DNA from: Cyanophora paradoxa CCMP329
Taxonomy: Eukaryota; Plantae; Glaucophyta
Direction: 5' to 3'
DNA length: 64,000 nucleotides
Assembly: GCA_004431415.1 (NCBI GenBank)
Contig: QPMI01000511.1
Span: 62,406 to 126,405, forward strand
The translations under genes and the position numbers were made by a program. Numbering within the stretch: position 1 is the first letter of the stretch; the number at the start of each line of letters is the position of its first letter. Positions 1 to 64,000 of the stretch are shown one piece after another. The notes under the pieces were generated by a model. It saw only the letters and a program-made list of their open reading frames with translations, was not told the DNA's origin and did no database searches.

Positions 1-543
1 GCGGCCGCTTGCAATTGCGGGCCAATTTGCGGCGGCGCCGGCGACCCGTCGACGCCGCGCCGGCGGGGCGTTACGCGTACGGTGAATGCGAACGTTGACG
101 TCGACGACGCGACGTTAACTGGCGCCGGGCCGGCCGGAATTCGAATTCGAAGGCTCCCAGACGGGTGGGTTTTTTTAGTTTTTCGAGCCTGTACCCACAT
201 CAGCTAGCAAGAAACGCTTGGCGCAGGCAGCAGTCCGGCCGCTCTCTTACGAACCCGCAGGAGCAGAGGCATAGGAAAAAGCTTTGCAGACCGATTCCGC
301 GCCGCGCGCGCGGAGTTGCTAATAGTCGGAGGCGATCGCCCAACCATCTCGCGCACACAGCTAGCTATATCGTTGATGCGGTACTTCAGGATGGCTAACC
401 GCTTGCTTGCCCCTTGAGCCCCAGCTGGCCGGCAGCGCAGGCCGCGCCACCGCTGCGCTCGCCCCTTGCTTTCCCGAGTAGTTGATCAGCCATAGCCCAG
501 CTTATTCCCTTCTTGCCACGCTTCTCCCCAGCAGCCAGCCACC

Positions 544-3500
544 ATGGCAGCTGGACCTCGGATGAGCCTAAGCCCTGGAATGATGAATCTGCAGGCGGTT
601 CTCCCGTACGTGCCCGGGGGATTGCTTGCAACTGCTCCGGGCATAGCCCAGCTGAAGGCGCTCCAGGCTGGCCAGGCACGACCCGCCAGCCGCCAGTCTC
701 TCGCGCCCGCTGATCTGCCCCACAGAGGGTGTCCGTGGCGACATACGAGGGGGCCGGCTTGCTCCTCGACAGTGCGTTCCGCTCGCTGGCGGTCCAGCGG
801 CGCACCGCTTGAACCCCGTTCGCAGTCGCCGGCTTCTCGGCCCTCGCTCGCGATCTCACGAGGAGTAACAGCTCGACCGCGTGCGAAAAGCTGACGGAGA
901 CGCTGAACGGTCCGCCGGGACCAGCGCGCGCGCTCGCGGTCGGCGGCGGCTTGACCGGACCGGCCCGCAGCGTTCTTCCTGGAGCTCATGAAGCGCCTGC
1001 ACAGTCGGGGCGTGGAGATCCTCCTCTTCGCCGGGGACGGTGCGCTCTGCGTCTGAGGTCGCCGGGGAGCGGCTGACGCGGCGGCCGCGCGCGCGCAGCG
1101 GTGCTGGCCTTCGTGGAGAGCAACGAGCGGCGGTCGATGGGCGACGCGATCCGCCTGGCGGCGGAGGCCGCCATCGCCGTCCAGTCCATGTCCTTCAAGC
1201 GCAACAAGCACCGCCTCGTCGCCCACACGGGCCTCGGTCCGCCCGCCCCCCCGGCCCCGCCGCCGCCCTCCCGCGCCCCCGCGGGGCCTCACGCGGGGCG
1301 GCGCAGGGGCCGGCTTCCTGCAGCAGAACCTGATCGCGGGGACGGAGCGGGCGGCGCAGGCGATCTACACGGGGGACCTGGTGCGGCAGGTGTGCGAGGC
1401 GCAGCGGAGCTCGAAGGACACGGACATCGTCGTCTCCCCCGAGGCCCTCGGGCTCCTCCAGCCCATCTCCAGCTTCGGCTTCGAGCCCGTCAGCGGCGGC
1501 TCCGCGCTGCACCGCCTCCTCCCGCACGCGCACCTCCCGGGCGGCCGCCTCGCCCTCGGGGCGCAGACCTCGCGCCCCTCCACCGCCGCCTTCTCCTCGG
1601 CCCTCGCCTCGGCGCTCTCCGGCAACGGCCCGCTCTCGTACGGGTCGCCCCCCACCAGCCGGGCGACGCCGCCGACGAGCCGGCCCTCCTCGATGCGCAA
1701 CATCTCGCTGGCGCTCCACCCGACGAACTCGCCGCCGGGGCCCACCGGCGCCCACCAGCAGCCGCAGCCGCAGCAGCAGCAGCGGACGCCGCCGGGGCCG
1801 GCGTCGCTCTCGCCGGGGCCGGCGACCTCCTCGGCGGCCTCCTTCCGCGACTTCCACCTCGACGGGCCCCCCACGGGCCCCGGCACGGGCCCCTCCACGC
1901 CCCTCGCCTCGGGCCAGCGCCGCGCCTCCGCCTCGCAGCACCCGCGCGGCTCGGCGCCCCAGTCCCCGGGCTCGCTGCTCTCCGCGGCGGGCATGTTCAA
2001 CACGCTGGGGCCGACCTTCGCCGAGGCGCGGGGGCGCGAGTGCGAGTGCGGGGCGCTGCTCCCCGCCGCCTCGGTCGCCCCGGAGCTCGCCCTCGCCCCC
2101 TTCGAGGCCCAGGTCATGTCCCTCGCCCCCGGTCCGCCCCGCCCGCCCCCCGCCCCCGCCGCCCGAGGCCGGCGCCGCTGACGGGCCGGGGCGCGGCAGC
2201 GGCGGTGGCGGGGGGCGAGCAGAAGGCCTTCTGGGCCTCGGACATCCGCACCGTCTACGTCATCTTCGGTGCCCCCGCCCCCCGCCTGCTCGCCGGTGCC
2301 TCCGCTGACGCCCCGCCCGGCCGCTCTGCAGCCTCCTTCCCAGGTGCGGCTGCGAGGGTCCGGCCGCTCGCGGGGGGCGGGGCGCTGAGGGGGCGGGCGC
2401 AGAGCTGGACATCGACCGGTCGGCGCCCAAGGCGCGCACCAAGTCGCTGGCGGTAGCGCGCCTCCCGCCGGAGCTCGAGGAGGAGGAGCCGCTCGCGGCC
2501 CTCAACGCCCCCCGCCTCTCCTCCGCCTCGGGCGGGGCCGGCGGGCCCGGGTTCGCGCGGCGGCTCTCGGTGGGGCCCGGGCCCGGGGGCGACGGGGAGA
2601 CGGCGGAGGTGGACGCGCACGCGGCGCGCTTCGGCAAGGTCGTGCGGGCCGTGCACCGCGTGTGCGAGGTCTACGGCGGCGCCGTCAACAAGGTCTTCCT
2701 CGACGACAAGGTCCCCCGCCCCCGCCCCGCCCCGCGTTCCCCGCCCCGCCCGCTCAGCGAGGAGGCGCAGGGCGCCTCGGCGCTCCTCGGCTTCGGCCTC
2801 CCCGGCTTCGTCCACGAGGACGAGTGCGCGCCCCGCCCTCCCCACGCAGCGCCCCGGCACGCCGCCCGACGTGGCGCGGCGCGGCCCGCGCGCAGCTCGG
2901 AGCGCGCGGTGCGGGCGGCGATCGACCTGGCGACCTGGTTCGAGGAGACCGACGCGCCCTTCGCCTGCGGCGTGCGCGCGCCCCGCCCCGGGCGCTCCCC
3001 GCGAAAGCCGAGCCGAGCCGGCGCGGGGCGGGCAGATCGCGGGGGGAGGACCTTCGTGGGGACGCTGGGGGCCCCTGCCGCAAGGAGTACGCTCTCGTGC
3101 GCCCTCGAGCCCCCTTTCCGCCCCGCCGCCCCGCCCCCGCGCTGGCCGAGGCTGATGCGGGGTGACAGATCGGCGACTCGGTCGTGCGCCCCCGCGCCCT
3201 CGCCCCGCCCCGCCCCGCCCCGCGCCGGCCGAGGCGGGACGGGGCGGCAGATCCTGGCAGCGCGCATGATGTCCGAGGCGCGCGTCGTCATCGCCAAGAA
3301 GGGCGCGCCCCGCTCGGTGAGCCGCCCGCCCCCCGCCCGCCGCCGCCGCCGTGCGCCGCATCGGGCGGCCGGAGCGAGGGGGTTGGGGCGGCAGCAGGAG
3401 GTCTACTGCGACGCATCGGTCTTCGAGGCGACCACCGCCGACCGCCACCCCGTGCGCCCCCGTCCGCCCCTCTCGCTTTCCTCTTCTCCTCCTCCTCCGA

Positions 3501-5039
3501 GCCGGCCGGCGGGCGGGGCGGGCAGCCGTTCGTGTTCGAGGAGCGGGAGCCGTTCAAGGCGAAGGGCTTCGCGGAGCCCGTGCGCATCTTCCGGCCTCGC
3601 GGCATGACCGGCGACGAGACGCGCGACCAGAGCAAGGTCCCCCCGCCCGCCCCCGCCCGCCCCCGCCCCCGTCCCCCCGACGCCGCCCGCCGACGCCGCC
3701 CGCGGGCCCGCCAGGCGGAGTACCGCGGGCCCAAGTCGCAGGCGGTGACGTCCGCCGGGGCGGCCGGGCAGCGCGTCAAGATCCCCTCCCAGACGCCCAT
3801 CGCCATCTTCGGCCGGTGCGCGCGCCCACCCTCTCCCTCGCCTTCGCCCTCCCCCGCGCCCCGGCGGCCGCGGGGGCCGACGCGGGGCGGCAGGGAGGAG
3901 GAGATGGAGAAGATGGTGCCGCTGCTGGCGAGGCACGCGCTGGAGGGGCGGGGCGCGACGATCGTGCTGGAGGGCAAGGCGGGGATGGGGAAGACGCACA
4001 TCCGGCGCGAGCTGCAGCGCCTCGCCGCCCGCCGCGGCACGCCCGTCTTCTCCGCCTCGGGCAGCGCCGTCGAGTCCTCCACCCCGGTGCGCCCGCGGCC
4101 GCCGGCCGCGCCCGCCCGAGCGGGGCCGGGGCCGAGGGGCGGGGCGGGCAGCTCTCGTGCGTGCGGGCGATGGTGGCGGCGCTGGTGCCGGAGACGCGGA
4201 CGGAGGAGGGGCTGCGGGGCGCGCTGGCGCAGGGCGGCCTGCTGCGGGAGGACGAGGCGGCCTTCCTCTGGCGCGCCCTCTTCGAGGAGGCGGGCGAGGC
4301 GGCGGCGCCCGGCGACGAGGCGGCGAGCACGCAGCGCTCCATGGCCAAGACCGCCCGCTCCGTCAAGCGCTCCTTCGCCGTCCGCGCCGCCTCCGGCTCC
4401 GGCTCGGGCAAGAAGGAGAGCGGCGGCTCGGGGCCAGGCGGCGCGGGGGCGCTGGGGCAGGGCGCCCTGGCGCGCCTCGCGATGGTCCTCTTCCGCCTCG
4501 TCGCCGCCCTCGTCCGCCTCCGCAGCAACGACTCGGCGCACGGGGGCGAGGCCGCCGCGGCGGCGCTGGGGCCGGGGCGGTGGGGTGGCCGGGGCGCGGC
4601 GGGGCCGGTGCCGGTGCTGGAGGACCTGGCGGGGAACCCGCCGTTCGCGCTCTTCGTGGAGGATGGGCACTTCGTCGACTCGGCCTCGTGGGCCGTCCTC
4701 CACAACCTCCGCGACGTCTCCTCCCGCATGCTCGTCCGCACCGCCCCGCCCCGCCCCGCACCCCCCCGCCCGCACCGCCCGCGCCGACCCCGCCGCAGCT
4801 CGTGCTCGTGACGAGGCCGATGCAGGACCCCCGCTCGACTTCATCGCCTTGTCCACTCAGGCCCGCCCCGCCCCCGCGCCCCCCGCCCGCCCCGCCCCCG
4901 CGCCCCCGCCCGCCCCGCGCGAACCCGGCCCGAGCCCGCCGCGCAGCCGCACGCGAGCCGCCGGCGCCTGGCGGAGCCGCAGCCTGTGGAGCTCGCAGGA
5001 GGGACCACGCCCGCGCCTCGGCCAACGGCGCCTCGCCCC

Positions 5040-5078
<39 letters not shown>

Positions 5079-8000
5079 GCGCCCCGCGAGCCCCGCATCG
5101 GCCGCCATCGCCGGGGGCGGGGTGCCCGGCACGGGCCTCGCGTCGCTGACGTCGACCCTCTTCCGGCCGGCGGCGGAGAGCGCGACGGGGGAGGGCGGCC
5201 CGGGCTCCCCGGCCTCCTCCGGGGGCGAGAGCCCGCGGCGGGCGTGGTTCGCGGCGACAGAGGGCGAGCGGCGGGCGGGCGCGGCGAGCGCGCGGAGCCT
5301 GGCGGAGGCGGCGAGCAGCGCGGCGAGCCCCGGGCGGGGGTCGAACAACAGCAGCCGGCGGCGCCTCACGTTCGCGGAGGCGGCGGCCGCTGTGCTCTAC
5401 GTGCGCCTCTCGCCGCTCTCGCGGGAGGCCTCCGAGGCGCTCCTCTCGCGCATGCTCGACGGCCTCCAGATGCCCGCCCGCGACCTCGAGGCGCGCCCTC
5501 CCCACGCCCCGCCCGCCCCTTGTTCTCCTGCTTACCGGGGGGGCGGGGAGCAGTACCTGCGGCAGGAGCTGCTGGCGAAGGCGGAGGGCGTGCCGCTCTA
5601 CATTGTGGAGATGTCGCGGCACGTGCTGCGGGCGCGCGTGGCGGCGCAGGCGCGGGGCCTCGGGGGCGTGGACCTCACCTCGGAGATCCCGAGCTCCATC
5701 CAGAAGGTCGTCCTCTCCCAGGTCGACGCCCTCGCCAGCCACGTCCAGGTCCCCGCACCCCGCCCCGCCCCGCCCCGCCCCGCCCCGCTTCGCGCCCGCC
5801 GCTGACGCCCGGGCCCCCGCTTGCCCGCGGCGCGCGCAGGCGGTGCTGAAGCTGTGCGCGGTGATCGGCTCGGGCTTCACCGTGCAGCTGCTCAACGCGA
5901 TCGACATCTCGGGGATGGGCGCCGCCGCCATCCGCTCCGCCCTCGCCGCCCTCCGCCGCGCCGGCCTCATCCGCCGCGACGGCGACGGCGACGAGGAGGA
6001 GGACGAGGAGGACGTCCGCGCCGTGCGCCCCGCCCCCCGCCCGCCCCGCCCGTCCCGCCCGCCTATCGCCCGCGCCGGGCGGCCTCTGACGCGCCGCCGG
6101 CGTGCAGGTCGTGGTGCCCCTCTCGTCGCCGGAGGAGGGCGAGGGGGGGCGCTCGCCGGGGCACGACCCGAGCGACGAGGTGCCCCACTCGTTCACCCAC
6201 GGCATCGTCAAGGCCCGCCCCCGCCCACCCGCCCGCCGGCCCCGCCCCGCCCCGCCCCGCCGCGGCTGACGCGCCGGGGGCGCGCAGGAGGCGGTGTACC
6301 AGGGGATGACGCAGGCGGTGAAGCGGGATGTGCACTGCAACTACGCGGCGCACATCGAGGCGAGCGCCGCGGGGCGCGACCCCGCCGTCCTCGCGTGCGC
6401 CCCGCCCCCGCCCCGCCCCCGCCGCCGGTCTCGCCGACGGGGTGCGTGCGCGCGTGGGGCAGGCTGCACTGGCGGCTCGGCGAGCAGCACGACCGGGCGC
6501 TCGAGTTCCTCGAGCGGGCGGCCACGCGCGCCGTCGCCCGCGGCGCCATCGTCGAGGCCCGCCGCCTCCTCTCCGAGGCCCGCCCCGCCCCGCCCCGGCC
6601 GCCTCGCCCCCGGCACTCACGCCTGGCGGCAGATCGTGGAGACGATCGATGCGTTCAGCCTGGCGGGCAAGCTCCCGCGCCTCCCCGAGCGCTTCCACCC
6701 CCAGGCGCCCTCTGTCCCGCGCCCCCGCCCCCACCCCCTCGCCCCTCACGCGGCGGGCGGCAGGGCCTGGTGATCACGGACGTGGCGAACACGCGGGCCG
6801 GCTTCTTCCCCTTCGCGGACACCAAGCCGGAGCAGAGCCGCTGGCGCCGCGTCCGCTGGGCCGCCCTCCGCGCCTGGGCCAACCTCGAGTGCCGCCCCGC
6901 CCGCCCGCCCGCCCCGATCCCGCCGGGGCCTCGCGAGCGGGCGGGGTTCGGCGCAGGACGATGCTGGGGCGCTCGGAGGACGTCGAGTGCCTCGCGGTGC
7001 GCGCGGGCGGCCCGTCTGGCCGGCCGGCCCCCGCTCACCGCGGCGCGCGCGCGGGGCAGGGCGCGTGCCTGGAGACGCTGGGGAGCCCGTGCCGAGCTTC
7101 AAGCCCTCCTTCTGGAGCAAGATCAGTGCGCGCCGCCCGCTCGCCCCTCCGCCGGCCGGCCTCCGAGGGGCGGCGGGGGCGCAGACGTGTACGCGCGGGT
7201 GGCGAAGATCGTGCTGACGGAGCCCAAGGCGGCGCGCCCGCGGGTCAAGATCGGGCAGCTCGCCGCCGGCGAGGAGGCCCAGCAGCAGCCGCAGCAGCCG
7301 CCGCAGCCGCAGGGCGGCGGCTCGCGGCCGGGGACGCCGACGGCGGCGAAGCTGGACGGGCGGACGGAGGAGGAGATCGCCGTCGTCGACTGCCTCGTCC
7401 TCATCGGCCGCTCCGTCCTCCGCGCCGGCCGCAACGAGAAGGCGGCCGGCGGCGGCCCCGCCGACAACGTCTTCCACGTCTGGGTCGCCTCCCTCGTCCG
7501 CGCCCTCGAGCTCTCCTACTCCTGCAAGGTCCCCGCCCCCGCGCCCCCGCCCCCCCGCCCTCCTCTCCCGCCTCAGCTCCCTCCTCCGCCAGGTGGAGGC
7601 GGAGCCCCACGCGAAGGCGCTGGCGTACGGGGCGTACCTGCTGCTCGCCCTGGGGCACCAGAAGCTCGCGCAGAAGATGATCGCCCGCGCCGACGCCATC
7701 GCCGACCGCCTCGGCGAGGACGCCGTCCGCCCCCGCCCCCGCCCCCGCCCCGCCCCGCCCCGCCCCCGCCGAGGGGCCTGCTCGCTGGGGCAGGCGCGGG
7801 CGAGCGTGTGGACGGTGCGGGGGACGCTGGAGTGCACGGCGGGGCGCTTCGGAGAGGGCCACGCGCTCTTCGAGCGCACCATCGAGCACCTCGGCCTCGC
7901 CACCTTCCCCGGGGTGGAGCCGGCGACCCTCTCCCTCGTCACCCTCTTCCTCGCGGGGCGCCTGGAGGAGGCCGAGGAGCGCGCGCAGGCCCTCGTCGCC

Positions 8001-9336
8001 TTCCTCTCCCGCCTCGCCCGCGACGCCTTCGGTGCGCCCGCCCCGCCCCGCCCCCCCGCCTCGGGCGGCGTGCGAGGGGCGGGCGGGGGGCAGCGGTGGA
8101 CGTGAGCACGGCGGTGACGGGCTTCGTGGCGTTCGCCGCGGGGCGCGACGACGAGGCGGCCGCGCAGCTCGACCGCCTCCCGGGGCGCCCCGCGGGGCCC
8201 TCCGCCTCCTGGGTGCACCACACCGCCGCCATCCTCATCGGCCTCTTCATCTGGCGCACCCACGGCGACACCTCCAAGGCCCGGCCCCGGCCCCGGCCCC
8301 GGCCCCGCCCCCGCCCCCGCCCCGCTTGACGCCCCGGGCAGATGCTGGAGGCGTCGCGGGGGCTGCTCTTCTGGTGGCAGCACCACCAGCGGGGGGTGAC
8401 GTGGCCCTACACCCTCGCCATCTTCTGCGTCCTCGACTTCCTCCACCACCGCTCCAGCGCCGCCCGCGAGCACCTCGACCGCGTCGCACGGTCCGCCCCG
8501 CCCCGCCCCCCGCCCCCGCCCCGCCCCCGCCCCGCCCGCCGGCGCCGAGGCCGCCGCGCGCAGGCTGCGCAAGGCCGCCTCGAAGATCGCCGCCCCGCAG
8601 CTCACCGTCAGCGGCGGCGCGGCGGCGGCGCCGGCGGGCGCGCCGCACCTCGTCCTGCCGGCCGCCGCGAGCGCGGGCCTGGAGGCGGAGCCCTTCCGGA
8701 GCGCCTCGGAGCCCGTGCCGGCCACGCCGGGGGCGCGGCGGGCCTCCTCGCCGGGGGCCTTCACGGCGGGGGCGGGGCCGGCGCCGCTGCAGAAGCCGGC
8801 GTCGCTGATCATCGGGGCGGACGACGTGCGCAAGGCGACGGGCTCGACGCTGCGGAGCGCGCAGCAGGCGGCCGAGCAGGCGGCCGGCGAGCTCCGCGAC
8901 GCCATGCACCTCATGGAGGCGACCGCCGCCAAGCGCCTCCCCGCCCTCGGCCCCTCCTCCGCCTCTTCGCCGCCGAGCGCCGGGGCTCTCGCCGCGGCAG
9001 CGCGCGGCGGCGCTGCGGCAGGCGCGGGAGGGGCTCGCGCAGGCGGGGCTCGCCCTCTTCGAGGCGGCCGCCCTCGTGCGGCTCGCCCTCGCCGAGCCCG
9101 ACCCCGCCGCCGCCGCCGAGGCCGCCGCCGCGGCCGCCGCCCTCTGCGACGAGTCGGGCCTCGAGCTGCGCGCCCTCCTCCGCCTCCAGTCGGGCGACGC
9201 CTCCCCCGCGGCGACGCCGCCCGCGGCCGCTACGTCTCCATCTGGATCTGACGCGACGCGGTCCCACCTCGCCCGGGCCGCCTGGCCCGGCCGAAGAGGG
9301 CGGCGCGCGCCGCCCTCTCTCCTCGCTTTTATTTGA
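544..9336 (+). CDS. Multi-exon soluble adenylate/guanylate cyclase (ADCY10-like): two class III cyclase domains, STAND/AAA ATPase, helical C-terminal region
   Basis: Spliced exons give LLD|VAGFSALARDL, ILLFAGD|AVLAF, GGAVNKVFLDDK, GFGLPGFVHEDE, FVGTLGAPAARKEY, P-loop IVLEGKAGMGKTH (~3961) and Walker B LFVEDGHFVDSASW (~4650). Many 50-90 nt GT/GC-AG introns. Gene ends are approximate. Confidence 0.85.
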
Positions 9337-10600
9337 TGCGCGCGTTTGCACCCAGGAGGTTTTCAATCGATTTGGTAGGCAGGCCAAACAGTGGTTTCAA
9401 TAGCGTATTGTGGCACGCGCACTTTGTTATTGTGGCGCCCTCCTCTGCCAGAGTGGAGGGCCCCCGCCCGCTTTCTCCTCCGTGCCTCGGCTTGCAATTT
9501 ACAGGATTCTGATTTGCTTGTTGGATTTTCCTCCGTCCGTCTCTGCGGTTGGACGTGTGCTCGTTTTCACTCTTCGTTGTGGCATCGGCACCAGTTTTTG
9601 CCAGTAGCACGAGGGCCACCGGCGGATAGTGCGTGCAGTGCATTAGCTGAAGCGGCTGTTTTCTCCTCGGCTTGGAGCTGCGATTTTACTCCGCGATCCA
9701 GTATTTAAGAATTTAGACGTTGCTCGACTCTTTCGCCTGGATCTGTGCCCCGTATGTATTCATGTGCGCCTGGATCTATACGGGTATTCATGTATTCATG
9801 TGCGTAAGATCGATTATCAATAGCCCAGGTCTTTATGCTTTGACAATACTGGACAGTATTTTACGTATGGGTCGGAGTATATGAAGCTTGCAGTGTTATC
9901 TTCAGTTTTTTTCGCGTTCTTCCTGAACGACAATCATGAATTCGATTCCTCACGTGCTTGCAATTCCCGCAGTGCCACGATGCTTGCAATTCCCGCAGCT
10001 CGAACTCGAATTCAGACGGCCGCAATTATTTGCAAACCCGACGTCGACCTTAAGGCTCGACTGCACTGCGGCATGCGCAATGGCCCCGGAAATCCTGCTC
10101 CTGCTCCTTCGAATTCCATACATAGATCTCATATGGATGATGACAGTCACAAATTTAAATTAACTACGTATACAGTCATAGCTTGAAAACCAAAATTGAT
10201 ATCGATGTCGCTCATGATATCGATCAGGCCTAGGGTGCCGGCCTTGACCCTACTGGTTATTGGCTAGCCCCACCCCTATCTATATATCTAAATTTGGCCA
10301 CGGCCATGGCTCTATCTTATATAATTAGACTTCGAGAGCCCAGACCGTCGCGATCGGATGCCAGCACTAGTACGGCCAGGCTCTGGCCATGGGCTGCCAT
10401 AGCCACTGCCTGCTAACTGTAGCCTGTAGCCTGTATGCTAGGACCGGAGACGGGCAGCTGTACCGGGGGAACTTTCATTTTATGTACATGTACACGTCAT
10501 TTATTATAAACAAATTACAGATGCGGTTGGTATACGTAATTATAAGAAGCGCAAATTACCGGGGCGAGAGCGAATATTAATTGAAGCTCAAGGGGGGCGG

Positions 10601-13528
10601 TCAGGCGCCGAACTGCTTCTGCATGCGCTCGAGGCTGCGGACAAGGTCCGGCATGCGTGGCCTCCTCGCCGGCTCCTGCCGCGCCCCCTTTCACATGAGC
10701 CGGAACTCAGAGCGGGCGGGAGAGCTCGGACCTGGTCCCAGCAGGCCTCGATGGTTTGTCGGATGGGCGCCGCCACGCTCGCCGGCACCGCCAGCCGCTG
10801 GCCCGACACCTGCCCCGCCACACCCCCGCCCGCCTTCAGCCGGAGGGGGGAGGATGCCGGCGGGGCGGGGCCGGGGCGGGCACGGTGAAGTTGATGACTT
10901 TGCCGAGGGCCCAGCCGGCGAACGGGAGCGCCCCCGTGGCCACCTCCCTGCCCCGGCCCCCGCCTCAGCGCGAGGGCGGCCGGCGCGGGCGCTAGGCGGG
11001 GGCGGACCAGAGGACGACGGCGAAGGAGAAGACGTCGGCGGAGGCGTCGTAGCGCTCGCCGCGCAGCACCTGCACCCCCGCCCGCCCGCCTCGGCGGGGG
11101 CACGTGGGGGCACGCGGGGGCATGCGGGGGGCGGGCGGGCCTCGGGGGCCATGTAGGCGGGGGTGCCGGCGACGTCGTCCCCCGCCACCATCGTCCGCGC
11201 CGTCGCCAGCCCGAAGTCCGCCACCTGCCCGCCCCCCGACCCCGAGCCCTCAGGCGCTGGGGCGGGCGTGGCTGGGAGGGGCGGGGCCGGGCCTTGACGT
11301 TGAGGCCGGCGCGGTCGACGAGGATGTTCGCCGGCTTGAGGTCGCGGTGCTGCCCCCCGCCCGGCCTCAGCTCCCCGGGCGCGGGGGCGCGGGGGCGCGG
11401 GCGGGGGCGGGAGGCGCGCGATCATCTGGGGCCGGGAGAGGTGGAGGTAGGAGATGCCCCGCGCGATCTGCACCGCCACCCGCAGCACCTGGCCCCCCCC
11501 ACGCCCCCTCAGGGGACGCGCAGCGAGCGCCGACCCCGCCCCGGCGCGCCTCAGGGACCGAGAGACGCTGCGGGGGCGGAGTCAGCCGGTGGGGGTGCGT
11601 AGGAGGGGAGAGGGGGGGGGCACCCGTCGCGCGATGAGGTCCTTCAGCGTTCCGTCGGGCTGCGGGGGGATGGGGGGCGTCGGGGGTGGGGAGGGGTACG
11701 GAGACGGAGGAGGGGGTACCATGAACTCCGTGACGATGGCCATGTGCTGGGGGTGAGTGCAGGCTCCGAGGTACAGCTGCCATGGAGGGGGGGGGGGGGG
11801 GGGGGGATGTGAGGAGGGGTACGGGACCGAAGGGCGTGCAGGAAGGGGGTACGAGGATGTTCGGGTGGCGGAGGCGTCCGAGGGTCGCGATCTCCTGCTG
11901 GAAGTCCTCCCGCATGGCCCGCGTCCCGTAAGACTGTACCCCCAGCTCAGAGGCTCGCTCAGGCGAGGAGGGGGGGTACGGCGCACGGCGCCCATGCTGC
12001 CAAACCCGCCGCTCGCGAGGCTCCCGCCGGCAGCCGGGCGCTTGAGCATCTGTGGGGGAGGGGGGGGGTGCGGCTCGCCCGGCGCGGGGGGGTGGCACAG
12101 GTGCGCGGGGAGGGGGGAGCGGAAGGGGGCGGGCCTTGACGGCGACCTGGGTGCCTCTCCAGGTCCCCGCGTACACCGTCGCTGCGCGGGATCGGGTCGC
12201 ACGGCCCCAGCGAGGCGGCCTCCCTTCCCGGCCCTCCCCGGGCGGGCGCCTGGCGCCGGCGCACCGAAGGAGCCCTCCCCGACCTTCTCGCCCATCTCGA
12301 GCTCCGACTGGCAGTCAATCTCCCACTCGTACCGCGTCCTGCCCCCCGCCCGCCCCGCTCAGCCGGCTCCGCCGCAGCTGGGATGGGCGCGGCTGGCCCG
12401 AGAAGTAGAGAGATGGGGGGCGGGGCCGGACCCGGCGGCGTGGTCTTGGACGCTGGGGCGGCCCTGCAGGCGGCTCGTGTCGAGCTGCTCGAGCTCCATC
12501 TCCATCCCCACCAGGAACTCGTCGATCTGCGCCCCGGCGCGCCCCGCGTACATGCATCGGCCCCGGGGGCAGCGGCGGGCTCGCTGGGCGGCTGGGCGGC
12601 GAGGGGGCGCACGGTGATGCGGCCCGTCCCGAAGAAGTCGACCTCCTTGAAGAGGCGGTTGATCTCGCTTCCCCCGACGCTCGGCATCTGCCCCCCGCCC
12701 CGCCCCGCCCCCGTCAGGGCCCCCCGCCCTCGCCTCCGCACGAGGCTGCGGCAAGGCGGTGAGCGCGAGCGCGCGTACCATCAGAGCCATTCCCTCCGCG
12801 AACTGCGCCGGCGCGCGAGCGCGAGCGAGACGGCGCCGGTCAGCTTCAGCGGTGGCTGGCCGAACGCCGCGCGGAGCGCCGTGACGCTGCGGGCCAGCGG
12901 ACCTCATGATAGTCCAGCGCTCCGTTTCTGTTCACGTCCAAGTCGAAGAAGACGCGCGTCCCCCGCATCTGCGCCGGATCAAATGTTGGCCGTCGCCAGC
13001 TAGCTAGCTACGAGCACTGGGACCGGGGCCCGGCGGCACCTTCTGCTCCTCGGACATGTGCGCGAGCAAGCTCAGGGCTTTGCGCGCGTTCTCGTCTTGG
13101 AGCCCGGCCGCGGTGCCTGAGCTGGCTCGCTTGTGGAAGCGCGGGCTCCGCGGCGGCATCGGGCCCGGCGGCCCGTAGCCGTCGCTGGACAGCCGCTGCC
13201 CATAGCCGTGTTGCTGCTGCTGATTCTGCTGCTGATAAGCTTGCTGCTGGCGGCGAGGGGTCATGGGCTCAAGGTCGACGAACTTCGTCGCCGGGCCGGC
13301 GCCGGCGGGGCGCCGCTCGGCCGCTCCGCGAGGCGTACGCGCTTGCTGATCGTAGTGACCGTAGTGATCATACGGATCGGCCTGCACCTGTGGCACGTGC
13401 GGCTGTCTTGGTGTGTGGGCCCCACTGTGGGGTCGAGGCTGCGGTGACGGATCGCGCCCGCTGCGTGGCGTAAGGCTTCAGAGCGCTAGCCAGCGGCGCA
13501 GAGCTCGCGCGGACCCGGGCCCGAACAT
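10601..13528 (-). CDS. Multi-exon EF-hand-containing TKL (Raf/MAP3K-like) Ser/Thr protein kinase
   Basis: EF-hand loops DVNRNGALDYHE and DFFGTGRITIDE. Kinase motifs WEIDCQSELEMGEKVGEGSFG, VAVK, LRHPNIL, HRDLKPANIL, DFGLA, GTPAYMAPE, DVFSFAVV. ATG at 13528 is joined in frame through a GT-AG intron. TGA at 10601-10603. Confidence 0.88.
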
Positions 13529-13858
13529 CTTGGCGAAGAATTGGCCGACCACCATCGAAACGCCGGGCAGGTGCGGGGCACTGCGAGCTAGCTGGAATGA
13601 CTTCAATGCGTGCTCACCGCAGCTGGACTAGCTCTGAGCACAGTCGGGCCTGAAGCGGCTCGCTCGCCTTCTCGCGCGCCGGCCGTACGTGTACGGGTAC
13701 CGAAATTAAATTCGTTCGCCTCCTCACGTGGCGTACGGGCAATATATAGTAGGGAATTGAAGAAACGATATATCATTGCATTAAGTCGCGACTCGCGATC
13801 ATAAGATCCATACTAGTAACTTGCGATGGAGCATCATTGAGGAGCCAGAGCAGGGGGC

Positions 13859-14007
13859 TAATAGATTACGCTGCAAGGCGTGATCAGTTTCTCTCCGCCG
13901 GAGCGCGCTGCCGGGGCCGCGCCCTTACCTCCGGGGTACAGCCTGCGCACGGCCGCCCACAGTACCCCCACTTTCTTTTCGGCTTCGCGTTAGTTGCAGC
14001 TTCGCGG
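13859..14007 (+). repeat. Split direct repeat A1
   Basis: TAATAGATTACGCTGCAAGG...GCAGCTTCGCGG, same as 22796-22944 by eye. Confidence 0.95.
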
Positions 14008-14570
14008 AGCTGCAGCCATCGCCAGCATCACAGACGTAGCTAGTGGGAGTCGGGTGAACGAATGGCGTTCCACTGGCCTGTCGACGGTGCGTGATCGCAA
14101 GAGCGTGCGGTTGGGGGCGCGCGGGGCCGCCTTTGGCAATCCAGCTCCCGCGCCTCGCCTGCGCTCAGCGCCGCGCACTGCTGACTGGCGCAGCTAGTTA
14201 GCGCCAGCCAGCTGCAGCCTTTCCGTACAAGCTTTCCATAGGCGCCTAGTTAGGCAACCATCCCTTCCCACAAACCTTCTTCATAGCTTCATAGGTAGCT
14301 CCCATACCACATTAGAGTCACAGCGCCTGAGAATACTCGGCGCTCGCCGCGTGGCTGGTGCCCGGCGTAGTAGCGTATACAGGTAGCTCTCCGTAGTGGT
14401 CTTGTCTGAATCTCGTAGTACATTATCGTGTGGCACGTAGCATCCCACACTCGCACGCCTGAGCTCGCTCGGCGCCCCGCCGCGTGGCTGTGCCCGGCGC
14501 CGCACTTCCGTAGTAGTAGCTCACGTGGGCTAGAGCAAGACGAGCTGCACGCACATACATCCCCACGCAT

Positions 14571-17500
14571 ATGCCAGGATCCTTATTTTTCTGGCCGGTC
14601 GCAGAGGGCGACGTCGTCGCGTGGTTCGGCGAGAACCGTAGAGAGGAACTTGGCACTGTTACAGCCGAGAACCCTGAGCTGCCGGTATCGGCCAAGCTCC
14701 TGTATCAGGTGCTTCTAGTCGTTTTGCAACCTTTTTCAAGAGCGAACGCGACGGCCCGCCCTCGCCAGATCGCGACCGGCCTGCGCACCGATGAAGAGCC
14801 CAACGCACTGAGCAAACTGCCCGAGGGCGTTGACTGCGTGCTCGTCGGCTGCAGTGAGGCCGGCGCCGTCCACACGTACACATGGAAGACCGGCGCGCGC
14901 GCCGGCACGCTCCGGCACGGCGCGGAGCAGATTACGTTCGAGTTCGAGTTCGGCGAGCTGAGCCCCTGCGGCACGGACTACCGCGTGCTAGTCGGCCCGG
15001 CGCCGGCGGCCGGCGGTCCCGGCCAGCAGCAGACCGTGCACCGGCTCGCCCAGCTGGCGGACGTCGCCAGGGACGAGCCGACGTCGACGGCGGTCGTGAA
15101 CGTCCTACGGGGCGTTACACAGTGGTTCGGCCTGGCACTCCTGCCAGCAGAGTCCCGCCCAGCCGGGGTCCGGTCTCTCTTCGACCTGTGGCAGATTCTG
15201 CCCCCGCATTACACGACAGTGGAGAGCGCGTTTCTCGAGCTCCTCATCGGGGCCGCGCAGAACGCCGCCGGCGTCGGCGCCCAGCAGCTCGCCAGCGAGC
15301 GTCTGAGCGACGCCAATATCCAGCTCGCCCTGGAGAGCCTCTACGCTTTCGCGACGACCCCCCTCGGCCTTGCTGCGCGGGAGACACTCGCCCGCGGCCG
15401 CGTGGTGACGCCGGCGGATATGCTGGCTTTCTCTCCGTCGGCTCTGATGGCGGCCAACGGCAGCTATTCGGATGTGAGCGGAGGGGTGCGGGGCGACATG
15501 ACCCTGCTCTTCGAGGTTTCACGGGCGGCCGCGATTCTGGGCGAGGAGCTGCACGAGGCGGCGCCGGCGTCTTTCCCCCGGGCGGCTAGCTCGGGCACTG
15601 GCTCCGGCCAGGGCGCCGAGGGCCCGCAGGAGCAGTTGCAGCTGCAGCAGCATATGCAGCAGCAGCAGGTGCCGCCGATGCGGATGACCCCGCGCATCCG
15701 ACCCTCGATTTCCGGAGCCGCTTCGGCACGGCTGGCCCCGGGCCCAGGGGGCCTTGCGGCGCCCGGCCTCGGCCGCTCTAGCTTCGCGGCCCGGGCCACT
15801 GGTGCCAGCTCCGGCACCAGGCTGGTTTGCGGGGTAGGCATTCCCCGCTGCGCCCCTCCCCTTGGGCAGACAGCTGAGGCCGCATCGCCGCTTCCGCAGC
15901 CGGAGCCTCGACTTGGTGCAGTCGAGAGTGGCCTCGGCAACGCGATGCGAGAGGCTCGGGCCTCGGCGGCCGCGATGCGTGCTCGCATGCAGGTAGGCCC
16001 GGTGGCCCATGTCAAGCGACCGCCACCGGTCGCGACAGCGCCAATGACGATTTCTCAGCCAGATCCCACGGGGCAGGCCCCCCTGCAGTTCCGGCGGGAC
16101 CCCCCCATCTTCCCCAGCCAGGGCCCCGGGGTACGCTTGCCACACCCGCCTGGCTTACCGCGGTTAGCCCGCGCCTCGGCCGACCGCCCACCCTCGCCCG
16201 TTCAGGCTCCGCCTCCCTCGGATGAGGACATGTACGAGGTCGATGAGTTTGAGGGTGCCGGCGGCGCCGGCGGCCCAGCGGCGGCCCCCGCCGCGGGCCG
16301 GGGCACGCCCAGGCGCAGCAGCACGAGCTCTACGCTGCGGCGAAGACGGACCCCGCTTTCGCCAAGCTCATCGGCGCGGCACACGGTGGTGTTCATGAGA
16401 ACATCAAGCGCCAGCCATGGCGCATGGGCGGCCCGCGTCACTTCCTCGCTGGCTCCGGTTTCGGCCTTCAGGGCAGCGGCACCGTGCCGCAGCTCAAGGC
16501 AGGTTCGATCTATCTCGATCGGGCCGCCTGCAACGGCCTCCTCGGCGATTTCAGCCAGCTGACCGACGCTGCGGCGGAGGAGCGGATCGATCTGGCCCGA
16601 CAGGCCCAGATCTACGGCTCGTTCATCGGCCACTCGGTCGCGTTCGACTTGTCCAACGGAGCGTTGGCCAGCGCTGAGCTGCTGCTGGCCAAGGGGCTAG
16701 ACGTGCTGGCGGCTGCCGATGTCGCCCTGCGCGAGCGCGAGGCCCGCCACGAGCCTGGCATTCAGCTCCTGCGGCACGATCAGCAGGAGCGGCCTGCCCA
16801 GCCGGCGCCGCCAGAGTTTGTTACGCGGGCGCACCTGGAGGATTTCCGGACGCAGCTGATTCAGAACGTCACGTTGAGCCAGGCACAGCAGTGCTATCAT
16901 CTCGCGGCCACGCACTCGCGGGCCGCGGAGCTGCAGCGCCGCCCCATTGAGGTCGATGCCACGTCCGGCATGAAGGCCCTGGTGACCGACGCCACAGCGG
17001 CGAACACCAAGAAGGGCACCTGCTTCCCCGCCTCGAACACCGCCGGCATGATCGGCGCGGCGGCAAGCTTCAGCCGTGCCCTCACGGCCGTGATGCGCCC
17101 CTCGCCGGCGACGTACGACTTTGTGTACCTCACGAAGGACGGCGCCGCCAATGGCCCCCTGGCCCCCGCATCCATGGATTTCCTTGCGAGCAAGGACGCG
17201 GTGCGGGTTGAGGGCGCCATGGCGGCCGCTGGCACGACTACGCTGAACCTCGAGTTCAAGCCGCATGCCCCGGGAGCTGCGCCGGAGGAGTGGGGTAGGC
17301 AACTCTGCCCTGCGGGCGAGCGCGCTATAGCGAGCGGTCGCGCGCCCCCTCCCCTCTTGCCGCGCGCGGCCTCATACCAGGGCTCCAAACCGACCCCGGC
17401 CCCCGCATGGCAGGCACCCTTGGTGGCGAGTACAAGCGGGTGCTGGCAGCGGCCGGCGGCTCCACCTGCGTGGCCTCCGCCACGGCCGCTGAGTCGGCCC

Positions 17501-17968
17501 CCCCTGCCGTGCACCCCCGCCCCCCGGCCGCAGCCCCAAGGCCGGGCCGGGGCAGGAGGACCAGTTCCCGTTCCCCACCAAGCGCCAGCGCCAGCGGACC
17601 GTCGGTGCCGCCGCCAATGCTGCCATCGAGCGGGCGGTCTCCCAGGCTCTCATCAGCCAGGGCCAGCTACGGCAGCAGTTCGGTCCCCTCAGCGGCCCCC
17701 AGCAGTTCGCCCCCATGTTTGGCCCGCCGCCGCAGCCGTTCGCGTTCGCCCAGCCCTTCGCACCGCCCCCCCCGGCCCCGTACTTCATCCCCCAGCAGGG
17801 CCCTGCCCCTGGGCAGTACGGAGGCCGCGGTGGCGGTGGGGGTGGCCGCGGGGGGCGAGGCCGTGGAGGTGGCCAGGGCGGCCAGGGGGCCATGCCCCGC
17901 GGGGCGGCCACGTGCATGGATACGGCGGCGGCCAGCAGGACTACGGAGGCCAGAGCTACTACGAGTAG
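14571..17968 (+). CDS. Gag-like ORF1 of the retrotransposon, broken by frameshifts near 16.3, 17.35 and 17.6-17.9 kb
   Basis: Overlapping ORFs 14571-16562, 16424-17968 and 17407-18078 chain into one long intronless protein upstream of pol, with an RGG/Gly-rich tail. Assigned by position, with no diagnostic motif. Confidence 0.6.
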
Positions 17969-20618
17969 TTCTAGCAGTTCCCCTGCCTTGGACCCGCGGT
18001 CCCGACGGCCGGGCTTGTCACTACCCCCGGCGACACGCCCTCGCCTCGCGCCGCCGACTTTCCTGCTGTCTCGCTTAGAGGCGGGCAGGGCCGTCGAGCT
18101 GCAGTCTTGTTTCCCCCTTGTAGACCTCATCAGCCTCTCCCCTCATGCAGCCCCACAGCGCTGCCCGCGTGCACCGACAGACGGGGGCCCGGAGCTAGAT
18201 CGCCTGCGGACACTTGTTAAGGCACATGGGCCGCAGCCCCCATACGATTTTGCACGTCACAAAGCCGCGTTTAGGGCGGGGCAGCTGCGCGAGGCGGCCC
18301 CCGAGTGGCGCCGCCGCTTCCGGGCAGCAGGCATCGAGGTGCCGGCACGCGTGATGCTTTGGCTGGAACAAGGCTTCAAAATTCCGCTGCTCCGCCCCGG
18401 CACCCCGGCAACCGCCCGTTGGGACCCGGCCAACGCGGCAACACCGGAGGACATTCCCCCTTTCTGCGAGCGCAACCGCCCCTCGTGTTTCATCGAGGTC
18501 GACGGTGCCAGTGCACGCGAATTCATTGACCGGGACGTCCTCGAGGACGAGTCCATCGGGGTGATTGACGAAATACACCCCCCCATGTGGCCGCCGCCCG
18601 CGCATTACTCGGCGCTGCACGCGGTTCCCAAGAAGGGTGCGGATCGCTTCCGTCGGTGCCTCGATGCCCGGCGCATCAACGAGTTCATTCACCTCCGCCG
18701 TTTTCGGTATCAAACGCTTGATGACGTCCTAGCCATCATTCGGAGCCTCCGAGGCCTCGATCTGTACCTCCTTGCGTACGATCTGCGCAAGGGATATTAC
18801 CACATTGCCCTGGCGCGCATCACGGCCATCGTGCTGGTCTTTGCTTGGACCTTCCTGAATGGCATCACGCGCGTTTTCTGTTACAACGCCTTGCCCTTCG
18901 GCGTCGCGCTCGCGTGTTACGTGTTCACGAAAGTGATGCGGGCTTTTGCCAAGTATTGGGCTGCCTTGAAGGTCCTCCTGGGCACGTACCTCGACGACGG
19001 CCTCTTCATCTGCCGCTCGTTAGAGGAGGCACTTCTGGTGTCCGAACACCTTCGGTGGCTTGCCCCACTCCTGCGCCTCACCTTTTCGGATAAAGGACAT
19101 GTCGATGCGCCGACCCGGCTGCTCATTTACCTCGGTCTCGGCATTGATGTCGGACGCGGCGAGTGCTTCCTCCCGCCCAAGAAGCTCGATAAGCTCCTCG
19201 GCGTGCTTGTGCCTCTTGTGGGCAAGGAGGCGGCCCCCGCGCGAATCCTGCAGAGTATTGCAGGCTCGCTGAATGCAGCCCGGCATGCCGTAGTGGGCGC
19301 ACGGCTCGTGGCTCGCCCGCTCACGAACGCGGTCGCTCAGGCGGAGACCCTTGGGTCCGGCAGCGCGGCAGCCGTCCCGCTGAATGCTCTGGCCCGCCGC
19401 GCAATCCGCTGGCTGGCAGAGTACCTGCCGCTTGCCCCCCCTGCCCCCCTTTGGCGACCCGAACAGGCGTATCGCTTGTTCACCGATGCGTCCGGCCTGG
19501 GTTACTGCGCGGCGCTCGATGCGCGCCCCTGCGCGTCCCCCGATTCGCTGGACGCCGCTCCCTGCCGCTCGATCTTTGGCACGTGGCCAGAGGACATCCG
19601 GGGCGAAGATAACAGCTGGCGCGAACTGCGGGCCGTCGTGATTGCCGCCGCCGAGCTCTTTCCCCTCGTCCGCGGCTCGCACATCCTCGTGCGCTGCGAT
19701 AATTCCTCGGCTGTGGCAGCCGCGGTTCGCGGAAGCCTGTCGGAAGGAATGATGGACCTCGCGTTGCGCCTTTTCGGCCTTTGTGCTCAAGCGGGCGTCA
19801 CGCTTGATGTGCTGCATATCGCCGGCCGACGCAACGTCCTGGCGGACGCCGGCTCGCGCACTCGCCGACCTACGCTGCACTGGGGCCTCGCGCGGCGCAT
19901 TCGCCACTGGTGCGGTGGGACCACCTGGCCACACGTACACGTGGCATCGCGGCACGACGCCCCGTTTGACGGATCCGCACGCACCCCTGCGCTGTACACC
20001 GTCGATGCACGGCTGCGCTCGGAGTTCCTCGCCTGGCTCTGCACGCATGGCAGCGGCTCTGCCTGGTTGGTCCCGTACCTGCCCGGCACGTCCTCCTGGC
20101 TGGCGCTGCAGCTTGCAGCGTCCCAGCGAGGCTGGTTCCTGCAGGCGCTCCCCGCAGAGTGGCGCCTTCCGCGGGACTTGTTCTTTGCGGAGGGCACCGG
20201 GGGGGCCGGTGGGGTCGGGCTAGGAGCCTCCCCGTGGCCCCTGTACCTCTGCGTCGCGAGCGACGCTGACTGGGTGCTGGGCCGGCCGCAGGGCGCTTCT
20301 TCGCCCCGCACTTCGCCCCCCCACCCGTCCCCGTCGGCGGCTACTGGCCCTACGGCCCCGGCGGCTACTACCACGCAGCCCTCCCGGCGCCCGCGCCATC
20401 GCCGCCGCCGACCGGTCTCCGGACCATCGCCAGCCCAGGACGCAACCCTGGGACTGCCAGCGCCGGGCGTGCGGACCCAGGCTCCACCGTTGGCGCAGTC
20501 GCTGCCCCAACTGGGGCGCCAGCCAGCAGCGCTCCCGTCCCGCAGCCTCGAGCTCGACCCGTGGGCGCCGGCGGCGCCACCGGTGCCCGCACGGCTCACG
20601 CCGCACGGCCTGAGCTGA
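17715..20618 (+). CDS. Pol: reverse transcriptase + RNase H + degenerate methyltransferase-like domain
   Basis: RT: AVPKKG, RRCLDARRIN, YDLRKGYYHI, LPFG, YLDD, YLGLGID. RNase H: FTDASG, RELRAV, RCDNSS, HIAGRRNVLADAGSR. True start uncertain. Confidence 0.93.
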   Translation: MFGPPPQPFAFAQPFAPPPPAPYFIPQQGPAPGQYGGRGGGGGGRGGRGRGGGQGGQGAMPRGAATCMDTAAASRTTEARATTSSSSSSPALDPRSRRPGLSLPPATRPRLAPPTFLLSRLEAGRAVELQSCFPLVDLISLSPHAAPQRCPRAPTDGGPELDRLRTLVKAHGPQPPYDFARHKAAFRAGQLREAAPEWRRRFRAAGIEVPARVMLWLEQGFKIPLLRPGTPATARWDPANAATPEDIPPFCERNRPSCFIEVDGASAREFIDRDVLEDESIGVIDEIHPPMWPPPAHYSALHAVPKKGADRFRRCLDARRINEFIHLRRFRYQTLDDVLAIIRSLRGLDLYLLAYDLRKGYYHIALARITAIVLVFAWTFLNGITRVFCYNALPFGVALACYVFTKVMRAFAKYWAALKVLLGTYLDDGLFICRSLEEALLVSEHLRWLAPLLRLTFSDKGHVDAPTRLLIYLGLGIDVGRGECFLPPKKLDKLLGVLVPLVGKEAAPARILQSIAGSLNAARHAVVGARLVARPLTNAVAQAETLGSGSAAAVPLNALARRAIRWLAEYLPLAPPAPLWRPEQAYRLFTDASGLGYCAALDARPCASPDSLDAAPCRSIFGTWPEDIRGEDNSWRELRAVVIAAAELFPLVRGSHILVRCDNSSAVAAAVRGSLSEGMMDLALRLFGLCAQAGVTLDVLHIAGRRNVLADAGSRTRRPTLHWGLARRIRHWCGGTTWPHVHVASRHDAPFDGSARTPALYTVDARLRSEFLAWLCTHGSGSAWLVPYLPGTSSWLALQLAASQRGWFLQALPAEWRLPRDLFFAEGTGGAGGVGLGASPWPLYLCVASDADWVLGRPQGASSPRTSPPHPSPSAATGPTAPAATTTQPSRRPRHRRRRPVSGPSPAQDATLGLPAPGVRTQAPPLAQSLPQLGRQPAALPSRSLELDPWAPAAPPVPARLTPHGLS

Positions 20619-21676
20619 GCGTGCACCCGCCACGGCCGCCCCCCTCACAGCGCGTCCGTTCGCTGCTGGCGAGTGCCCGGGCGACCCAGGCGGCCTCCAT
20701 CCAGGGCACAACCCGTGCCAAGTACGACGTCTGGTGGGGCTGGTACCTGGCCTTCTGCGGGGGCGAGCTCGACCCTGTTGAGTCGGACTCGCTCCTTGCC
20801 TTTGCCGCCCACCTAGAGAGTGAGGGCAAGAAGGCAGCGTACCTTGCCAAGATCCTCTCGGGCATTCGTTGGCAGCTGGCGGCACGGGGCCTGGAGCCCC
20901 CGCCCCCCTCCACGACCCGCCTCTTCCTGCGTGGGGCCGCGCAGCGGAACCCGCAGACGACGCAGCAGGCTACCCCCCTCGAGTCGTCGATGCTCGATGC
21001 CTGGCTGCGGTCTCCCGCCCTGGCGTCGAAGCCAGTGGCAGCGGCCCTAGCAGACGTGGCGATGGTATTGATCGGCATCGCCTGCCTGCTTCGGAGCGAG
21101 CAGGTCCTCCACCTCCGCCACTGCGACGTCGTCGTGCTCATCGGCACCCCGGGTTTCGATTTCTCCTTCCCGTGGGAGAAGACCAACCCTGGCGCCTTGA
21201 AGCCGGCACGTGTCGTGCGCGTCCTGGACCCGCCACCGCGGCCCCCCGGGCAGCCCCGCAGCCGCCTGTGGGACTTCGCCCCCGCCGTCCGGGCCTATCT
21301 GGCACGATTCCCGCCCGCGGTCCGGTTGTCCACCGACCTCCTTTTTCGCGGCGCGGACGGCCTCCCCGTGACGTATGATTACATCAACGGATTCATTAAG
21401 GAGGTGGCGGCCGCCTCAGGCGCTCAGGGCAGCTGGACGTCCCACACACTCCGCCGCACGGGTGCCACCCTGGCAGCCCTTGGCGGCGCCACGACGCGCG
21501 AGCTCCGCGTCCTTGGCGGCTGGTCCCACCGCAGCACCACCGCCGAGCAGTATGTCGATGCCGCAGTGGTCCTCTCCGGCCGGGGCAGTGCCTACATGAC
21601 GGCCGGCGCCGGGCTGACCTTACCTCTCGGCGCCGGCCGCGCCGGCGCCGCCAGCGCCGGCGCCCCGCGCCTGTGA
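20561..21676 (+). CDS. Tyrosine recombinase (integrase) of the retrotransposon
   Basis: Catalytic residues R (LLRSEQ), K (WEKTN), HxxR (SHTLRRTGAT), W (GGWS), Y (AEQYV). N-terminal TRAKY..WGWYLAFC core-binding region. Confidence 0.92.
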   Translation: MGAGGATGARTAHAARPELSVHPPRPPPSQRVRSLLASARATQAASIQGTTRAKYDVWWGWYLAFCGGELDPVESDSLLAFAAHLESEGKKAAYLAKILSGIRWQLAARGLEPPPPSTTRLFLRGAAQRNPQTTQQATPLESSMLDAWLRSPALASKPVAAALADVAMVLIGIACLLRSEQVLHLRHCDVVVLIGTPGFDFSFPWEKTNPGALKPARVVRVLDPPPRPPGQPRSRLWDFAPAVRAYLARFPPAVRLSTDLLFRGADGLPVTYDYINGFIKEVAAASGAQGSWTSHTLRRTGATLAALGGATTRELRVLGGWSHRSTTAEQYVDAAVVLSGRGSAYMTAGAGLTLPLGAGRAGAASAGAPRL

Positions 21677-22214
21677 TCACGAGCTCGAGCCCGTAACCAC
21701 GGCCACCGGGCCACTGCAGCTGTATGTGCACATACGCCACAGTACAGCATGCACATACGCACGCGATCGTGATCGCAGTGTACATATAGGTGCTCGCGTA
21801 GCACTCAGGCCCGTGCCCGGCGCCAGCACTCGCGCTATAGATCTCTGGCCGCCGGGCTGACGGCGACTCGATCACGTCACATTTGAATTCTCGCTGCCTG
21901 AGGTGTATACGTAAACTTGGGTAGATCTAGCGATAGATAAACCACACGAGGCCCAGAGCCCCTCGCTAGAGTCACGGAGTACTGGGCCGGTCAAGATCTC
22001 GCGCCCGAGCCGCACTCGAGCTCAGTGAAACGTATATTGCGTACGACTGCTAACTAAATACGTATACGTGCCCAACTACGCATAAATATACATACATATT
22101 AATATTCAGAGTGCTATTGACTGGCCGCCTAGCATATATATATACGTCTGCCAGACAATTTATGTCTATCTGTATACAGCGAGAGGTGTGATGCTGGCCC
22201 GGGTACCCTGCCTG

Positions 22215-22795
22215 GCCGGCCGGGCGGTACAGCGTACCTCCGGCTATCATCCATCATTGCTCAATTATTGTAGACGTATAGTATGCTTCTTGAGTGCGCG
22301 CCAAGAGGGCCGACCAGCCCCGGCCGGGAAACATGCAGTGAGGGAACGGTCACCCCGTTTCTTCCCTCCTGCCCCGTGCCGGAAAAAAGATCTGGTCGCT
22401 TTTCCCTCCTGGCCGCGCAGCGGCACACCGGGGCGATGAGATACTCGCCCCGGGGGCTCGCCTATGCTGAGCCTGATCACGAGGCGTCGTCCTCTCTTTT
22501 CTCCCCCGCGCCATTCCCGTGGATCGTGCACGTGCGCGCACGCGCGCCGTGACGTCGATCCCGTGAGTGAAAGCGATAGGCGCAAATGTTATTGTGTCAA
22601 CCAATGAGGCCGCACGAGTGAGCGCCCGGCGGCGCTGGCGCAAGCCAGCGCTCGGCAATGACAAGCCGGAGTTCGCCAAGTAATACGTAATATTAGCGCT
22701 CGCTCGTGGCGGCCGACGCGGCCGTGGTTAGATATACGGCAGTGCCCTAAGGGAGGCAGCGCGTGAGCCCGGCAGCTGGCGCACAGAAGGAGAGA
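22215..22795 (+). repeat. Split direct repeat B1
   Basis: Same as 23382-23962; the ORF track shows duplicated peptides. Confidence 0.95.
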
Positions 22796-22944
22796 TAATA
22801 GATTACGCTGCAAGGCGTGATCAGTTTCTCTCCGCCGGAGCGCGCTGCCGGGGCCGCGCCCTTACCTCCGGGGTACAGCCTGCGCACGGCCGCCCACAGT
22901 ACCCCCACTTTCTTTTCGGCTTCGCGTTAGTTGCAGCTTCGCGG
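22796..22944 (+). repeat. Split direct repeat A2, directly abutting B1
   Basis: Same as 13859-14007; junction ...GGAGAGA|TAATAG... Confidence 0.95.
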
Positions 22945-23381
22945 CCCGCCCGCCTCTCCCGGAACTTCGGAAGCCGCGATCGCGATTAACTGGCCTGGAG
23001 CACCGGCAGGTGCCGGGCTATTTTCCGAATTTTTCAACGTTAACCCAACGATACGGTCTAGCTATAAGAATTAATCGGGGGAGGGGACCCGGAAACTCAC
23101 GGCCGCAGGTCGGTTCTGGAAATCAATCGGTCTGGATGCTTGGATCCAGGGCCCAACCCCCCCTCGTTTTCCGTTGCTAGGTAGGGCGCGGGGGAGAGAA
23201 GCTTTTTCATCAATGGGTGCGGGGCGGCACGCTGGAGGGGCGTGCGCTCTGTTCTGCCTTGGGCGCACCCGGTCGGGGGCGGGGAAACCGTCATGCCCCC
23301 GATCCCTTTCTCTTTCCGCTGGGACGAACAGGCGGAGGGGCCGTTCGTTTCCACCGTTTTTACGGCCCCACATTCCTATGT

Positions 23382-23962
23382 GCCGGCCGGGCGGTACAGC
23401 GTACCTCCGGCTATCATCCATCATTGCTCAATTATTGTAGACGTATAGTATGCTTCTTGAGTGCGCGCCAAGAGGGCCGACCAGCCCCGGCCGGGAAACA
23501 TGCAGTGAGGGAACGGTCACCCCGTTTCTTCCCTCCTGCCCCGTGCCGGAAAAAAGATCTGGTCGCTTTTCCCTCCTGGCCGCGCAGCGGCACACCGGGG
23601 CGATGAGATACTCGCCCCGGGGGCTCGCCTATGCTGAGCCTGATCACGAGGCGTCGTCCTCTCTTTTCTCCCCCGCGCCATTCCCGTGGATCGTGCACGT
23701 GCGCGCACGCGCGCCGTGACGTCGATCCCGTGAGTGAAAGCGATAGGCGCAAATGTTATTGTGTCAACCAATGAGGCCGCACGAGTGAGCGCCCGGCGGC
23801 GCTGGCGCAAGCCAGCGCTCGGCAATGACAAGCCGGAGTTCGCCAAGTAATACGTAATATTAGCGCTCGCTCGTGGCGGCCGACGCGGCCGTGGTTAGAT
23901 ATACGGCAGTGCCCTAAGGGAGGCAGCGCGTGAGCCCGGCAGCTGGCGCACAGAAGGAGAGA
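23382..23962 (+). repeat. Split direct repeat B2 (3' terminus of the element)
   Basis: Same as 22215-22795. Confidence 0.95.
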
Positions 23963-23976
23963 AAGAGATTCAGAGA

Positions 23977-26900
23977 CTAGAATGCCGGCAGGCCGCTAGT
24001 CGCGGTCGCCGCCGGGGAGGGGGGTCTGGTAGCGGGAGTGGCGGGAGGGGGAGTCGGCGCCCAGGGAGGGGGTCCCCGCGGCGGCCGGCGTGCGGGGCCC
24101 CGCGCGGGGCGGCCGCTGGCTCTTCTCGGGGCTCGGGCCCCGCGACGTGGAGATCGGGGGGTACCGGGAGGGCGACGCCCCCGCGGGGGAGGCGACCGGC
24201 GTCGCGGCGCCGGCGGAGGGGGCGGCGGTGGACGCCGAGGGGCGGGCGGGCGGCCGGCGGGCGCGACGGGGGTAGGCGCCGGCGCGGGGGCCAGCGGCGC
24301 GAGGCGCGGCGTGCCGCGGGGGCGGGTGCGCCGAGGGGCCCCGCGACGGCTGCAGCGGCGGCCCGCGGAAGGCGCCGCCGGCACCTGCCGCCGCCCCCGG
24401 CCCGGCGCCCTTGAGGGGGCTGACGGAGAGCCCGCGCGAGTGGGGCGCCGGCAGCGGCGACTGCTGCTGCGGCTCGGCCGTCGAGGCGGCGCGGCCGCCG
24501 CCGCGCAGCTCCGGCGCCCGCACCCCGCGGCGGGCCGTCCGCCGGCGCGCCGCCTCCTCCTCCTCCTCATCTTCGGGGTCGCTCCCGCGGGGCGCCCAGC
24601 GGACGGAGGCGGGCGAGGGCTCCCCCTCCCCCTCCCCTCCTCCTCCCCGGAGCCGCTGGAGGGGCCGGCAGCGCCCCGCCGGGCCGGCCGCGCCCGCGGC
24701 TGCGGCCTGCGGGGGCCGCCCTCGGAGCGCGGGCGGCTCGCGGAGCGCGCCCGCCGCGCCGGCGGCCCACGGGAGCTGCTCCGCCGCCTGCGCGGCCTCT
24801 CCTCCTCCTCCTCCAGCTCCTCCTCCTCCTCGCTGGTGTCCGGAGCGCGGGGCCGGCGGGAGCGGCGTGGCGGGGCGCCGCCCTCGAGGCGGTCGAGGTG
24901 GGCGGAGGCGTCGGCGAGGGAGGCGTCAAGGTCGCGGCGGATGTCGTCGCTCAGGTGCCGCGCCAGCGCCAGCGCGGCGCCCAGCGGGTCCCGCCCCGCC
25001 CCCGGCCCCTCCCCCGCCCCGCCCGCCTCCGCCCCGGCCGCGGCGGCGGGGAGGCGGGGGCGGCCTCGTCCCCGGGCGGCGGGTGTGGCTCGGGCGGGGG
25101 GCGCGCGAGGGCGCGGTCGAAGGCGGGGAGGAGGCTCGGGAGCGCCGCCACCGCCTCCACGGGGGCCGCCGGGGAGGCGGCCGGGGAGGCGGGGCGCGGG
25201 GCGAGGGCGTCGGTACCGCCGCCTGGGGCGAGGCCTGCGCGGGGGCCGTCGGCGAGCGGAGGAAGGGCGACGCCGCGGCGTCCCCGGCGGCCCGGCGCCG
25301 CCGCCGACGCCGGCGCCCTCCAGCGGCGGGGCGGCCACTGCCGTACCCGACGCCGGAGCCGCCTCCTGCACGGGCCGCTCGGCTTAGGCAGACGGGAGTC
25401 GGCTGGCGGTGGGAGTGAAGGCACCGTTGGTTGCTCTTGGAAGCGCACGGCGGGGCCTGGAGCGGGCGCCGCTGCCGCCCCGCCGCTGCCGCGAGCGCTG
25501 AACTCGCCCACTGCGGCGGCGGCGAGAGGTGAGGGGGCGGAGCGGGCGGTGCGGGCGTGCGGGCGGGGCGCACGGGGGACGACGAGGCGGGAGAAGGGCC
25601 GCAGGGCGGGCAGCTCCTTCGAGGCGAGCAGCCGCCCGTCCCGCGCCGACCGCACCTGCCGCCGCCTCAGGAGAGGGGGGGAGCACCCGGCGGGGGGGTA
25701 CGCTGGACCTCGAGGTAGGCGGGGAGGCGGGGCCCGAAGGCGGAGGGCGGCAGCACGAAGAGCGCGTCCCCGAACGTGTCCGTCTCCGCCGCCGCGTCCC
25801 CCTGCCGCCCCGCGAGGTCGGGCGGGGCTTGGAAGGCCGGCCGGCGGGCGGAGGCGGCGCACGCGGACGAAGGCGGGGGGAGCGGGGGCGGCGGGGCGGT
25901 GGGGGCGGGGGGGCGGGCGTAGGCGGTGTAGGCGAGGGCGAGGGCGCAGGGCTCGACGGCGCCTTCCTCGAGCATCGCCAGCACGCTCGTCCGCACGGTC
26001 TGCGCGGGGCTGGTTGACGGAGGGCGAAGGGGGCGGGGCGGGGCGGGGCTGTGGGGAAGGGTGGCACCACGAGGACGGGGAGGGCCTCGACGTCCAGGCG
26101 GGCGACGCCGACGGAGCCCGGGGCGACGCGCGCCCGGGCGGCGGCGAGGGGCGCCCCCGCCTTCGTCTCCAGCGTCACCCGCTTCTCCCCGGGCAGCAGG
26201 CCCTCGAACGCCACCTCCTCCGAGCTCAGCTTGTACCCCGCCGCCGTCCTGGGAGGGGGGGGGTGCGATGTGAAGGAGCGGCGTAGGCGAGAGCATTGGG
26301 GCCGGGCACCGCTCCATGAGGCCCTCCGAGTCGTAGACGACGACGGAGAGGGGCACGCGGACGGCGGAGGCGCCCGAGGGGGACGAGCGCACGTCGAAGC
26401 CCATGCGCGGGAGGCGCACGTACACCTGGGGGGCACGGTAAAACGGTGCGGTGTAGGGGGCGGGGAGAGGGTACGGCGCACCACGAGGTCGCAGAGGCCG
26501 GCGGTGCGCATGGGGGCGGCGGCGAAGTAGCCCGGGGGAGGGGGCGAGGGGGCGCGGCGGGGCGGGGACGGGGAGCGGGAGGGGGCGCGGCGGGTTGGGG
26601 AGGGGGACCCCCGGCGGGAGGGGGGCCGGGAGCCGTAGAGCGGCAGGGGCGCGGCGAGGGGGCCCAGGCCGAAGGCCGGCCGCGGCGTCGGGAGGGCGGC
26701 GCCCGTCGCGGGGCCCCACCCGGGGCGCGGGGTGCCCAGCGGCGGGCCGCCACCGCCCCACGGAAGTGGCGGGGCGGCCCCGACGGAGGGCGGCTCCCGA
26801 GGCGGGCGAGGAAGCGGGCGGGGCGGCTCGCCCGCCACCCGTACCGCCCCTGCGCCTTGTGCGAGGGCGCAGGGGCCCCCATGTGGCGCCACGGCGAGAG

Positions 26901-29900
26901 GGAGACGCCCGTGCCGTCCAGCGAGCCCCCGCCGAACCCGACGTGCGTCACGCGCCGGTACGCGAAGGCGAGGGCCAGCAGGAGCACTGCGCGCGCGTCA
27001 CGCGGGGGGTACCGGGGCAGAGAAGAGGAGGGCGGGCGGACGGATGGCGGCGGTGATGGCGCCGATGACGATGCCGGCGATGGCGCCGGCGGAGAGGCCG
27101 CTGGCGGCGCCCGGGGCCGGGGCCGGGGCCGGGGGGGCGGCGCGGGGGAAGGGGGTGGCGAGAGGCAGGGAGGCGGCAGGCCCGGGGCCGGCGAGGAGGC
27201 CGGCGCCCAGCAAGGGGAACTCGGGCCCGAGGGAGAGGGAGCCGGCGGCGAGGGCCGACCCCACGGCCCGCGCCACGCCGGCCGCCGCCGCCTCGCTCTC
27301 CGCCCGCCCGGGGGCCTCCACCTGGGGCCCCGTGAGGCCGCGCCGGGGCCGGCGGGGCGGGCGGGGGCGGGGCGGACGAGGGCGACGAGGGAGCCCTCGT
27401 AGTAGTCCAGCAGCCGCATCTGGCCCCGCCCCCGCCCCGTCAGACACGGCCGGCGGGCGGGGCGGGGCGGAGAGGGCGGGCCTGGTCGCGCTGGAGGCCG
27501 GGAAGAGGGCGGCTGCCTCGAGGGCCCCGCGAGGGCCCCAGCAGCCGCAGCTGCGCCCTGCCCCCGCCCGCCCCGTCAGGCGGGGCGGGAAGACGCGGGG
27601 GGCTCGGCAGGCGCACTCCGGGGTGAAGTTGGCGGGGGAGCCCTGGACGCGCAGCTGCAGCGTGAGCGCGAAGGCCGTCTCGTTCGCCCCGGCGTCGGCG
27701 CGGGGGCCGGGGCCGGCGTGGCCGGCGCGGGGCCGTCGAGGCGGGGGCGGGGCGGGGCGATGGCATGGGGACGGAGGCGGCGAGGGCGGCGGAGCGGAGG
27801 GTCGCGCGGAGCACCGCCGAGGCCGGGGCCGGGCCGCCCTCGCCAGAGGCGGCCGCCTCGCAGACGGAGGGCCCCTCGAGGGCCGGGCAGTCGGCCCGGG
27901 CCCCAGGGCGACGCTGGCCGTCTCCCGGCGGCCCCCGAGAGGCGGAGGGCGAGGCAGGCGCCGGCGAAGGGCGCCGGCGGGCCGGAGCCGGCGGCGGGCC
28001 GGCGGCGCAGCGGAGGCGCTCGCCGTCGTAGGAGGCGGCGTGGCAGGCGAGCGCCGGCCACTCCGCCCCGTCCACCCGCACCTGCGCGCGGCCATCTGCG
28101 TCGGCGGGGCGCGGCGTCGGAGAGGCCCGGCGGGCCCTCACCTCGACGAGGACGGCCCCGGGCGGGCAGCGGGGCGCGTGAGGGAGAGCTGCGGGGCGCC
28201 TGAGCCGGGAGAGGCACGGGGGCAGGGCGGGGGAGCGCTCGCCTGGAGGGAGTACTCGCGGGGCTCGGGGAGGCACGCGGCGGGGCCGGCGGGGTCCTCG
28301 TGCAGGGCCGCCGGCGTCCGCGCCGCCCCGCTGTACACCGCCCCCCCGACGAGCGCCGAGCAGCCGGCGCCCTCGCAGGCCGCTGCCGCGTCCACGTAGA
28401 CCGTCCCCAGGTCCGCCCCCGCCGCCCCCGAGGCGAAGCTGGACGCGTAGAGAAGGTAGTACCCCGCTGCGCCCGCCCGGCGTGAGGCGGTGGGGTACGC
28501 GGGGTGGAGAGCGGGTGCGGGCACCGGGGAGGTCGACTGGTACGGTGTAGTTGAGGGAGGGCGAGGCGGCGCTCGCGTTCGCCAGGAGCACGCGCCCTGC
28601 GCGGGCGCCTCGTCTTCAAAAAACAAAAAAAAGGGGGGGGTCGGCGGGGTACCGGAGAGGGCGGGGAGGAGGGCGGCGGGGTCGGCGGGGCCCGGGCCGA
28701 AGGCGGCGGGGCCGACGAGGGGCGCCAGGGCGGAGCGGAACTCGGTGGGGGCCAGCAGGCCGACGCGGGCGCGGGGTACGCCGTCGGCGGCGAGGGCGAC
28801 GCGGCGGGGGGCGCCGGCCGGGAGGAGGTAGGGGCGGCCGCCTCGCGGGGCGAAGGGCGTGCGGGCGGCGGTCAGGAGGAAGGGGGAGGGGGCGGCCCCC
28901 AGGGAGATGCGCAGTCGGCCGGAGGCGAACGGGGCGAGGGGCGGCAGAGTCGAGGCCCGCAGGTCCTCCGCGGAGGGTAGGGGCGCCAGGGCGAGCACCC
29001 CGCCCACATCCCCGGGGGCCGAGGCGGAGGGGCCCTGCAGGGAGGAGGGGTACAGGGCCGCCAGCAGGAGGGTCCCGGAGGGGACGGAGGGGGGTACGGT
29101 TACGGAGGCGGTGCCGGAGGGGCCGGGGGCGGAGGCGGAGGCGAGGGGCGCGGGGCGGGGGCGGCGGAGGCGGCGGTGGAGGTGAGGCGGGCGGTGAGAT
29201 TGGCGGGGGGTACGGCGTCGGAAGCGTACAGGGCGGCGGTGACGGGGCCGAGGGGGCCGGGGCGGGGGCCCAGGAGAGGGCGCAGGCGGCCCCGGGCTCG
29301 CAGACGAGCACGGCCGGGGCGGGGGCCGGCTCCTCCCCGGGCAGGCGGGGGTCGCAGAGGGCGGCGGCGAGCGAGGGGGGGCCGGCGAGGGCGAGGGGGC
29401 CGGCGCAGAAGGGGTAGAGGGGCGCCGGCTCGGCGACGGAGAGCAGGCCGACGTCGAGGGGCCGCCCCTTGGCGGTGAGCAGCACGCCCAGGACCGTCCC
29501 CGCCTCCAGCCCCGCCGGCACCCGGAAGGTCGTCTCGAAGCCGCCGGGGAGGGTGCGCGAGGGGGCGGGGAGGGGGGCGTCGGGGGCCGGGGGGTAGGCG
29601 GGCCCCGTGAGGGCGGCGATGAGGGCGACGGAGTCTGCGCTGGAGTAGAGGGCGAGGGCGGCCGAGGCCGGGGCCAGGTCCCGGAGGCCAGCGGCTCGGC
29701 CCCCGTCGCCGCCCACCGCAGCGTGCACGCCCGGCCCCGCCCGCACGCCGCCGCCTCCGCCGCCGTCCCGTTGCACAGCCCCAGCAGCACCGACGGCGGG
29801 AACGAGAGCGCCGCCCGACGCTCGACGCCCTCGCACGCGGCGTACGGCCGCGGGCCCCGGGGAGCGCCGAGGTCCGCAGGAGGGCGGCGGAGAAGGTCAG

Positions 29901-31693
29901 GCGCGGGGCCGCCTCGCCGGGGCGCCGGCCGCGCAGCCGGCCGGCTCGCCCTCGGCCGGGCACGCGCTACCGTTGCCGTTCCGCTGCGCGCGGGCGTGAG
30001 GGGCGCGCGGGCGGGCCGGGGGCTTGGGCGCGGGGTACCAGGACGAGGGAGAGGGTGTTGGAGGAGGGCCCGCCGAAGGCCGCCCAGAGGCAGGCCCCCG
30101 AGAAGGCGCCGTACCCGCCGGGGGCGGCGGGAGGCAGCGGGCGGGCCCGCGGGCCTCGAGGCGGGCGAGGAAGCAGCGGAAGGCGCGGCGGCCCTCGAGC
30201 CGCAGCTCCAGCAGCAGCGAGCCGGCCGCCGGCGCCGAGAGGAGCGCCTCCGCCGCGAGGGCGCGCGCCGGCGGGCAGGAGGCGGAGGGCGGCGCCGCGA
30301 GGTCCGTGGGCACGCTCGCCTGCCCCGCGAACGAGGCCGGGAGTGCCGCCTGCGCGCACCCCGACCCCGCGCACGGTCCTGCCGCCCGGCCCCCCGGCGT
30401 CGAAGGCTGCGGCGCGGCGAGCGGGCGCCGGGGGATCGCGCACCCGGGGCCTGGATGGACACCAGGCCTGCCGCCGCCGCCCCGCGCGAGGCGGAGAGCA
30501 GGACCGCGTAGTAGTCGCCCCCTGCCGCCCCGTATCGGCGGGGTACGGCGAGACTTCCGGGGGGAGAAGAGAGCGCACCGGGGAAGTCGAGGGGTACGGG
30601 CCACTCGAGCACGTCGCCGGTGGCCCCCGCGGAGAGCACAGCGGCCGGCTCGGCGGCTGCGCGGGAGGGATCAGGCGCGGGGTACGGAGGGGGGAAGGGG
30701 GGTACCGAGGAGGGCGCGGAAGAGGGCAGTGCCGTTGAGGTCCTCGAGGAGGGCGCGCCGCGCGACCGCCGAGAAGTTCGCCGCGCCGAGCAGCACCGCC
30801 CGTAGGGGGTACACGTCCCCCGCCGCAACCGTCCACTGGGCGGCGGCGGGTGAGGCGCGGCAGGGCGCGTCAGGGCGCGGGCGCACGGAGAGCGAGAGGT
30901 TGCCGCCGGCGTGGGCGAGGAAGGAGGCGCCGCTGCGGAGAGCCGCGCGGGCTGCGCGGGCGCGGAACGCCGCGAGCGGCTGCGCCGCGTCCGCCAGCGG
31001 CAGCGCAGACGTGAGCTCGAGCAGGCCCCCTGCGCGCACCGAGTCGGCCACGGTCGGGGCGGGGCGGGGCGCAGGCAGGGGCGGAGGGCACCGGCGAGCT
31101 GGGAGAAGGAGGAGAGGACGCGGGCGGGGCTGTCGGCGGGGGCGACCTCGACGAGCCCCGCGTCGAGCGCGCGGCCGCCCGCCTCGACGCAGACGATGAG
31201 CCGCGTCCCGGTGGGCGTCCCCGCCGGCGGCGAGATGCCGGCCGCGCCCAGCAGGGCCAGGTAGGAGCCGTAAAGCGTCTGGGTGGGCGCGGCGGCGACG
31301 GCCGCGCCCGAGCGGAGCGCGCTCTCGACGGCGGTCCGGTTCGACTCGCTGTAGACGCGCACAGCGACGACGGCGGAGGCGGCGAGCGAGGAGGACCACT
31401 GGAGCTGGCAGGTCGCCCCCGCCGCGCAGGTGAAGCCGGCAGTCAGGAGCCCGCCGAACGGGCCGTCGCGGTCGCTCGTCGCGTTCGTGCACTCCAGCTC
31501 CAGGAGCGAGGCCGGCCGCACCAGCCGCAGCGGCCCTGCGCACGGGGGCATCACGGGCCGGCGCTGTCAATCTTGGTCGAGACCAGGGCGCACCGCTGCA
31601 GGTCGCGGGGGCAGCGAGCGTTCGTGCGATGCCCAGCAGGAGGAATAGAACTCCTGCGGTTGCCGCAGCTTTGCCGGGTCGCGAGCCGCACAT
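23977..31693 (-). CDS. Large multi-exon type-I membrane protein of unknown function (could be two genes)
   Basis: Signal-peptide-like MCGSRPGKAAATAGVLFLLLGIARTLA. Repeated Cys-containing beta-rich modules (CAAGATCQLQWSS, CGRGRACTLRWA, CEPGAACALSWA). TM segment AIAGIVIGAITAAI|VLLLALAFAYRR at ~27 kb. Low-complexity Ser/Pro/Arg tail. Confidence 0.55.
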
Positions 31694-32274
31694 GCGGGAG
31701 ACGTTGACGGGCGCTGGATTCAAACTTCGACCTCGGGCCGGGGGCCTAGCTGCTAGTGCTAGCTCTTTCATGGCTGCTTCGAGGGCTGAACGGTAGTGCG
31801 CTGACGAGGCAGCTCGGCATCTAGCAAGCCGAGCACCGCGCACGCCTCGCGCGATGCGTGCAGGCTGACGGTACCGCCGGTCTACGACCAATAGAGTTCT
31901 CCGGCAGCTTCCTGGGGCGTGCGAGCGCGGCCTCGACGAGCCGGTACCCCCCAGACCAAACTTGAGAAGGAGAGACCAGAGCACCGGGCGAGCGAGCGAG
32001 ACGCAGAACGCAATCAGCGAACGTCCCAGAGCGTTCAGAAAGCGTCGCTGAGGAAACGTACGAGTCAGCAACGCGCACGTAGGCGAAGCACCAAGCGCGG
32101 TCGAGCGCGGGATGGGCAACGCGGCGAGACGCATCGCTGGCCTCGGCGACCCGCTGCAGGCGCAGCGGGATGCGCTGCGCCGGTGCCAGCGCAAAGTGCG
32201 CGGCGTAGACCTCTCGCCGCCATCGTCGACGGCGCCCCTCCCATCGCCCACGCTCGGCTTCGCAGGTAGAGGAA

Positions 32275-33448
32275 ATGATGGAGCGGGAGGGGGCCGCGGC
32301 GGAGAGCTCTAGCAGCCTGGGCGCGCTGCAGAGGAGAAAGTACCAGGAGCACCTCATCCGGCAGGCGCAGGCGCTCGTCGCGCGGCTCGACGAGAAGGTG
32401 CGGCTCCCGTATCGCTTCGGAGCGCAGACCCGCCCGCAGCCGATGCCGCGCTGCAGGCGCAGGGCATGGGGCGCAAGCTGCAGGAGCGGGGCGGCGGCGG
32501 GTCGACCGGAGCGGCAGGCGGGGACGCGGTCGCAGAGCTTGGGCGGGAGCTGCAGCGAGCAGAGCAGGCGGGCGGCCGCGCCGCGTCGCGCGCCCGTCCT
32601 GCGCCGCCCCTCGCTGACGCCGCTGCGCTGCTGCAGGCCCTCGCGGGACCAGCTGATGAGGACGGCGGTGCGAGGAGCGAGCCTATGAGCCTGCGGCGGA
32701 AAGCGGCGGTCGCCGCGTGGGCCTCCTGGATGCTGCTCTCCTTCTGCATGCCCCGCGAGTTTGGCGTGCGCACGGCCACCCCCGCATACCCCCTCCAGCC
32801 GTCAACCGTACCCCCACAGGTCCCCTGGTTCATCGTGGGCGCCCTCATCGGGATCTGTACCCTCGGTCTCGAGACGCGCACGCGGGGCGACACCCTCTCC
32901 GCCTACTCGTGCGCCCCGCGCCTCACTCCCCCTCCCCCCCCCCACCCCGGAAGCAAACGGGGGTACGCGTGGTGACCGTGTGCCAGGGTGTTCAACCCCG
33001 GGGTGGAGCGGCTCGAGGGCGCCATGACGGCCGACTCCTTCGCTCTACCCGGGCAACCTCGCTACGACGCGCGTCCCGCCCCCCCCCCCCCCCCCCCCCC
33101 CCTTCTCCCCCCCCGCTGAGCGCCGGCGGCAGGCCCCCGAGGGCGGGGCGGGGCCCTCCTCCTCCTCGCGGGCGGGGGCGGCCCCGGCGGGGGCCCCGGC
33201 GCACCACCGCATCGAGTCCAACTTCGTGTCCCCGTCGGGCATCACCCTCGTGCGCGCCTCGCTTGAGACTAGACGCGGCCCACTGACCCCGGCCCCCGCA
33301 GGCGGACTACGAGGACGCGTACGAGGAGGAGGCGGACGCGGACGGGGCGGGCGGGGGCCCGGGCGGGCAGCTGCGGCTGCGGGGCAAGGAGCGCAACGCG
33401 GCGTGCCCCTGCGGCTCCGGCAAGAAGGCCAAGAAGTGCTGCGGCTAG
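32275..33448 (+). CDS. SAYSvFN-domain (SAYSD1-like) membrane protein with a C-terminal SEC-C zinc-binding motif
   Basis: Hydrophobic hairpin followed by spliced RGDTLSAYS|VFNPGVERLEGAMTADSF. C-terminus RNAACPCGSGKKAKKCCG*. Confidence 0.8.
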
Positions 33449-34052
33449 TTGTACAGGGCGGCTTTCTGAGGCAGGTTGAGCGACTTTGTCGTGCTGTGCA
33501 TATGCATGCCAAGCCTCGAGCCCGTGTTCAGGGCTGGATAAGAACCCAACGGACTCATCGCCGTATACGTAGCATGCGCATTGCATGTGGCATTTTTACA
33601 TGGCATTTAATTTAGATATCGTTGCAGGGGTGGGCAGCGCCGAGCACCTATACTAACTGTCTATATATAGCTGCCGCTACTTGCTTATTAAATAATTGAA
33701 TGCTCGCGATCGTGATCGCGTATACATGTTGGTCAGAGCTTACAAACGGGATATCGATATCAGCTGCAGAGCCTTGTCGCAGCTGGTCATGAAGAATTTG
33801 ATTCTATAGCTAATTAAATGTAAACAAAACTAGCCGAGCAGAGGGTCAAGAATATTGAAGACTGAAGACTAAGATGTCGATATCAATCTACCACGCGAGC
33901 TCGAGCTCAGCGGCTCAAGGCCCAGGACGAGTTCGAGTTTGGACCGGATCCGGAGCTCGTGATTTAATATTGCAATTGTTGATGGCGATGAAGGAGGGCG
34001 GATCCGAAGTCCCCTAACTAGCTATATACATGTAGGCTCGAGCTCGCAAAAG

Positions 34053-37000
34053 CTAGTCGTCGTCGAGGACAATATAATCGATGACGGTACCCTCCCGCGG
34101 CTCGCGTTGCGCTGCAGACAGATCAACCGCCATCGCAATCAGGAGCGTCAGACGCCGAATCTCAAGGCGCACCAGTGGTGTCTGCAGCTGCAGGGGGCGG
34201 TTGCGGGGAGGGTGTCGGCTGCGGGGGGGGCCCACTGCTGCTGGCACTAGAGCCTGACGCGGCCGATGCAGCTGCCCCCGTGGCCGATCCCGCTGTCGGA
34301 TGCTCCTCATCTCGATCGCGATCGGGAGACCGCGGGCGCTTCCTCGTGAGCGCGGCAGCAGGTGGCGGGCTGACACGTGCACCCGCAGCGACGGCTGCGT
34401 CCCCCTCGCCCCCTGCGAAGCGCTTTAGTCAGCGTACAAAGATTGCACAGAAGAGCGGAGACAGCTAGCGCTGTGACCTGCAGCTGGACTCTGCTGCGAC
34501 TTCTCCTCCGTGCGCACGCCGAGGCGCCTGAGGAGCGCGCGGCGCTCGTCCCGCAGGCGCCGCAGCTCCATCGCGCGGTTGCGCAGCACGCCCTTCTTCT
34601 CGTAGTACATGGCGCAGGGGCGGCAGACGCCGAGCTCCTTCGCGTCGCTCGGGTCCGCCCCCGCGATCTTGATCGAAACGAGCCGGTCGGGCGGCAGCGG
34701 CCGGCTGCATGCCTCGTTCTCGCACTTTGCCCCGCTGCGCTTGACATTAGCATCGCGGATCTGGATGTCGATCGCGTGTTCGTTTCACGCACTCGCGATG
34801 GGCCTCCTCTTTATCGTTCTCCTGCCCATACACGCTCTCGTTCTCGTTCGTGGTATCGTACAAGTCGTTCTTGAAGAATTCTTGCGCCATCAGGCTCCGG
34901 AAGGTCTCCCGCAGCTTCTGGACCTGCTCGGCGTGGACGGGAATGCCTGCCGCGTCCGAGAGGAATCCGTCCTCCTCCAACCGCTGGTACACGCTGATGC
35001 AGCTCTTCACGTTGCCGTAGAACAGGGCAGGGACAATGATCTGCGGTTACAGAGATTTCAGAAGTAGGAAAGGAATTTAAATTTTGGGGCGACCTCGCGA
35101 AGCTCCTGGTAGTGCTCGCTGCTGTAACTCTTTAGACGAGCAAACGCCTTGTGCACAGAATCCGCCAAGTCGAACTGCGCGGCGAGAGCTAATTTTTAGC
35201 ACGTATCCCCGGATATCGATTATGATGATGAACAGTGAGATTCTGTTGACCTGAAAATCTTCCGCGAAACCTTTGGCCACATCGTTGAGTACGCTAACCG
35301 CCTTGTCCCTGATAGATCCTCGAAACTTCGCAAGTTCCACGCTCCTTCCCAGCGCTTCCTCGCGCTCGCGTCCTCTCTGGTCAATGGGGTTTCAAATCTG
35401 TGAATAATTTTTCATTTCTAAAAAGCTATAAAGAGCACGAGCACGAGCAAGATAGAAGGCATCTAGATCTGCATGCGCGGCTGCTCGCGCGGCTGGCTTT
35501 GAAACGGACAGGTCCGCACCGGTTTCTTCAAGACGTGCGCGGCGAGACGGCGGAGGCTCTGGCAGATCTCCTCCCACACTTGCGAACGAAGCTCGGCCAT
35601 GTCGGGCGCGCTCTGCTCGAGCTTTGCGATGTAGCTCTGCACAACGTGATCCATGCTCGAGCTCAACTTCCTGCATGTACGTGCACGTGTTAGAAATGCT
35701 TTCATAATGTATTCTCTGAATAGTAATGCTTGAGGTGTACTTACTTGTGCTCGAAAGAGAGCAAGAGTCTGTATATGGAGCTCGTGGGAACTCTGCTGCC
35801 CGGATTCGGATCCAGCGGGTCTCCGTCAGTATCCGGATCCGTGGATGACATCAATGTCGATGCCTCCTCCATCTTTTTATAGAAGCCCGTCAGCAGTCTG
35901 AACTTCTCCTCCTTTGTTCTCGTGAAGAGTTCCTTGAGAGCATCGAAGACGATGCGAGCCGGCTCGACGGGGACGTAGGTGGCGAGCGGACCGAAGGCAA
36001 TGTCCACCAGTCTTGGATCGGGGTCCTCCGCCTTTTCGCTGCACGCCTTGAGCACAGAGCCGAACTCGCGCTCAGCGAGCATCATGGATTCCTTGTAGGC
36101 TTCCTGCGTTGAGCTGGAAGTCACGATAGAAGATTGCAATTGAAATCATGATATGCAGGGCATGCGCAATTCAAATGTACCAACGTTTCTTTCGCCCGCT
36201 CACTGGAGCAGAGCTCTGCGTACTCGTCGATTGTCTTCTCGGCCCGTTCAAGCGCCTTTCTGAGACTTTCATCCTGCAAGGCGCGATCACGGAAGTGCTT
36301 GAGCTTTCAATCTGGAACACGTTGCGCGTATGCGCACACACCCTCTCAAGATTGTTCAGTTTGAGGACCTTCTTCAGCTTTGCTGCCTTCTCGCTGCGTT
36401 TCCGGAGAAGCTTCACCGCTTCTTGTAGAGACAGCTGAGCCTCCTGGCATTCCCTGCCCGCCCTCAAATCCATGCCCATTTTGCACATCTGCAAATTCGG
36501 AAATTTTTAGTGAAACTCGCGATCAGGCGAATGAATTATTTATCAAATTTGGAAACAAACCTGATCAGAGAGCGCGGCGAAGGGCTCGACTGCATCTGCA
36601 AGGAGCGAAGTCGCGATGGCAGCACGCCGAGGCTTTGCCTGGAGCTGCTGGATGTCCTTCAGCTCCCTTGCCAGAGCGCCGAGGCCGTAGTGCTCGTCGT
36701 CCACCAGCCCGCCGACGACGCAAGTTGTGCGGAAGCGGAGGGCCCCTCTCTCATCGATCTCGCGTTGCTGCTGGTGCCGCTGAGCCTCGGCCGACCTCCA
36801 CCCATCGACGTCCCTCGCCGCTTTGTGTGCCGCCGCCGCCGCGTCGGGTCGCAGCAATCCAGAAATGCCTGGTACAAGCTGTGGAGAAGCGATGCCGAAA
36901 TGAAAATATTAATTCAAATGAGAGTGTGACCACGATTTGTTCAACGTCTCACCTCGGACTCGATGTTTGCAATCCGTTGCAGGGTCAGGGGCTCAGAGTT

Positions 37001-38424
37001 GCTCTGCTTCTTGAGCGCTGCTGTAAGCTGAGTTGCGAACACCTGAATTCGAAAGAGATCTTGTCAATGCAAGAAAACACAACACTAGTGCTAGTGCTAG
37101 AAGCTTAAGTATCCGGTTCGCCTGAAATCTGTTCTTGCGCAGTTTATGGTGCTCAGCAGCAATGGCGTTCGCTTTGGGCAAATTGATCGAATTCAACTCA
37201 AGCTTCCTCTTGTACTTCAAATGGTAATCCGCGTTCAGCCTGAAAGGAAAATACCGCGTCACGCATGCAAGTAAACGTAAACATGTTCGAGCATCGATAT
37301 CCAAAGAGTGCGCACAAAAATGTGGCTTTCAAGCCGTTTGGCTTTGTGAGGAAGCGGTTGAGAAGGCCCCCGGGAGCGAACAGCGTCATCCAGAAATCTT
37401 GCGGGATCGGCTGCATATAAATGCATCAATATATAGTGCAATGTTAGTATATCGAGTGTAATGTTTTACCAGTAAGCCAACAAGCAGGAAGATGTGCAAG
37501 TGCTCAAAAGTTTCTGCAAAGAGTTTCCGGATGACAGCCGAGCGATAGGAGTCTGAGATCGCAAATCTGTTCGAATTCGCGTAGGGCGTATGCATGTAAT
37601 TAAATATGATCATGAACCGGTATCAAAGCATAGGCTTCGTACCCAGGAACATCAACGAGAACGAGGCCTGCGAAAAATTCCAAAATCAGGATTTTCAACG
37701 CTGACTAGCTATAGCGCGGTTCTTGAATAATTGCGTTCGCGGGCCCCGCCTGTGGACCCACCTGACTCGAGCAGCGGGCAGGGGAGGAAGACGTCGACCT
37801 CGTCGAGGATGCTCCACTGGAGGAAGCGGCTGGGGCTTTCATCATCGTCGCCGTAGCTCGCCGCGTCGCCGGCGGTCGTCGCGAGCAGCAGGCGGTGGAG
37901 GAGGGCGAGGGCGGCGGGGAGGGGGCCCGGGAAGACGATCTGCCGGTGGAGGCCCAGGAACTGCAGGTGATCCCGCGGCAGTCTGAGCTGATCCGGGTCC
38001 ATCTGCATGATGAGCTCCGCGTTTTCGATAAGGCTCATGTTGCAGAGGTGACATGCTTCGTCCAGCGTTTCCCGGTCAACCTGCACGTGGGATCACAAGA
38101 GCATTAATATTGCCGCGAGCTATTTTGCATCAGCCGACAGCTGCTAGATATGCACACCTCCTTACTGCTGCTTTCACGGCACCCCACCAGCTCCGCGCGT
38201 GCCTTCTTGAGCCTTTCGTACACGTGGGAGGCACTTTTGTACTTGAAGACTACAGCAGCCTGCTTGCCATGCTTGATTCGTGTAACGACGGATGTTGTGA
38301 CTTGCGGCATCGCCGGCAACAGTAGGTCTCCGTTAGTTTGCTCCTGACTGGTTCATATATAAGTGGGCTCTTGCCAAAGGTCGAGCTCTCGAGCTTGCCC
38401 CTTCGCTGTCAATGCATTGTTAAC
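34053..38424 (-). pseudogene. Multi-exon dynamin-superfamily (Dynamin_N, SLIP-GC/bacterial dynamin-like) GTPase gene, 5'-truncated
   Basis: NNALTAK...LLLPAMPQVTTSVVTRIKHG (post-G1 and G2), VDVFLPCPLLES|GLVLVDVPG (G3), long helical C-terminal region. No GxxxxGKS upstream of NNAL. Confidence 0.62.
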
Positions 38425-38602
38425 CCTCGGAGGTTGCATGAGTCACGCGTCACGGAGGTTTGGGTGTTATATTGCGATCAGGGACGCGCTGCACTAACAG
38501 GGGGGCTAGCACTAACTGGCGCGGGGAGTAACACGTCCGACGTACCCCTCGGGGCCTCCGGCCTCTAACTATGCTCAGGCTCTAACTGAATGCTGTACCC
38601 CC

Positions 38603-39334
38603 TCACTGGCCGAAGTGCGACGGTCCCCACTCGAGGTCGGGGTCGGGCCTTGGGGGCCTCCGGCGGGGTACGATGCTCCCGCTTGCCAGCTCCATGTACT
38701 CCCCCACGGGGTTGTCTTCGTCTGCGAGGTCCTTATAGTTGCCCTTTACGAGATCCGCTGTCGCTTTGCGCCAGCGAACGGCCACGTTGTACGTGTTGTC
38801 GATGATGTTCTGCACTGTACCCTCCATGGGTGTTAGGGAAGGTGTGTAGTTGAGAAAGGCGAGGTCTCTCTCGCGCAGACTCAATTCCCTTTCGTAGTAC
38901 TCCACTGCGCTTGGGAGGGCCCTGAGCTCCACCGCGTGCTCGCCCGGGTCCGACGAGCTAATGAGCCCGGAGCGCTGCAGTGCGTCTACAGCCGCCCGCA
39001 GCACGATTTTGCCCACCCCCCGCATCGAATTCCTCTGCTCGGGCGTCCCGTATTCCCCCTGCGGCCCGTAATCGTTGTAGTAGCTTTCTATTTCGACGGT
39101 GGCTGGCTTATTGCCGACCTGAGGCTGAACAGAGCCGTACACCCATGCCATGGCGTCATTGTCCGCTGAGCGGGCTTTCTTGGAAGGGGGCGGCAGCACT
39201 TCGATTTTGAACTCCCTGGTCCGTCGGTTGACGAGTGTTTTTAGATTGAGGGGGAGGCGCGTATCCCCGAATTTATCAGGAAAGAGGCGGTGTAGCTTAA
39301 ACCACGCTTCCTGATCACCGTAGGTGTACGACAT
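38603..39334 (-). CDS. Viral GNAT-family acetyltransferase
   Basis: Motif A MRGVGKIVLRAAVDAL and motif B VELRALPSAVEYYERELSL. Intronless. Start MSYTYG chosen from the upstream motif. Confidence 0.65.
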   Translation of the reverse strand: MSYTYGDQEAWFKLHRLFPDKFGDTRLPLNLKTLVNRRTREFKIEVLPPPSKKARSADNDAMAWVYGSVQPQVGNKPATVEIESYYNDYGPQGEYGTPEQRNSMRGVGKIVLRAAVDALQRSGLISSSDPGEHAVELRALPSAVEYYERELSLRERDLAFLNYTPSLTPMEGTVQNIIDNTYNVAVRWRKATADLVKGNYKDLADEDNPVGEYMELASGSIVPRRRPPRPDPDLEWGPSHFGQ

Positions 39335-39390
39335 TTGCTCGCGGCTCGCTGAGAATTTATACCTGTACCCCCACTCCCGGTCGGGGTACC

Positions 39391-39969
39391 TCATTCGAGC
39401 CTCCTACGCTTCGCCTCCTTCTCTTCCGCTTCGCGTATGTACTGCTCCTGCCAGCGGGGGGGTAGCATCTCCAGGGGCATTGTGTAGTTCTCCTCGAGTG
39501 ATTCCTGCCAGGGTAGCAGGGGCCGCGGCATCTGACGATTGTAACTGTCGCGGATGTGGAAGTAATCGACTACCCAGTTACGGAACACCTCCAACGGTTG
39601 GTAGGGCTCGTTTGCCGTCGTCAGAGGCCGCTCGGCCGTCCACCACTTCTCGAAGATGAGCCGCTGAATCTCTTCTGGGAGGTGCGGTATCATGCTCTTC
39701 CGGCTCACGAATGCCATCCAGAGCTGTTTCAGTACGTTTATGATACCGTACTCCCCAAAGCCCCAGCGGTAGGGTCCGGCGGGCCGCATGTCCATGCTAT
39801 CCCCGAACGCGTTCATGGCCAAATAGAGATTCGGCTTCAGCTTGTTGTACGGAGGTACGTATCCATTGCGTTTGGCCCCCGTGTTCGCTCTTATCCAGGG
39901 GATCAAATCTCTAACGTTCTCCACCATTCCCTTCACCTCGTCCCTCGTTGTTAGCTCGGGGTATGACAT
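39391..39969 (-). CDS. Viral hypothetical protein with an F-box-like LPEEIQRLIF segment
   Basis: Intronless ORF starting MSYPEL, ordinary amino-acid composition, divergent from YqaJ. Confidence 0.65.
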   Translation of the reverse strand: MSYPELTTRDEVKGMVENVRDLIPWIRANTGAKRNGYVPPYNKLKPNLYLAMNAFGDSMDMRPAGPYRWGFGEYGIINVLKQLWMAFVSRKSMIPHLPEEIQRLIFEKWWTAERPLTTANEPYQPLEVFRNWVVDYFHIRDSYNRQMPRPLLPWQESLEENYTMPLEMLPPRWQEQYIREAEEKEAKRRRLE

Positions 39970-40012
39970 TTGCAATTGCACACATCGAGAAATTCTAAAC
40001 GCTACTGCAACG

Positions 40013-40648
40013 ATGGACCTACAACAGGGGAGCGCGGCGTGGCACGCTGCGCGCCGCGAAAAGCTAACCGCCTCGAACTTTGCCGCCGCGTGCGGCATCA
40101 ACCCGTGGAAATCCAGGGCCCGCCTCTGGGCGGAGCTGAGCGGGATCGCGGAGGAAAACAACTTTGACAACCCTGCCCTAACCTATGGGCATGACTATGA
40201 GCCCCTCGCGGTCTCTATCTACAAGGCACTGAACGATAACGTGGACATTCAACACACTGGACTGCACGAACACAAAGAAATGCCGTTCCTCGCCGGGAGC
40301 CCCGACGGACTGATAGGAAATGATAGGATTTTAGAGGTGAAATGCCCGTACAAGGGCGAACTTTATGATAGAGTTCCTACCTATTACATGCCTCAACTTC
40401 AGGGACTTCTGGACATCACGGGCCGCGAGTGGGCCGAACTTTTTTGCTTCACTCCTCTGCGCGTGCAAACGTGGTACGTCAGGCGCGACGAGAGGTACAT
40501 CGAGCTCATCAGGAAGTGCTTACATCTATTTTGGATGCACGTCAAGGAGGGTACGCCGCCCGAGCCCTACAGCGATCGAATGAAGTCAGAGAACCTCAGC
40601 GAGGAGCAGGCGGCGCTGCGCGAGTTTAAGTCGTACGCCCTCCTCTAG
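40013..40648 (+). CDS. YqaJ-like viral recombinase / lambda-exonuclease (PD-(D/E)XK)
   Basis: QGSAAWHAARREKLTAS, YGHDYEPLA, FLAGSPDGLI, LEVKCPY, YYMPQLQG. Confidence 0.93.
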   Translation: MDLQQGSAAWHAARREKLTASNFAAACGINPWKSRARLWAELSGIAEENNFDNPALTYGHDYEPLAVSIYKALNDNVDIQHTGLHEHKEMPFLAGSPDGLIGNDRILEVKCPYKGELYDRVPTYYMPQLQGLLDITGREWAELFCFTPLRVQTWYVRRDERYIELIRKCLHLFWMHVKEGTPPEPYSDRMKSENLSEEQAALREFKSYALL

Positions 40649-40699
40649 TGTCCCGACCCTCTCAGATATTAATTTAAAGATCTGGGAGGGTCGGGACAC
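40648..40699. terminator. 20-bp stem hairpin between convergent viral genes
   Basis: GTGTCCCGACCCTCTCAGAT-(ATTAATTTAAAG)-ATCTGGGAGGGTCGGGACAC with one G:T pair, starting at the YqaJ stop. Confidence 0.6.
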
Positions 40700-40734
40700 G
40701 TCTCTTGGTCGGACTCACCGTAGCTTGGTGTAGC

Positions 40735-43711
40735 TCAGGCCCAGGCCGGGTAGGCGCGTCTGTAATGAATCAGACCGCGCAGGATTTGGTCGAGCTGCTC
40801 GGTGCAGGGGGGCGGGAAGGCGAGGCCGCGGAGGGCCATAGAGACGTAGCGGAAGGGGTGGGGGAGGCGGCCCCTGTTATCCCACATGGCGTCCACTATG
40901 GCGTTGTGGACGGTTTGCTCGGAGAGGGGACGGGCCTGCGCGCACCGTTTCAGGGCCCTCAGCAGCCCTCGAAGATGTTGGAGTTGGCGTGCACCAGGGG
41001 GAGGGAGGGCTGGGACGGCGGCGGCGAGCCCGGGGCCGAGCCCTGGGTGGCGAGGGCCTGCGAGGGCGCCGGCTCCAGCTCCATCTCGAAGACGCCGCCC
41101 TCGACGTCGACGGTCACGGGCGGCGAGGCCGGGATCGCGCCGGCCTGCTGCGTGGCGGGGACCTGAGCCGAGAAGTTCTCGAGCCGCCACTCGCGGCAGC
41201 CCTGGCACTCACCTGGACGAAGGCGGTGCGGTTGGCGACGGGCGGCGTCGGTAGGGCCTGCGTGGGGGCGTCACTTACAGAAGCCGAAGGCGCCGGCCTT
41301 GTGGGGCGGGGCGTCGGGGTCGCGGGGCGTGCTATAGGCCTCCGAGCCTTCCTCAGAGTCACTCACCGAGCTGAGAGGGTGCGGTGAGAAGAGGCCGAGG
41401 CGGGCCTTCTTGGCGGGCAGGAGGTGGGAGCCGTTGAGGGCGCAATCGGCGCGGTGGGCACACCTCTCTCCGTAGGTGGGGCAGAGGGCCGGGGCCGAGG
41501 GCGCCGGAGCCAAGGACGCCGGAGCCGAGGACGCCGGGGGCTGGAGGAGGCGGTGAGAGGGGCCGAGGAGGAGAGGAAGGGGGAAGGGCGCGGGCACCGG
41601 CGCCTCGACGTCCCAGTCCGCCAGCTCGGGGAGGCCGTGCTCGTCGAACGCCAGCGCGGGCCGCCCGCTGAAGCCGAACGGGGCGGGGGGCGAGAGCGCG
41701 TTGTCCCCGACGCCCCAGACGGCGCTGAACGCCGCATCGTCCCAGCGCGCCTCCGCCTCCGCCTGGCCCTCGTCCCTTGCCTCGTCCACCTCCTTGGCAG
41801 AGAGCGACCCGATCTTGATGATGGAGGCCTGGATCAGCACAAACTCGCGCTGGAAGAATTGGACGAGCGGGATGGTAACTGCGGGAGAGGGGGTGAGCGG
41901 GGAGAGCGCGGGGCGCAGGCCAAGGGCGGGGGCGCAGGCCAAGGGCGGGGGCGCAGGCCAAGGGCGGGGGCGCAGGCCAAGGGCGGGGCGGACGCACATT
42001 CGATGCCGTAGGCCACCTCCTTGATGTAGCGGCCCCGGCGGCCGATCTCCTTGGCCAGCATGCTGCACTCCTTGCGCGCCGGGTGGCCGTGGCCCCACTC
42101 CATGGCGATCATCGCCTTCGCCAGACGGACGCCCTCGATGTGCCACTCGTCCATCTCCGCCTCCAGCTTGGCGCAGATGCGCATCCAGAAGAAGACGCGC
42201 TTGAGCTTGTCGCGGTCGAATTCGGCGTCGCCGCTCTTGCTGCCCCAGTCGCGCAGGTCCGTCTCCTCCGCCTTCTTCACCTTCTCGTACCAGCACTTGA
42301 TCTTCTCCGCCTGGCGCTGGAACTCGTCCGCCCGCGCCGTGAGAACGTCCGACTCCTCCTGCGCTCCGAGGGCCCGGGTCAGGGAGGAGAGGCGGGCTAA
42401 GCGGGGCGGCGGCGGACCGTGTGCGAGAGCTCGCCGACGATCACGGAGATGGCCGCCGAGAGGATCTCACGGGCGCGGGCCGGCCCGTTTGGGTGGCCCT
42501 CGCGCAGAACCTCCTCCAGCTTCAGCACGGCCGTCCGCATGAGATCGCGGTGGCGCTGGCGGGTCTCGTCGCTCCGGCCCTGATCCACGAGAAGCTGGAG
42601 CTGGGGCCGCATGCCGGAGTCGCAGACGCTGGCGTACTTCCGAAGGGCCGCGCAGGAGAGCACCTTCTGCACGCTGACCAGCCAGTACGCGTAGCCCAGC
42701 GGGCTCTCCGCGCTCGGGTTCTCTCCGACCTGCGGACGCGACCTTAGCGCGCGCAGGGGCAGGGGAAAGGGGAAAGGGCGGGCTCTCGCGCACGTAAATG
42801 TCATCGGCGCAGGAGAGGAACATGTGATCAACGACGTCGAAGAAGCCGCCGGACGGGAGCGTGCCGACGCCGTGGTACGCGCCGTTGGTGGTCTCGCCGG
42901 CGCAGATGCCGGCCTGGACGGTGACGGTGTACTGCGAGGCCGGCGGCCCCTCCTTCACGTAGACGAAGTTGAGGTCGTACTTCTTGGCGTACGTCGGGTT
43001 GATGCGCTTGGTGACGATGACGTAATCGCACCGAACGCCGAGGCCGGACGGGCTGGCCTTCTCCTTCTCCGTCACCGACGCCAGGCACTGATCCCGCGCG
43101 ATCAAGAGCTGCGGCGGCCCGCGCGTGAGCAAGCGCGGGCACGCGAGCGCAGGGAAGGGCCCTCACCCCGTGGGCGCCGCCGCTGCCGGATTTGAGGTCC
43201 GCGAGGAACTCCTTCTGCTCCGGAGTGCCGGAGAAGATCGCGCGCGGATGGAAATCGCGATGGAGCGCGATGCTGTTGAAGCAGCCCGCCGCCGCATTGT
43301 CGGACATCAGCAACAGCGCCACATCGCCGTGCGTGAAGCCGTACTTCGCCTTCACATACTCCGGCAGCTCGTGAATGCTGTAAGGCACGATCTGCGCGCG
43401 GGGCACGCGAGCCGGGGCATGTGAGCCGGGGCCGAAGCGGTGCGGGCGAAACCGCGAACCTCGTTGAACTTATTAACCGGCGTGAACTGGCCCTTGGTCT
43501 TCAAGCGCTTCGGGTGGCCGTCCGTGTTCTGGATCTTCTTCAGCCCGCCGAACGGCTCGAAGCGCGGCACGCCGGCCGAGTTGAACACGCTATCGCAGGT
43601 CATCGCGTTGAGCGCCTCCTCCGCCGATAGGCTGCCGAGATCGCGGGCTATGCTGTCCTGCTCGCCGGGCTGCTGCTGCTTCGCGCAGGAGCGGAAGGTC
43701 GCCGCCTGCAT
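40735..43711 (-). CDS. Large intron-containing hypothetical protein within the provirus
   Basis: GT-AG introns 43392-43459, 43109-43166, 42730-42793, 42359-42417 and 41879-41997 join the ORF fragments in frame. 3' end is either 41271 or 40735. Confidence 0.7.
41911..41988. repeat. ~4 x 19-bp tandem repeat (GGGCGCAGGCCAAGGGCGG) inside an intron
   Basis: Read directly. Confidence 0.9.
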
Positions 43712-44016
43712 CGCGAGTGTTACTGCCCGCGATGTCTCAACGGATTCCGTTCAACGTCGTACCCCCGCTGGCTTGTTCCCTCCCCCAACTCGCAAAGACT
43801 CAGACTTGAAGCGCGCTCCCCCCCCCCCTCAAAATGCGTACCCCCCTTGGGCTCGAACCCCGGTCGGTTTCTCGCTTTTTTGACTGCCCAGTCCGGCGAT
43901 GCAATGCAGGCCGCTCGTTCAAATCGGCTGGGAACTTGGCGCCAGAACCTTCGCAGCGCGCGCAGCACTCCCAGCAGAGCGCGCGCAGCAGCGGCGGCAG
44001 CATCGGCGGCAGCAGC

Positions 44017-47000
44017 ATGTCTCGGCTCGCGCTCCCTCCGGAGATCCCGGCTAAGCTGGCGAGGAACACGCTGTACGACGTTCTCTGCGTCGGCGACAGC
44101 TTCGGCGTCGATTGGACGGTTTTCGAGGCCGGCATCAGCGACCAGGCAAAGGAGGCGCAGGCCCGGGCGCTGGAGGACGGCGTGCAGTTCAGCCCGAACA
44201 GCAAGGATGTGCTGCGCAAGACCGAGCTGGCCGAGCGCAAGCGCAAGCTGGCCGCGGCGCGGACCTTGAACCTCGAGGGCGCCCCCGGCCCGTCGGTGCA
44301 GTTCTCCATCGACTCCGTCCTGTCGCGGCTGCGGCTCGCGGAGGTGCTCGCTGCCTCTTTCTCTCTGCGCTCGCAGCGGCTGAGGCGCCGCGGCGCATCG
44401 CAGGACGCGGACGTGCGGGCGATGCACGCGGCGCTGAACATGACGGAGGAGAACTTCGACACGCCGAGCAAGCCGAAGCCCGGGCGCGATGCCGACGCCC
44501 GCCGGCTGTTCGCGGCGCAGCGCCTGCGGCTGCTCATGGGCGCCGTGCCCCGGCACCTCGCCAAGGGCGAGTGGCGTACGATTGGCCTGCTGGCGGGCCC
44601 GGAGGAGTTCTACTTCAACCGCATGGCGGAGGCGGCCCCGCACCTGCTCTGGCTGCTGGTGCTCAGCTCGGACCCGGCCTACACGCCCGAGGTGCGCCCC
44701 CGGCCCGCGCCGCCCGGCCGCCCCTCCCCGCCGACCCCCGCCGGCCCGCAGAGGCTGGCGAAGGGCATCATGGGCGTCGAGGCGCGCTGCATCATGCGGA
44801 ACAGCCGCGCGTTCATCACGCGCCACGAGAGCTCGGCGGTCTGGGGCGAGCGGCCGGACACCGGAGTCCTCACCGACGCCTACGCCATCCGCATCGTGCT
44901 GGAGGCGGCCTGCCGGACGTGCCGGGACCGCCACGGGCGCCAGGGCATCTGCGCCTTCGACCTGGTTCCTGAGTTCGAGGTGCCCGGCGTCACCATCGGC
45001 GACCGCGTGCAGGTGCGCCGTTTCTATTTGGATGCTATTTAGATGCTATTTAGACTATTTAGATGCCATTTAAACCCCCTCGCAGGTCATCCGCCGGTGC
45101 TCGATGCCGGACTCGCACGGGCGGCCCATGATCCACGGCGCCGTGAAGTTCATCACTGAATTCGCACACACCGAGACAGTACAGCTAGTGATGTAACTGG
45201 GGTGTCTGACTGTGTCATGTCGAAAGGTAACAATTTAGGCTAAGGCGCAATGCTAGCCATCAGAAACCGGACAGGGTGGAGCTATTGTACTGAGGAAAGC
45301 GACCTACACACACCTAGCAACGCTACTTACTCCTACCTAGAGAGCCAAATCAGGACAGAGCAACCATAACCCCCCCTCAAGACGTGGGAGCCTACAGGAG
45401 AGAACCCAGGTATAAGCAAGGATATGGGGTTGGAGCCGCGCAGCCTGAACTATAGCCCTCCATCTGATAGGGAAGATGCGCACTAAGGGAGCAAAACCAG
45501 CTAACCCCAGGGAGGGCCGGAAACCGGAGCCCGTGAGAGCCCGGGTGAAAACCGGCGGGCGCACAGCATCGCCGGCCGAAGCCGGCGACCTGTGCTCCTC
45601 GGCCGAGAGATACCTCCTCCAGCTGGCGCGCGTGCGCACGCGGAATCCGCTGCGGCGGGGGTTGGGAGGCCCCGGGCCGCCCGAGTGCTCAGAAGCACGT
45701 CGCCTCGCCAGGAATCCAAGCATCTGTGCGGCAGCGACGCCCACGGCCGCGACGCGGGCGTGCACTCACACGACCGACGATCATCTGCGCGGGCGCAGCA
45801 CAGGTCGCCGGCCCCATAGCCGCGGGCGGCCGATCGTTGCCGCAGAGAAGTGCTTGGGCTGAACGAGAGAGCAGCTGCTGAAGCCGCCGCTGGTGTCCGC
45901 TGGAGTGGCTCGCCGAACCGACCCACGGAGCGGATTCCTAACGGACGCGCGGCTAACCGGCTAGAGGAGGGGTGGAGGCACCGCCAAGGTGATTCGCGGC
46001 AGCCGGAGAGGCGCCCAGCGGGCAGGAGCCCGCCACCTACTTTCTCTCCAGGTCGGGGTACGCGAATCTGCGGCGCCGTGAAGTACGTGGTGCCGCGGCG
46101 CACCCTCGCCCTCACCTTCTTCGTCCCCGTCTTCGACAAGGCGGCCGCCGCCGCCGCCGCCGCCGCCTCCCGCCCCCGCCCCATGCTCGCGGCCGCGGAG
46201 TCCTCGGATTCCGACTCGGATTCCGAGGCGGAGCGCGAGGCCGAGGCCGCCGCCGCGGCCCGGGCGCTGGACTTCACGGAGGAGGAGCTGGAGCGGGCGC
46301 GGAGCCTGCCGCGCGCCGGCCAGGCGATGGCGGCGGCCTTCCAGGCGGCGATCGGCGAGGCGACGGCCTCCGCCTCGGGCGCCCGGGCCGGCGGCAGCAA
46401 GATCACGGCGGAGGGCCTCGCGCGCGCCATGCGCGTGGCCCAGGCCCAGGCCCAGGCGAAGGGCAAGGGCAAGGGCAAGGCCGCCTACATCGACCTGCGG
46501 TTCGAGGAGGAGGAGGCGGGTGCCCCGGCGGCGCGGCGCGATCTCGGCGAGGAGATGGAGGCGGCGGCCCCCCAGCCGACCGGTGCGCCCTCCCCGCCCC
46601 TAATTTCTGAGCCTAGGGCGTTCCAGAGGCGCCAAGGAATGACCCTGCCCTCAGAGGAGGAGCTGGAGGCCGAGCGCGCGATGGAGGAGGAGGCCGCGCT
46701 GGCGGCGGCGGCGGACGCGAAGGCCTCGCGCGAGCTGGAGGTGGCGGAGGAGTACGCGATGGAGCTGGAGCGCGAGCGCGAGCGCGAGGGCGAGCCCGAT
46801 GCGGAGCTGGCGGCGACGGTGGAGGCGGGGGCGGGGGACACCTTCGAGCCCGAGCCCCCCGTCGACGAGTTCTACCCCCTCCCGCCCTCCCCCTCCCTCG
46901 ACGGCGCCCCGCCGCCGCCCATCGAGGAGTTCTCGGACGACGAGCCCGGCGACGCCGGCCCCAGGCCGCCCTCGTCTCCCCCGCCGCCCGCCCGCCCCCG

Positions 47001-50000
47001 TGCCCCCCGCCAGCCCCGCCGCCTCCGACGTCTCCTGGCGCCCGAGCGGCAACCCCTCGGCCTTCAGTCCCTTCCGCCCTCGCAGCCCTCGCAGCGCCCG
47101 CCGCCCTCCGTCCAGGGTACCCCCTCGCCCGCCCCATCCCCTCGCCGCCGCGGGGCACGCCCGTCGCCACGCCCGCCTCCTCCCTCGGCCACATGCCCCT
47201 CCGCCCCTCCGGCCCCCGCGCCGGCCGCCTCTCCCGCCGGGCCCAGCAGCGGCGCGAGCGCGAGCGGCAGCTGCTGCGCGATCAGCGGGCGGAGGCGGAG
47301 GCGGACCACGACGACGGCCAGGCGTCGGAGAGCGACGGCGAGCCGCCGCGCGCCACCAGGCTGGAGCTGGCGCGGGCGGAGCTGGCGGCGCAGCCGCGCG
47401 AGGCGCCCGAGATCGACATGTCCAAGTACGACGACGTGACAACGTACAGCAAGGACAACAAGTCCAAGAAGGAGGCGGCCATTCAGGATGCGCTCCGCCT
47501 CTTCGTCAAGAACAACGTGCGCCCCGCCCCCTTAGCTGCGCGCCCCGCCCCTTAGAGGCCGGAGGCGGCCGTGGCCCAGCTGCTTAAGGCGCTGGGCCCG
47601 AGCCGCCTTCGGCCGGTGCGCCCCCCTCCCGCGTTCGAACCCCGCTAACCCCCTTTTGCCGGCGCAGCGGATCGTGCGCCAGAGACCCTACGGCCCGAAC
47701 TCCCCGCCCACCTTCTACGTCGAGCTCCCGAACCTCTTCGTGTACGACAAGGTCAGCGCGAACAGGCACGCCGGGCGCGGGACGATGAAGGAGGTCATCC
47801 AGCTGCTGGCGATGACCTTCCACAAGACCTACGAGTCCAACCCGGCTCCTTCGAGTTCACCTTCTCGAAGGAGGTGCTCTCGGGGCGGACGCGCACGTTC
47901 GTGGAGGAGTCCCTCCAGCTCGAGGACGTCTGCCCGAGATGCCCGTCATCCCCGGCTTCGCCTTCGCCTGCGACACGCGTGCGCCGCCCGTACCCCTGCG
48001 CCCCGCCCGTACCCCCGCCGACGCCCCTTGCGCAGATTTCGTGGTGCGGGCGCCGCAGGACAGCACGGGCAGCGCCTGCGTCCTCGTCATGACGCACGAG
48101 GAGGCACGGGAGCGGTACGCGGGCTACATGAACACCTGCTACATCCAGGGGCGCCTGCCCGCGGGCATCGAGGAGGCGACCGAGACCTGCGACTGGCCCA
48201 CCGTGTACGGCATGCTGCACCCCTTCATGCCCAACGTCGTCAAGCACCTGGCGGACAACGGCTACGTGACGGCCGACGAGTTCGGCTACGCGGCGGCCGT
48301 CCTCTACGCCTTCAACCTCGTCGGGCCGTGGAACTTCTGCGACAAGCCCGTCTTCGACCGGGAGCCGCGCGCGGAGATGGAGCCGCCGTCCGAGGGCGCC
48401 ATGCTGCAGTACTGCGGCATCATCAAGGGCCAGTCGGGCACGGGTGCGCCCCGCCCCCGCCATTCCCTCTTCCTTTTCCTGAGACCCCGCGTGCGCAGGC
48501 AAGTCGATGGTGACGCAGATCATGACGGAGTGCCTGCCGCCAAGCCGCGTCTGCGTCTACCGCCCCTCCAAGGGCTCGGCCTTCTCGGAGCACGGCGGCG
48601 AGGAGGCGATCTGCATGGTGATGGCGGAGGGCCTCGACCCGCGGGCCTGCTCGGAGGAGGAGCTCAAGATGCGCTCCGGCGACGCCTACTCCCGCAACTT
48701 CAAGAACGTCCGCGGCGACGATGTGCGCACCAAGGCGACGCGCAAGGTGCTTGTCATCGTCTGCAACAGCTTCCCGCAGGTGCGCCCGTTCCCTTCCCTC
48801 CTTCTCCCGGCGCCCTTTCTCACCTGCCCCGGCGCAGCTCGAGAACCGCATGCTCGAGTTCTTCGCCCGCGTCGTCCTCATCCCCCTCGACCACAAGCCG
48901 GCCAAGAAGCGCACCTACCTCCACTCCGACATCCGCGAGAACGAGCTGCCGGCGCTCATGGTCGCGGCCTTCACCTTCGCCTGGAAGATCATCCACGCGC
49001 TCTCCGACGGCAAGGCCTCCTGCATCCAGGCCTTCGAGCCGGCGTGGCTGCGGGCGCAGCGCCTCGGCTTCTGGCAGGAGACGACCAAGTGCCCCCTCAC
49101 CCGCTTCATCGTCACCCACTGCGCCGTCGACCCCACCACCTACGTCGCCGCCCCGAACACGGAGGGCTGGATGACGAGCGTCGCGGGCATCGTCGAGTAC
49201 ATCGCGCGCACGGAGGGCCCCGACACCTCCGCCGCCGTCGGCGCCGACATCGAGAACGGCCGGCTGGACGAGACCCTCGCCGGCTTCGGCTCCTCGTGCC
49301 GCCTCTACTCCTACAAGCTCGGCGGCATCTGGCAGACCTACATCCGCGGCATCGTCCCCAAGGCCCCGCTCTCCCTCGGCGAGAGCCAGCCGGCGCTGGA
49401 GGCGATCGCGATCCCCGTCGCCCAGTTCAAGGACCCGGTGGCCGACGTCGGGCCCTTCCTCGTCCAGCCCCACACCAAGGGCAAGGGCAAGCGCACCCGC
49501 AACTCGGCGCCGGCCTTCCTCCCGCCCCAGCCCCCCGCCACGGCCCCCCAGCAGCGCCCCGGCCAGCAGCGCATCGACGAGATGCTGCCGCGCCAGGTCC
49601 GGCCCCGCGTACCCCCCGCCTTCCCTCCCGTACCCCCCCTCCCCCCGCCCCCCTCCTGATCCAAGGGCAGGGTACCCCGACGAACGGCGGCGCGGGCCCG
49701 AGCGGCTACGGGAGCTCGGCCTCCTCCGCGAGCGCCGACGGCCCCAGCCCCGTCCCCGGCCCCAGCGCCGTCCTCTCCGCGATCCAGGGCTTCGGGGCCC
49801 AGCAGGAGGCGGAGCGGCAGGCGCTGGCGGCGCGCCAGGCGCGCGAGGCGGAGGAGCGGCGCCAGGGCCTCTGGGCCCGGCGCATGCAGGAGACCGCCGC
49901 CTTCCGCGCCGAGCTGGAGGCGGGCTTCCGCGCGAAGCGGATGAGCGCGGCGGAGGCCGTGGAGAGCTGGCGGGCGTTCGAGGACGGGACCGTGGAGCTG

Positions 50001-50162
50001 GCGAAGGGCCTCGGCTACAGCTACCGACGGGCGCCGGTGCCCACCTCGTACGCAAGGCGGGCGGCGCGGGAGGCCTCGCGGGCGGAGATCGACGCGGCGG
50101 AGGAGCAGGCGGCGCGCGAGGAGGCCGAGGACAACGCGCGCTTCCGGCACCTGCACCACTGA
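44017..50162 (+). CDS. Large intron-containing viral replication protein: unknown N-domain, acidic/Pro linker, D5-like SF3 helicase; interrupted by an insertion
   Basis: Walker A IIKGQSGTG|KS is restored by intron 48444-48498. Walker B-like CMVMAE, motif C VIVCNSFP, Arg-finger FFARVVLI. Other introns: 44692-44751, 45013-45085, 47517-47667, 48780-48837, 49597-49670. Confidence 0.8.
45150..46070. mobile_element. 921-bp non-coding insertion (non-autonomous retroposon-like) with a 14-bp target-site duplication
   Basis: CGGCGCCGTGAAGT at 45136-45149 and 46071-46084. Removing the insert and one copy restores ...PMIHGAVK|YVVPRRTL... Confidence 0.85.
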
Positions 50163-50211
50163 GGCCCCGAGGCGGTATTTTTTCTCAACCCTCCCTCAAT
50201 TCGGTCCCGCG

Positions 50212-50400
50212 ATGGCCTTCGAAGCTTATCCCGCCCACTACTCGCTAGGAGCGCTGGCTGCGACCCTCACCTGGCTCCTCGGCGGCACCCCCACGGCCTC
50301 GGCGGTCATCGGCGTGGGCTTCGGCTATGCCGCCAAGTCCCTCTACGCCCCCGGCTCCGCCTCGCAGGCCGCGGCCGGCATGCGCCCCGCCGGGCGCTAA
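50212..50400 (+). CDS. Small hydrophobic viral protein
   Basis: 62 aa, two hydrophobic segments, upstream TTTTCTCAAC motif. Confidence 0.55.
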   Translation: MAFEAYPAHYSLGALAATLTWLLGGTPTASAVIGVGFGYAAKSLYAPGSASQAAAGMRPAGR

Positions 50401-50511
50401 CTCTCCCTTTTCAAAGTTTTCCCAAGTTCATTCTCCCCTCCCCCTTTTCCGAGTTCCGAGTCCGTTGGCGTTCCCTTTTAAATTTTCTTCATTCTCGTTA
50501 CACGTTCGAAG

Positions 50512-50990
50512 ATGTCGAGCGCGGTAGAGAAGCTGCTGTGCACCGTGTTCAAATCGGATTCGCGATGCAGCAAGATTGGCGAGGCGGCGAGGGCTAAGGG
50601 CGGGGCGGCGGCGGAGGGGCCCAGGGTGAAGGCGGCGGATCCCGCGCCGCCGTCGCTGAAAACGATCAAGGGGGCGGGCAAGGGCAGGAGCGTGGGGGCG
50701 CTGCCCCTCGTGGCGATCGCGCCGGGGCAGAGGGAGGCGGCGCACGCGGCGACGGCGGCGCTGGCCGCGCGGCGCCAGGCGGAGGCCTACCCGTGCCTGG
50801 GCCAGGGGCTGCACCCGCCGGCCGGCCGCCCTACGCCGTGAGCGCCTACTTCGACGAGGCCAACCGGCTGAGCTGCCAGGAGCTGTGCGACAACCGCATG
50901 CGGCGCGCCGTGGACGGGCACCTGCCGCTGCTGGTGGCGCTGGGCGGCTCGCTCCTGATGGTCTGGTACCTGCGCGGCCTGGTCATTTAG
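50512..50990 (+). CDS. Viral hypothetical protein with a C-terminal TM (frameshifted)
   Basis: ORFs 50512-50841 and 50793-50990 chain; ends LPLLVALGGSLLMVWYLRGLVI. Confidence 0.5.
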
Positions 50991-51027
50991 ATAGTTTTTC
51001 GAAACCCCGGTTGGAAGCTAGCCAAGG

Positions 51028-51353
51028 ATGAGCTGGCTCGATGCGCTGCTCACGAAGACCTTCGGCCCAAGGGCCAGCCGCGCCTGCAGTTCGGCGAGAT
51101 CAACGCGGCGATCGGCGCCACGGTGGAGACGAAGAACCGAGAGAACGTCCTGCGCGGCGACGGAGGCGCGTGGGCCGACATTGCGGCGGGCGCCCTGGGC
51201 TCCGCGCTCACCGCACCGGGCAAGGCGGGCCGCGCGCTGACGGACGGGGCCGAGCGCTTCTGGCACTGGCTCAAGGTGGCCGTTGTCATCGCCGCAGCGG
51301 TTGTGGCGGGTCTCCTGGTGCTCGAGGCTCGCGCGCTATTTTCTAAACGCTAG
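51028..51353 (+). CDS. Small viral membrane protein (frameshift near 5' end)
   Basis: MSWLDALLTKTFG ... FWHWLKVAVVIAAAVVAGLLVL. Confidence 0.55.
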
Positions 51354-51369
51354 GTAAACTGAGCGAACC

Positions 51370-51747
51370 ATGCCCCGCGGCGGCTCTTCCCCCCGTGTTT
51401 CCTTCGCTGAGAACCCAGTGGCGAACGCAGCGGACGGTACCCCCCTGGAGCCCGGAGTGAAGCTGGAGCGTGCGAACGCAGTCTCCGTCAAGAAGGCCAA
51501 GCGCACGCTGGCGCTGGAAGTCCCGGTCGCGGAGGATACGGAGAAGGTTGCATTCAACAAGCGCAAGACGTACAAGGCGATACGCGAGGGACAGCTGCTG
51601 CCCACGGACTCGGTTCCCGGGCTGCCGGGCACCACGGCCGGCGAGCTCCTAGTGCGCAACCTGCGCCTGCAGTACGTCTCCCGCCTCCGCCGCTCCAAGG
51701 CCAAGAAGGCGCGCCTGGACCCGGGCGATAGCAGCTCTAGCTCGTAG
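51370..51747 (+). CDS. Basic viral hypothetical protein
   Basis: 125 aa, K/R-rich, upstream TTTTCTAAACGCTA. Confidence 0.6.
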   Translation: MPRGGSSPRVSFAENPVANAADGTPLEPGVKLERANAVSVKKAKRTLALEVPVAEDTEKVAFNKRKTYKAIREGQLLPTDSVPGLPGTTAGELLVRNLRLQYVSRLRRSKAKKARLDPGDSSSSS

Positions 51748-51774
51748 GGCTCTGTACTGTTGTATTCAATGCCT

Positions 51775-52058
51775 TTACCAGTTCCTGTTCCTATCCCAGA
51801 GCACGACTCGGGTGAAGGGCACGGTCATAGCGAACATGAACTCGGCGAACTTTGCAAAGTTCATCAGGGTTCCAGGCGGGGATCCTCCCAGTAGATCGCC
51901 TCGCGCAGCGCCTCGTAGACGCGCATGAGGGAGCGCTCGTTCTCCGTCGCGAAGGCGTCGCCGGGCTCGTCGGGGTCGGGATCCGTGAGCTCGGAGTACT
52001 CGTCCGAGCTGCCCGCGCTCTCGGCACCTGCGGCGGGGTCGGGCGAGGGGTCGGGCAT
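51775..52058 (-). CDS. Small acidic viral hypothetical protein (frameshifted)
   Basis: MPDPSP...EAIYWEDP joins TLMNFAKFAEFMF... Confidence 0.5.
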
Positions 52059-52106
52059 TCTTTGCTGGTAGAAGGGCTAGAAGAGGGACCAGAAAATCAC
52101 TAGCAA

Positions 52107-52448
52107 TCACGGGCGCCGGAACTCCATCGAGTCGCCGCGCCAGTACTTGTTGCCGGAGGCGAGCAGCTTCATCGGCTCGCCCGTCGAATCGTGCTTCCAG
52201 GCCTCGCCGTCCCAGAGGGCCGTGCCGCCGTCCTCTAGCTTGAGGCGGTGGCCCGGCTCGAGACGGTTGCCGTCGAGCATGCGGCCGGCCATGAGCGCCA
52301 GGTCCCACTCGGTGAGGTTGCGCTGCTCTGCGGGGGTGAGGCCGCGCTCGACGCGCTCGGGCTGGCGCGCCTCGCGCTCCATGCGGCTGAGGCCTACCAG
52401 GAAGAAGATGGGCAGGGCAAAGGCCATGAGATCTAGCAGGGCCTCCAT
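52107..52448 (-). CDS. Viral hypothetical protein with an N-terminal hydrophobic segment
   Basis: MEALLDLMAFALPIFFLVGL...; upstream TTTTCTAAG. Confidence 0.6.
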   Translation of the reverse strand: MEALLDLMAFALPIFFLVGLSRMEREARQPERVERGLTPAEQRNLTEWDLALMAGRMLDGNRLEPGHRLKLEDGGTALWDGEAWKHDSTGEPMKLLASGNKYWRGDSMEFRRP

Positions 52449-52458
52449 TGGGAAAGAC

Positions 52459-52752
52459 TTAGAAAAGGTTCCGGACCAGGCCCGAGAGCTGCGGGCCCAG
52501 GCGCCGGGCGGCGTAGTAGAGCGCGGCCGCCGCCGCCGCAAGGATGAGCAGGCGCGGCGGGCCGCGCGCCGGCTCCTCCAGCGTCAGGTCCACGGTCTCC
52601 GGCCCGCGCGCCGGAGCCGCCAGGATCTCGGGCTCGGAGCAGAGGGACTTGGGCCCGCGGCGGCGGCGCTGCTTGGGCGCCGAGGCGGCGGCGGCGGCGG
52701 TGAGAAGGTCCTCAGGCTCCTGCTTGATACCTGCGCAGTCAGTAAAGTCCAT
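52459..52752 (-). CDS. Small viral protein with a C-terminal TM
   Basis: MDFTDCAGIKQEPED...LLILAAAAAALYYAARR. Confidence 0.55.
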   Translation of the reverse strand: MDFTDCAGIKQEPEDLLTAAAAASAPKQRRRRGPKSLCSEPEILAAPARGPETVDLTLEEPARGPPRLLILAAAAAALYYAARRLGPQLSGLVRNLF

Positions 52753-52804
52753 GCTTGCTGGGTACCTTGGAAAATTGTGGGAGGCGTCAGGCGGCTGCGA
52801 ACGA

Positions 52805-54340
52805 AGGAGGGGGGAGAAGTGACGCGGACGCAAAAGATTCCGTCATGGGTTTTTCCGTCATGGGCTGGAACTTGGACTCGGGACTCGGCCGGGAATTCTC
52901 CTGGTAAGTTCGAGACTTGAACTCGGCGGGGTAACCCCTATGTCCTAGTGTCCTAGTGTCCCAGAGTCCTAGTGTCCTAGTGTCCTAGTGTCCTAGAGTC
53001 CTAGTAGTACTAAGTAGGTGGTATCGATATCTAGCTAGCTAGCGCTAGCGCTTGCTTAATTAATTAACTGAAAGGTTGCGGAGGTTGCGGACGCGTCACA
53101 ATTCCGTCATGGGTTTTCCGTCATGGGCTGGAACTTGGACTCGGGACTCGGCCGGGAATTCTCCTGGTAAGTTCGAGACTTGAACAAGAACGACGTACCC
53201 CTCCTATGACCGTTCTATACTACATTAAAGTATTCATTGATTGTGAATAACGATAATGTCATAGCAACTTCAGTATGATGTCATAGCAACTTGAAATTAC
53301 CTTCAAGTCGAATAGAGGGGTACAGAGTCGGTACGTTAGACTTGACAAAACACGTGTATTTTTTTACGCCGAGTTTTGCGGCCGAGTCCCGAGTCCAAGT
53401 TCCAGCCATGACGGAAAACCCATGACGGAATTGTGACGCGTCCGCAACCTCCGCAACCTTTCAGGTAAATGTCAGGTAACTTCAGGTTAATTAATTAAGC
53501 AAGCGCTAGCAAGCACTAGCTAGATATCACAGCTCTACCTTGCCCAAGTTGATGGTATCTAGCAAGGCCTGCTCCTCCAAGTCTGCACCACCGCCGCTCC
53601 AGCGCTAGCGCTAGCTCGATACCGCCTCCGGCTTGATCTCCCTTGGCTCCAGCCACCTGAGAGGCTCAGGCCACCTCCTCTGGTGAAGCCGGTATCGTTG
53701 CTCTTGTCCAGCTTGAGGTAGCGGTAGGGCGCCGGCGCCGGCCAGTCCGGCCTGTGGCCGCTTGCCTCCTTGGCTATGTCCTTGGGCCTACGCGGACGCA
53801 GGTCGGCCTTGGCCTTCGCCCTCTGCAGGGGGCCCAGCGCCTTGAACTTCGGTGCCTTGGTCGCCGGCAGGGCCTTGGGCTGGGGCTTCTGGGGCTTCTG
53901 CGTCTTCACCGCCTTGGGCTTCGGCATCCTTGGCTGCTTCGATTTCGGCATACTTCTTGCTCATAAATGAGAAAAGCGCCTCAAAGTCTGCCTTTATCTC
54001 CTCCTTGGACCAGGATGTCACCTGATCCGGGTCACCTGAGAACGGCGCATCGAACGCCACGTGGAGCGATTTGCAGGCCTGGGCAATCATTGGCTCGGGC
54101 CATGCCAGCTCGATCAGCTGAAGGTAGATGTTGAGGGCCTTGTCGAGCTTGGCGCCCTGGGAGACCAGCTGGGAGATGGCGGGCTCCATGGTGGGTAGAC
54201 TAGCATCAGAAATGGCGCCAAGTTCGAATCTATTTTTTTACCGGGAGAGTTTGGCCCGAGTCCCAGGTCCAAGTTCCAGCCCATGACGGAAAAACCCATG
54301 ACGGAATCTTTCGCGTCCGCGTCACTTCTCCCCCCCTCCT
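52805..54340. repeat. Nested inverted/direct repeat hub with TTCCGTCATGG iterons
   Basis: Outer IR 52805-52889 / ~54253-54340. Inner IR 53026-53154 / 53379-53528. Direct repeat 52837-52922 / 53101-53185. (GTCCTAGT)n at 52941-53005. Confidence 0.92.
53559..54189 (-). CDS. Viral hypothetical protein inside the repeat hub; C-terminus acidic (stop 53788) or K-rich (stop 53559) depending on frame
   Basis: Overlapping ORFs 53788-54189 and 53559-53951. Confidence 0.5.
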
Positions 54341-54445
54341 CAGGTGAGCGCTCACCTGAACCTCACCTGAACGGCCTCTATAAGCACGCGGCACGCGGCG
54401 TTCCCCTCACACTCTCAATCTCTCTCAACGCAACCAGCAAGCAAC

Positions 54446-54915
54446 ATGGCCCTTGTTGCCCAGTTCTTCGTCGAGGAATACACCGTGCGCGTGATCGGCG
54501 AGCCCATTGACCGCGAGGTGGAAGTTCTCAAGGACGGCAAAGTAGACGACTGCAAGACTGCCCGGTAAGATCCTCCTCATGAAGCTCTCCGACGATGGCT
54601 TCTCCTTCACCCTGGTCTCCTGCGCCAAGACCCAAACCGGACAGACGGCCTACATCGTGACCTTCTCCGCGGGGCGCCTGAACTGCACGCATGTTCAAGT
54701 ACCCGAGTGGGCCTCGTTCTGCGCGGCGATCTCTCCCTCAGGCCGCTCCCTCGCCTACACATTCTTTGAGGGTATCAGTGCAACATCTGGGTCTTGCGGA
54801 GGCAGATGGGCTCCCCCAGATGAAGGTCGATCAGCTGCACCAGCAGTGCGGCTACCCCTTTAGCCTTGACGATAGGATGATTTCCTTTGATCTTGATGGC
54901 TCTGTATCCCTCTGA
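54446..54915 (+). CDS. Viral hypothetical protein (frameshifted)
   Basis: MALVAQFFVEEYTVRVIG... chains to ...LMKLSDDGFSFTLVS... and ...ISFDLDGSVSL*. Confidence 0.5.
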
Positions 54916-55023
54916 AATTGAACGCGTGTTTTCTGACTTCGTCTGAAGCTCACCTGACGCGGGGCCTTAAGAGGGGGCACGGGGCCTCGGTTCCTCACAC
55001 TTTAACCGTAAGCCAACGAGAGA

Positions 55024-55395
55024 ATGTGCGCCCCCAAGTACTTCACCTGCTGCCTGACCTTCGGCATCTTCGAGTACGAGGCCATGGAAGAGGATCTGGA
55101 CGAGAACGGCGAGATCTGCTTCAACTACTGCAGGCTGCTGCGCAACATCTCGCTGGAGTGCCGCAAGGGCGACTGCTTCCAGCACATCATGCTCAATCCC
55201 GCCAAGAACGAGATCACCCTGTACGCCGTCGCCTGCCCCAGCGCCAGATTTAGACTCTCGAATATTCGCGTAGCCGCGATCGAAGCCCTTCCCCCCCCAG
55301 TGAGACGAATTGAACACGTGTTTTACCTGAATCACCTGAGCGCTCAGCTGAAGTCAGGTGGGGCGCCCTTTAAATATTTTCTAGCGCTAGGCTGA
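55024..55395 (+). CDS. Small Cys-rich viral hypothetical protein
   Basis: MCAPKYFTCCLTFG..., GC3-rich codons in the first ~80 aa; 3' end uncertain. Confidence 0.55.
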   Translation: MCAPKYFTCCLTFGIFEYEAMEEDLDENGEICFNYCRLLRNISLECRKGDCFQHIMLNPAKNEITLYAVACPSARFRLSNIRVAAIEALPPPVRRIEHVFYLNHLSAQLKSGGAPFKYFLALG

Positions 55396-55417
55396 TCGCA
55401 CACTAAGCTCAGACAAC

Positions 55418-56213
55418 ATGGCCACCGTCCGCAACGCCAACGAGATCGACCCGCCAAGCTCGCCTTCGAGATCGACGCCACCGCCGCATCAAGGCCAAGT
55501 ACGACGGCCTGCAGGGCCTCATGATGTACGCGCCGCCCATGGTCACCATCAACCCTGCATCAACACAGAGCAAGGCAAGGCGTGGAGCGACGAGAAGAAG
55601 GCCTTCGTCATGGAAGAAAACGGCGGATTCTACACGCTGGACCTCACCGATCTCAGCGCCGTCGACGGCCAGACGAACCCGCCGCGGACGAGTTCCTCAA
55701 GCTGCTCGAGGCCCTGGACGCGAAATTCTGCGAGTTCGTGCAGCAGAACCAGGCCAAGCTCAAGGTCTCGCCCGGCCGCTCCCTCTCCAAGGACCAGATC
55801 TCGGTGCTGCAGACCCCCAGCGTGCGCATCAAGGTCGACAAGGAGTCGGGCCAGGCCTTCTACAAGTACCTCAACATGCGCATCCGCACCCAGACGATGG
55901 CGGGCAAGCGCAAGACCATCCCCGTCGTCGACATGTCCAACTACCTCATCACCGAGCGCGCCACCATCGCACCGGCGACCTGGTGGCCGCCCTCGTCAAA
56001 ATCGACACCGCCTACGCCATCCCCGAGGGCAAGTTCGGCCTCAAGTGGTCCTTCCTCGCCGTGCAGCAGTGCAAGGTCGGCGCCTTTCGCTTCGCAGGCC
56101 GCACGCCCGAGCTGGCCTTCAGGCCCTACGACAACGAGGCCAGCTTCGAGCCCTACCTAAACCCGAGTCTATGTACACAGCCCCATGCAGTAGCTCGGAC
56201 GAATAAATTGTGA
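55418..56213 (+). CDS. gp2.5-like OB-fold single-stranded DNA-binding protein (NCLDV/mriyavirus type), frameshifted
   Basis: FYTLDL, DEFLKLLEALDAKFCEFV, YLNMRIR, GDLVAALVKIDTAY..GKFGLKWSFLAVQ. Confidence 0.7.
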
Positions 56214-56246
56214 ATTTTTGGTGCAATTGATTACACGCGTTTACAC

Positions 56247-57038
56247 TCAAAGGCCGTTGAACTTGCCGCCCACCGCCTTGGGCTCCGCCGCCGTCGAGGC
56301 CGCCGCCTCCGTCACCTCCTTCATTACCTCCGGGTTCGCGTTCGCCGCGTGCACCGCCAGCACCGTCTGCACAAGGGCCATCCCCAGGCGCGCCTCGGGC
56401 CCCAGGGTCACGTAGCGCGAGTACTTGATCACCAGCTCCTCCAAAATCGGCTGCACCTGGTCCATCGAAGAGAGCGTCGCCTGCCCGAGCCCGTCGAGCT
56501 TCAGGCCGATCGGATCGTACGCCTTGTTCAGGTGCTCCAGCGAGTGCATGCCCGCGATCAGAAAGAGGCGCGCCGCCTCCAGCGAACCCCGCGTGCTCAG
56601 CTCGCGCTGAATCTCCTCGTACTCTTCCTTCAGCTCGTCCAGCGGCGTCGCCAGGCTCAGCTTCTTCGTGGACGTAAGCTCGCCCCGAACGAGCGCCGGT
56701 ACTGCGCGATCTGCCGCAGAACCTGCTTCTTCTCGTCCACGTCACCTGCGCCTCGTCCGCGGCCGCTCCTGCAGGTCGATTCCAGCGCCTTTTTCACGCT
56801 CTGCTCCTTTTTCTTCGTCATTTCGATGTGCTCCTGCACGCTGAAGCTCGCGCCCTTGCTCGGCGCCGTCGGCGGCACGCGGGCCCGTCGCCCGGCAGCG
56901 CCATCCTGTCGCCTTCGGCGCCTTCTCCCCTTTTCCTTGCCCTCCTTCGCGGGGCGGCCTTCTTCCGGGCTGCGGGATTCCACGGGGTTCGGCCCGTCCA
57001 CGGCCAGCGCCTCGAAGCCAAGCATCGCGAGGGTCCAT
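56247..57038 (-). CDS. DUF5767-like conserved NCLDV protein (frameshifted)
   Basis: LEHLNKAYDPIGLKLDGLG...ILEELVIKY...GPEARLGMAL...VHAAN resembles the family motif DPFxxKLDGW...EELYEKY...PExxL. Confidence 0.65.
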
Positions 57039-57054
57039 CCTTTACGCCTGCCCC

Positions 57055-58512
57055 TTAGAAATATTTTTACTCGAGTCAGCTCAACGAAGAGCTCGACGTA
57101 CAGCCACAGCTTCTCGCGCAGCTCCGGCCCGCTGCCGTAGAGAGCGAGCGCACGGCCGAGGCGTACTCCTGCGGCAGCCTCTCGAAACCGAGTCGTCCTT
57201 CGCCTTGATTAATTCCGCCTCCGCGTTGATGTGCTCCTGAACAGAACGATGACCGCCGTGGCCCCTATGCCGCGCAGCGACTGGATCTGCGCCCGCACCC
57301 CGTGCTCCTTGGCCTCCGGCTCCAGAGGTCGAGGAAGCGGCCCCAGCGCGCCTCGATCTGCTCGCCCAGCGTCGCCTCCGTCGCTGCCATGTGCTCGCGT
57401 GGGCCTCAGAAATTACTGACGGGTCGGAGGGCCCGGCTGCTAGGTCGTACATCTCCGCCTTCCGGGCGTTCGTTTCCGCGAGCATGGTAATCTGACTGTT
57501 CTCCGTGTTCCGGACGAGGGCCTGGAAGGCTGTCTGAATTGCAGTCTGCGATGCTTCGACATACCGGCCACCGTCCCTTTGCACGGAGCGCTTCCATGCG
57601 TCCTTTCTCGAACGGCGTGGCAAGCTGGTTGCTCTGCAGCGCAGGGAGCGGGTTGACGACGCGGGGCAGCAGTTCTGGTCCGCGTAAGGCGTGGCCGTGG
57701 GCAGGGCCGGGCCGCGCGTCCCGGCTGATCGAGGAGCATGCCCCGAACGGATTGCCCCGGCTGAAGTCCACGTCGTTGCGCCCGTAGGGCTTGTTGACGG
57801 CGCTGCTGATGTTGGCCGTCTGCGCGTTGAACATGGCGAGAGGTCGGGGTGTAGCCGCGCGCAGCCCTGCGGGTTCGCAGCCGTCTGCCCGTAGCGACCG
57901 GCCGGCCCGAGCAGGTTCTCCTTCTCGATCTCTTCCATCGTCTGATCCAGCCGCGCTCGCGCGCCCACTTCATGACGAGATCGTCGTAGTTCATCGGAAG
58001 AAAACCTTCTGGTATTTATCGAAGCGCTGAATTTCGATATCCTGCTCGATCATGTTCGTAATTCGCTCCAGCAGCTCGGGTATATTCCTCGAGCATTTGG
58101 CGACGCCCGGCTGCTTCAGGTCGAAGGCCGTCATCGCCCACTGGTCGAAATCGCGAATCATGATTTCCTTCCGCAGCTGAACGCGTTCTCCACATCCTCC
58201 TCGTTGATCGTGCGGCCGGTTCGCGTTCTGCAGCTGCTGTCGGATGCCATGCGCATCAGCTTCTCCATCGAGGGCGTGTACTTCATCGCGGGCAGGGTCT
58301 TCGTTTCCCCCCGCTGAGCCCAGGCCGCGCCTTATCCTCGGGCGTGTAGATGTCCGCCTTCGTCCCATCTACGACGGGCACCTCGGGCATAATCGTGCCC
58401 GGAAGGAACTTGTTCACGATGCGTCCATGTCGGCCTTCAGGTCGTTCTTCAGCGACTGGCGCTGCTTCTTAGAGCCCTCCCCAATGTCCATCATAGAGTG
58501 GCCCTTCGTCAT
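57055..58512 (-). CDS. Viral hypothetical (probably structural) protein, multiple frameshifts
   Basis: Chained fragments: MTKGHSMMDIG..., IRDFDQWAMTAFDLKQPG, PELLERITNMIEQD, MFNAQTANISSAVNKPYG. Confidence 0.55.
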
Positions 58513-58589
58513 CGCGCCTCGGTTAGGATCCCAGTGGAAAATTTATTGGTTCACATCGGCCTACCAGCACACCCTGGCTAACAAGCAAT

Positions 58590-59938
58590 CTAATGGAAGC
58601 GGCGGTAGGCGCCGCCGTTGGTGAAGGTGATCTCGTTGTAGTAGCGGCAGTAGATGTCGGCCACGGGCTTGTCCGTGCCGTAGGTCTTGAGCGTGGTGAG
58701 CGTGAGCTCGATGGTCTTGAAGGCGCCATGTCGAGGCCGCCGAACATCTTGGTGTTGTCGGCCACGTCGTGCCGAAGGGAGCGAGTAGATGAACTCCGTC
58801 CCGAACTGGCCCACGTTGCGGGGCTGGATGTCGCTGCTGTGCCGTCGTGGGTCGCAAGGGTCGTGGGGCCGTGTCGTTGCCCGACCACGGGTGCGGGTGC
58901 AGCGCGTCGGCCACGTCGGCCGCTGCCGTCCCGTCCATCGAGGTCACGCCCGCAGCAGCTCGAGGTGCTTGCGGGCGGGGCGTGCGTGTGCTCCTTGTGC
59001 GCGATGGCCGTGCGCAAAAAGTGCGCGTCGTGGTTCGAGCTATCGAGCACCTTGATGTTGTCGCACTTCAGCTCGATCTTGTCGAGCGGGCGGAAGCGCA
59101 GAAGTGCTCGCCGTTGTCGGTGTGCGGCTTGTCGCGCACCACGATGATCAGCTCGTAGCAGATTCCGGTGAAGGGCAGGCGGATGGCCTTGCGACTCGAA
59201 CGAGACGTGGTAGTGCTGCACGTACTTGCCGCCACGTGAACGAGTTCGGGTGCAGCGCCAGCTCGCGCGAGTCGATGTGCACGTAGCGCAGGATGAGCTT
59301 GGTGTCCAGGCTGACGGTGCTCGTCAGGTTGGTGTTGGTGTGCAGGCCGCCGTCCACGTACGAGGCCGTGATCTCCTTCTGCGAGGCGTACGTGATCTGC
59401 AGCTTCATGTCGTTTCCGGAGCAGCGGAGCTTGTGGAGCGGCACGGCGAACTTTCGACCGTGGCCGTCGCGATGCGAATCGGTATGTACAGCGTGTTCGA
59501 GCCTTGCCCCGGCGGCGCAGCGCTGGTGCGCCCAGAGGTTGTTCACCATGTCGACGTGCTGGACGACGGACTTGTCGTCCTCGAACTCGCGTAGATGGCG
59601 TCGTAATGGCCGTCGTACTCGTGGATCAGCTGGCGCCACGAGATCTTCACCTTCTTGGCAGCACGTAGCCGGCCTTCGGGATGTAGAAGTGGTCCGCGTT
59701 CGTCAGCGCCGGCAGCGTCACCTTGAGCCAGGAGTCGTTGAACATCGGCGCCGAGTGCGGGATGACGATGTCGACGGTCTGGCGAAGCTCACGCCCGACT
59801 GCACGGGGCTCACTCGAGCACCTCGTCGACGAACGGCATCGCCGTGTCGAGGTCTCGTGCACGTGCACCGACGCATCGGAGCTGCGCAGCGAGTGGTGCA
59901 GGGCGGTTCGTGGGGGTGGAGATGAGCGCGGAAGCCAT
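58590..59938 (-). CDS. Major capsid protein, NCLDV-type double jelly-roll (frameshifted)
   Basis: ~450 codons. TVDIVIPHSAPMFNDSWLKVTLPAL; AVPLHKL..NDMKLQITY; DKIELKCDNIKV; C-terminal MFGGLDM..FKTIELTL...DIYCRYYNEITFTNGGAYRRFH parallels the NCLDV G..NFSR...VYAxNYNxLRIxxG end. Confidence 0.8.
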
Positions 59939-59984
59939 GGTGGTTTAGGGGTGCGTTGAGAAAATTTTTTGGGTGGGCCTACGT

Positions 59985-61908
59985 TATTAGAGGGCGCGTC
60001 CCCCGTCTCGCAGGTCCGCGTCGTACGCCTCTGCGGAGTGCGTCGTGATGCAGACCGTCGCGTGTGCGTTAAGATACCCAGGCAATCCTTGGCCCAACAT
60101 GAAGTAACGCTCTGGATCCAAGTTCATGAGTTGCTGGGCCGCTCCTTACGCGCCGCACACGCTCATAAAGGGTGCCCTTTGCCGCAGAATCCGAGCGGGT
60201 CGCTTCTCGCTCAGCTTCGAAGAATTTCACGACATCCCGCCAGGTCCGAAATATCACGGTGCTGCTCTGCTATCGTGCCTGTGCCTGTTGATCCAGCTGC
60301 CTGGCATGGGCTATCGATGCCAGTGGTTGAATCGATTTCTTCTGCAAGGTATTTCGCGCACGGCGGCGTCCCCTGCAGCGCGCGCGATTTCGGCGATACG
60401 CTCACAAGAATCCCTCCCGGCGAGCCGATTGCCGGCGCTCCGCTCCGCTCCTCGTCATGGGATGTCTGGACTGGCTGGAATTGCCTGGAGCCCGGAGCGA
60501 ATTTCTTCAGCAGCCCCCACGGCGAGCTTCTGTCGCCTCTTTCACCTTCTTGGCGGCCAGTTCAAGCGCATCGTTTACGTCCATGGTCGTATACCCGGGT
60601 CTCCGCCCATATCCTTGTACGCGGCCCTGCGCTTGTCCATGGCTTCCATCTCGCGCGGGGACGAGGGGGCGATTTCTATCCCCGCGTTTGCGAGTTGAGC
60701 CTGGACGGCGACGGGCACTGCTCGAGCACGGCCCTTGCCGGCAACGGCCACCGCCTCGGCCGCCACCACCTCTGGCGGGCGCGAGGGCCCCGCCTGCGGC
60801 TCGGGTGGCGGCGGGGGCGGCGGGGGGGTGGCGGGGGCTGCTGCTCCGCTGGGGGCGCCGACGGCCGGGCCACCGTGTCCGGGGGCTGCGAGGGGCCGGG
60901 CTGCGGCTGCAGCGGTGGCGTCTTCGGCCCGGGGGGCGGAGGCGGCGGAGGCGGAGGCCCCGGAGGCGGGGCCCCCCCTTCGTCGTCGGAGTCTGACTCG
61001 ATCATTTCGTCTCTGGGTTCCTTGGATGGCAGGGCCTTCTGAATGAGGGCCTCGCGCGCGCCCTTGCCCGCCTTGATTGCTCTGCCCATGGCCGCCTCCG
61101 GGAAACTGGCCTCGATGGCCTCGTTGTCCCCGTCCGTGATGCGCACCTTCTGCTCGCGGCGGGCCTTGATGTACTTTTCCTTGTCCATCCGCTTCTTCGC
61201 CCGCCTCTCCCTGGGCACGTCGCGCTGGCGGCTCTCGTCCGGCCCCGGCCCCTCGCTGTCCGAGCTCGAGGGCGGCTCGGCCTGGGCGAAGGGCTGGCGC
61301 GTGTTGCGGTTCGCGTAGTCGGGGTCGTACTTCCCTCCGATCAGCTCCTCGGGCTTCTTGTTCTCGCGCGCGTAGATGCTCGTGGGCTTGAACTCCTCGC
61401 CGTTGATGATGTACTTGTAGTAGTAGTACGCGTCCTCGAGGTTCATCGGCCCCAGCGTCTCGAGGCGCTTCTTGCGCTTCAGGAATTCGGTGATCTGATC
61501 CTCCTTCGACTTGCAGAACTCCCGCACGCCCGGCAGCACCGTCAGGTTCTTGCCGTCCACGTCGCAGGCGCCCGCCCCCTTGGCCTTCAGGTTCGCGGTG
61601 AAGGCCGACTGGCCCATCAGCCAGGCGCGGAAGCCCTCCTCGTACTCCTCGTCGAGGCTCGACTCCATCTGCTGGAACTTGTTGATGTAGTAGGCGTTGG
61701 CGATGGCCTGCGCCTCCACCTCGGCGAGCTTGTCCGATTGATCGCGCTCCTCGAACCGAATTTCCGGCGTGGCCCTCGCCAGCGCCGTCTTCATCAGCTG
61801 CTGAAAGTGTGCGTACTTGTCGCTCTCGAAGGGCGTGATGTGCGAGTCCCCGCCCCCCGGGATCGCGAGCACGTTGCGCGGCGCGAAACGCGAGGCGAGC
61901 CCCCTCAT
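59985..61908 (-). CDS. Large viral hypothetical protein with a Pro-rich linker (frameshifted C-terminal half)
   Basis: N-domain EEGFRAWLMG...LTVLPGVREF...GPMNLEDAYYYYKYII; the C-terminal part continues across frames to ~59985. Confidence 0.6.
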
Positions 61909-62183
61909 TTGCACTTCTTAGGAGCCGGCTTTGAAATTTTATCGGTCTTGGCCTTGTCTTCCTTCCCGTCCTTCTTCTCGGCCCCCTTCTTCCCCTGCTT
62001 CGTCGGGCGCATCGCCACGAATATTTCGCCGGGCGAGACGTCCTCGTACAGCGGCTTCGGTCCCTTAGGAAATTCGGGCGGGCCCTTCAGCTTCTCCTTC
62101 GCCTCCTTCACCTCCGCCTTGGTGGGCCGCTCCTGCCCGTTCGTGGGCGCCTTTTTCGCGGGCTTCTTCTGCGCCTCCGGCAT
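61905..62183 (-). CDS. Small Lys-rich viral protein (possible DNA-condensing core protein)
   Basis: 92 aa, very K-rich, upstream ATTTTTCTGG. Confidence 0.6.
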   Translation of the reverse strand: MPEAQKKPAKKAPTNGQERPTKAEVKEAKEKLKGPPEFPKGPKPLYEDVSPGEIFVAMRPTKQGKKGAEKKDGKEDKAKTDKISKPAPKKCK

Positions 62184-62189
62184 GTTTAC

Positions 62190-62522
62190 CCATCACCAGA
62201 AAAATATGGGTTGGCGCCCCCGTACGTCTCGGGGAACTGCCTCTCCCACCTGCGCATGGCCGCGTCCCTCTGGTCGCGAAGCTACGGTAGGCCGCGGCCC
62301 TCTGCCCCATCACGATTTGCCAGAGCCGTGCACGGACCTCGTCCTGCAGTCTGTACACCCAATCGCGAATGTTCTCGACGATATCCGTCGGCAGCGTGGC
62401 CAACCCCGCCTTGATCTCGGGTACATCCGTGGGATCCTCTTCGAGCGTAAGCTTCTGCATGCGAGCGCGCAGCATCTCAATTTGCGTATCGATTGGGGCC
62501 AATAAGGATAGATCGAGACATC
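62190..62522 (-). CDS. Viral hypothetical protein
   Basis: IEMLRARMQKLTLEED...LPTDIVENIRDWVYRLQDE; ends approximate. Confidence 0.45.
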
Positions 62523-62533
62523 GGGGTACGGGG

Positions 62534-62793
62534 TCACTGAGAAATAACACTGGGTCGGAAGAGGAGGTACCCCACCAGGATCCCCGCTATAATCCAGAGG
62601 GGCGACCAGTCGCGCTCCGCCGGCGCGCCCCCGGCGTCACCATCAGCTGCCCCGCCCGGGCCTGCGCAGGCCGTGCGTGCGTGGTCCGCCCAGTGCGGGC
62701 GCGGGAACTGCTCCTGCGGCATGCGCTCGGGGTAGACGCCGTCGAATCGGTTCTGCATTTGTACATGTCCCTATCGAACAGCAGGGAGGCCAT
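62534..62793 (-). CDS. Small viral membrane protein (frameshifted)
   Basis: MASLLFDRDMYK|MQNRFDG...WSPLWIIAGILVGYLLFR. Confidence 0.55.
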
Positions 62794-62796
62794 TTC

Positions 62797-63400
62797 TCAA
62801 TTTGGGAGGGACTTAGAAATACTGCCCGTGAGCTCCCTGTCGCGGATCCTGCGAAAATCCGCGAAGAGCCCGCGCGCGCAGCGCCTGCAGACGAGGCGGG
62901 CCCGCCCGCCCACGCGCGCCACCGAGATCTCGTGGCCGAACTGCAGGTGGCCCGGGAAGCAGGTGGGGGGTAGTCGCAGACGAAGCAGTGAACTGGGCAG
63001 TTGCGCCGCCGGATCACATCTGAATTGCAATCGCGGCTCGCTCGCCGCCTTCCTCGGCGCGCGCTGGCGCTTGGGCTGGCCTCGAGCGGGCTCGGGTCGC
63101 CCTCCGCGGGGGCCGCCTTGGCCTTCTGCCGGGCGCCGCGGGGGGCTTCGGGCCGTAGGGGCTGCCGGTGCCTGGCTCGAGCCGGCGGCCGGGCCAGCGG
63201 CGTCGGTCACCTGCGGGCGCTGCGGCGGCGGGCTGGTCTCCCGGGCCCCCTCCTCGAGGACCCGGCGCATGAAGCGCGAGACGCGGCCGCTGCGTGCAGG
63301 AGCCGACGGCCACCTGGCGGTTTTCTTGCTGGTACGCACCTCGACGTTGGCGAGCTTGGTGTTGGAGCGGCACTTGAAGCAGTAAGTGGGCGTGCTCCAT
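62797..63400 (-). CDS. Viral protein with an N-terminal DUF5679-like zinc ribbon (frameshifted)
   Basis: YCFKCRSNTKLANVEVRTSKK...RVSRFM; second Cys/His cluster CFPGH...CRRC. Confidence 0.5.
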
Positions 63401-63597
63401 GGGATCTAGCTACGGGTGTAGACAGCCTTCAGAAAAAAGTGCGTAGTAGCGGACGGCGCACCGGGGGCAGCAGACGTAGACGCCCGCCTTGAGCACCCAG
63501 CGCGCTTGGTCTGGGGCAGGCGGCAGATTTCGCAGCAGAGGGCCTCGGCTTACGGCACGAGGATCCCATCTGGCGGGCCTCCAGAAATCGCAACGGA

Positions 63598-64000
63598 TCA
63601 CGCGGATTGAGCGCGGCGTAGAGGGCGATTAAGTAGGCGTCGCAGAGGTCGTCGAGCTTGCCGTTTCGATCCGCGATGTCGGCGAGCTCGGCGGTACGAG
63701 GTCGCGGCACTTGTCCACGCGCCCCGCTTGCGCTCCTTGTAGCTCGGGTTCGAGATCTTGAAGAAAGTGCTTGATGGCGCGCGGGCTCACGATCCGCGAC
63801 GCCCGTACAGCAGGGCGTGGAGCGTGCACTCGATGCAGCGATTGATTCCCGTCCTCTGGCCCTCGATCGCGATCTGGTCGGGAAGGCCGAAGGCGCTATG
63901 GCCGCGAGTAACCTCCACCAGGCGCGCCACAAGGCGGCCACAGCAGCGCGCAGACGGGAAGAGGGCGATCTTCTGCCAGTCGAGAATCTGGGATTCCTTT
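63598..64000 (-). CDS. Poxvirus A22/RuvC-like Holliday junction resolvase (5' end outside window, frameshifted)
   Basis: ILDWQKI, IAIEGQ, RCIECTLH, IVSPRAIK.F.ISNPSYKERK, KLDDLCDAYLIALY. Confidence 0.82.

Follow-up and report, generated by a model that had tools for sequence, protein, structure and literature searches.

Mriyaviruses encode no RNA or DNA polymerase and have SF3 helicases of phage-like type (10.1101/2024.02.29.582850), and their major capsid proteins (MCPs) have been reported to need structure prediction (PMC13768754). A Mriyaviricetes region has been reported in a glaucophyte assembly by a study that did not consider introns (10.1101/2025.04.19.649669), and viral insertions in Cyanophora have been reported to be methylated and mostly silent (PMC12344493). 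We found no published account of spliceosomal introns in a mriyavirus. The combination of spliced latent or early genes with intron-poor virion genes is already known from a punuivirus, from chloroviruses and from demutoviruses; introns limited to early genes have been proposed for intron-poor demutoviruses and for pandoraviruses (PMC12768974). It is described as an open question why introns abound in some nuclear protist DNA viruses and not in others; according to one proposal, splicing stays available during persistent infection and is lost when infection destroys the nucleus (10.64898/2026.08.29.747986).

Here we analysed a 64,000-nt stretch of the Cyanophora paradoxa genome (the window), of which about 25.5 kb (38.5–64 kb) belongs to a DNA-virus-like element with at least 25 related copies in this alga. 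Its coding introns are confined to two adjacent, divergent genes, A and B:

43711 (ATG) to 40735 (stop), minus strand: gene A, 10 exons, 772 aa, spliced frame open
43459-43392, 43166-43109, 42793-42730, 42417-42359, 41997-41879, 41597-41541, 41366-41258, 41212-41148 and 40994-40936, minus strand: the nine GT-AG introns of gene A
43712 to 44016: A–B spacer, 305 bp between the divergent starts, with no T-rich motif before either start
44017 (ATG) to 50162 (stop), plus strand: gene B, about 1500 aa, nine GT-AG introns
44344-44403, 44692-44751, 45013-45085, 46583-46654, 47517-47667, 47979-48035, 48444-48498, 48780-48837 and 49597-49670, plus strand: the introns of gene B
48444 to 48498, plus strand: Walker A intron, 55 nt, interrupting the codons of the Walker A motif, carried by this copy

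The first-pass annotation had counted at least 11 short GT-AG introns in this pair; we find 18, nine in gene A (57–119 nt) and nine in gene B (55–151 nt). Three runs from three studies (X15, X17 and X19) were taken to be RNA on the strength of GT-AG joints that are missing from the DNA runs (X1 and X14), the Walker A joint excepted. Among the joints listed, eight of the 18 introns are cleanly spliced. Six of these are in gene A: five have joints in all three RNA-type runs and none in DNA run X1 (depth 0), and the sixth has its joint in one X17 contig. The other two are in gene B (47979-48035 and 49597-49670), where at three further introns contig pieces end at the exon edge. At one gene A intron that is not bridged, the RNA stems from a different allele; intron 41997-41879 of the same gene contains a 19-nt tandem repeat. 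Spliced gene A is identical, letter for letter, to the 772-aa EukProt model P0024, and the gene B exons map in order onto the sister protein P0007. Seven of the 18 introns are read through by high-depth DNA contigs and are therefore shared by most copies, and P0014, from a divergent helicase subfamily (61–76% identity), appears to keep the intron at the 47517 position. The introns resemble those of the host in being C-rich and of low complexity. In a test for introners they showed no full-length similarity to one another, and they share just short donor or C-rich matches with host introns in the window.

As first proposed, removal of the Walker A intron is needed for an intact motif: the unspliced frame reads GQSGTGAP and spliced models read GQSGTGKS. 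In a DNA contig (X14 record 2), position 48440 is followed directly by 48496, and the same joint occurs in DNA run X1 and RNA run X15. The intron is thus absent from some genomic copies, as seen in two DNA runs, and the depth of the intron-less contig gives no share of copies. The joint is found in RNA and also in DNA, and it does not count among the eight introns for which the RNA check suggested at first pass gave clean splicing. Intron-lacking sister copies, named there as counter-evidence, exist for Walker A and were not seen for the five gene A introns whose joints have depth 0 in X1. With the Walker A intron found in part of the copies and missing from the rest, intron turnover probably continues.

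Gene B comprises an N-terminal domain that falls in no assigned family, a long acidic and proline-rich linker, an SF3 helicase and a helical tail. The helicase region (Walker A, Walker B, motif C) aligns with a phage DUF5906 helicase over 110 columns at an hhalign probability of 82.8, a partner reached through a weak tblastn match (E=0.04), and Pfam gave weak RNA_helicase and AAA_22 matches. Structure prediction for the first 874 aa (alignment A2) reached a pLDDT of 32.8, with no usable fold and meaningless Foldseek matches. An initial guess that this N-terminus is an HUH domain was dropped for want of support from motif or profile searches: it has M-I-H in a predicted strand (model pLDDT 33), no second His and no YxxK. 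Gene A has no Pfam or PDB match, and its predicted structure (alignment A1; pLDDT 30.8) again gave no usable fold and meaningless Foldseek matches; an initial guess of a UL9-like helicase remnant found no support in profile and structure searches and was abandoned. The label "replication module" given at first pass therefore holds for gene B, through its SF3 helicase, and does not carry over to gene A, for which no family, structure or homolog was found. For neither gene did we find a homolog outside Cyanophora: among 1.84 billion representatives, their relatives amount to 24 hits with at least 44% identity, and all six that were looked up are from Cyanophora. Scans of viral contigs and metagenomes returned no free relative; these scans needed exact peptides, and absence is not implied. 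The scan matches included one YqaJ locus at 28% identity (L001); L002–L005 were rejected as matches to out-of-frame residues.

In this copy gene B is also interrupted by an insertion:

45150 to 46084: 935 bp inserted into exon 4 of gene B, flanked by a 14-nt target-site duplication

The joint 45135/46071, with a 14-nt overlap, occurs in all four runs, and the insertion is absent from sister copies, whose proteins read through. The insert is a multi-copy, abundantly transcribed repeat with no Rfam match, and is likely a retroposed element. Because of it, this copy is probably defective for B.

The surrounding genes are intronless:

38603 to 39969, minus strand: two intronless ORFans (263 aa and 192 aa), left side of the element
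40013 to 40648, plus strand: YqaJ-like PD-(D/E)XK nuclease, intronless (Pfam YqaJ, E=1.4e-28)
40718-40567 and 40523-40457, minus strand: introns in antisense gene A read-through over YqaJ, RNA-only CT..AC joints
50175 to 50248, plus strand: GT..AG intron in gene B 3' read-through, in three of three RNA runs and none in DNA run X14
50212 to 52752, four plus and three minus: seven small intronless ORFs
51211-51150 and 51053-50979, minus strand: introns in minus-strand RNA crossing plus-strand small ORFs
52805 to 54340: repeat region, four copies of a 55–100 nt repeat in alternating orientation and an 8-nt tandem array
55418 to 56213, plus strand: presumed T7-type single-stranded DNA-binding protein (SSB), intronless
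56247 to 58512, minus strand: intronless gene block including a terminal DUF5767 gene (Pfam DUF5767, E=1.2e-13)
58590 to 59938, minus strand: presumed double-jelly-roll MCP, intronless
60000 to 64000, minus strand: further ORFs without introns, zinc-ribbon genes and a presumed RuvC/A22-like resolvase; the element extends past 64000

That the other viral genes lack introns, as the first-pass annotation had it, is borne out by RNA contigs that run colinearly, with no intron-size gaps, over the presumed MCP gene (58520-59941; X15), over 56219-58098 and over the presumed SSB gene (55415-56239); introns in MCP or SSB, which would have counted against the proposal, were not found. A splice-site scan of the other element genes (14.4 kb) gave three weak hits against 4.9 in shuffles, and the same scan of host genes (17.0 kb) gave 22 against 6.4. 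Two of the weak hits lie inside the MCP gene and were rejected, as the RNA contig runs through both. The five RNA-only introns in the neighbourhood belong to read-through or antisense RNA over intronless genes, and splicing at 50175-50248 takes out the start codon of the small gene that follows, together with its T-rich motif. Most of 60000–64000 has no RNA contig. Because the introns are spliced, common to many copies and, within coding sequence, confined to A and B, and because the presumed MCP and SSB transcripts are unspliced, it is unlikely that each integrated copy gained them independently and at random, in agreement with the original argument.

The names of three of these genes are our assumptions. 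From sequence motifs, we take 55418-56213 to be a T7-type SSB, 59938-58590 to be an MCP (by NCLDV-type C-terminal motifs) and 64000-63600, cut by the window edge, to be a RuvC/A22-like resolvase (by acidic motifs). Pfam was blank for the presumed SSB and for fragments of the presumed RuvC, and frame-broken fragments of the presumed MCP had no match in Pfam, PHROGs or PDB. A "VLTF3-like" label for 57991-58368 was dropped, there being no Pfam match. Single-base gaps in the assembly are many across the region, including the presumed SSB and MCP genes. Over the frameshifted genes, contigs of both DNA and RNA have additional single letters (at least 12 rows listed), so the frameshifts look like assembly errors. 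The repeats at 52805–54340 form a candidate origin or terminal-repeat junction; the sister gene model P0100 spans this region at another locus.

A T-rich motif stands 20–45 nt before the start of 16 of the 26 intronless genes and of neither A nor B, compared with a random-window background of 3.9%; the P value is about 1e-16, for a pattern picked by eye in the very genes in which it was counted. It would be the viral promoter of the intronless genes, and the 305-bp spacer is presumed to act as a bidirectional host-type promoter.

Each of the two genes, A and B, was found on 25 contigs, and they adjoin one another on 18. They are flanked by YqaJ on one side and small genes on the other, and these flanks carry the T-rich motif. 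The YqaJ gene is multi-copy and adjoins A on other contigs, and the 113-aa gene at 52107-52448 has 15 EukProt variants and lies near A or B on eight of 14 named contigs. In single DNA contigs, depth is 728–833 on gene B, and 759–1081 for three of the four right-hand genes listed and 352 for the fourth; the left ORFans, at 430 against about 2500–2700 on gene A, are in fewer copies. GC3 is 0.97–1.0 in A and B and 0.93–0.96 in the right-hand genes. Helicase alleles with a mere 61–76% identity are intermingled among the copies. Of the differences listed, 11 of 14 in YqaJ fall at third codon positions, and five of 16 in one gene B exon, which shows no third-position bias. No DNA or RNA polymerase was seen in the 25.5 kb and no integrase in the window. 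The packaging ATPase, VLTF2 and VLTF3 were likewise not found in the window, whose edge cuts the element, and an HUH endonuclease had no Pfam match in A or B or in 55 frames of 53.4–64 kb, up to that same edge; Rfam had no match across 33–64 kb. Judged by motifs and the published report rather than by a passed profile test, the element is likely a mriyavirus-like integrated DNA virus.

The reading that we consider moderately probable is that of a mriyavirus-like provirus in which the spliced A and B form a latent or early module transcribed by host RNA polymerase II, and the unspliced virion genes are expressed from the T-rich promoter. Transcription of A and B would take place on the integrated copy while the nucleus is intact, which would expose these genes to host-type intron gain and let them rely on the spliceosome. 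Virion genes may be expressed rarely, in a productive phase with splicing likely uncoupled or shut down, so that introns in them would be selected against. The introns would have been inherited as the element spread rather than gained copy by copy, with turnover ongoing. Uneven MCP coverage (one contig in X15, almost none in X17 and X19) gives a weak hint of conditional expression, the runs having been picked for holding A/B and their contigs carrying no strand, level or timing information. A bolder version, which we hold only tentatively and think doubtful, is that an infectious temperate glaucophyte mriyavirus packages all 18 introns in a divergent two-gene switch, makes its helicase solely in the intact nucleus and runs its virion genes unspliced from a viral promoter, Walker A gain or loss being caught in progress.

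A and B could instead derive from a host-adapted mobile element of non-viral origin, an SF3-helicase transposon or replicon. After fusing with the virus, it would now provide the virus with replication or integration functions, and the introns would be a legacy of that element with little bearing on viral phases. Both genes are long and of low complexity, have no relatives beyond the 24 hits and lack the motif that most other genes have, and the window yielded no canonical HUH gene or integrase. However, they sit between motif-bearing genes, match the capsid block in codon style and have a similar DNA contig depth, and a C-terminal phage-like SF3 helicase behind a domain of no assigned family is the described mriyavirus layout; we consider such a fusion unlikely. 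Slightly less likely still, in our judgement, is that one old provirus gained introns only in two host-transcribed genes and then multiplied in the genome without particles, its intronless genes being silenced passengers. The Walker A polymorphism, the retroelement-like insertion in B, the host-like C-rich introns, the lack of a free relative in our searches and host methylation of viral insertions (PMC12344493) would fit this history. Against it, one study holds an unspliced RNA contig over the whole presumed MCP gene, the apparent frameshifts look like errors of assembly, the T-rich motif before the genes has been retained, most YqaJ differences fall at third codon positions and divergent helicase alleles are mixed among copies. 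That the introns are an artefact of an error-rich, GC-rich assembly is very improbable: many single-base gaps exist, and ten of the 18 introns have no clean bridge among the joints listed, yet for eight introns it is refuted by exact GT-AG joints that the RNA of three studies has and the DNA lacks, and the open 772-aa frame of gene A equals an independent gene model.

If the provirus reading with a spliced latent or early module is true, both intron states would coexist in a single small viral genome within an alga that is in culture, and the 25 or more copies could serve to date gain and loss. Gene callers that ignore introns would overlook the helicase in viruses of this kind, and many gene models ascribed to the Cyanophora "host" would be viral.

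Compared with Mriyaviricetes (Yaraviridae and 'Gamadviridae'), the element is similarly small and gene-dense, with no polymerase seen, a PD-(D/E)XK nuclease of YqaJ-like type and presumed MCP, SSB and RuvC genes (10.1101/2024.02.29.582850); it also carries a phage-type SF3 helicase, placed in the C-terminal portion of a larger protein. Genomes of that class measure 35–45 kb, against about 25.5 kb here within the window, cut by its edge. This window yielded no HUH, ATPase or VLTF2/3 gene, and the main text of the defining paper mentions neither introns nor integration (10.1101/2024.02.29.582850), whereas we find 18 introns and at least 25 integrated copies. Yaravirus showed no promoter motif, and this element carries a predicted one. 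Mirusviruses are likewise nuclear protist viruses with short GT-AG introns and turnover between close relatives, but they belong to another realm (HK97 capsid), and their intron-rich orders concentrate introns in virion genes, the reverse pattern (PMC12768974). Chloroviruses (PBCV-1) share the lack of a viral RNA polymerase, an early nuclear phase, spliceosomal introns in replication or repair genes, and a pdg intron found in some isolates and missing in others; they differ in having one intron per gene and in being large, lytic and not integrated (PMC7019647). The punuivirus, a latent giant virus of Chlamydomonas reinhardtii, has latency genes enriched in host-style introns and virion genes with a viral promoter motif; at 617 kb, with introns in 61 of 506 genes at 2.5 per gene, its pattern is one of statistical enrichment, and particles have been shown (10.64898/2026.10.09.758095). 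The Cyanophora element, known from sequence and RNA contigs, is much smaller and multi-copy, and its distribution is all-or-none, with nine introns (the host averages 9.2 per gene) in each of two adjacent genes.

Two divergent neighbouring genes, A and B, each carry nine GT-AG introns, 18 in total, some of them with joints in RNA from three studies; the first-pass annotation had placed at least 11 introns in these two genes:

43711-40735, minus strand: gene A; nine GT-AG introns, spliced frame open and equal to EukProt model P0024 (772 aa).
44017-50162, plus strand: gene B; nine GT-AG introns, exons mapping in order on sister protein P0007.

Among the joints listed, those of five of the nine gene A introns occur in contigs of all three RNA-type runs, each run from a different study, and DNA run X1 has them at depth 0; a sixth intron is bridged by one contig of RNA-type run X17. 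Of the gene B introns, the joints listed show two bridged by RNA contigs, 47979-48035 and 49597-49670, and DNA contigs run through the former. In all, 7 of the 18 introns are retained in DNA contigs of high depth. We regard an artefactual origin of the introns as highly improbable. Donors start with GTGCG or GTCCG in 11 of 18 cases and acceptors end in GCAG in 16. A splice-site matrix trained on these 18 introns, whose 20 matches in A and B are circular and were left out, scores 22 sites across 17.0 kb of host genes, where shuffles yield 6.4, which marks the signals as host-like; the other element genes give 3 sites in 14.4 kb versus 4.9. The introns do not form one introner family. Intron 47517-47667 holds a 58-nt imperfect inverted repeat (47557-47614), possibly a small inserted element.

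The Walker A motif of gene B is indeed split by a 55-nt intron (48444-48498), reading GQSGTGAP unspliced and GQSGTGKS spliced. DNA run X14 has a 259-nt contig in which the flanking exons are joined with zero letters between them, and the same joint is present in X1. X14 is genomic, because its contigs keep neighbouring introns; therefore the intron is missing from some copies. The intron-less allele has one synonymous base difference at the exon end, and joint distances in the contig table imply that in contigs of X17 and X19 (both RNA-type) the splice is exactly that of the allele found in this copy.

The gene-dense element occupies the window beyond about 38.5 kb, up to its edge, within sequence typical of a GC-rich, intron-dense eukaryote. 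It contains a YqaJ nuclease (Pfam, E=1.4e-28) and a DUF5767 gene (Pfam); three further genes, which we provisionally read from their motifs as SSB, major capsid protein (MCP) and RuvC, were not confirmed by profile searches. Over three stretches, the presumed SSB (55415-56239), 56219-58098 and the presumed MCP (58520-59941), RNA contigs follow the DNA colinearly. RNA contigs leave the greater part of 60-64 kb and 38.6-39.7 kb uncovered, and there the genes are called intronless on the splice-site scan. The many single-base gaps in element genes resemble assembly errors, because contigs of both kinds, DNA and RNA, have extra letters at these places. Five more introns are seen only in RNA, all outside coding frames:

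Two introns: gene A read-through, antisense to YqaJ.
One intron: directly past the gene B stop.
Two introns: RNA across small genes, minus strand.

Transcripts of region 50372-52113 occur in each of the three RNA-type runs and have minus-strand introns; they may represent the extended 3' end of a small acidic gene that starts at 52058, and possibly a third transcript of the latent phase. In region 52805-54340 a repeat with a doubled 9-nt core occurs four times in alternating orientation, alongside a hairpin-like centre near 53290 and a tandem array of 8-nt units; the region could be a candidate origin or joined genome ends. Directly left of the element, 34050-38330 (minus strand) is a lower-GC gene with AT-rich introns and, presumably, dynamin-like motifs, without a Pfam match; if part of the element, it would be a third intron-bearing gene. 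Farther left are an intron-rich host gene (1137-9250) with several GC-AG introns, presumably an adenylate cyclase with an ATPase and TPR-like region, and a retrotransposon (13800-23000) whose reverse transcriptase matches Pfam RVT_1 (E=6.7e-9) and which has a repeat near 13860 and again near 22800; we take its downstream part for RNase H and a tyrosine recombinase, with a DIRS/Ngaro-like look.

A T-rich motif lies 20-45 nt ahead of 16 of 26 intronless starts, ahead of neither A nor B, and in 3.9% of random windows, the pattern having been picked by eye from the same genes it was scored on. It also precedes the starts at 39969 and 52752, where no same-strand gene ends directly upstream, which argues that it tracks starts; we infer that it is a promoter.

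The C-terminal half of gene B shares a 110-column alignment with a phage DUF5906 helicase, matches the whole Pfam RNA_helicase model weakly, and is, judged by sequence, an SF3 helicase. Family and profile searches gave no match for gene A or the gene B N-terminal domain, so the proposed "replication module" stands for B alone. That A and B are a captured non-viral element is unlikely in our estimate; GC3 of 0.93-1.0 is common to both and to the right-hand genes. EukProt homologs of A and B are labelled Cyanophora paradoxa. EukProt model P0002, queried against 1.84 billion representatives, gave 24 matches, all at least 44% identical, and the six looked up are all Cyanophora; the searches made found no free relative.

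Genes A and B are each on 25 named contigs, at most three gene numbers apart on 18; A, B, YqaJ and a 113-aa neighbour together name 40 contigs. Most gene B copies are 96-100% alike, and a subfamily is only 61-76% identical in the helicase region; one model of this subfamily appears to retain an intron at the 47517 position. Three EukProt models (P0013, P0014, P0017) are mosaics, 96% identical at the N-terminus with a 61-76% identical helicase region, suggesting recombination between two related elements. Gene B here is broken by a 935-bp insertion (45150-46084) with a 14-nt duplication; sister copies lack it. The insertion is a multi-copy repeat whose summed depth is very high in the RNA-type runs, with no match elsewhere in the window. 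Intron gain within a particle-less repeat family is, by our weighing, slightly less probable than capture. We favor, with some reserve, a temperate mriyavirus-like element: A and B would be transcribed from integrated copies by host polymerase II and then spliced, having gained their introns during long residence in this host, and virion genes would be expressed without splicing, from a viral promoter, in a productive phase that is rarer. The first-pass picture of a nuclear virus with spliced early and unspliced late genes survives in part: the RNA of the presumed MCP and SSB is colinear, but the Walker A intron is missing from some copies in DNA.

The host has 9.2 introns per gene, mean 86 bp (PMC6704402, where the words "virus" and "viral" are absent), and its viral insertions are methylated (PMC12344493). 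Mriyaviricetes regions in a glaucophyte assembly, one of which may be this locus, are reported with introns left aside (10.1101/2025.04.19.649669); the main text of the mriyavirus paper (10.1101/2024.02.29.582850) has no "intron", "integrat" or "endogenous". The literature searched, which covers few subscription papers, has no report of spliceosomal introns in mriyavirus or Cyanophora viral elements. Introns are described in chloroviruses (PMC7019647) and mirusviruses (PMC12768974), skiavirus has one spliced gene (10.64898/2026.07.28.741200), and Yaravirus, whose factory replaces the nucleus, has no promoter motif (10.1101/2020.01.28.923185); further sources treat protist nuclear virus introns (10.64898/2026.08.29.747986) and mriyavirus MCPs (PMC13768754). 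In punuivirus, latency genes are intron-rich and virion genes promoter-driven (10.64898/2026.10.09.758095); the principle of a spliced/unspliced gene split is already in print for other viruses. The present element likely belongs to Mriyaviricetes, but the MCP, HUH, ATPase and VLTF tests gave no confirmation. What is new here is an all-or-none distribution of introns among the genes of a small mriyavirus-like element, an intron density at host level in two neighbouring genes, a candidate promoter motif, a large family of copies in a glaucophyte, and intron polymorphism within Walker A.

What the first reader, a model, noticed from the sequence alone, without database searches (positions are those of the whole stretch)
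52805..54340. Nested inverted-repeat/iteron hub: candidate replication origin or fused genome termini
Seen: four copies of a core ATTCCGTCATGGGTTTTCCGTCATGG(G)CTGGAACTTGGAC..GGGACTCGG, two forward then two reverse, giving 8 TTCCGTCATGG iterons. Copies 1 and 4 share one flank, 2 and 3 share another (with TTAATTAATTAA and GCTAGC palindromes), and 1 and 2 share a 3' extension. Weak symmetry (GTACCCCTC/GAGGGGTAC) continues into an AT-rich centre. Flanking genes read away from the hub. Inference: iterons plus an AT-rich core suit an SF3-helicase origin. Alternatively these are terminal inverted repeats of a linear genome joined end to end, implying integration of a circular or concatemeric form. 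The pairs could also permit inversion.
Basis: partly seen in the sequence, partly recalled or inferred. Interest (0 to 1): 0.82.

Follow-up and report, generated by a model that had tools for sequence, protein, structure and literature searches.

The report
Mirror-repeat control hub of algal provirus
A real mirror-image block of repeats with an AT-rich middle sits inside a small relative of giant viruses that likely lies in many copies in an alga's genome, and it likely serves as the virus's replication origin and two-way gene switch.

Summary
The hub is real: four ~55-bp cores (two forward, two reverse), eight TTCCGTCATGG copies found nowhere else in the window, and an AT-rich centre that folds back imperfectly. 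Short-read contigs from four public runs cover its unique junctions, so it is not an assembly join. The hub lies inside a mriyavirus-like (small Nucleocytoviricota-related) element: NCLDV-type capsid, YqaJ nuclease, DUF5767, two proteins shared with free mriyaviruses, SF3-helicase and RuvC motifs by eye. Close homologues sit on 23 contigs of one genome labelled Cyanophora paradoxa. Best reading (0.45): the virus's single control region, an inverted-repeat origin whose arms also carry outward early promoters, with the provirus opened elsewhere. Rivals: fused hairpin ends cut by the resolvase (0.25), enhancer only (0.18), nested MITE (0.07), artefact (0.05). No replication role is shown; no HUH gene was found in the 25 kb seen. 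I found no description of a mriyavirus origin or end structure in the papers searched.

The parts
52805..52922 (+). Unit 1 = outer flank P (52805-52836) + core K (52837-52891, two iterons) + tail T1 (52892-52922)
52923..53025 (.). Left spacer, mostly an 8-bp tandem array (CCTAGTGT x 8.8, 52937-53005); shorter in one variant contig
   Evidence: table 5c, X1 52938-52980
53026..53185 (+). Unit 2 = flank Q (with GCTAGC and TTAATTAA palindromes) + core K (53101-53154) + tail T1
53186..53356 (.). AT-rich centre (39% GC; 32% in 53204-53312), 18-nt direct repeat at 53253/53275, imperfect branched fold-back, only perfect stem 7 bp at 53289-53308
   Evidence: spanned by X8 contig 53156-53407 with 0 other letters, 1 gap
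53357..53528 (-). Unit 3 = tail T2 + core K (53379-53431) + flank Q with three TCAGGT words
53559..53951 (-). Internal ORF, 130 aa, Lys/Pro-rich, no family
53788..54189 (-). Internal ORF, 133 aa, starts 42 nt behind tail T2 of unit 4, no family
54231..54340 (-). Unit 4 = tail T2 + core K (54253-54307) + flank P
54340..54445 (+). Likely early promoter: TCACCTGA cluster and TATA-like word at 54378 ahead of ATG 54446; same pairing ahead of ORFs 55024 and 55418
   Evidence: function inferred
52459..52752 (-). First gene left of the hub, reads away
40013..40648 (+). YqaJ/PDDEXK nuclease
   Evidence: Pfam PF09588 E 2.8e-28; tblastn E 2e-8 with a gene of free-virus locus L015
47650..49659 (+). Likely SF3 helicase gene with frameshifts and GT-AG introns; Walker A split by an intron at 48444-48498
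   Evidence: motifs read by eye; no HMM hit
55418..56213 (+). Possible ssDNA-binding protein gene (frameshifted)
   Evidence: recalled resemblance only; no HMM hit
56247..56741 (-). DUF5767 protein
   Evidence: Pfam PF19071 E 1.2e-13
57950..58500 (-). Protein shared with free mriyavirus-type loci
   Evidence: 3-sequence profile from L010/L012/L015 hits P0009 at E 7e-5 and the window frame at E 0.05
58590..59938 (-). NCLDV-type major capsid protein gene (frameshifted in the window)
   Evidence: homologues P0006-P0009 73-82% identical to the fragment, Pfam Capsid_N E 1e-7
60676..61908 (-). Protein with an N-terminal domain shared with long proteins of free viruses
   Evidence: 34 hits; tblastn E 4e-10 with the protein of Ga0172380_10001380
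63580..64000 (-). Likely RuvC/A22-like resolvase, cut by the window end
   Evidence: motifs by eye; Pox_A22 E 0.18, below cut-off

Best explanation
The hub is a two-armed inverted repeat inside a mriyavirus-like provirus and is likely the virus's single control region: a replication origin whose arms also carry outward-firing early promoters. Shown: each arm, read outward from the centre, is tail-core-flank, then a spacer, then tail-core-flank again, then a gene reading away; tails are shared within an arm and flanks across arms. Inferred: an initiator (viral helicase N-terminus, or a host bZIP-type factor at the TGACG words) would bind the paired iterons on both sides, the AT-rich fold-back centre would melt and load the SF3 helicase, and host polymerase would copy the genome; the same cores plus TCACCTGA/TATA words would drive early genes both ways. 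Tandem duplication of one unit per arm plus recombination or gene conversion between arms would give the 2x2 pattern. The provirus would have entered as a circle opened away from the hub.
For: Iterons confined to the hub; lowest GC of the viral block at the axis and better-than-chance fold-back; viral genes on both sides; TCACCTGA 7 times in the window against 0.69 expected, all between 54018 and 55339, five of them in intergenic DNA ahead of three consecutive genes; junctions present in contigs of four runs, with variant alleles on both sides of the hub; opposite-strand joints 52888/54241 (X4, X8) and 53053/53518 (X1, X8) fit arm exchange. Mriyaviruses lack DNA and RNA polymerase and are thought to use the host nucleus (10.1101/2024.02.29.582850). 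A free relative also has a repeated intergenic TGACGTCA unit (2 copies in L010; 3 further matches in that record).
Against: No replication or binding assay. The helicase and SSB calls rest on motifs by eye. The inner iterons are 279 bp apart, far wider than polyomavirus or papillomavirus core origins (recalled). No HUH gene, the proposed mriyavirus initiator, was found in the 25 kb seen (2-sequence profile, best E 3.7). The free-virus unit does not match the hub beyond chance (135 of 1000 shuffles) and is absent behind the HUH gene of L015; no comparable inverted hub in the 4 of 7 metagenome loci scanned for repeats (partial genomes). Host junctions of this and other copies were not seen.
Confidence: 0.45

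Rival explanations
1. Fused genome ends: the centre is an unfolded, mismatched hairpin telomere between two inward-pointing promoter-like cores; it extrudes as a cruciform and the RuvC/A22-like resolvase cuts it to give a hairpin-ended linear genome.
For: AT-rich imperfect fold-back between 63-nt arms 98% complementary; resolvase-like gene in the element; poxvirus junctions are an AT-rich imperfect palindrome between two promoter-like resolution sites (PMC8956199, passages); phaeovirus proviruses carry an internal linearisation site (PMC13236599, passages). Core plus T2 directly precedes an ORF in unit 4, as an inward promoter would.
Against: No perfect palindrome at the axis (53266); only a 7-bp stem at 53289-53308. 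Tails T1 and T2 between cores and centre are not complementary. No protelomerase seen. Resolvase match is below cut-off. Several Yaraviridae contigs have direct, not inverted, terminal repeats (G001), though a circle with an internal site would assemble the same way.
Confidence: 0.25
2. Transcription only: a back-to-back enhancer/promoter block for host RNA polymerase II, duplicated once per arm, with no role in replication.
For: Iterons contain TGACG (bZIP half-site, recalled); flanks carry CACCTG E-box-type words (recalled label) and TATA-like words shared with two promoters outside the hub; a joint 54378-55021 in X1, X4 and X15 puts the same promoter in front of a different gene.
Against: Does not explain the AT-rich fold-back centre, why the inner cores that head no gene stay 98-100% identical, or why the core is absent from the other two promoters.
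Confidence: 0.18
3. A ~500-bp non-autonomous element (units 2-3 as terminal inverted repeats) inserted into an outer inverted pair.
For: Inner unit has the size and symmetry of a MITE.
Against: Inner and outer units share the same core and side-specific tails, which an unrelated insertion would not give; no copy in 33 kb of host-like DNA; no target-site duplication evident; summed contig depth over the cores is within the range of flanking viral genes (weak, depth is not copy number).
Confidence: 0.07
4. Assembly artefact joining two elements or duplicating a unit.
For: The window has many 1-nt differences from the runs and frameshifts throughout; unit 1/2 identity is 99%.
Against: Contigs bridge core1-spacer-core2 (X15, 52837-53130), the centre (X8, 53156-53407), unit 3 flank-ORFs-unit 4 (X15, 53481-54336) and unit 4-right gene (X1, 54142-54507). 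No listed piece spans the whole hub.
Confidence: 0.05

Closest known systems
Mriyaviricetes (Yaraviridae, 'Gamadviridae'/NDDV)
   Same: NCLDV-type capsid, PDDEXK nuclease, likely SF3 helicase and RuvC, two proteins shared with free loci including Ga0172380_10001380, which 10.1101/2024.02.29.582850 names as a yaravirus genome
   Different: Multi-copy, intron-containing and apparently chromosomal; HUH, ATPase and VLTF2/3 not found in the 25 kb seen; no origin or end structure described in the parts read
Phaeovirus EVE internal telRL site (PMC13236599) / phage N15 telRL
   Same: Inverted repeat internal to a provirus that was opened elsewhere
   Different: No central perfect palindrome, no protelomerase or tyrosine recombinase found in the element part seen; element is far smaller
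Poxvirus concatemer junction and resolution sequence (PMC8956199)
   Same: AT-rich imperfect fold-back between two inverted promoter-like elements; A22-like gene nearby
   Different: Arms diverge after ~150 bp and tails are not complementary; the vaccinia T-run/TAAAT word is not present; head-to-tail rather than mirror-image gene content
HSV oriL, polyomavirus control region, baculovirus hr (all recalled)
   Same: Iterons in inverted pairs around an AT-rich centre between divergent early genes; origin and enhancer in one block
   Different: 279-bp inner gap, nested second pair of cores, two ORFs inside one arm; no sequence kinship tested

Membership tests
Mriyaviricetes | Double jelly-roll capsid of NCLDV type | tested here: met
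   Capsid_N E 1e-7 above cut-off in homologues 73-82% identical to the window fragment; phylogenetic placement not done; single-sequence fold useless (pLDDT 31)
Mriyaviricetes | Mriyavirus-conserved proteins | tested here: met
   E 4e-10 to a protein of a named yaravirus contig; E 7e-5 for a second protein; which Mriya number they carry was not tested
Mriyaviricetes | PDDEXK endonuclease | tested here: met
Mriyaviricetes | HUH endonuclease | tested here: inconclusive
   2-sequence profile finds none; window has frameshifts and the element runs off the right end
Mriyaviricetes | Packaging ATPase, VLTF2, VLTF3 | tested here: inconclusive
   ATPase and VLTF3 profiles find none in the window; no Pfam hit among 92 frames; rest of element unseen
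Mriyaviricetes | SF3 or SF2 helicase; RuvC-like resolvase | tested here: inconclusive
   Motifs by eye; Pox_A22 E 0.18; helicase fragment search empty
Mriyaviricetes | 35-45 kb genome without DNA or RNA polymerase | not testable with these tools
   At least 25.4 kb (38.6-64 kb) seen, no polymerase family among 92 frames; no whole genome held
telRL site (N15, phaeovirus) | Palindrome centred on the cut site | tested here: not met
telRL site (N15, phaeovirus) | Protelomerase gene; fold-back reads | not testable with these tools
   none in the part seen; only contigs available
Poxvirus-type concatemer junction | AT-rich, incompletely paired inverted repeat between two inverted resolution elements | tested here: inconclusive
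   AT-rich fold-back present, cores inverted, but tails differ and the vaccinia word is absent
Iteron origin with SF3 helicase | Inverted iteron pairs flanking an AT-rich unwinding element | tested here: met
   defining features recalled
Iteron origin with SF3 helicase | Initiator binding and origin-dependent replication | not testable with these tools
   needs bench work
MITE | Dispersed copies in host DNA with target-site duplication | tested here: inconclusive
   none in this window; genome not held

The most novel reading that the evidence does not exclude
A temperate mriyavirus of a glaucophyte alga, present as dozens of transcribed, intron-bearing proviruses, switches between a circular and a hairpin-ended linear genome by resolvase cleavage of a cruciform at this internal hub, without protelomerase or its own polymerase; the hub would be the first origin/telomere element identified for the smallest relatives of giant viruses, in a laboratory alga.
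Probability: 0.2. Interest if true: 0.82.

Novelty: new variant of a known kind. Interest (0 to 1): 0.58.

Why it matters
How mriyaviruses replicate and how they enter host genomes without an integrase is open: rolling-circle replication is inferred from a gene only (10.1101/2024.02.29.582850), and integration genes are reported absent (10.64898/2026.06.19.733378, passage). A defined cis-element in a multi-copy provirus of a culturable alga makes origin, genome-end and integration models directly testable, and adds a likely glaucophyte host. If the hub is only an enhancer block the value is modest.

Tried and rejected
No whole genome held, so copy ends and permutation were not examined. Host-versus-element depth and the left junction were not obtained from reads; the left boundary (38.4 kb or further left) stays open. 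Hub words in viral contigs: 7 single 17-mer matches without a second iteron and 2 double-iteron matches not followed: treated as chance. No relative of the capsid or DUF5767 protein in viral or metagenome contigs; none in phages. The stretch 38420-38555 is the best match to unit 2 outside the hub but 6 of 15 shuffled queries score as high: not counted. Free-virus repeat versus hub: 135 of 1000 shuffles: not counted. Rfam: one chance hit. ESM Atlas: nothing usable. AlphaFold of the capsid: pLDDT 31, no fold search run. No holder is on record as RNA; X15 is only guessed RNA. No loose end at the centre among the 24 shown of 289: not evidence. GC-skew turn at 53 kb follows gene orientation: not evidence. 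Earlier scan notes: nothing relevant.

Full report
OBSERVATION. The hub is in the sequence as described. Four ~55-bp cores (K) lie at 52837, 53101 (forward) and 53431, 54307 (reverse). TTCCGTCATGG occurs 8 times, all here; allowing one mismatch adds none; shuffles give 0.82 on average and 0 of 100 reach 8. GGAACTTGGAC occurs 4 times, once per core. Aligning the units shows a 2x2 design: unit 1 = flank P + K + tail T1, unit 2 = Q + K + T1, unit 3 = Q + K + T2, unit 4 = P + K + T2. Read outward from the centre, each arm is therefore tail-core-Q, a spacer, tail-core-P, then a gene reading away. The centre has the lowest GC of 38.6-64 kb (32%) and folds into an imperfect branched hairpin better than shuffles (171 nt: z -3.7 and -4.2, 0 of 200 each; the AT core alone is weaker on the plus strand, 7 of 200). 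Its only perfect stem is 7 bp and off-axis. The quoted GTACCCCTC pair is not informative: 7 copies in the window, 76 of 300 shuffles match its length.

IS IT REAL DNA? Of 24 runs listed, 20 hold the stretch or part of it, all under one organism code, from 15 studies. I laid 4 of them (contigs only, tables cut to the best-supported rows). Contigs bridge core 1-spacer-core 2 (X15), the centre (X8, no other letters), unit 3 flank-ORFs-unit 4 (X15) and unit 4-right gene (X1); none spans the whole hub, and some runs may be the window's own source. The runs show several sequence variants on both sides of the hub and many one-letter insertions relative to the window, which suggests that at least some of its frameshifts are assembly errors. 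Variant joints: a shorter tandem spacer (X1); 54378 joined to 55021, dropping the first right-hand gene (X1, X4, X15); and two opposite-strand joints, 52888/54241 (X4, X8) and 53053/53518 (X1, X8), in which one arm carries letters of the other. These fit inversion or gene conversion; contigs cannot tell which. X15, guessed RNA, has a joint with intron-type ends at 52024-52098 and a contig over the two internal ORFs; this shows presence, not level or strand.

WHAT SURROUNDS IT. From 38.6 kb to the window end the genes are virus-like. Of 92 frames scanned, 2 hit Pfam: YqaJ and DUF5767. A fragment at 59.2-59.7 kb finds four proteins 73-82% identical with the NCLDV capsid N-terminal domain. Their clusters come from 17 contigs of one EukProt proteome labelled Cyanophora paradoxa; homologues of a second gene add 6 more contigs, 23 in all, one of which may be the window's own. 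The host is therefore likely this glaucophyte (inference) and the element multi-copy. The second gene's N-terminal domain has 34 relatives, among them long proteins on 32-43 kb metagenome contigs. One lies on Ga0172380_10001380, named as a yaravirus genome in 10.1101/2024.02.29.582850; match E 4e-10. A profile of three proteins from such loci hits the gene behind the capsid (E 7e-5). SF3 helicase and RuvC motifs are visible by eye but have no or sub-threshold HMM support; the SSB label is recalled resemblance. HUH, ATPase and VLTF3 profiles find nothing in the window; the element runs off the right end. So it is mriyavirus-like; membership is likely but not complete.

PROMOTER SIGNALS. TCACCTGA occurs 7 times against 0.69 expected, all in 54018-55339; clusters of it with a TATA-like word precede ATGs at 54446, 55024 and 55418, and TCAGGT triplets fill the flank of unit 3. 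The iterons contain TGACG. The bZIP and E-box labels are recalled. The core itself is not found at the other promoters.

MECHANISM. I favour (0.45) a single control region: origin-type iterons facing an AT-rich fold-back centre, with arms doubling as outward early promoters for host polymerase II, kept alike by exchange between arms, in a provirus opened elsewhere. Shown: anatomy, uniqueness, AT richness, fold-back, viral genes on both sides, shared promoter words, arm-exchange joints. Inferred: binding, melting, replication, circular integration. Fused hairpin ends (0.25) have precedent in phaeovirus proviruses with an internal linearisation site (PMC13236599) and in poxvirus junctions (PMC8956199), and a resolvase-like gene is present; but there is no central palindrome, and T1 and T2 do not pair. 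Enhancer only (0.18) leaves the centre and the inner cores unexplained. MITE (0.07) and artefact (0.05) are disfavoured. The first two readings are not exclusive.

RESULTS AGAINST OR EMPTY. A free mriyavirus-type record has a repeated intergenic TGACGTCA unit (2 copies in L010; 3 more matches in the record) but its likeness to the hub is within chance and it is not behind the HUH gene of L015. No comparable inverted hub was seen in L010 or in the 4 of 7 metagenome loci scanned (all partial). A look-alike at 38.4-38.6 kb is not significant. Host junctions and copy depth were not obtained.

LITERATURE SEEN. 10.1101/2024.02.29.582850: parts 1-4 of 6 of the text; rolling-circle model from the HUH gene, direct terminal repeats in several contigs, no origin described in those parts. 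10.64898/2026.06.19.733378: passages; no mention of Cyanophora; integration genes absent in mriyaviruses. PMC10120064, 10.1101/2022.07.28.501842, PMC8502044, PMC13236599, PMC8956199: passages. PMC12344493: passages; reports methylated giant-virus-like gene clusters in C. paradoxa without describing them in the passages seen. PMC6704402: passages; the words virus and viral do not occur in the main text. Searches listed no paper describing this element or a mriyavirus origin; subscription papers are not covered, and supplements of 10.1101/2024.02.29.582850 and PMC12344493, which I did not see, may list the element.

VERDICT. Real, non-random cis-element inside a multi-copy mriyavirus-like provirus; role in replication likely but unshown. 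New variant of a known kind; interest 0.58.

Noticed in passing
window 13859-23681: Reverse transcriptase (17715-20618) and tyrosine recombinase (20561-21676) ORFs with split direct repeats (149 nt at 13859/22796; 300 nt at 22215/23382): looks like a DIRS/Ngaro-type retrotransposon (family label recalled).
   Followed up: partly
window 48444-48498, 42400-45150: Viral genes carry host-style GT-AG introns, one splitting the helicase Walker A motif (read by eye); an intron-type joint at 52024-52098 in run X15.
   Followed up: partly
window 38420-38555: Three short words of unit 2 and the centre recur in the same order at the left edge of the viral gene block; not above chance by local alignment. 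Possible relic end.
   Followed up: yes
window 54378-55021: The first gene right of the hub is skipped in contigs of three runs, so it is optional among copies.
   Followed up: no
window 35100-38400: AT-richer block (52-55% GC) with short unannotated ORFs between host-like genes and the viral block; origin unknown.
   Followed up: no
proteins P0009/P0020 and P0006/P0011: Two EukProt contigs each carry two capsid-like gene models a few gene numbers apart: tandem proviruses or split models.
   Followed up: no
L010 2827-2927: Free 40-kb virus with ATPase, HUH-motif and helicase ORFs has a two-copy TGACGTCA-containing repeat just behind the HUH gene; three more matches in the record. Could be a dispersed origin or promoter element.
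   Followed up: partly
window 59940-59975, 61909-61945, 39990-40012, 51335-51369: A/T-run words like AAATTTTC or TTTTCTAA precede many viral start codons: possible late-promoter signal; no statistics run.
   Followed up: no
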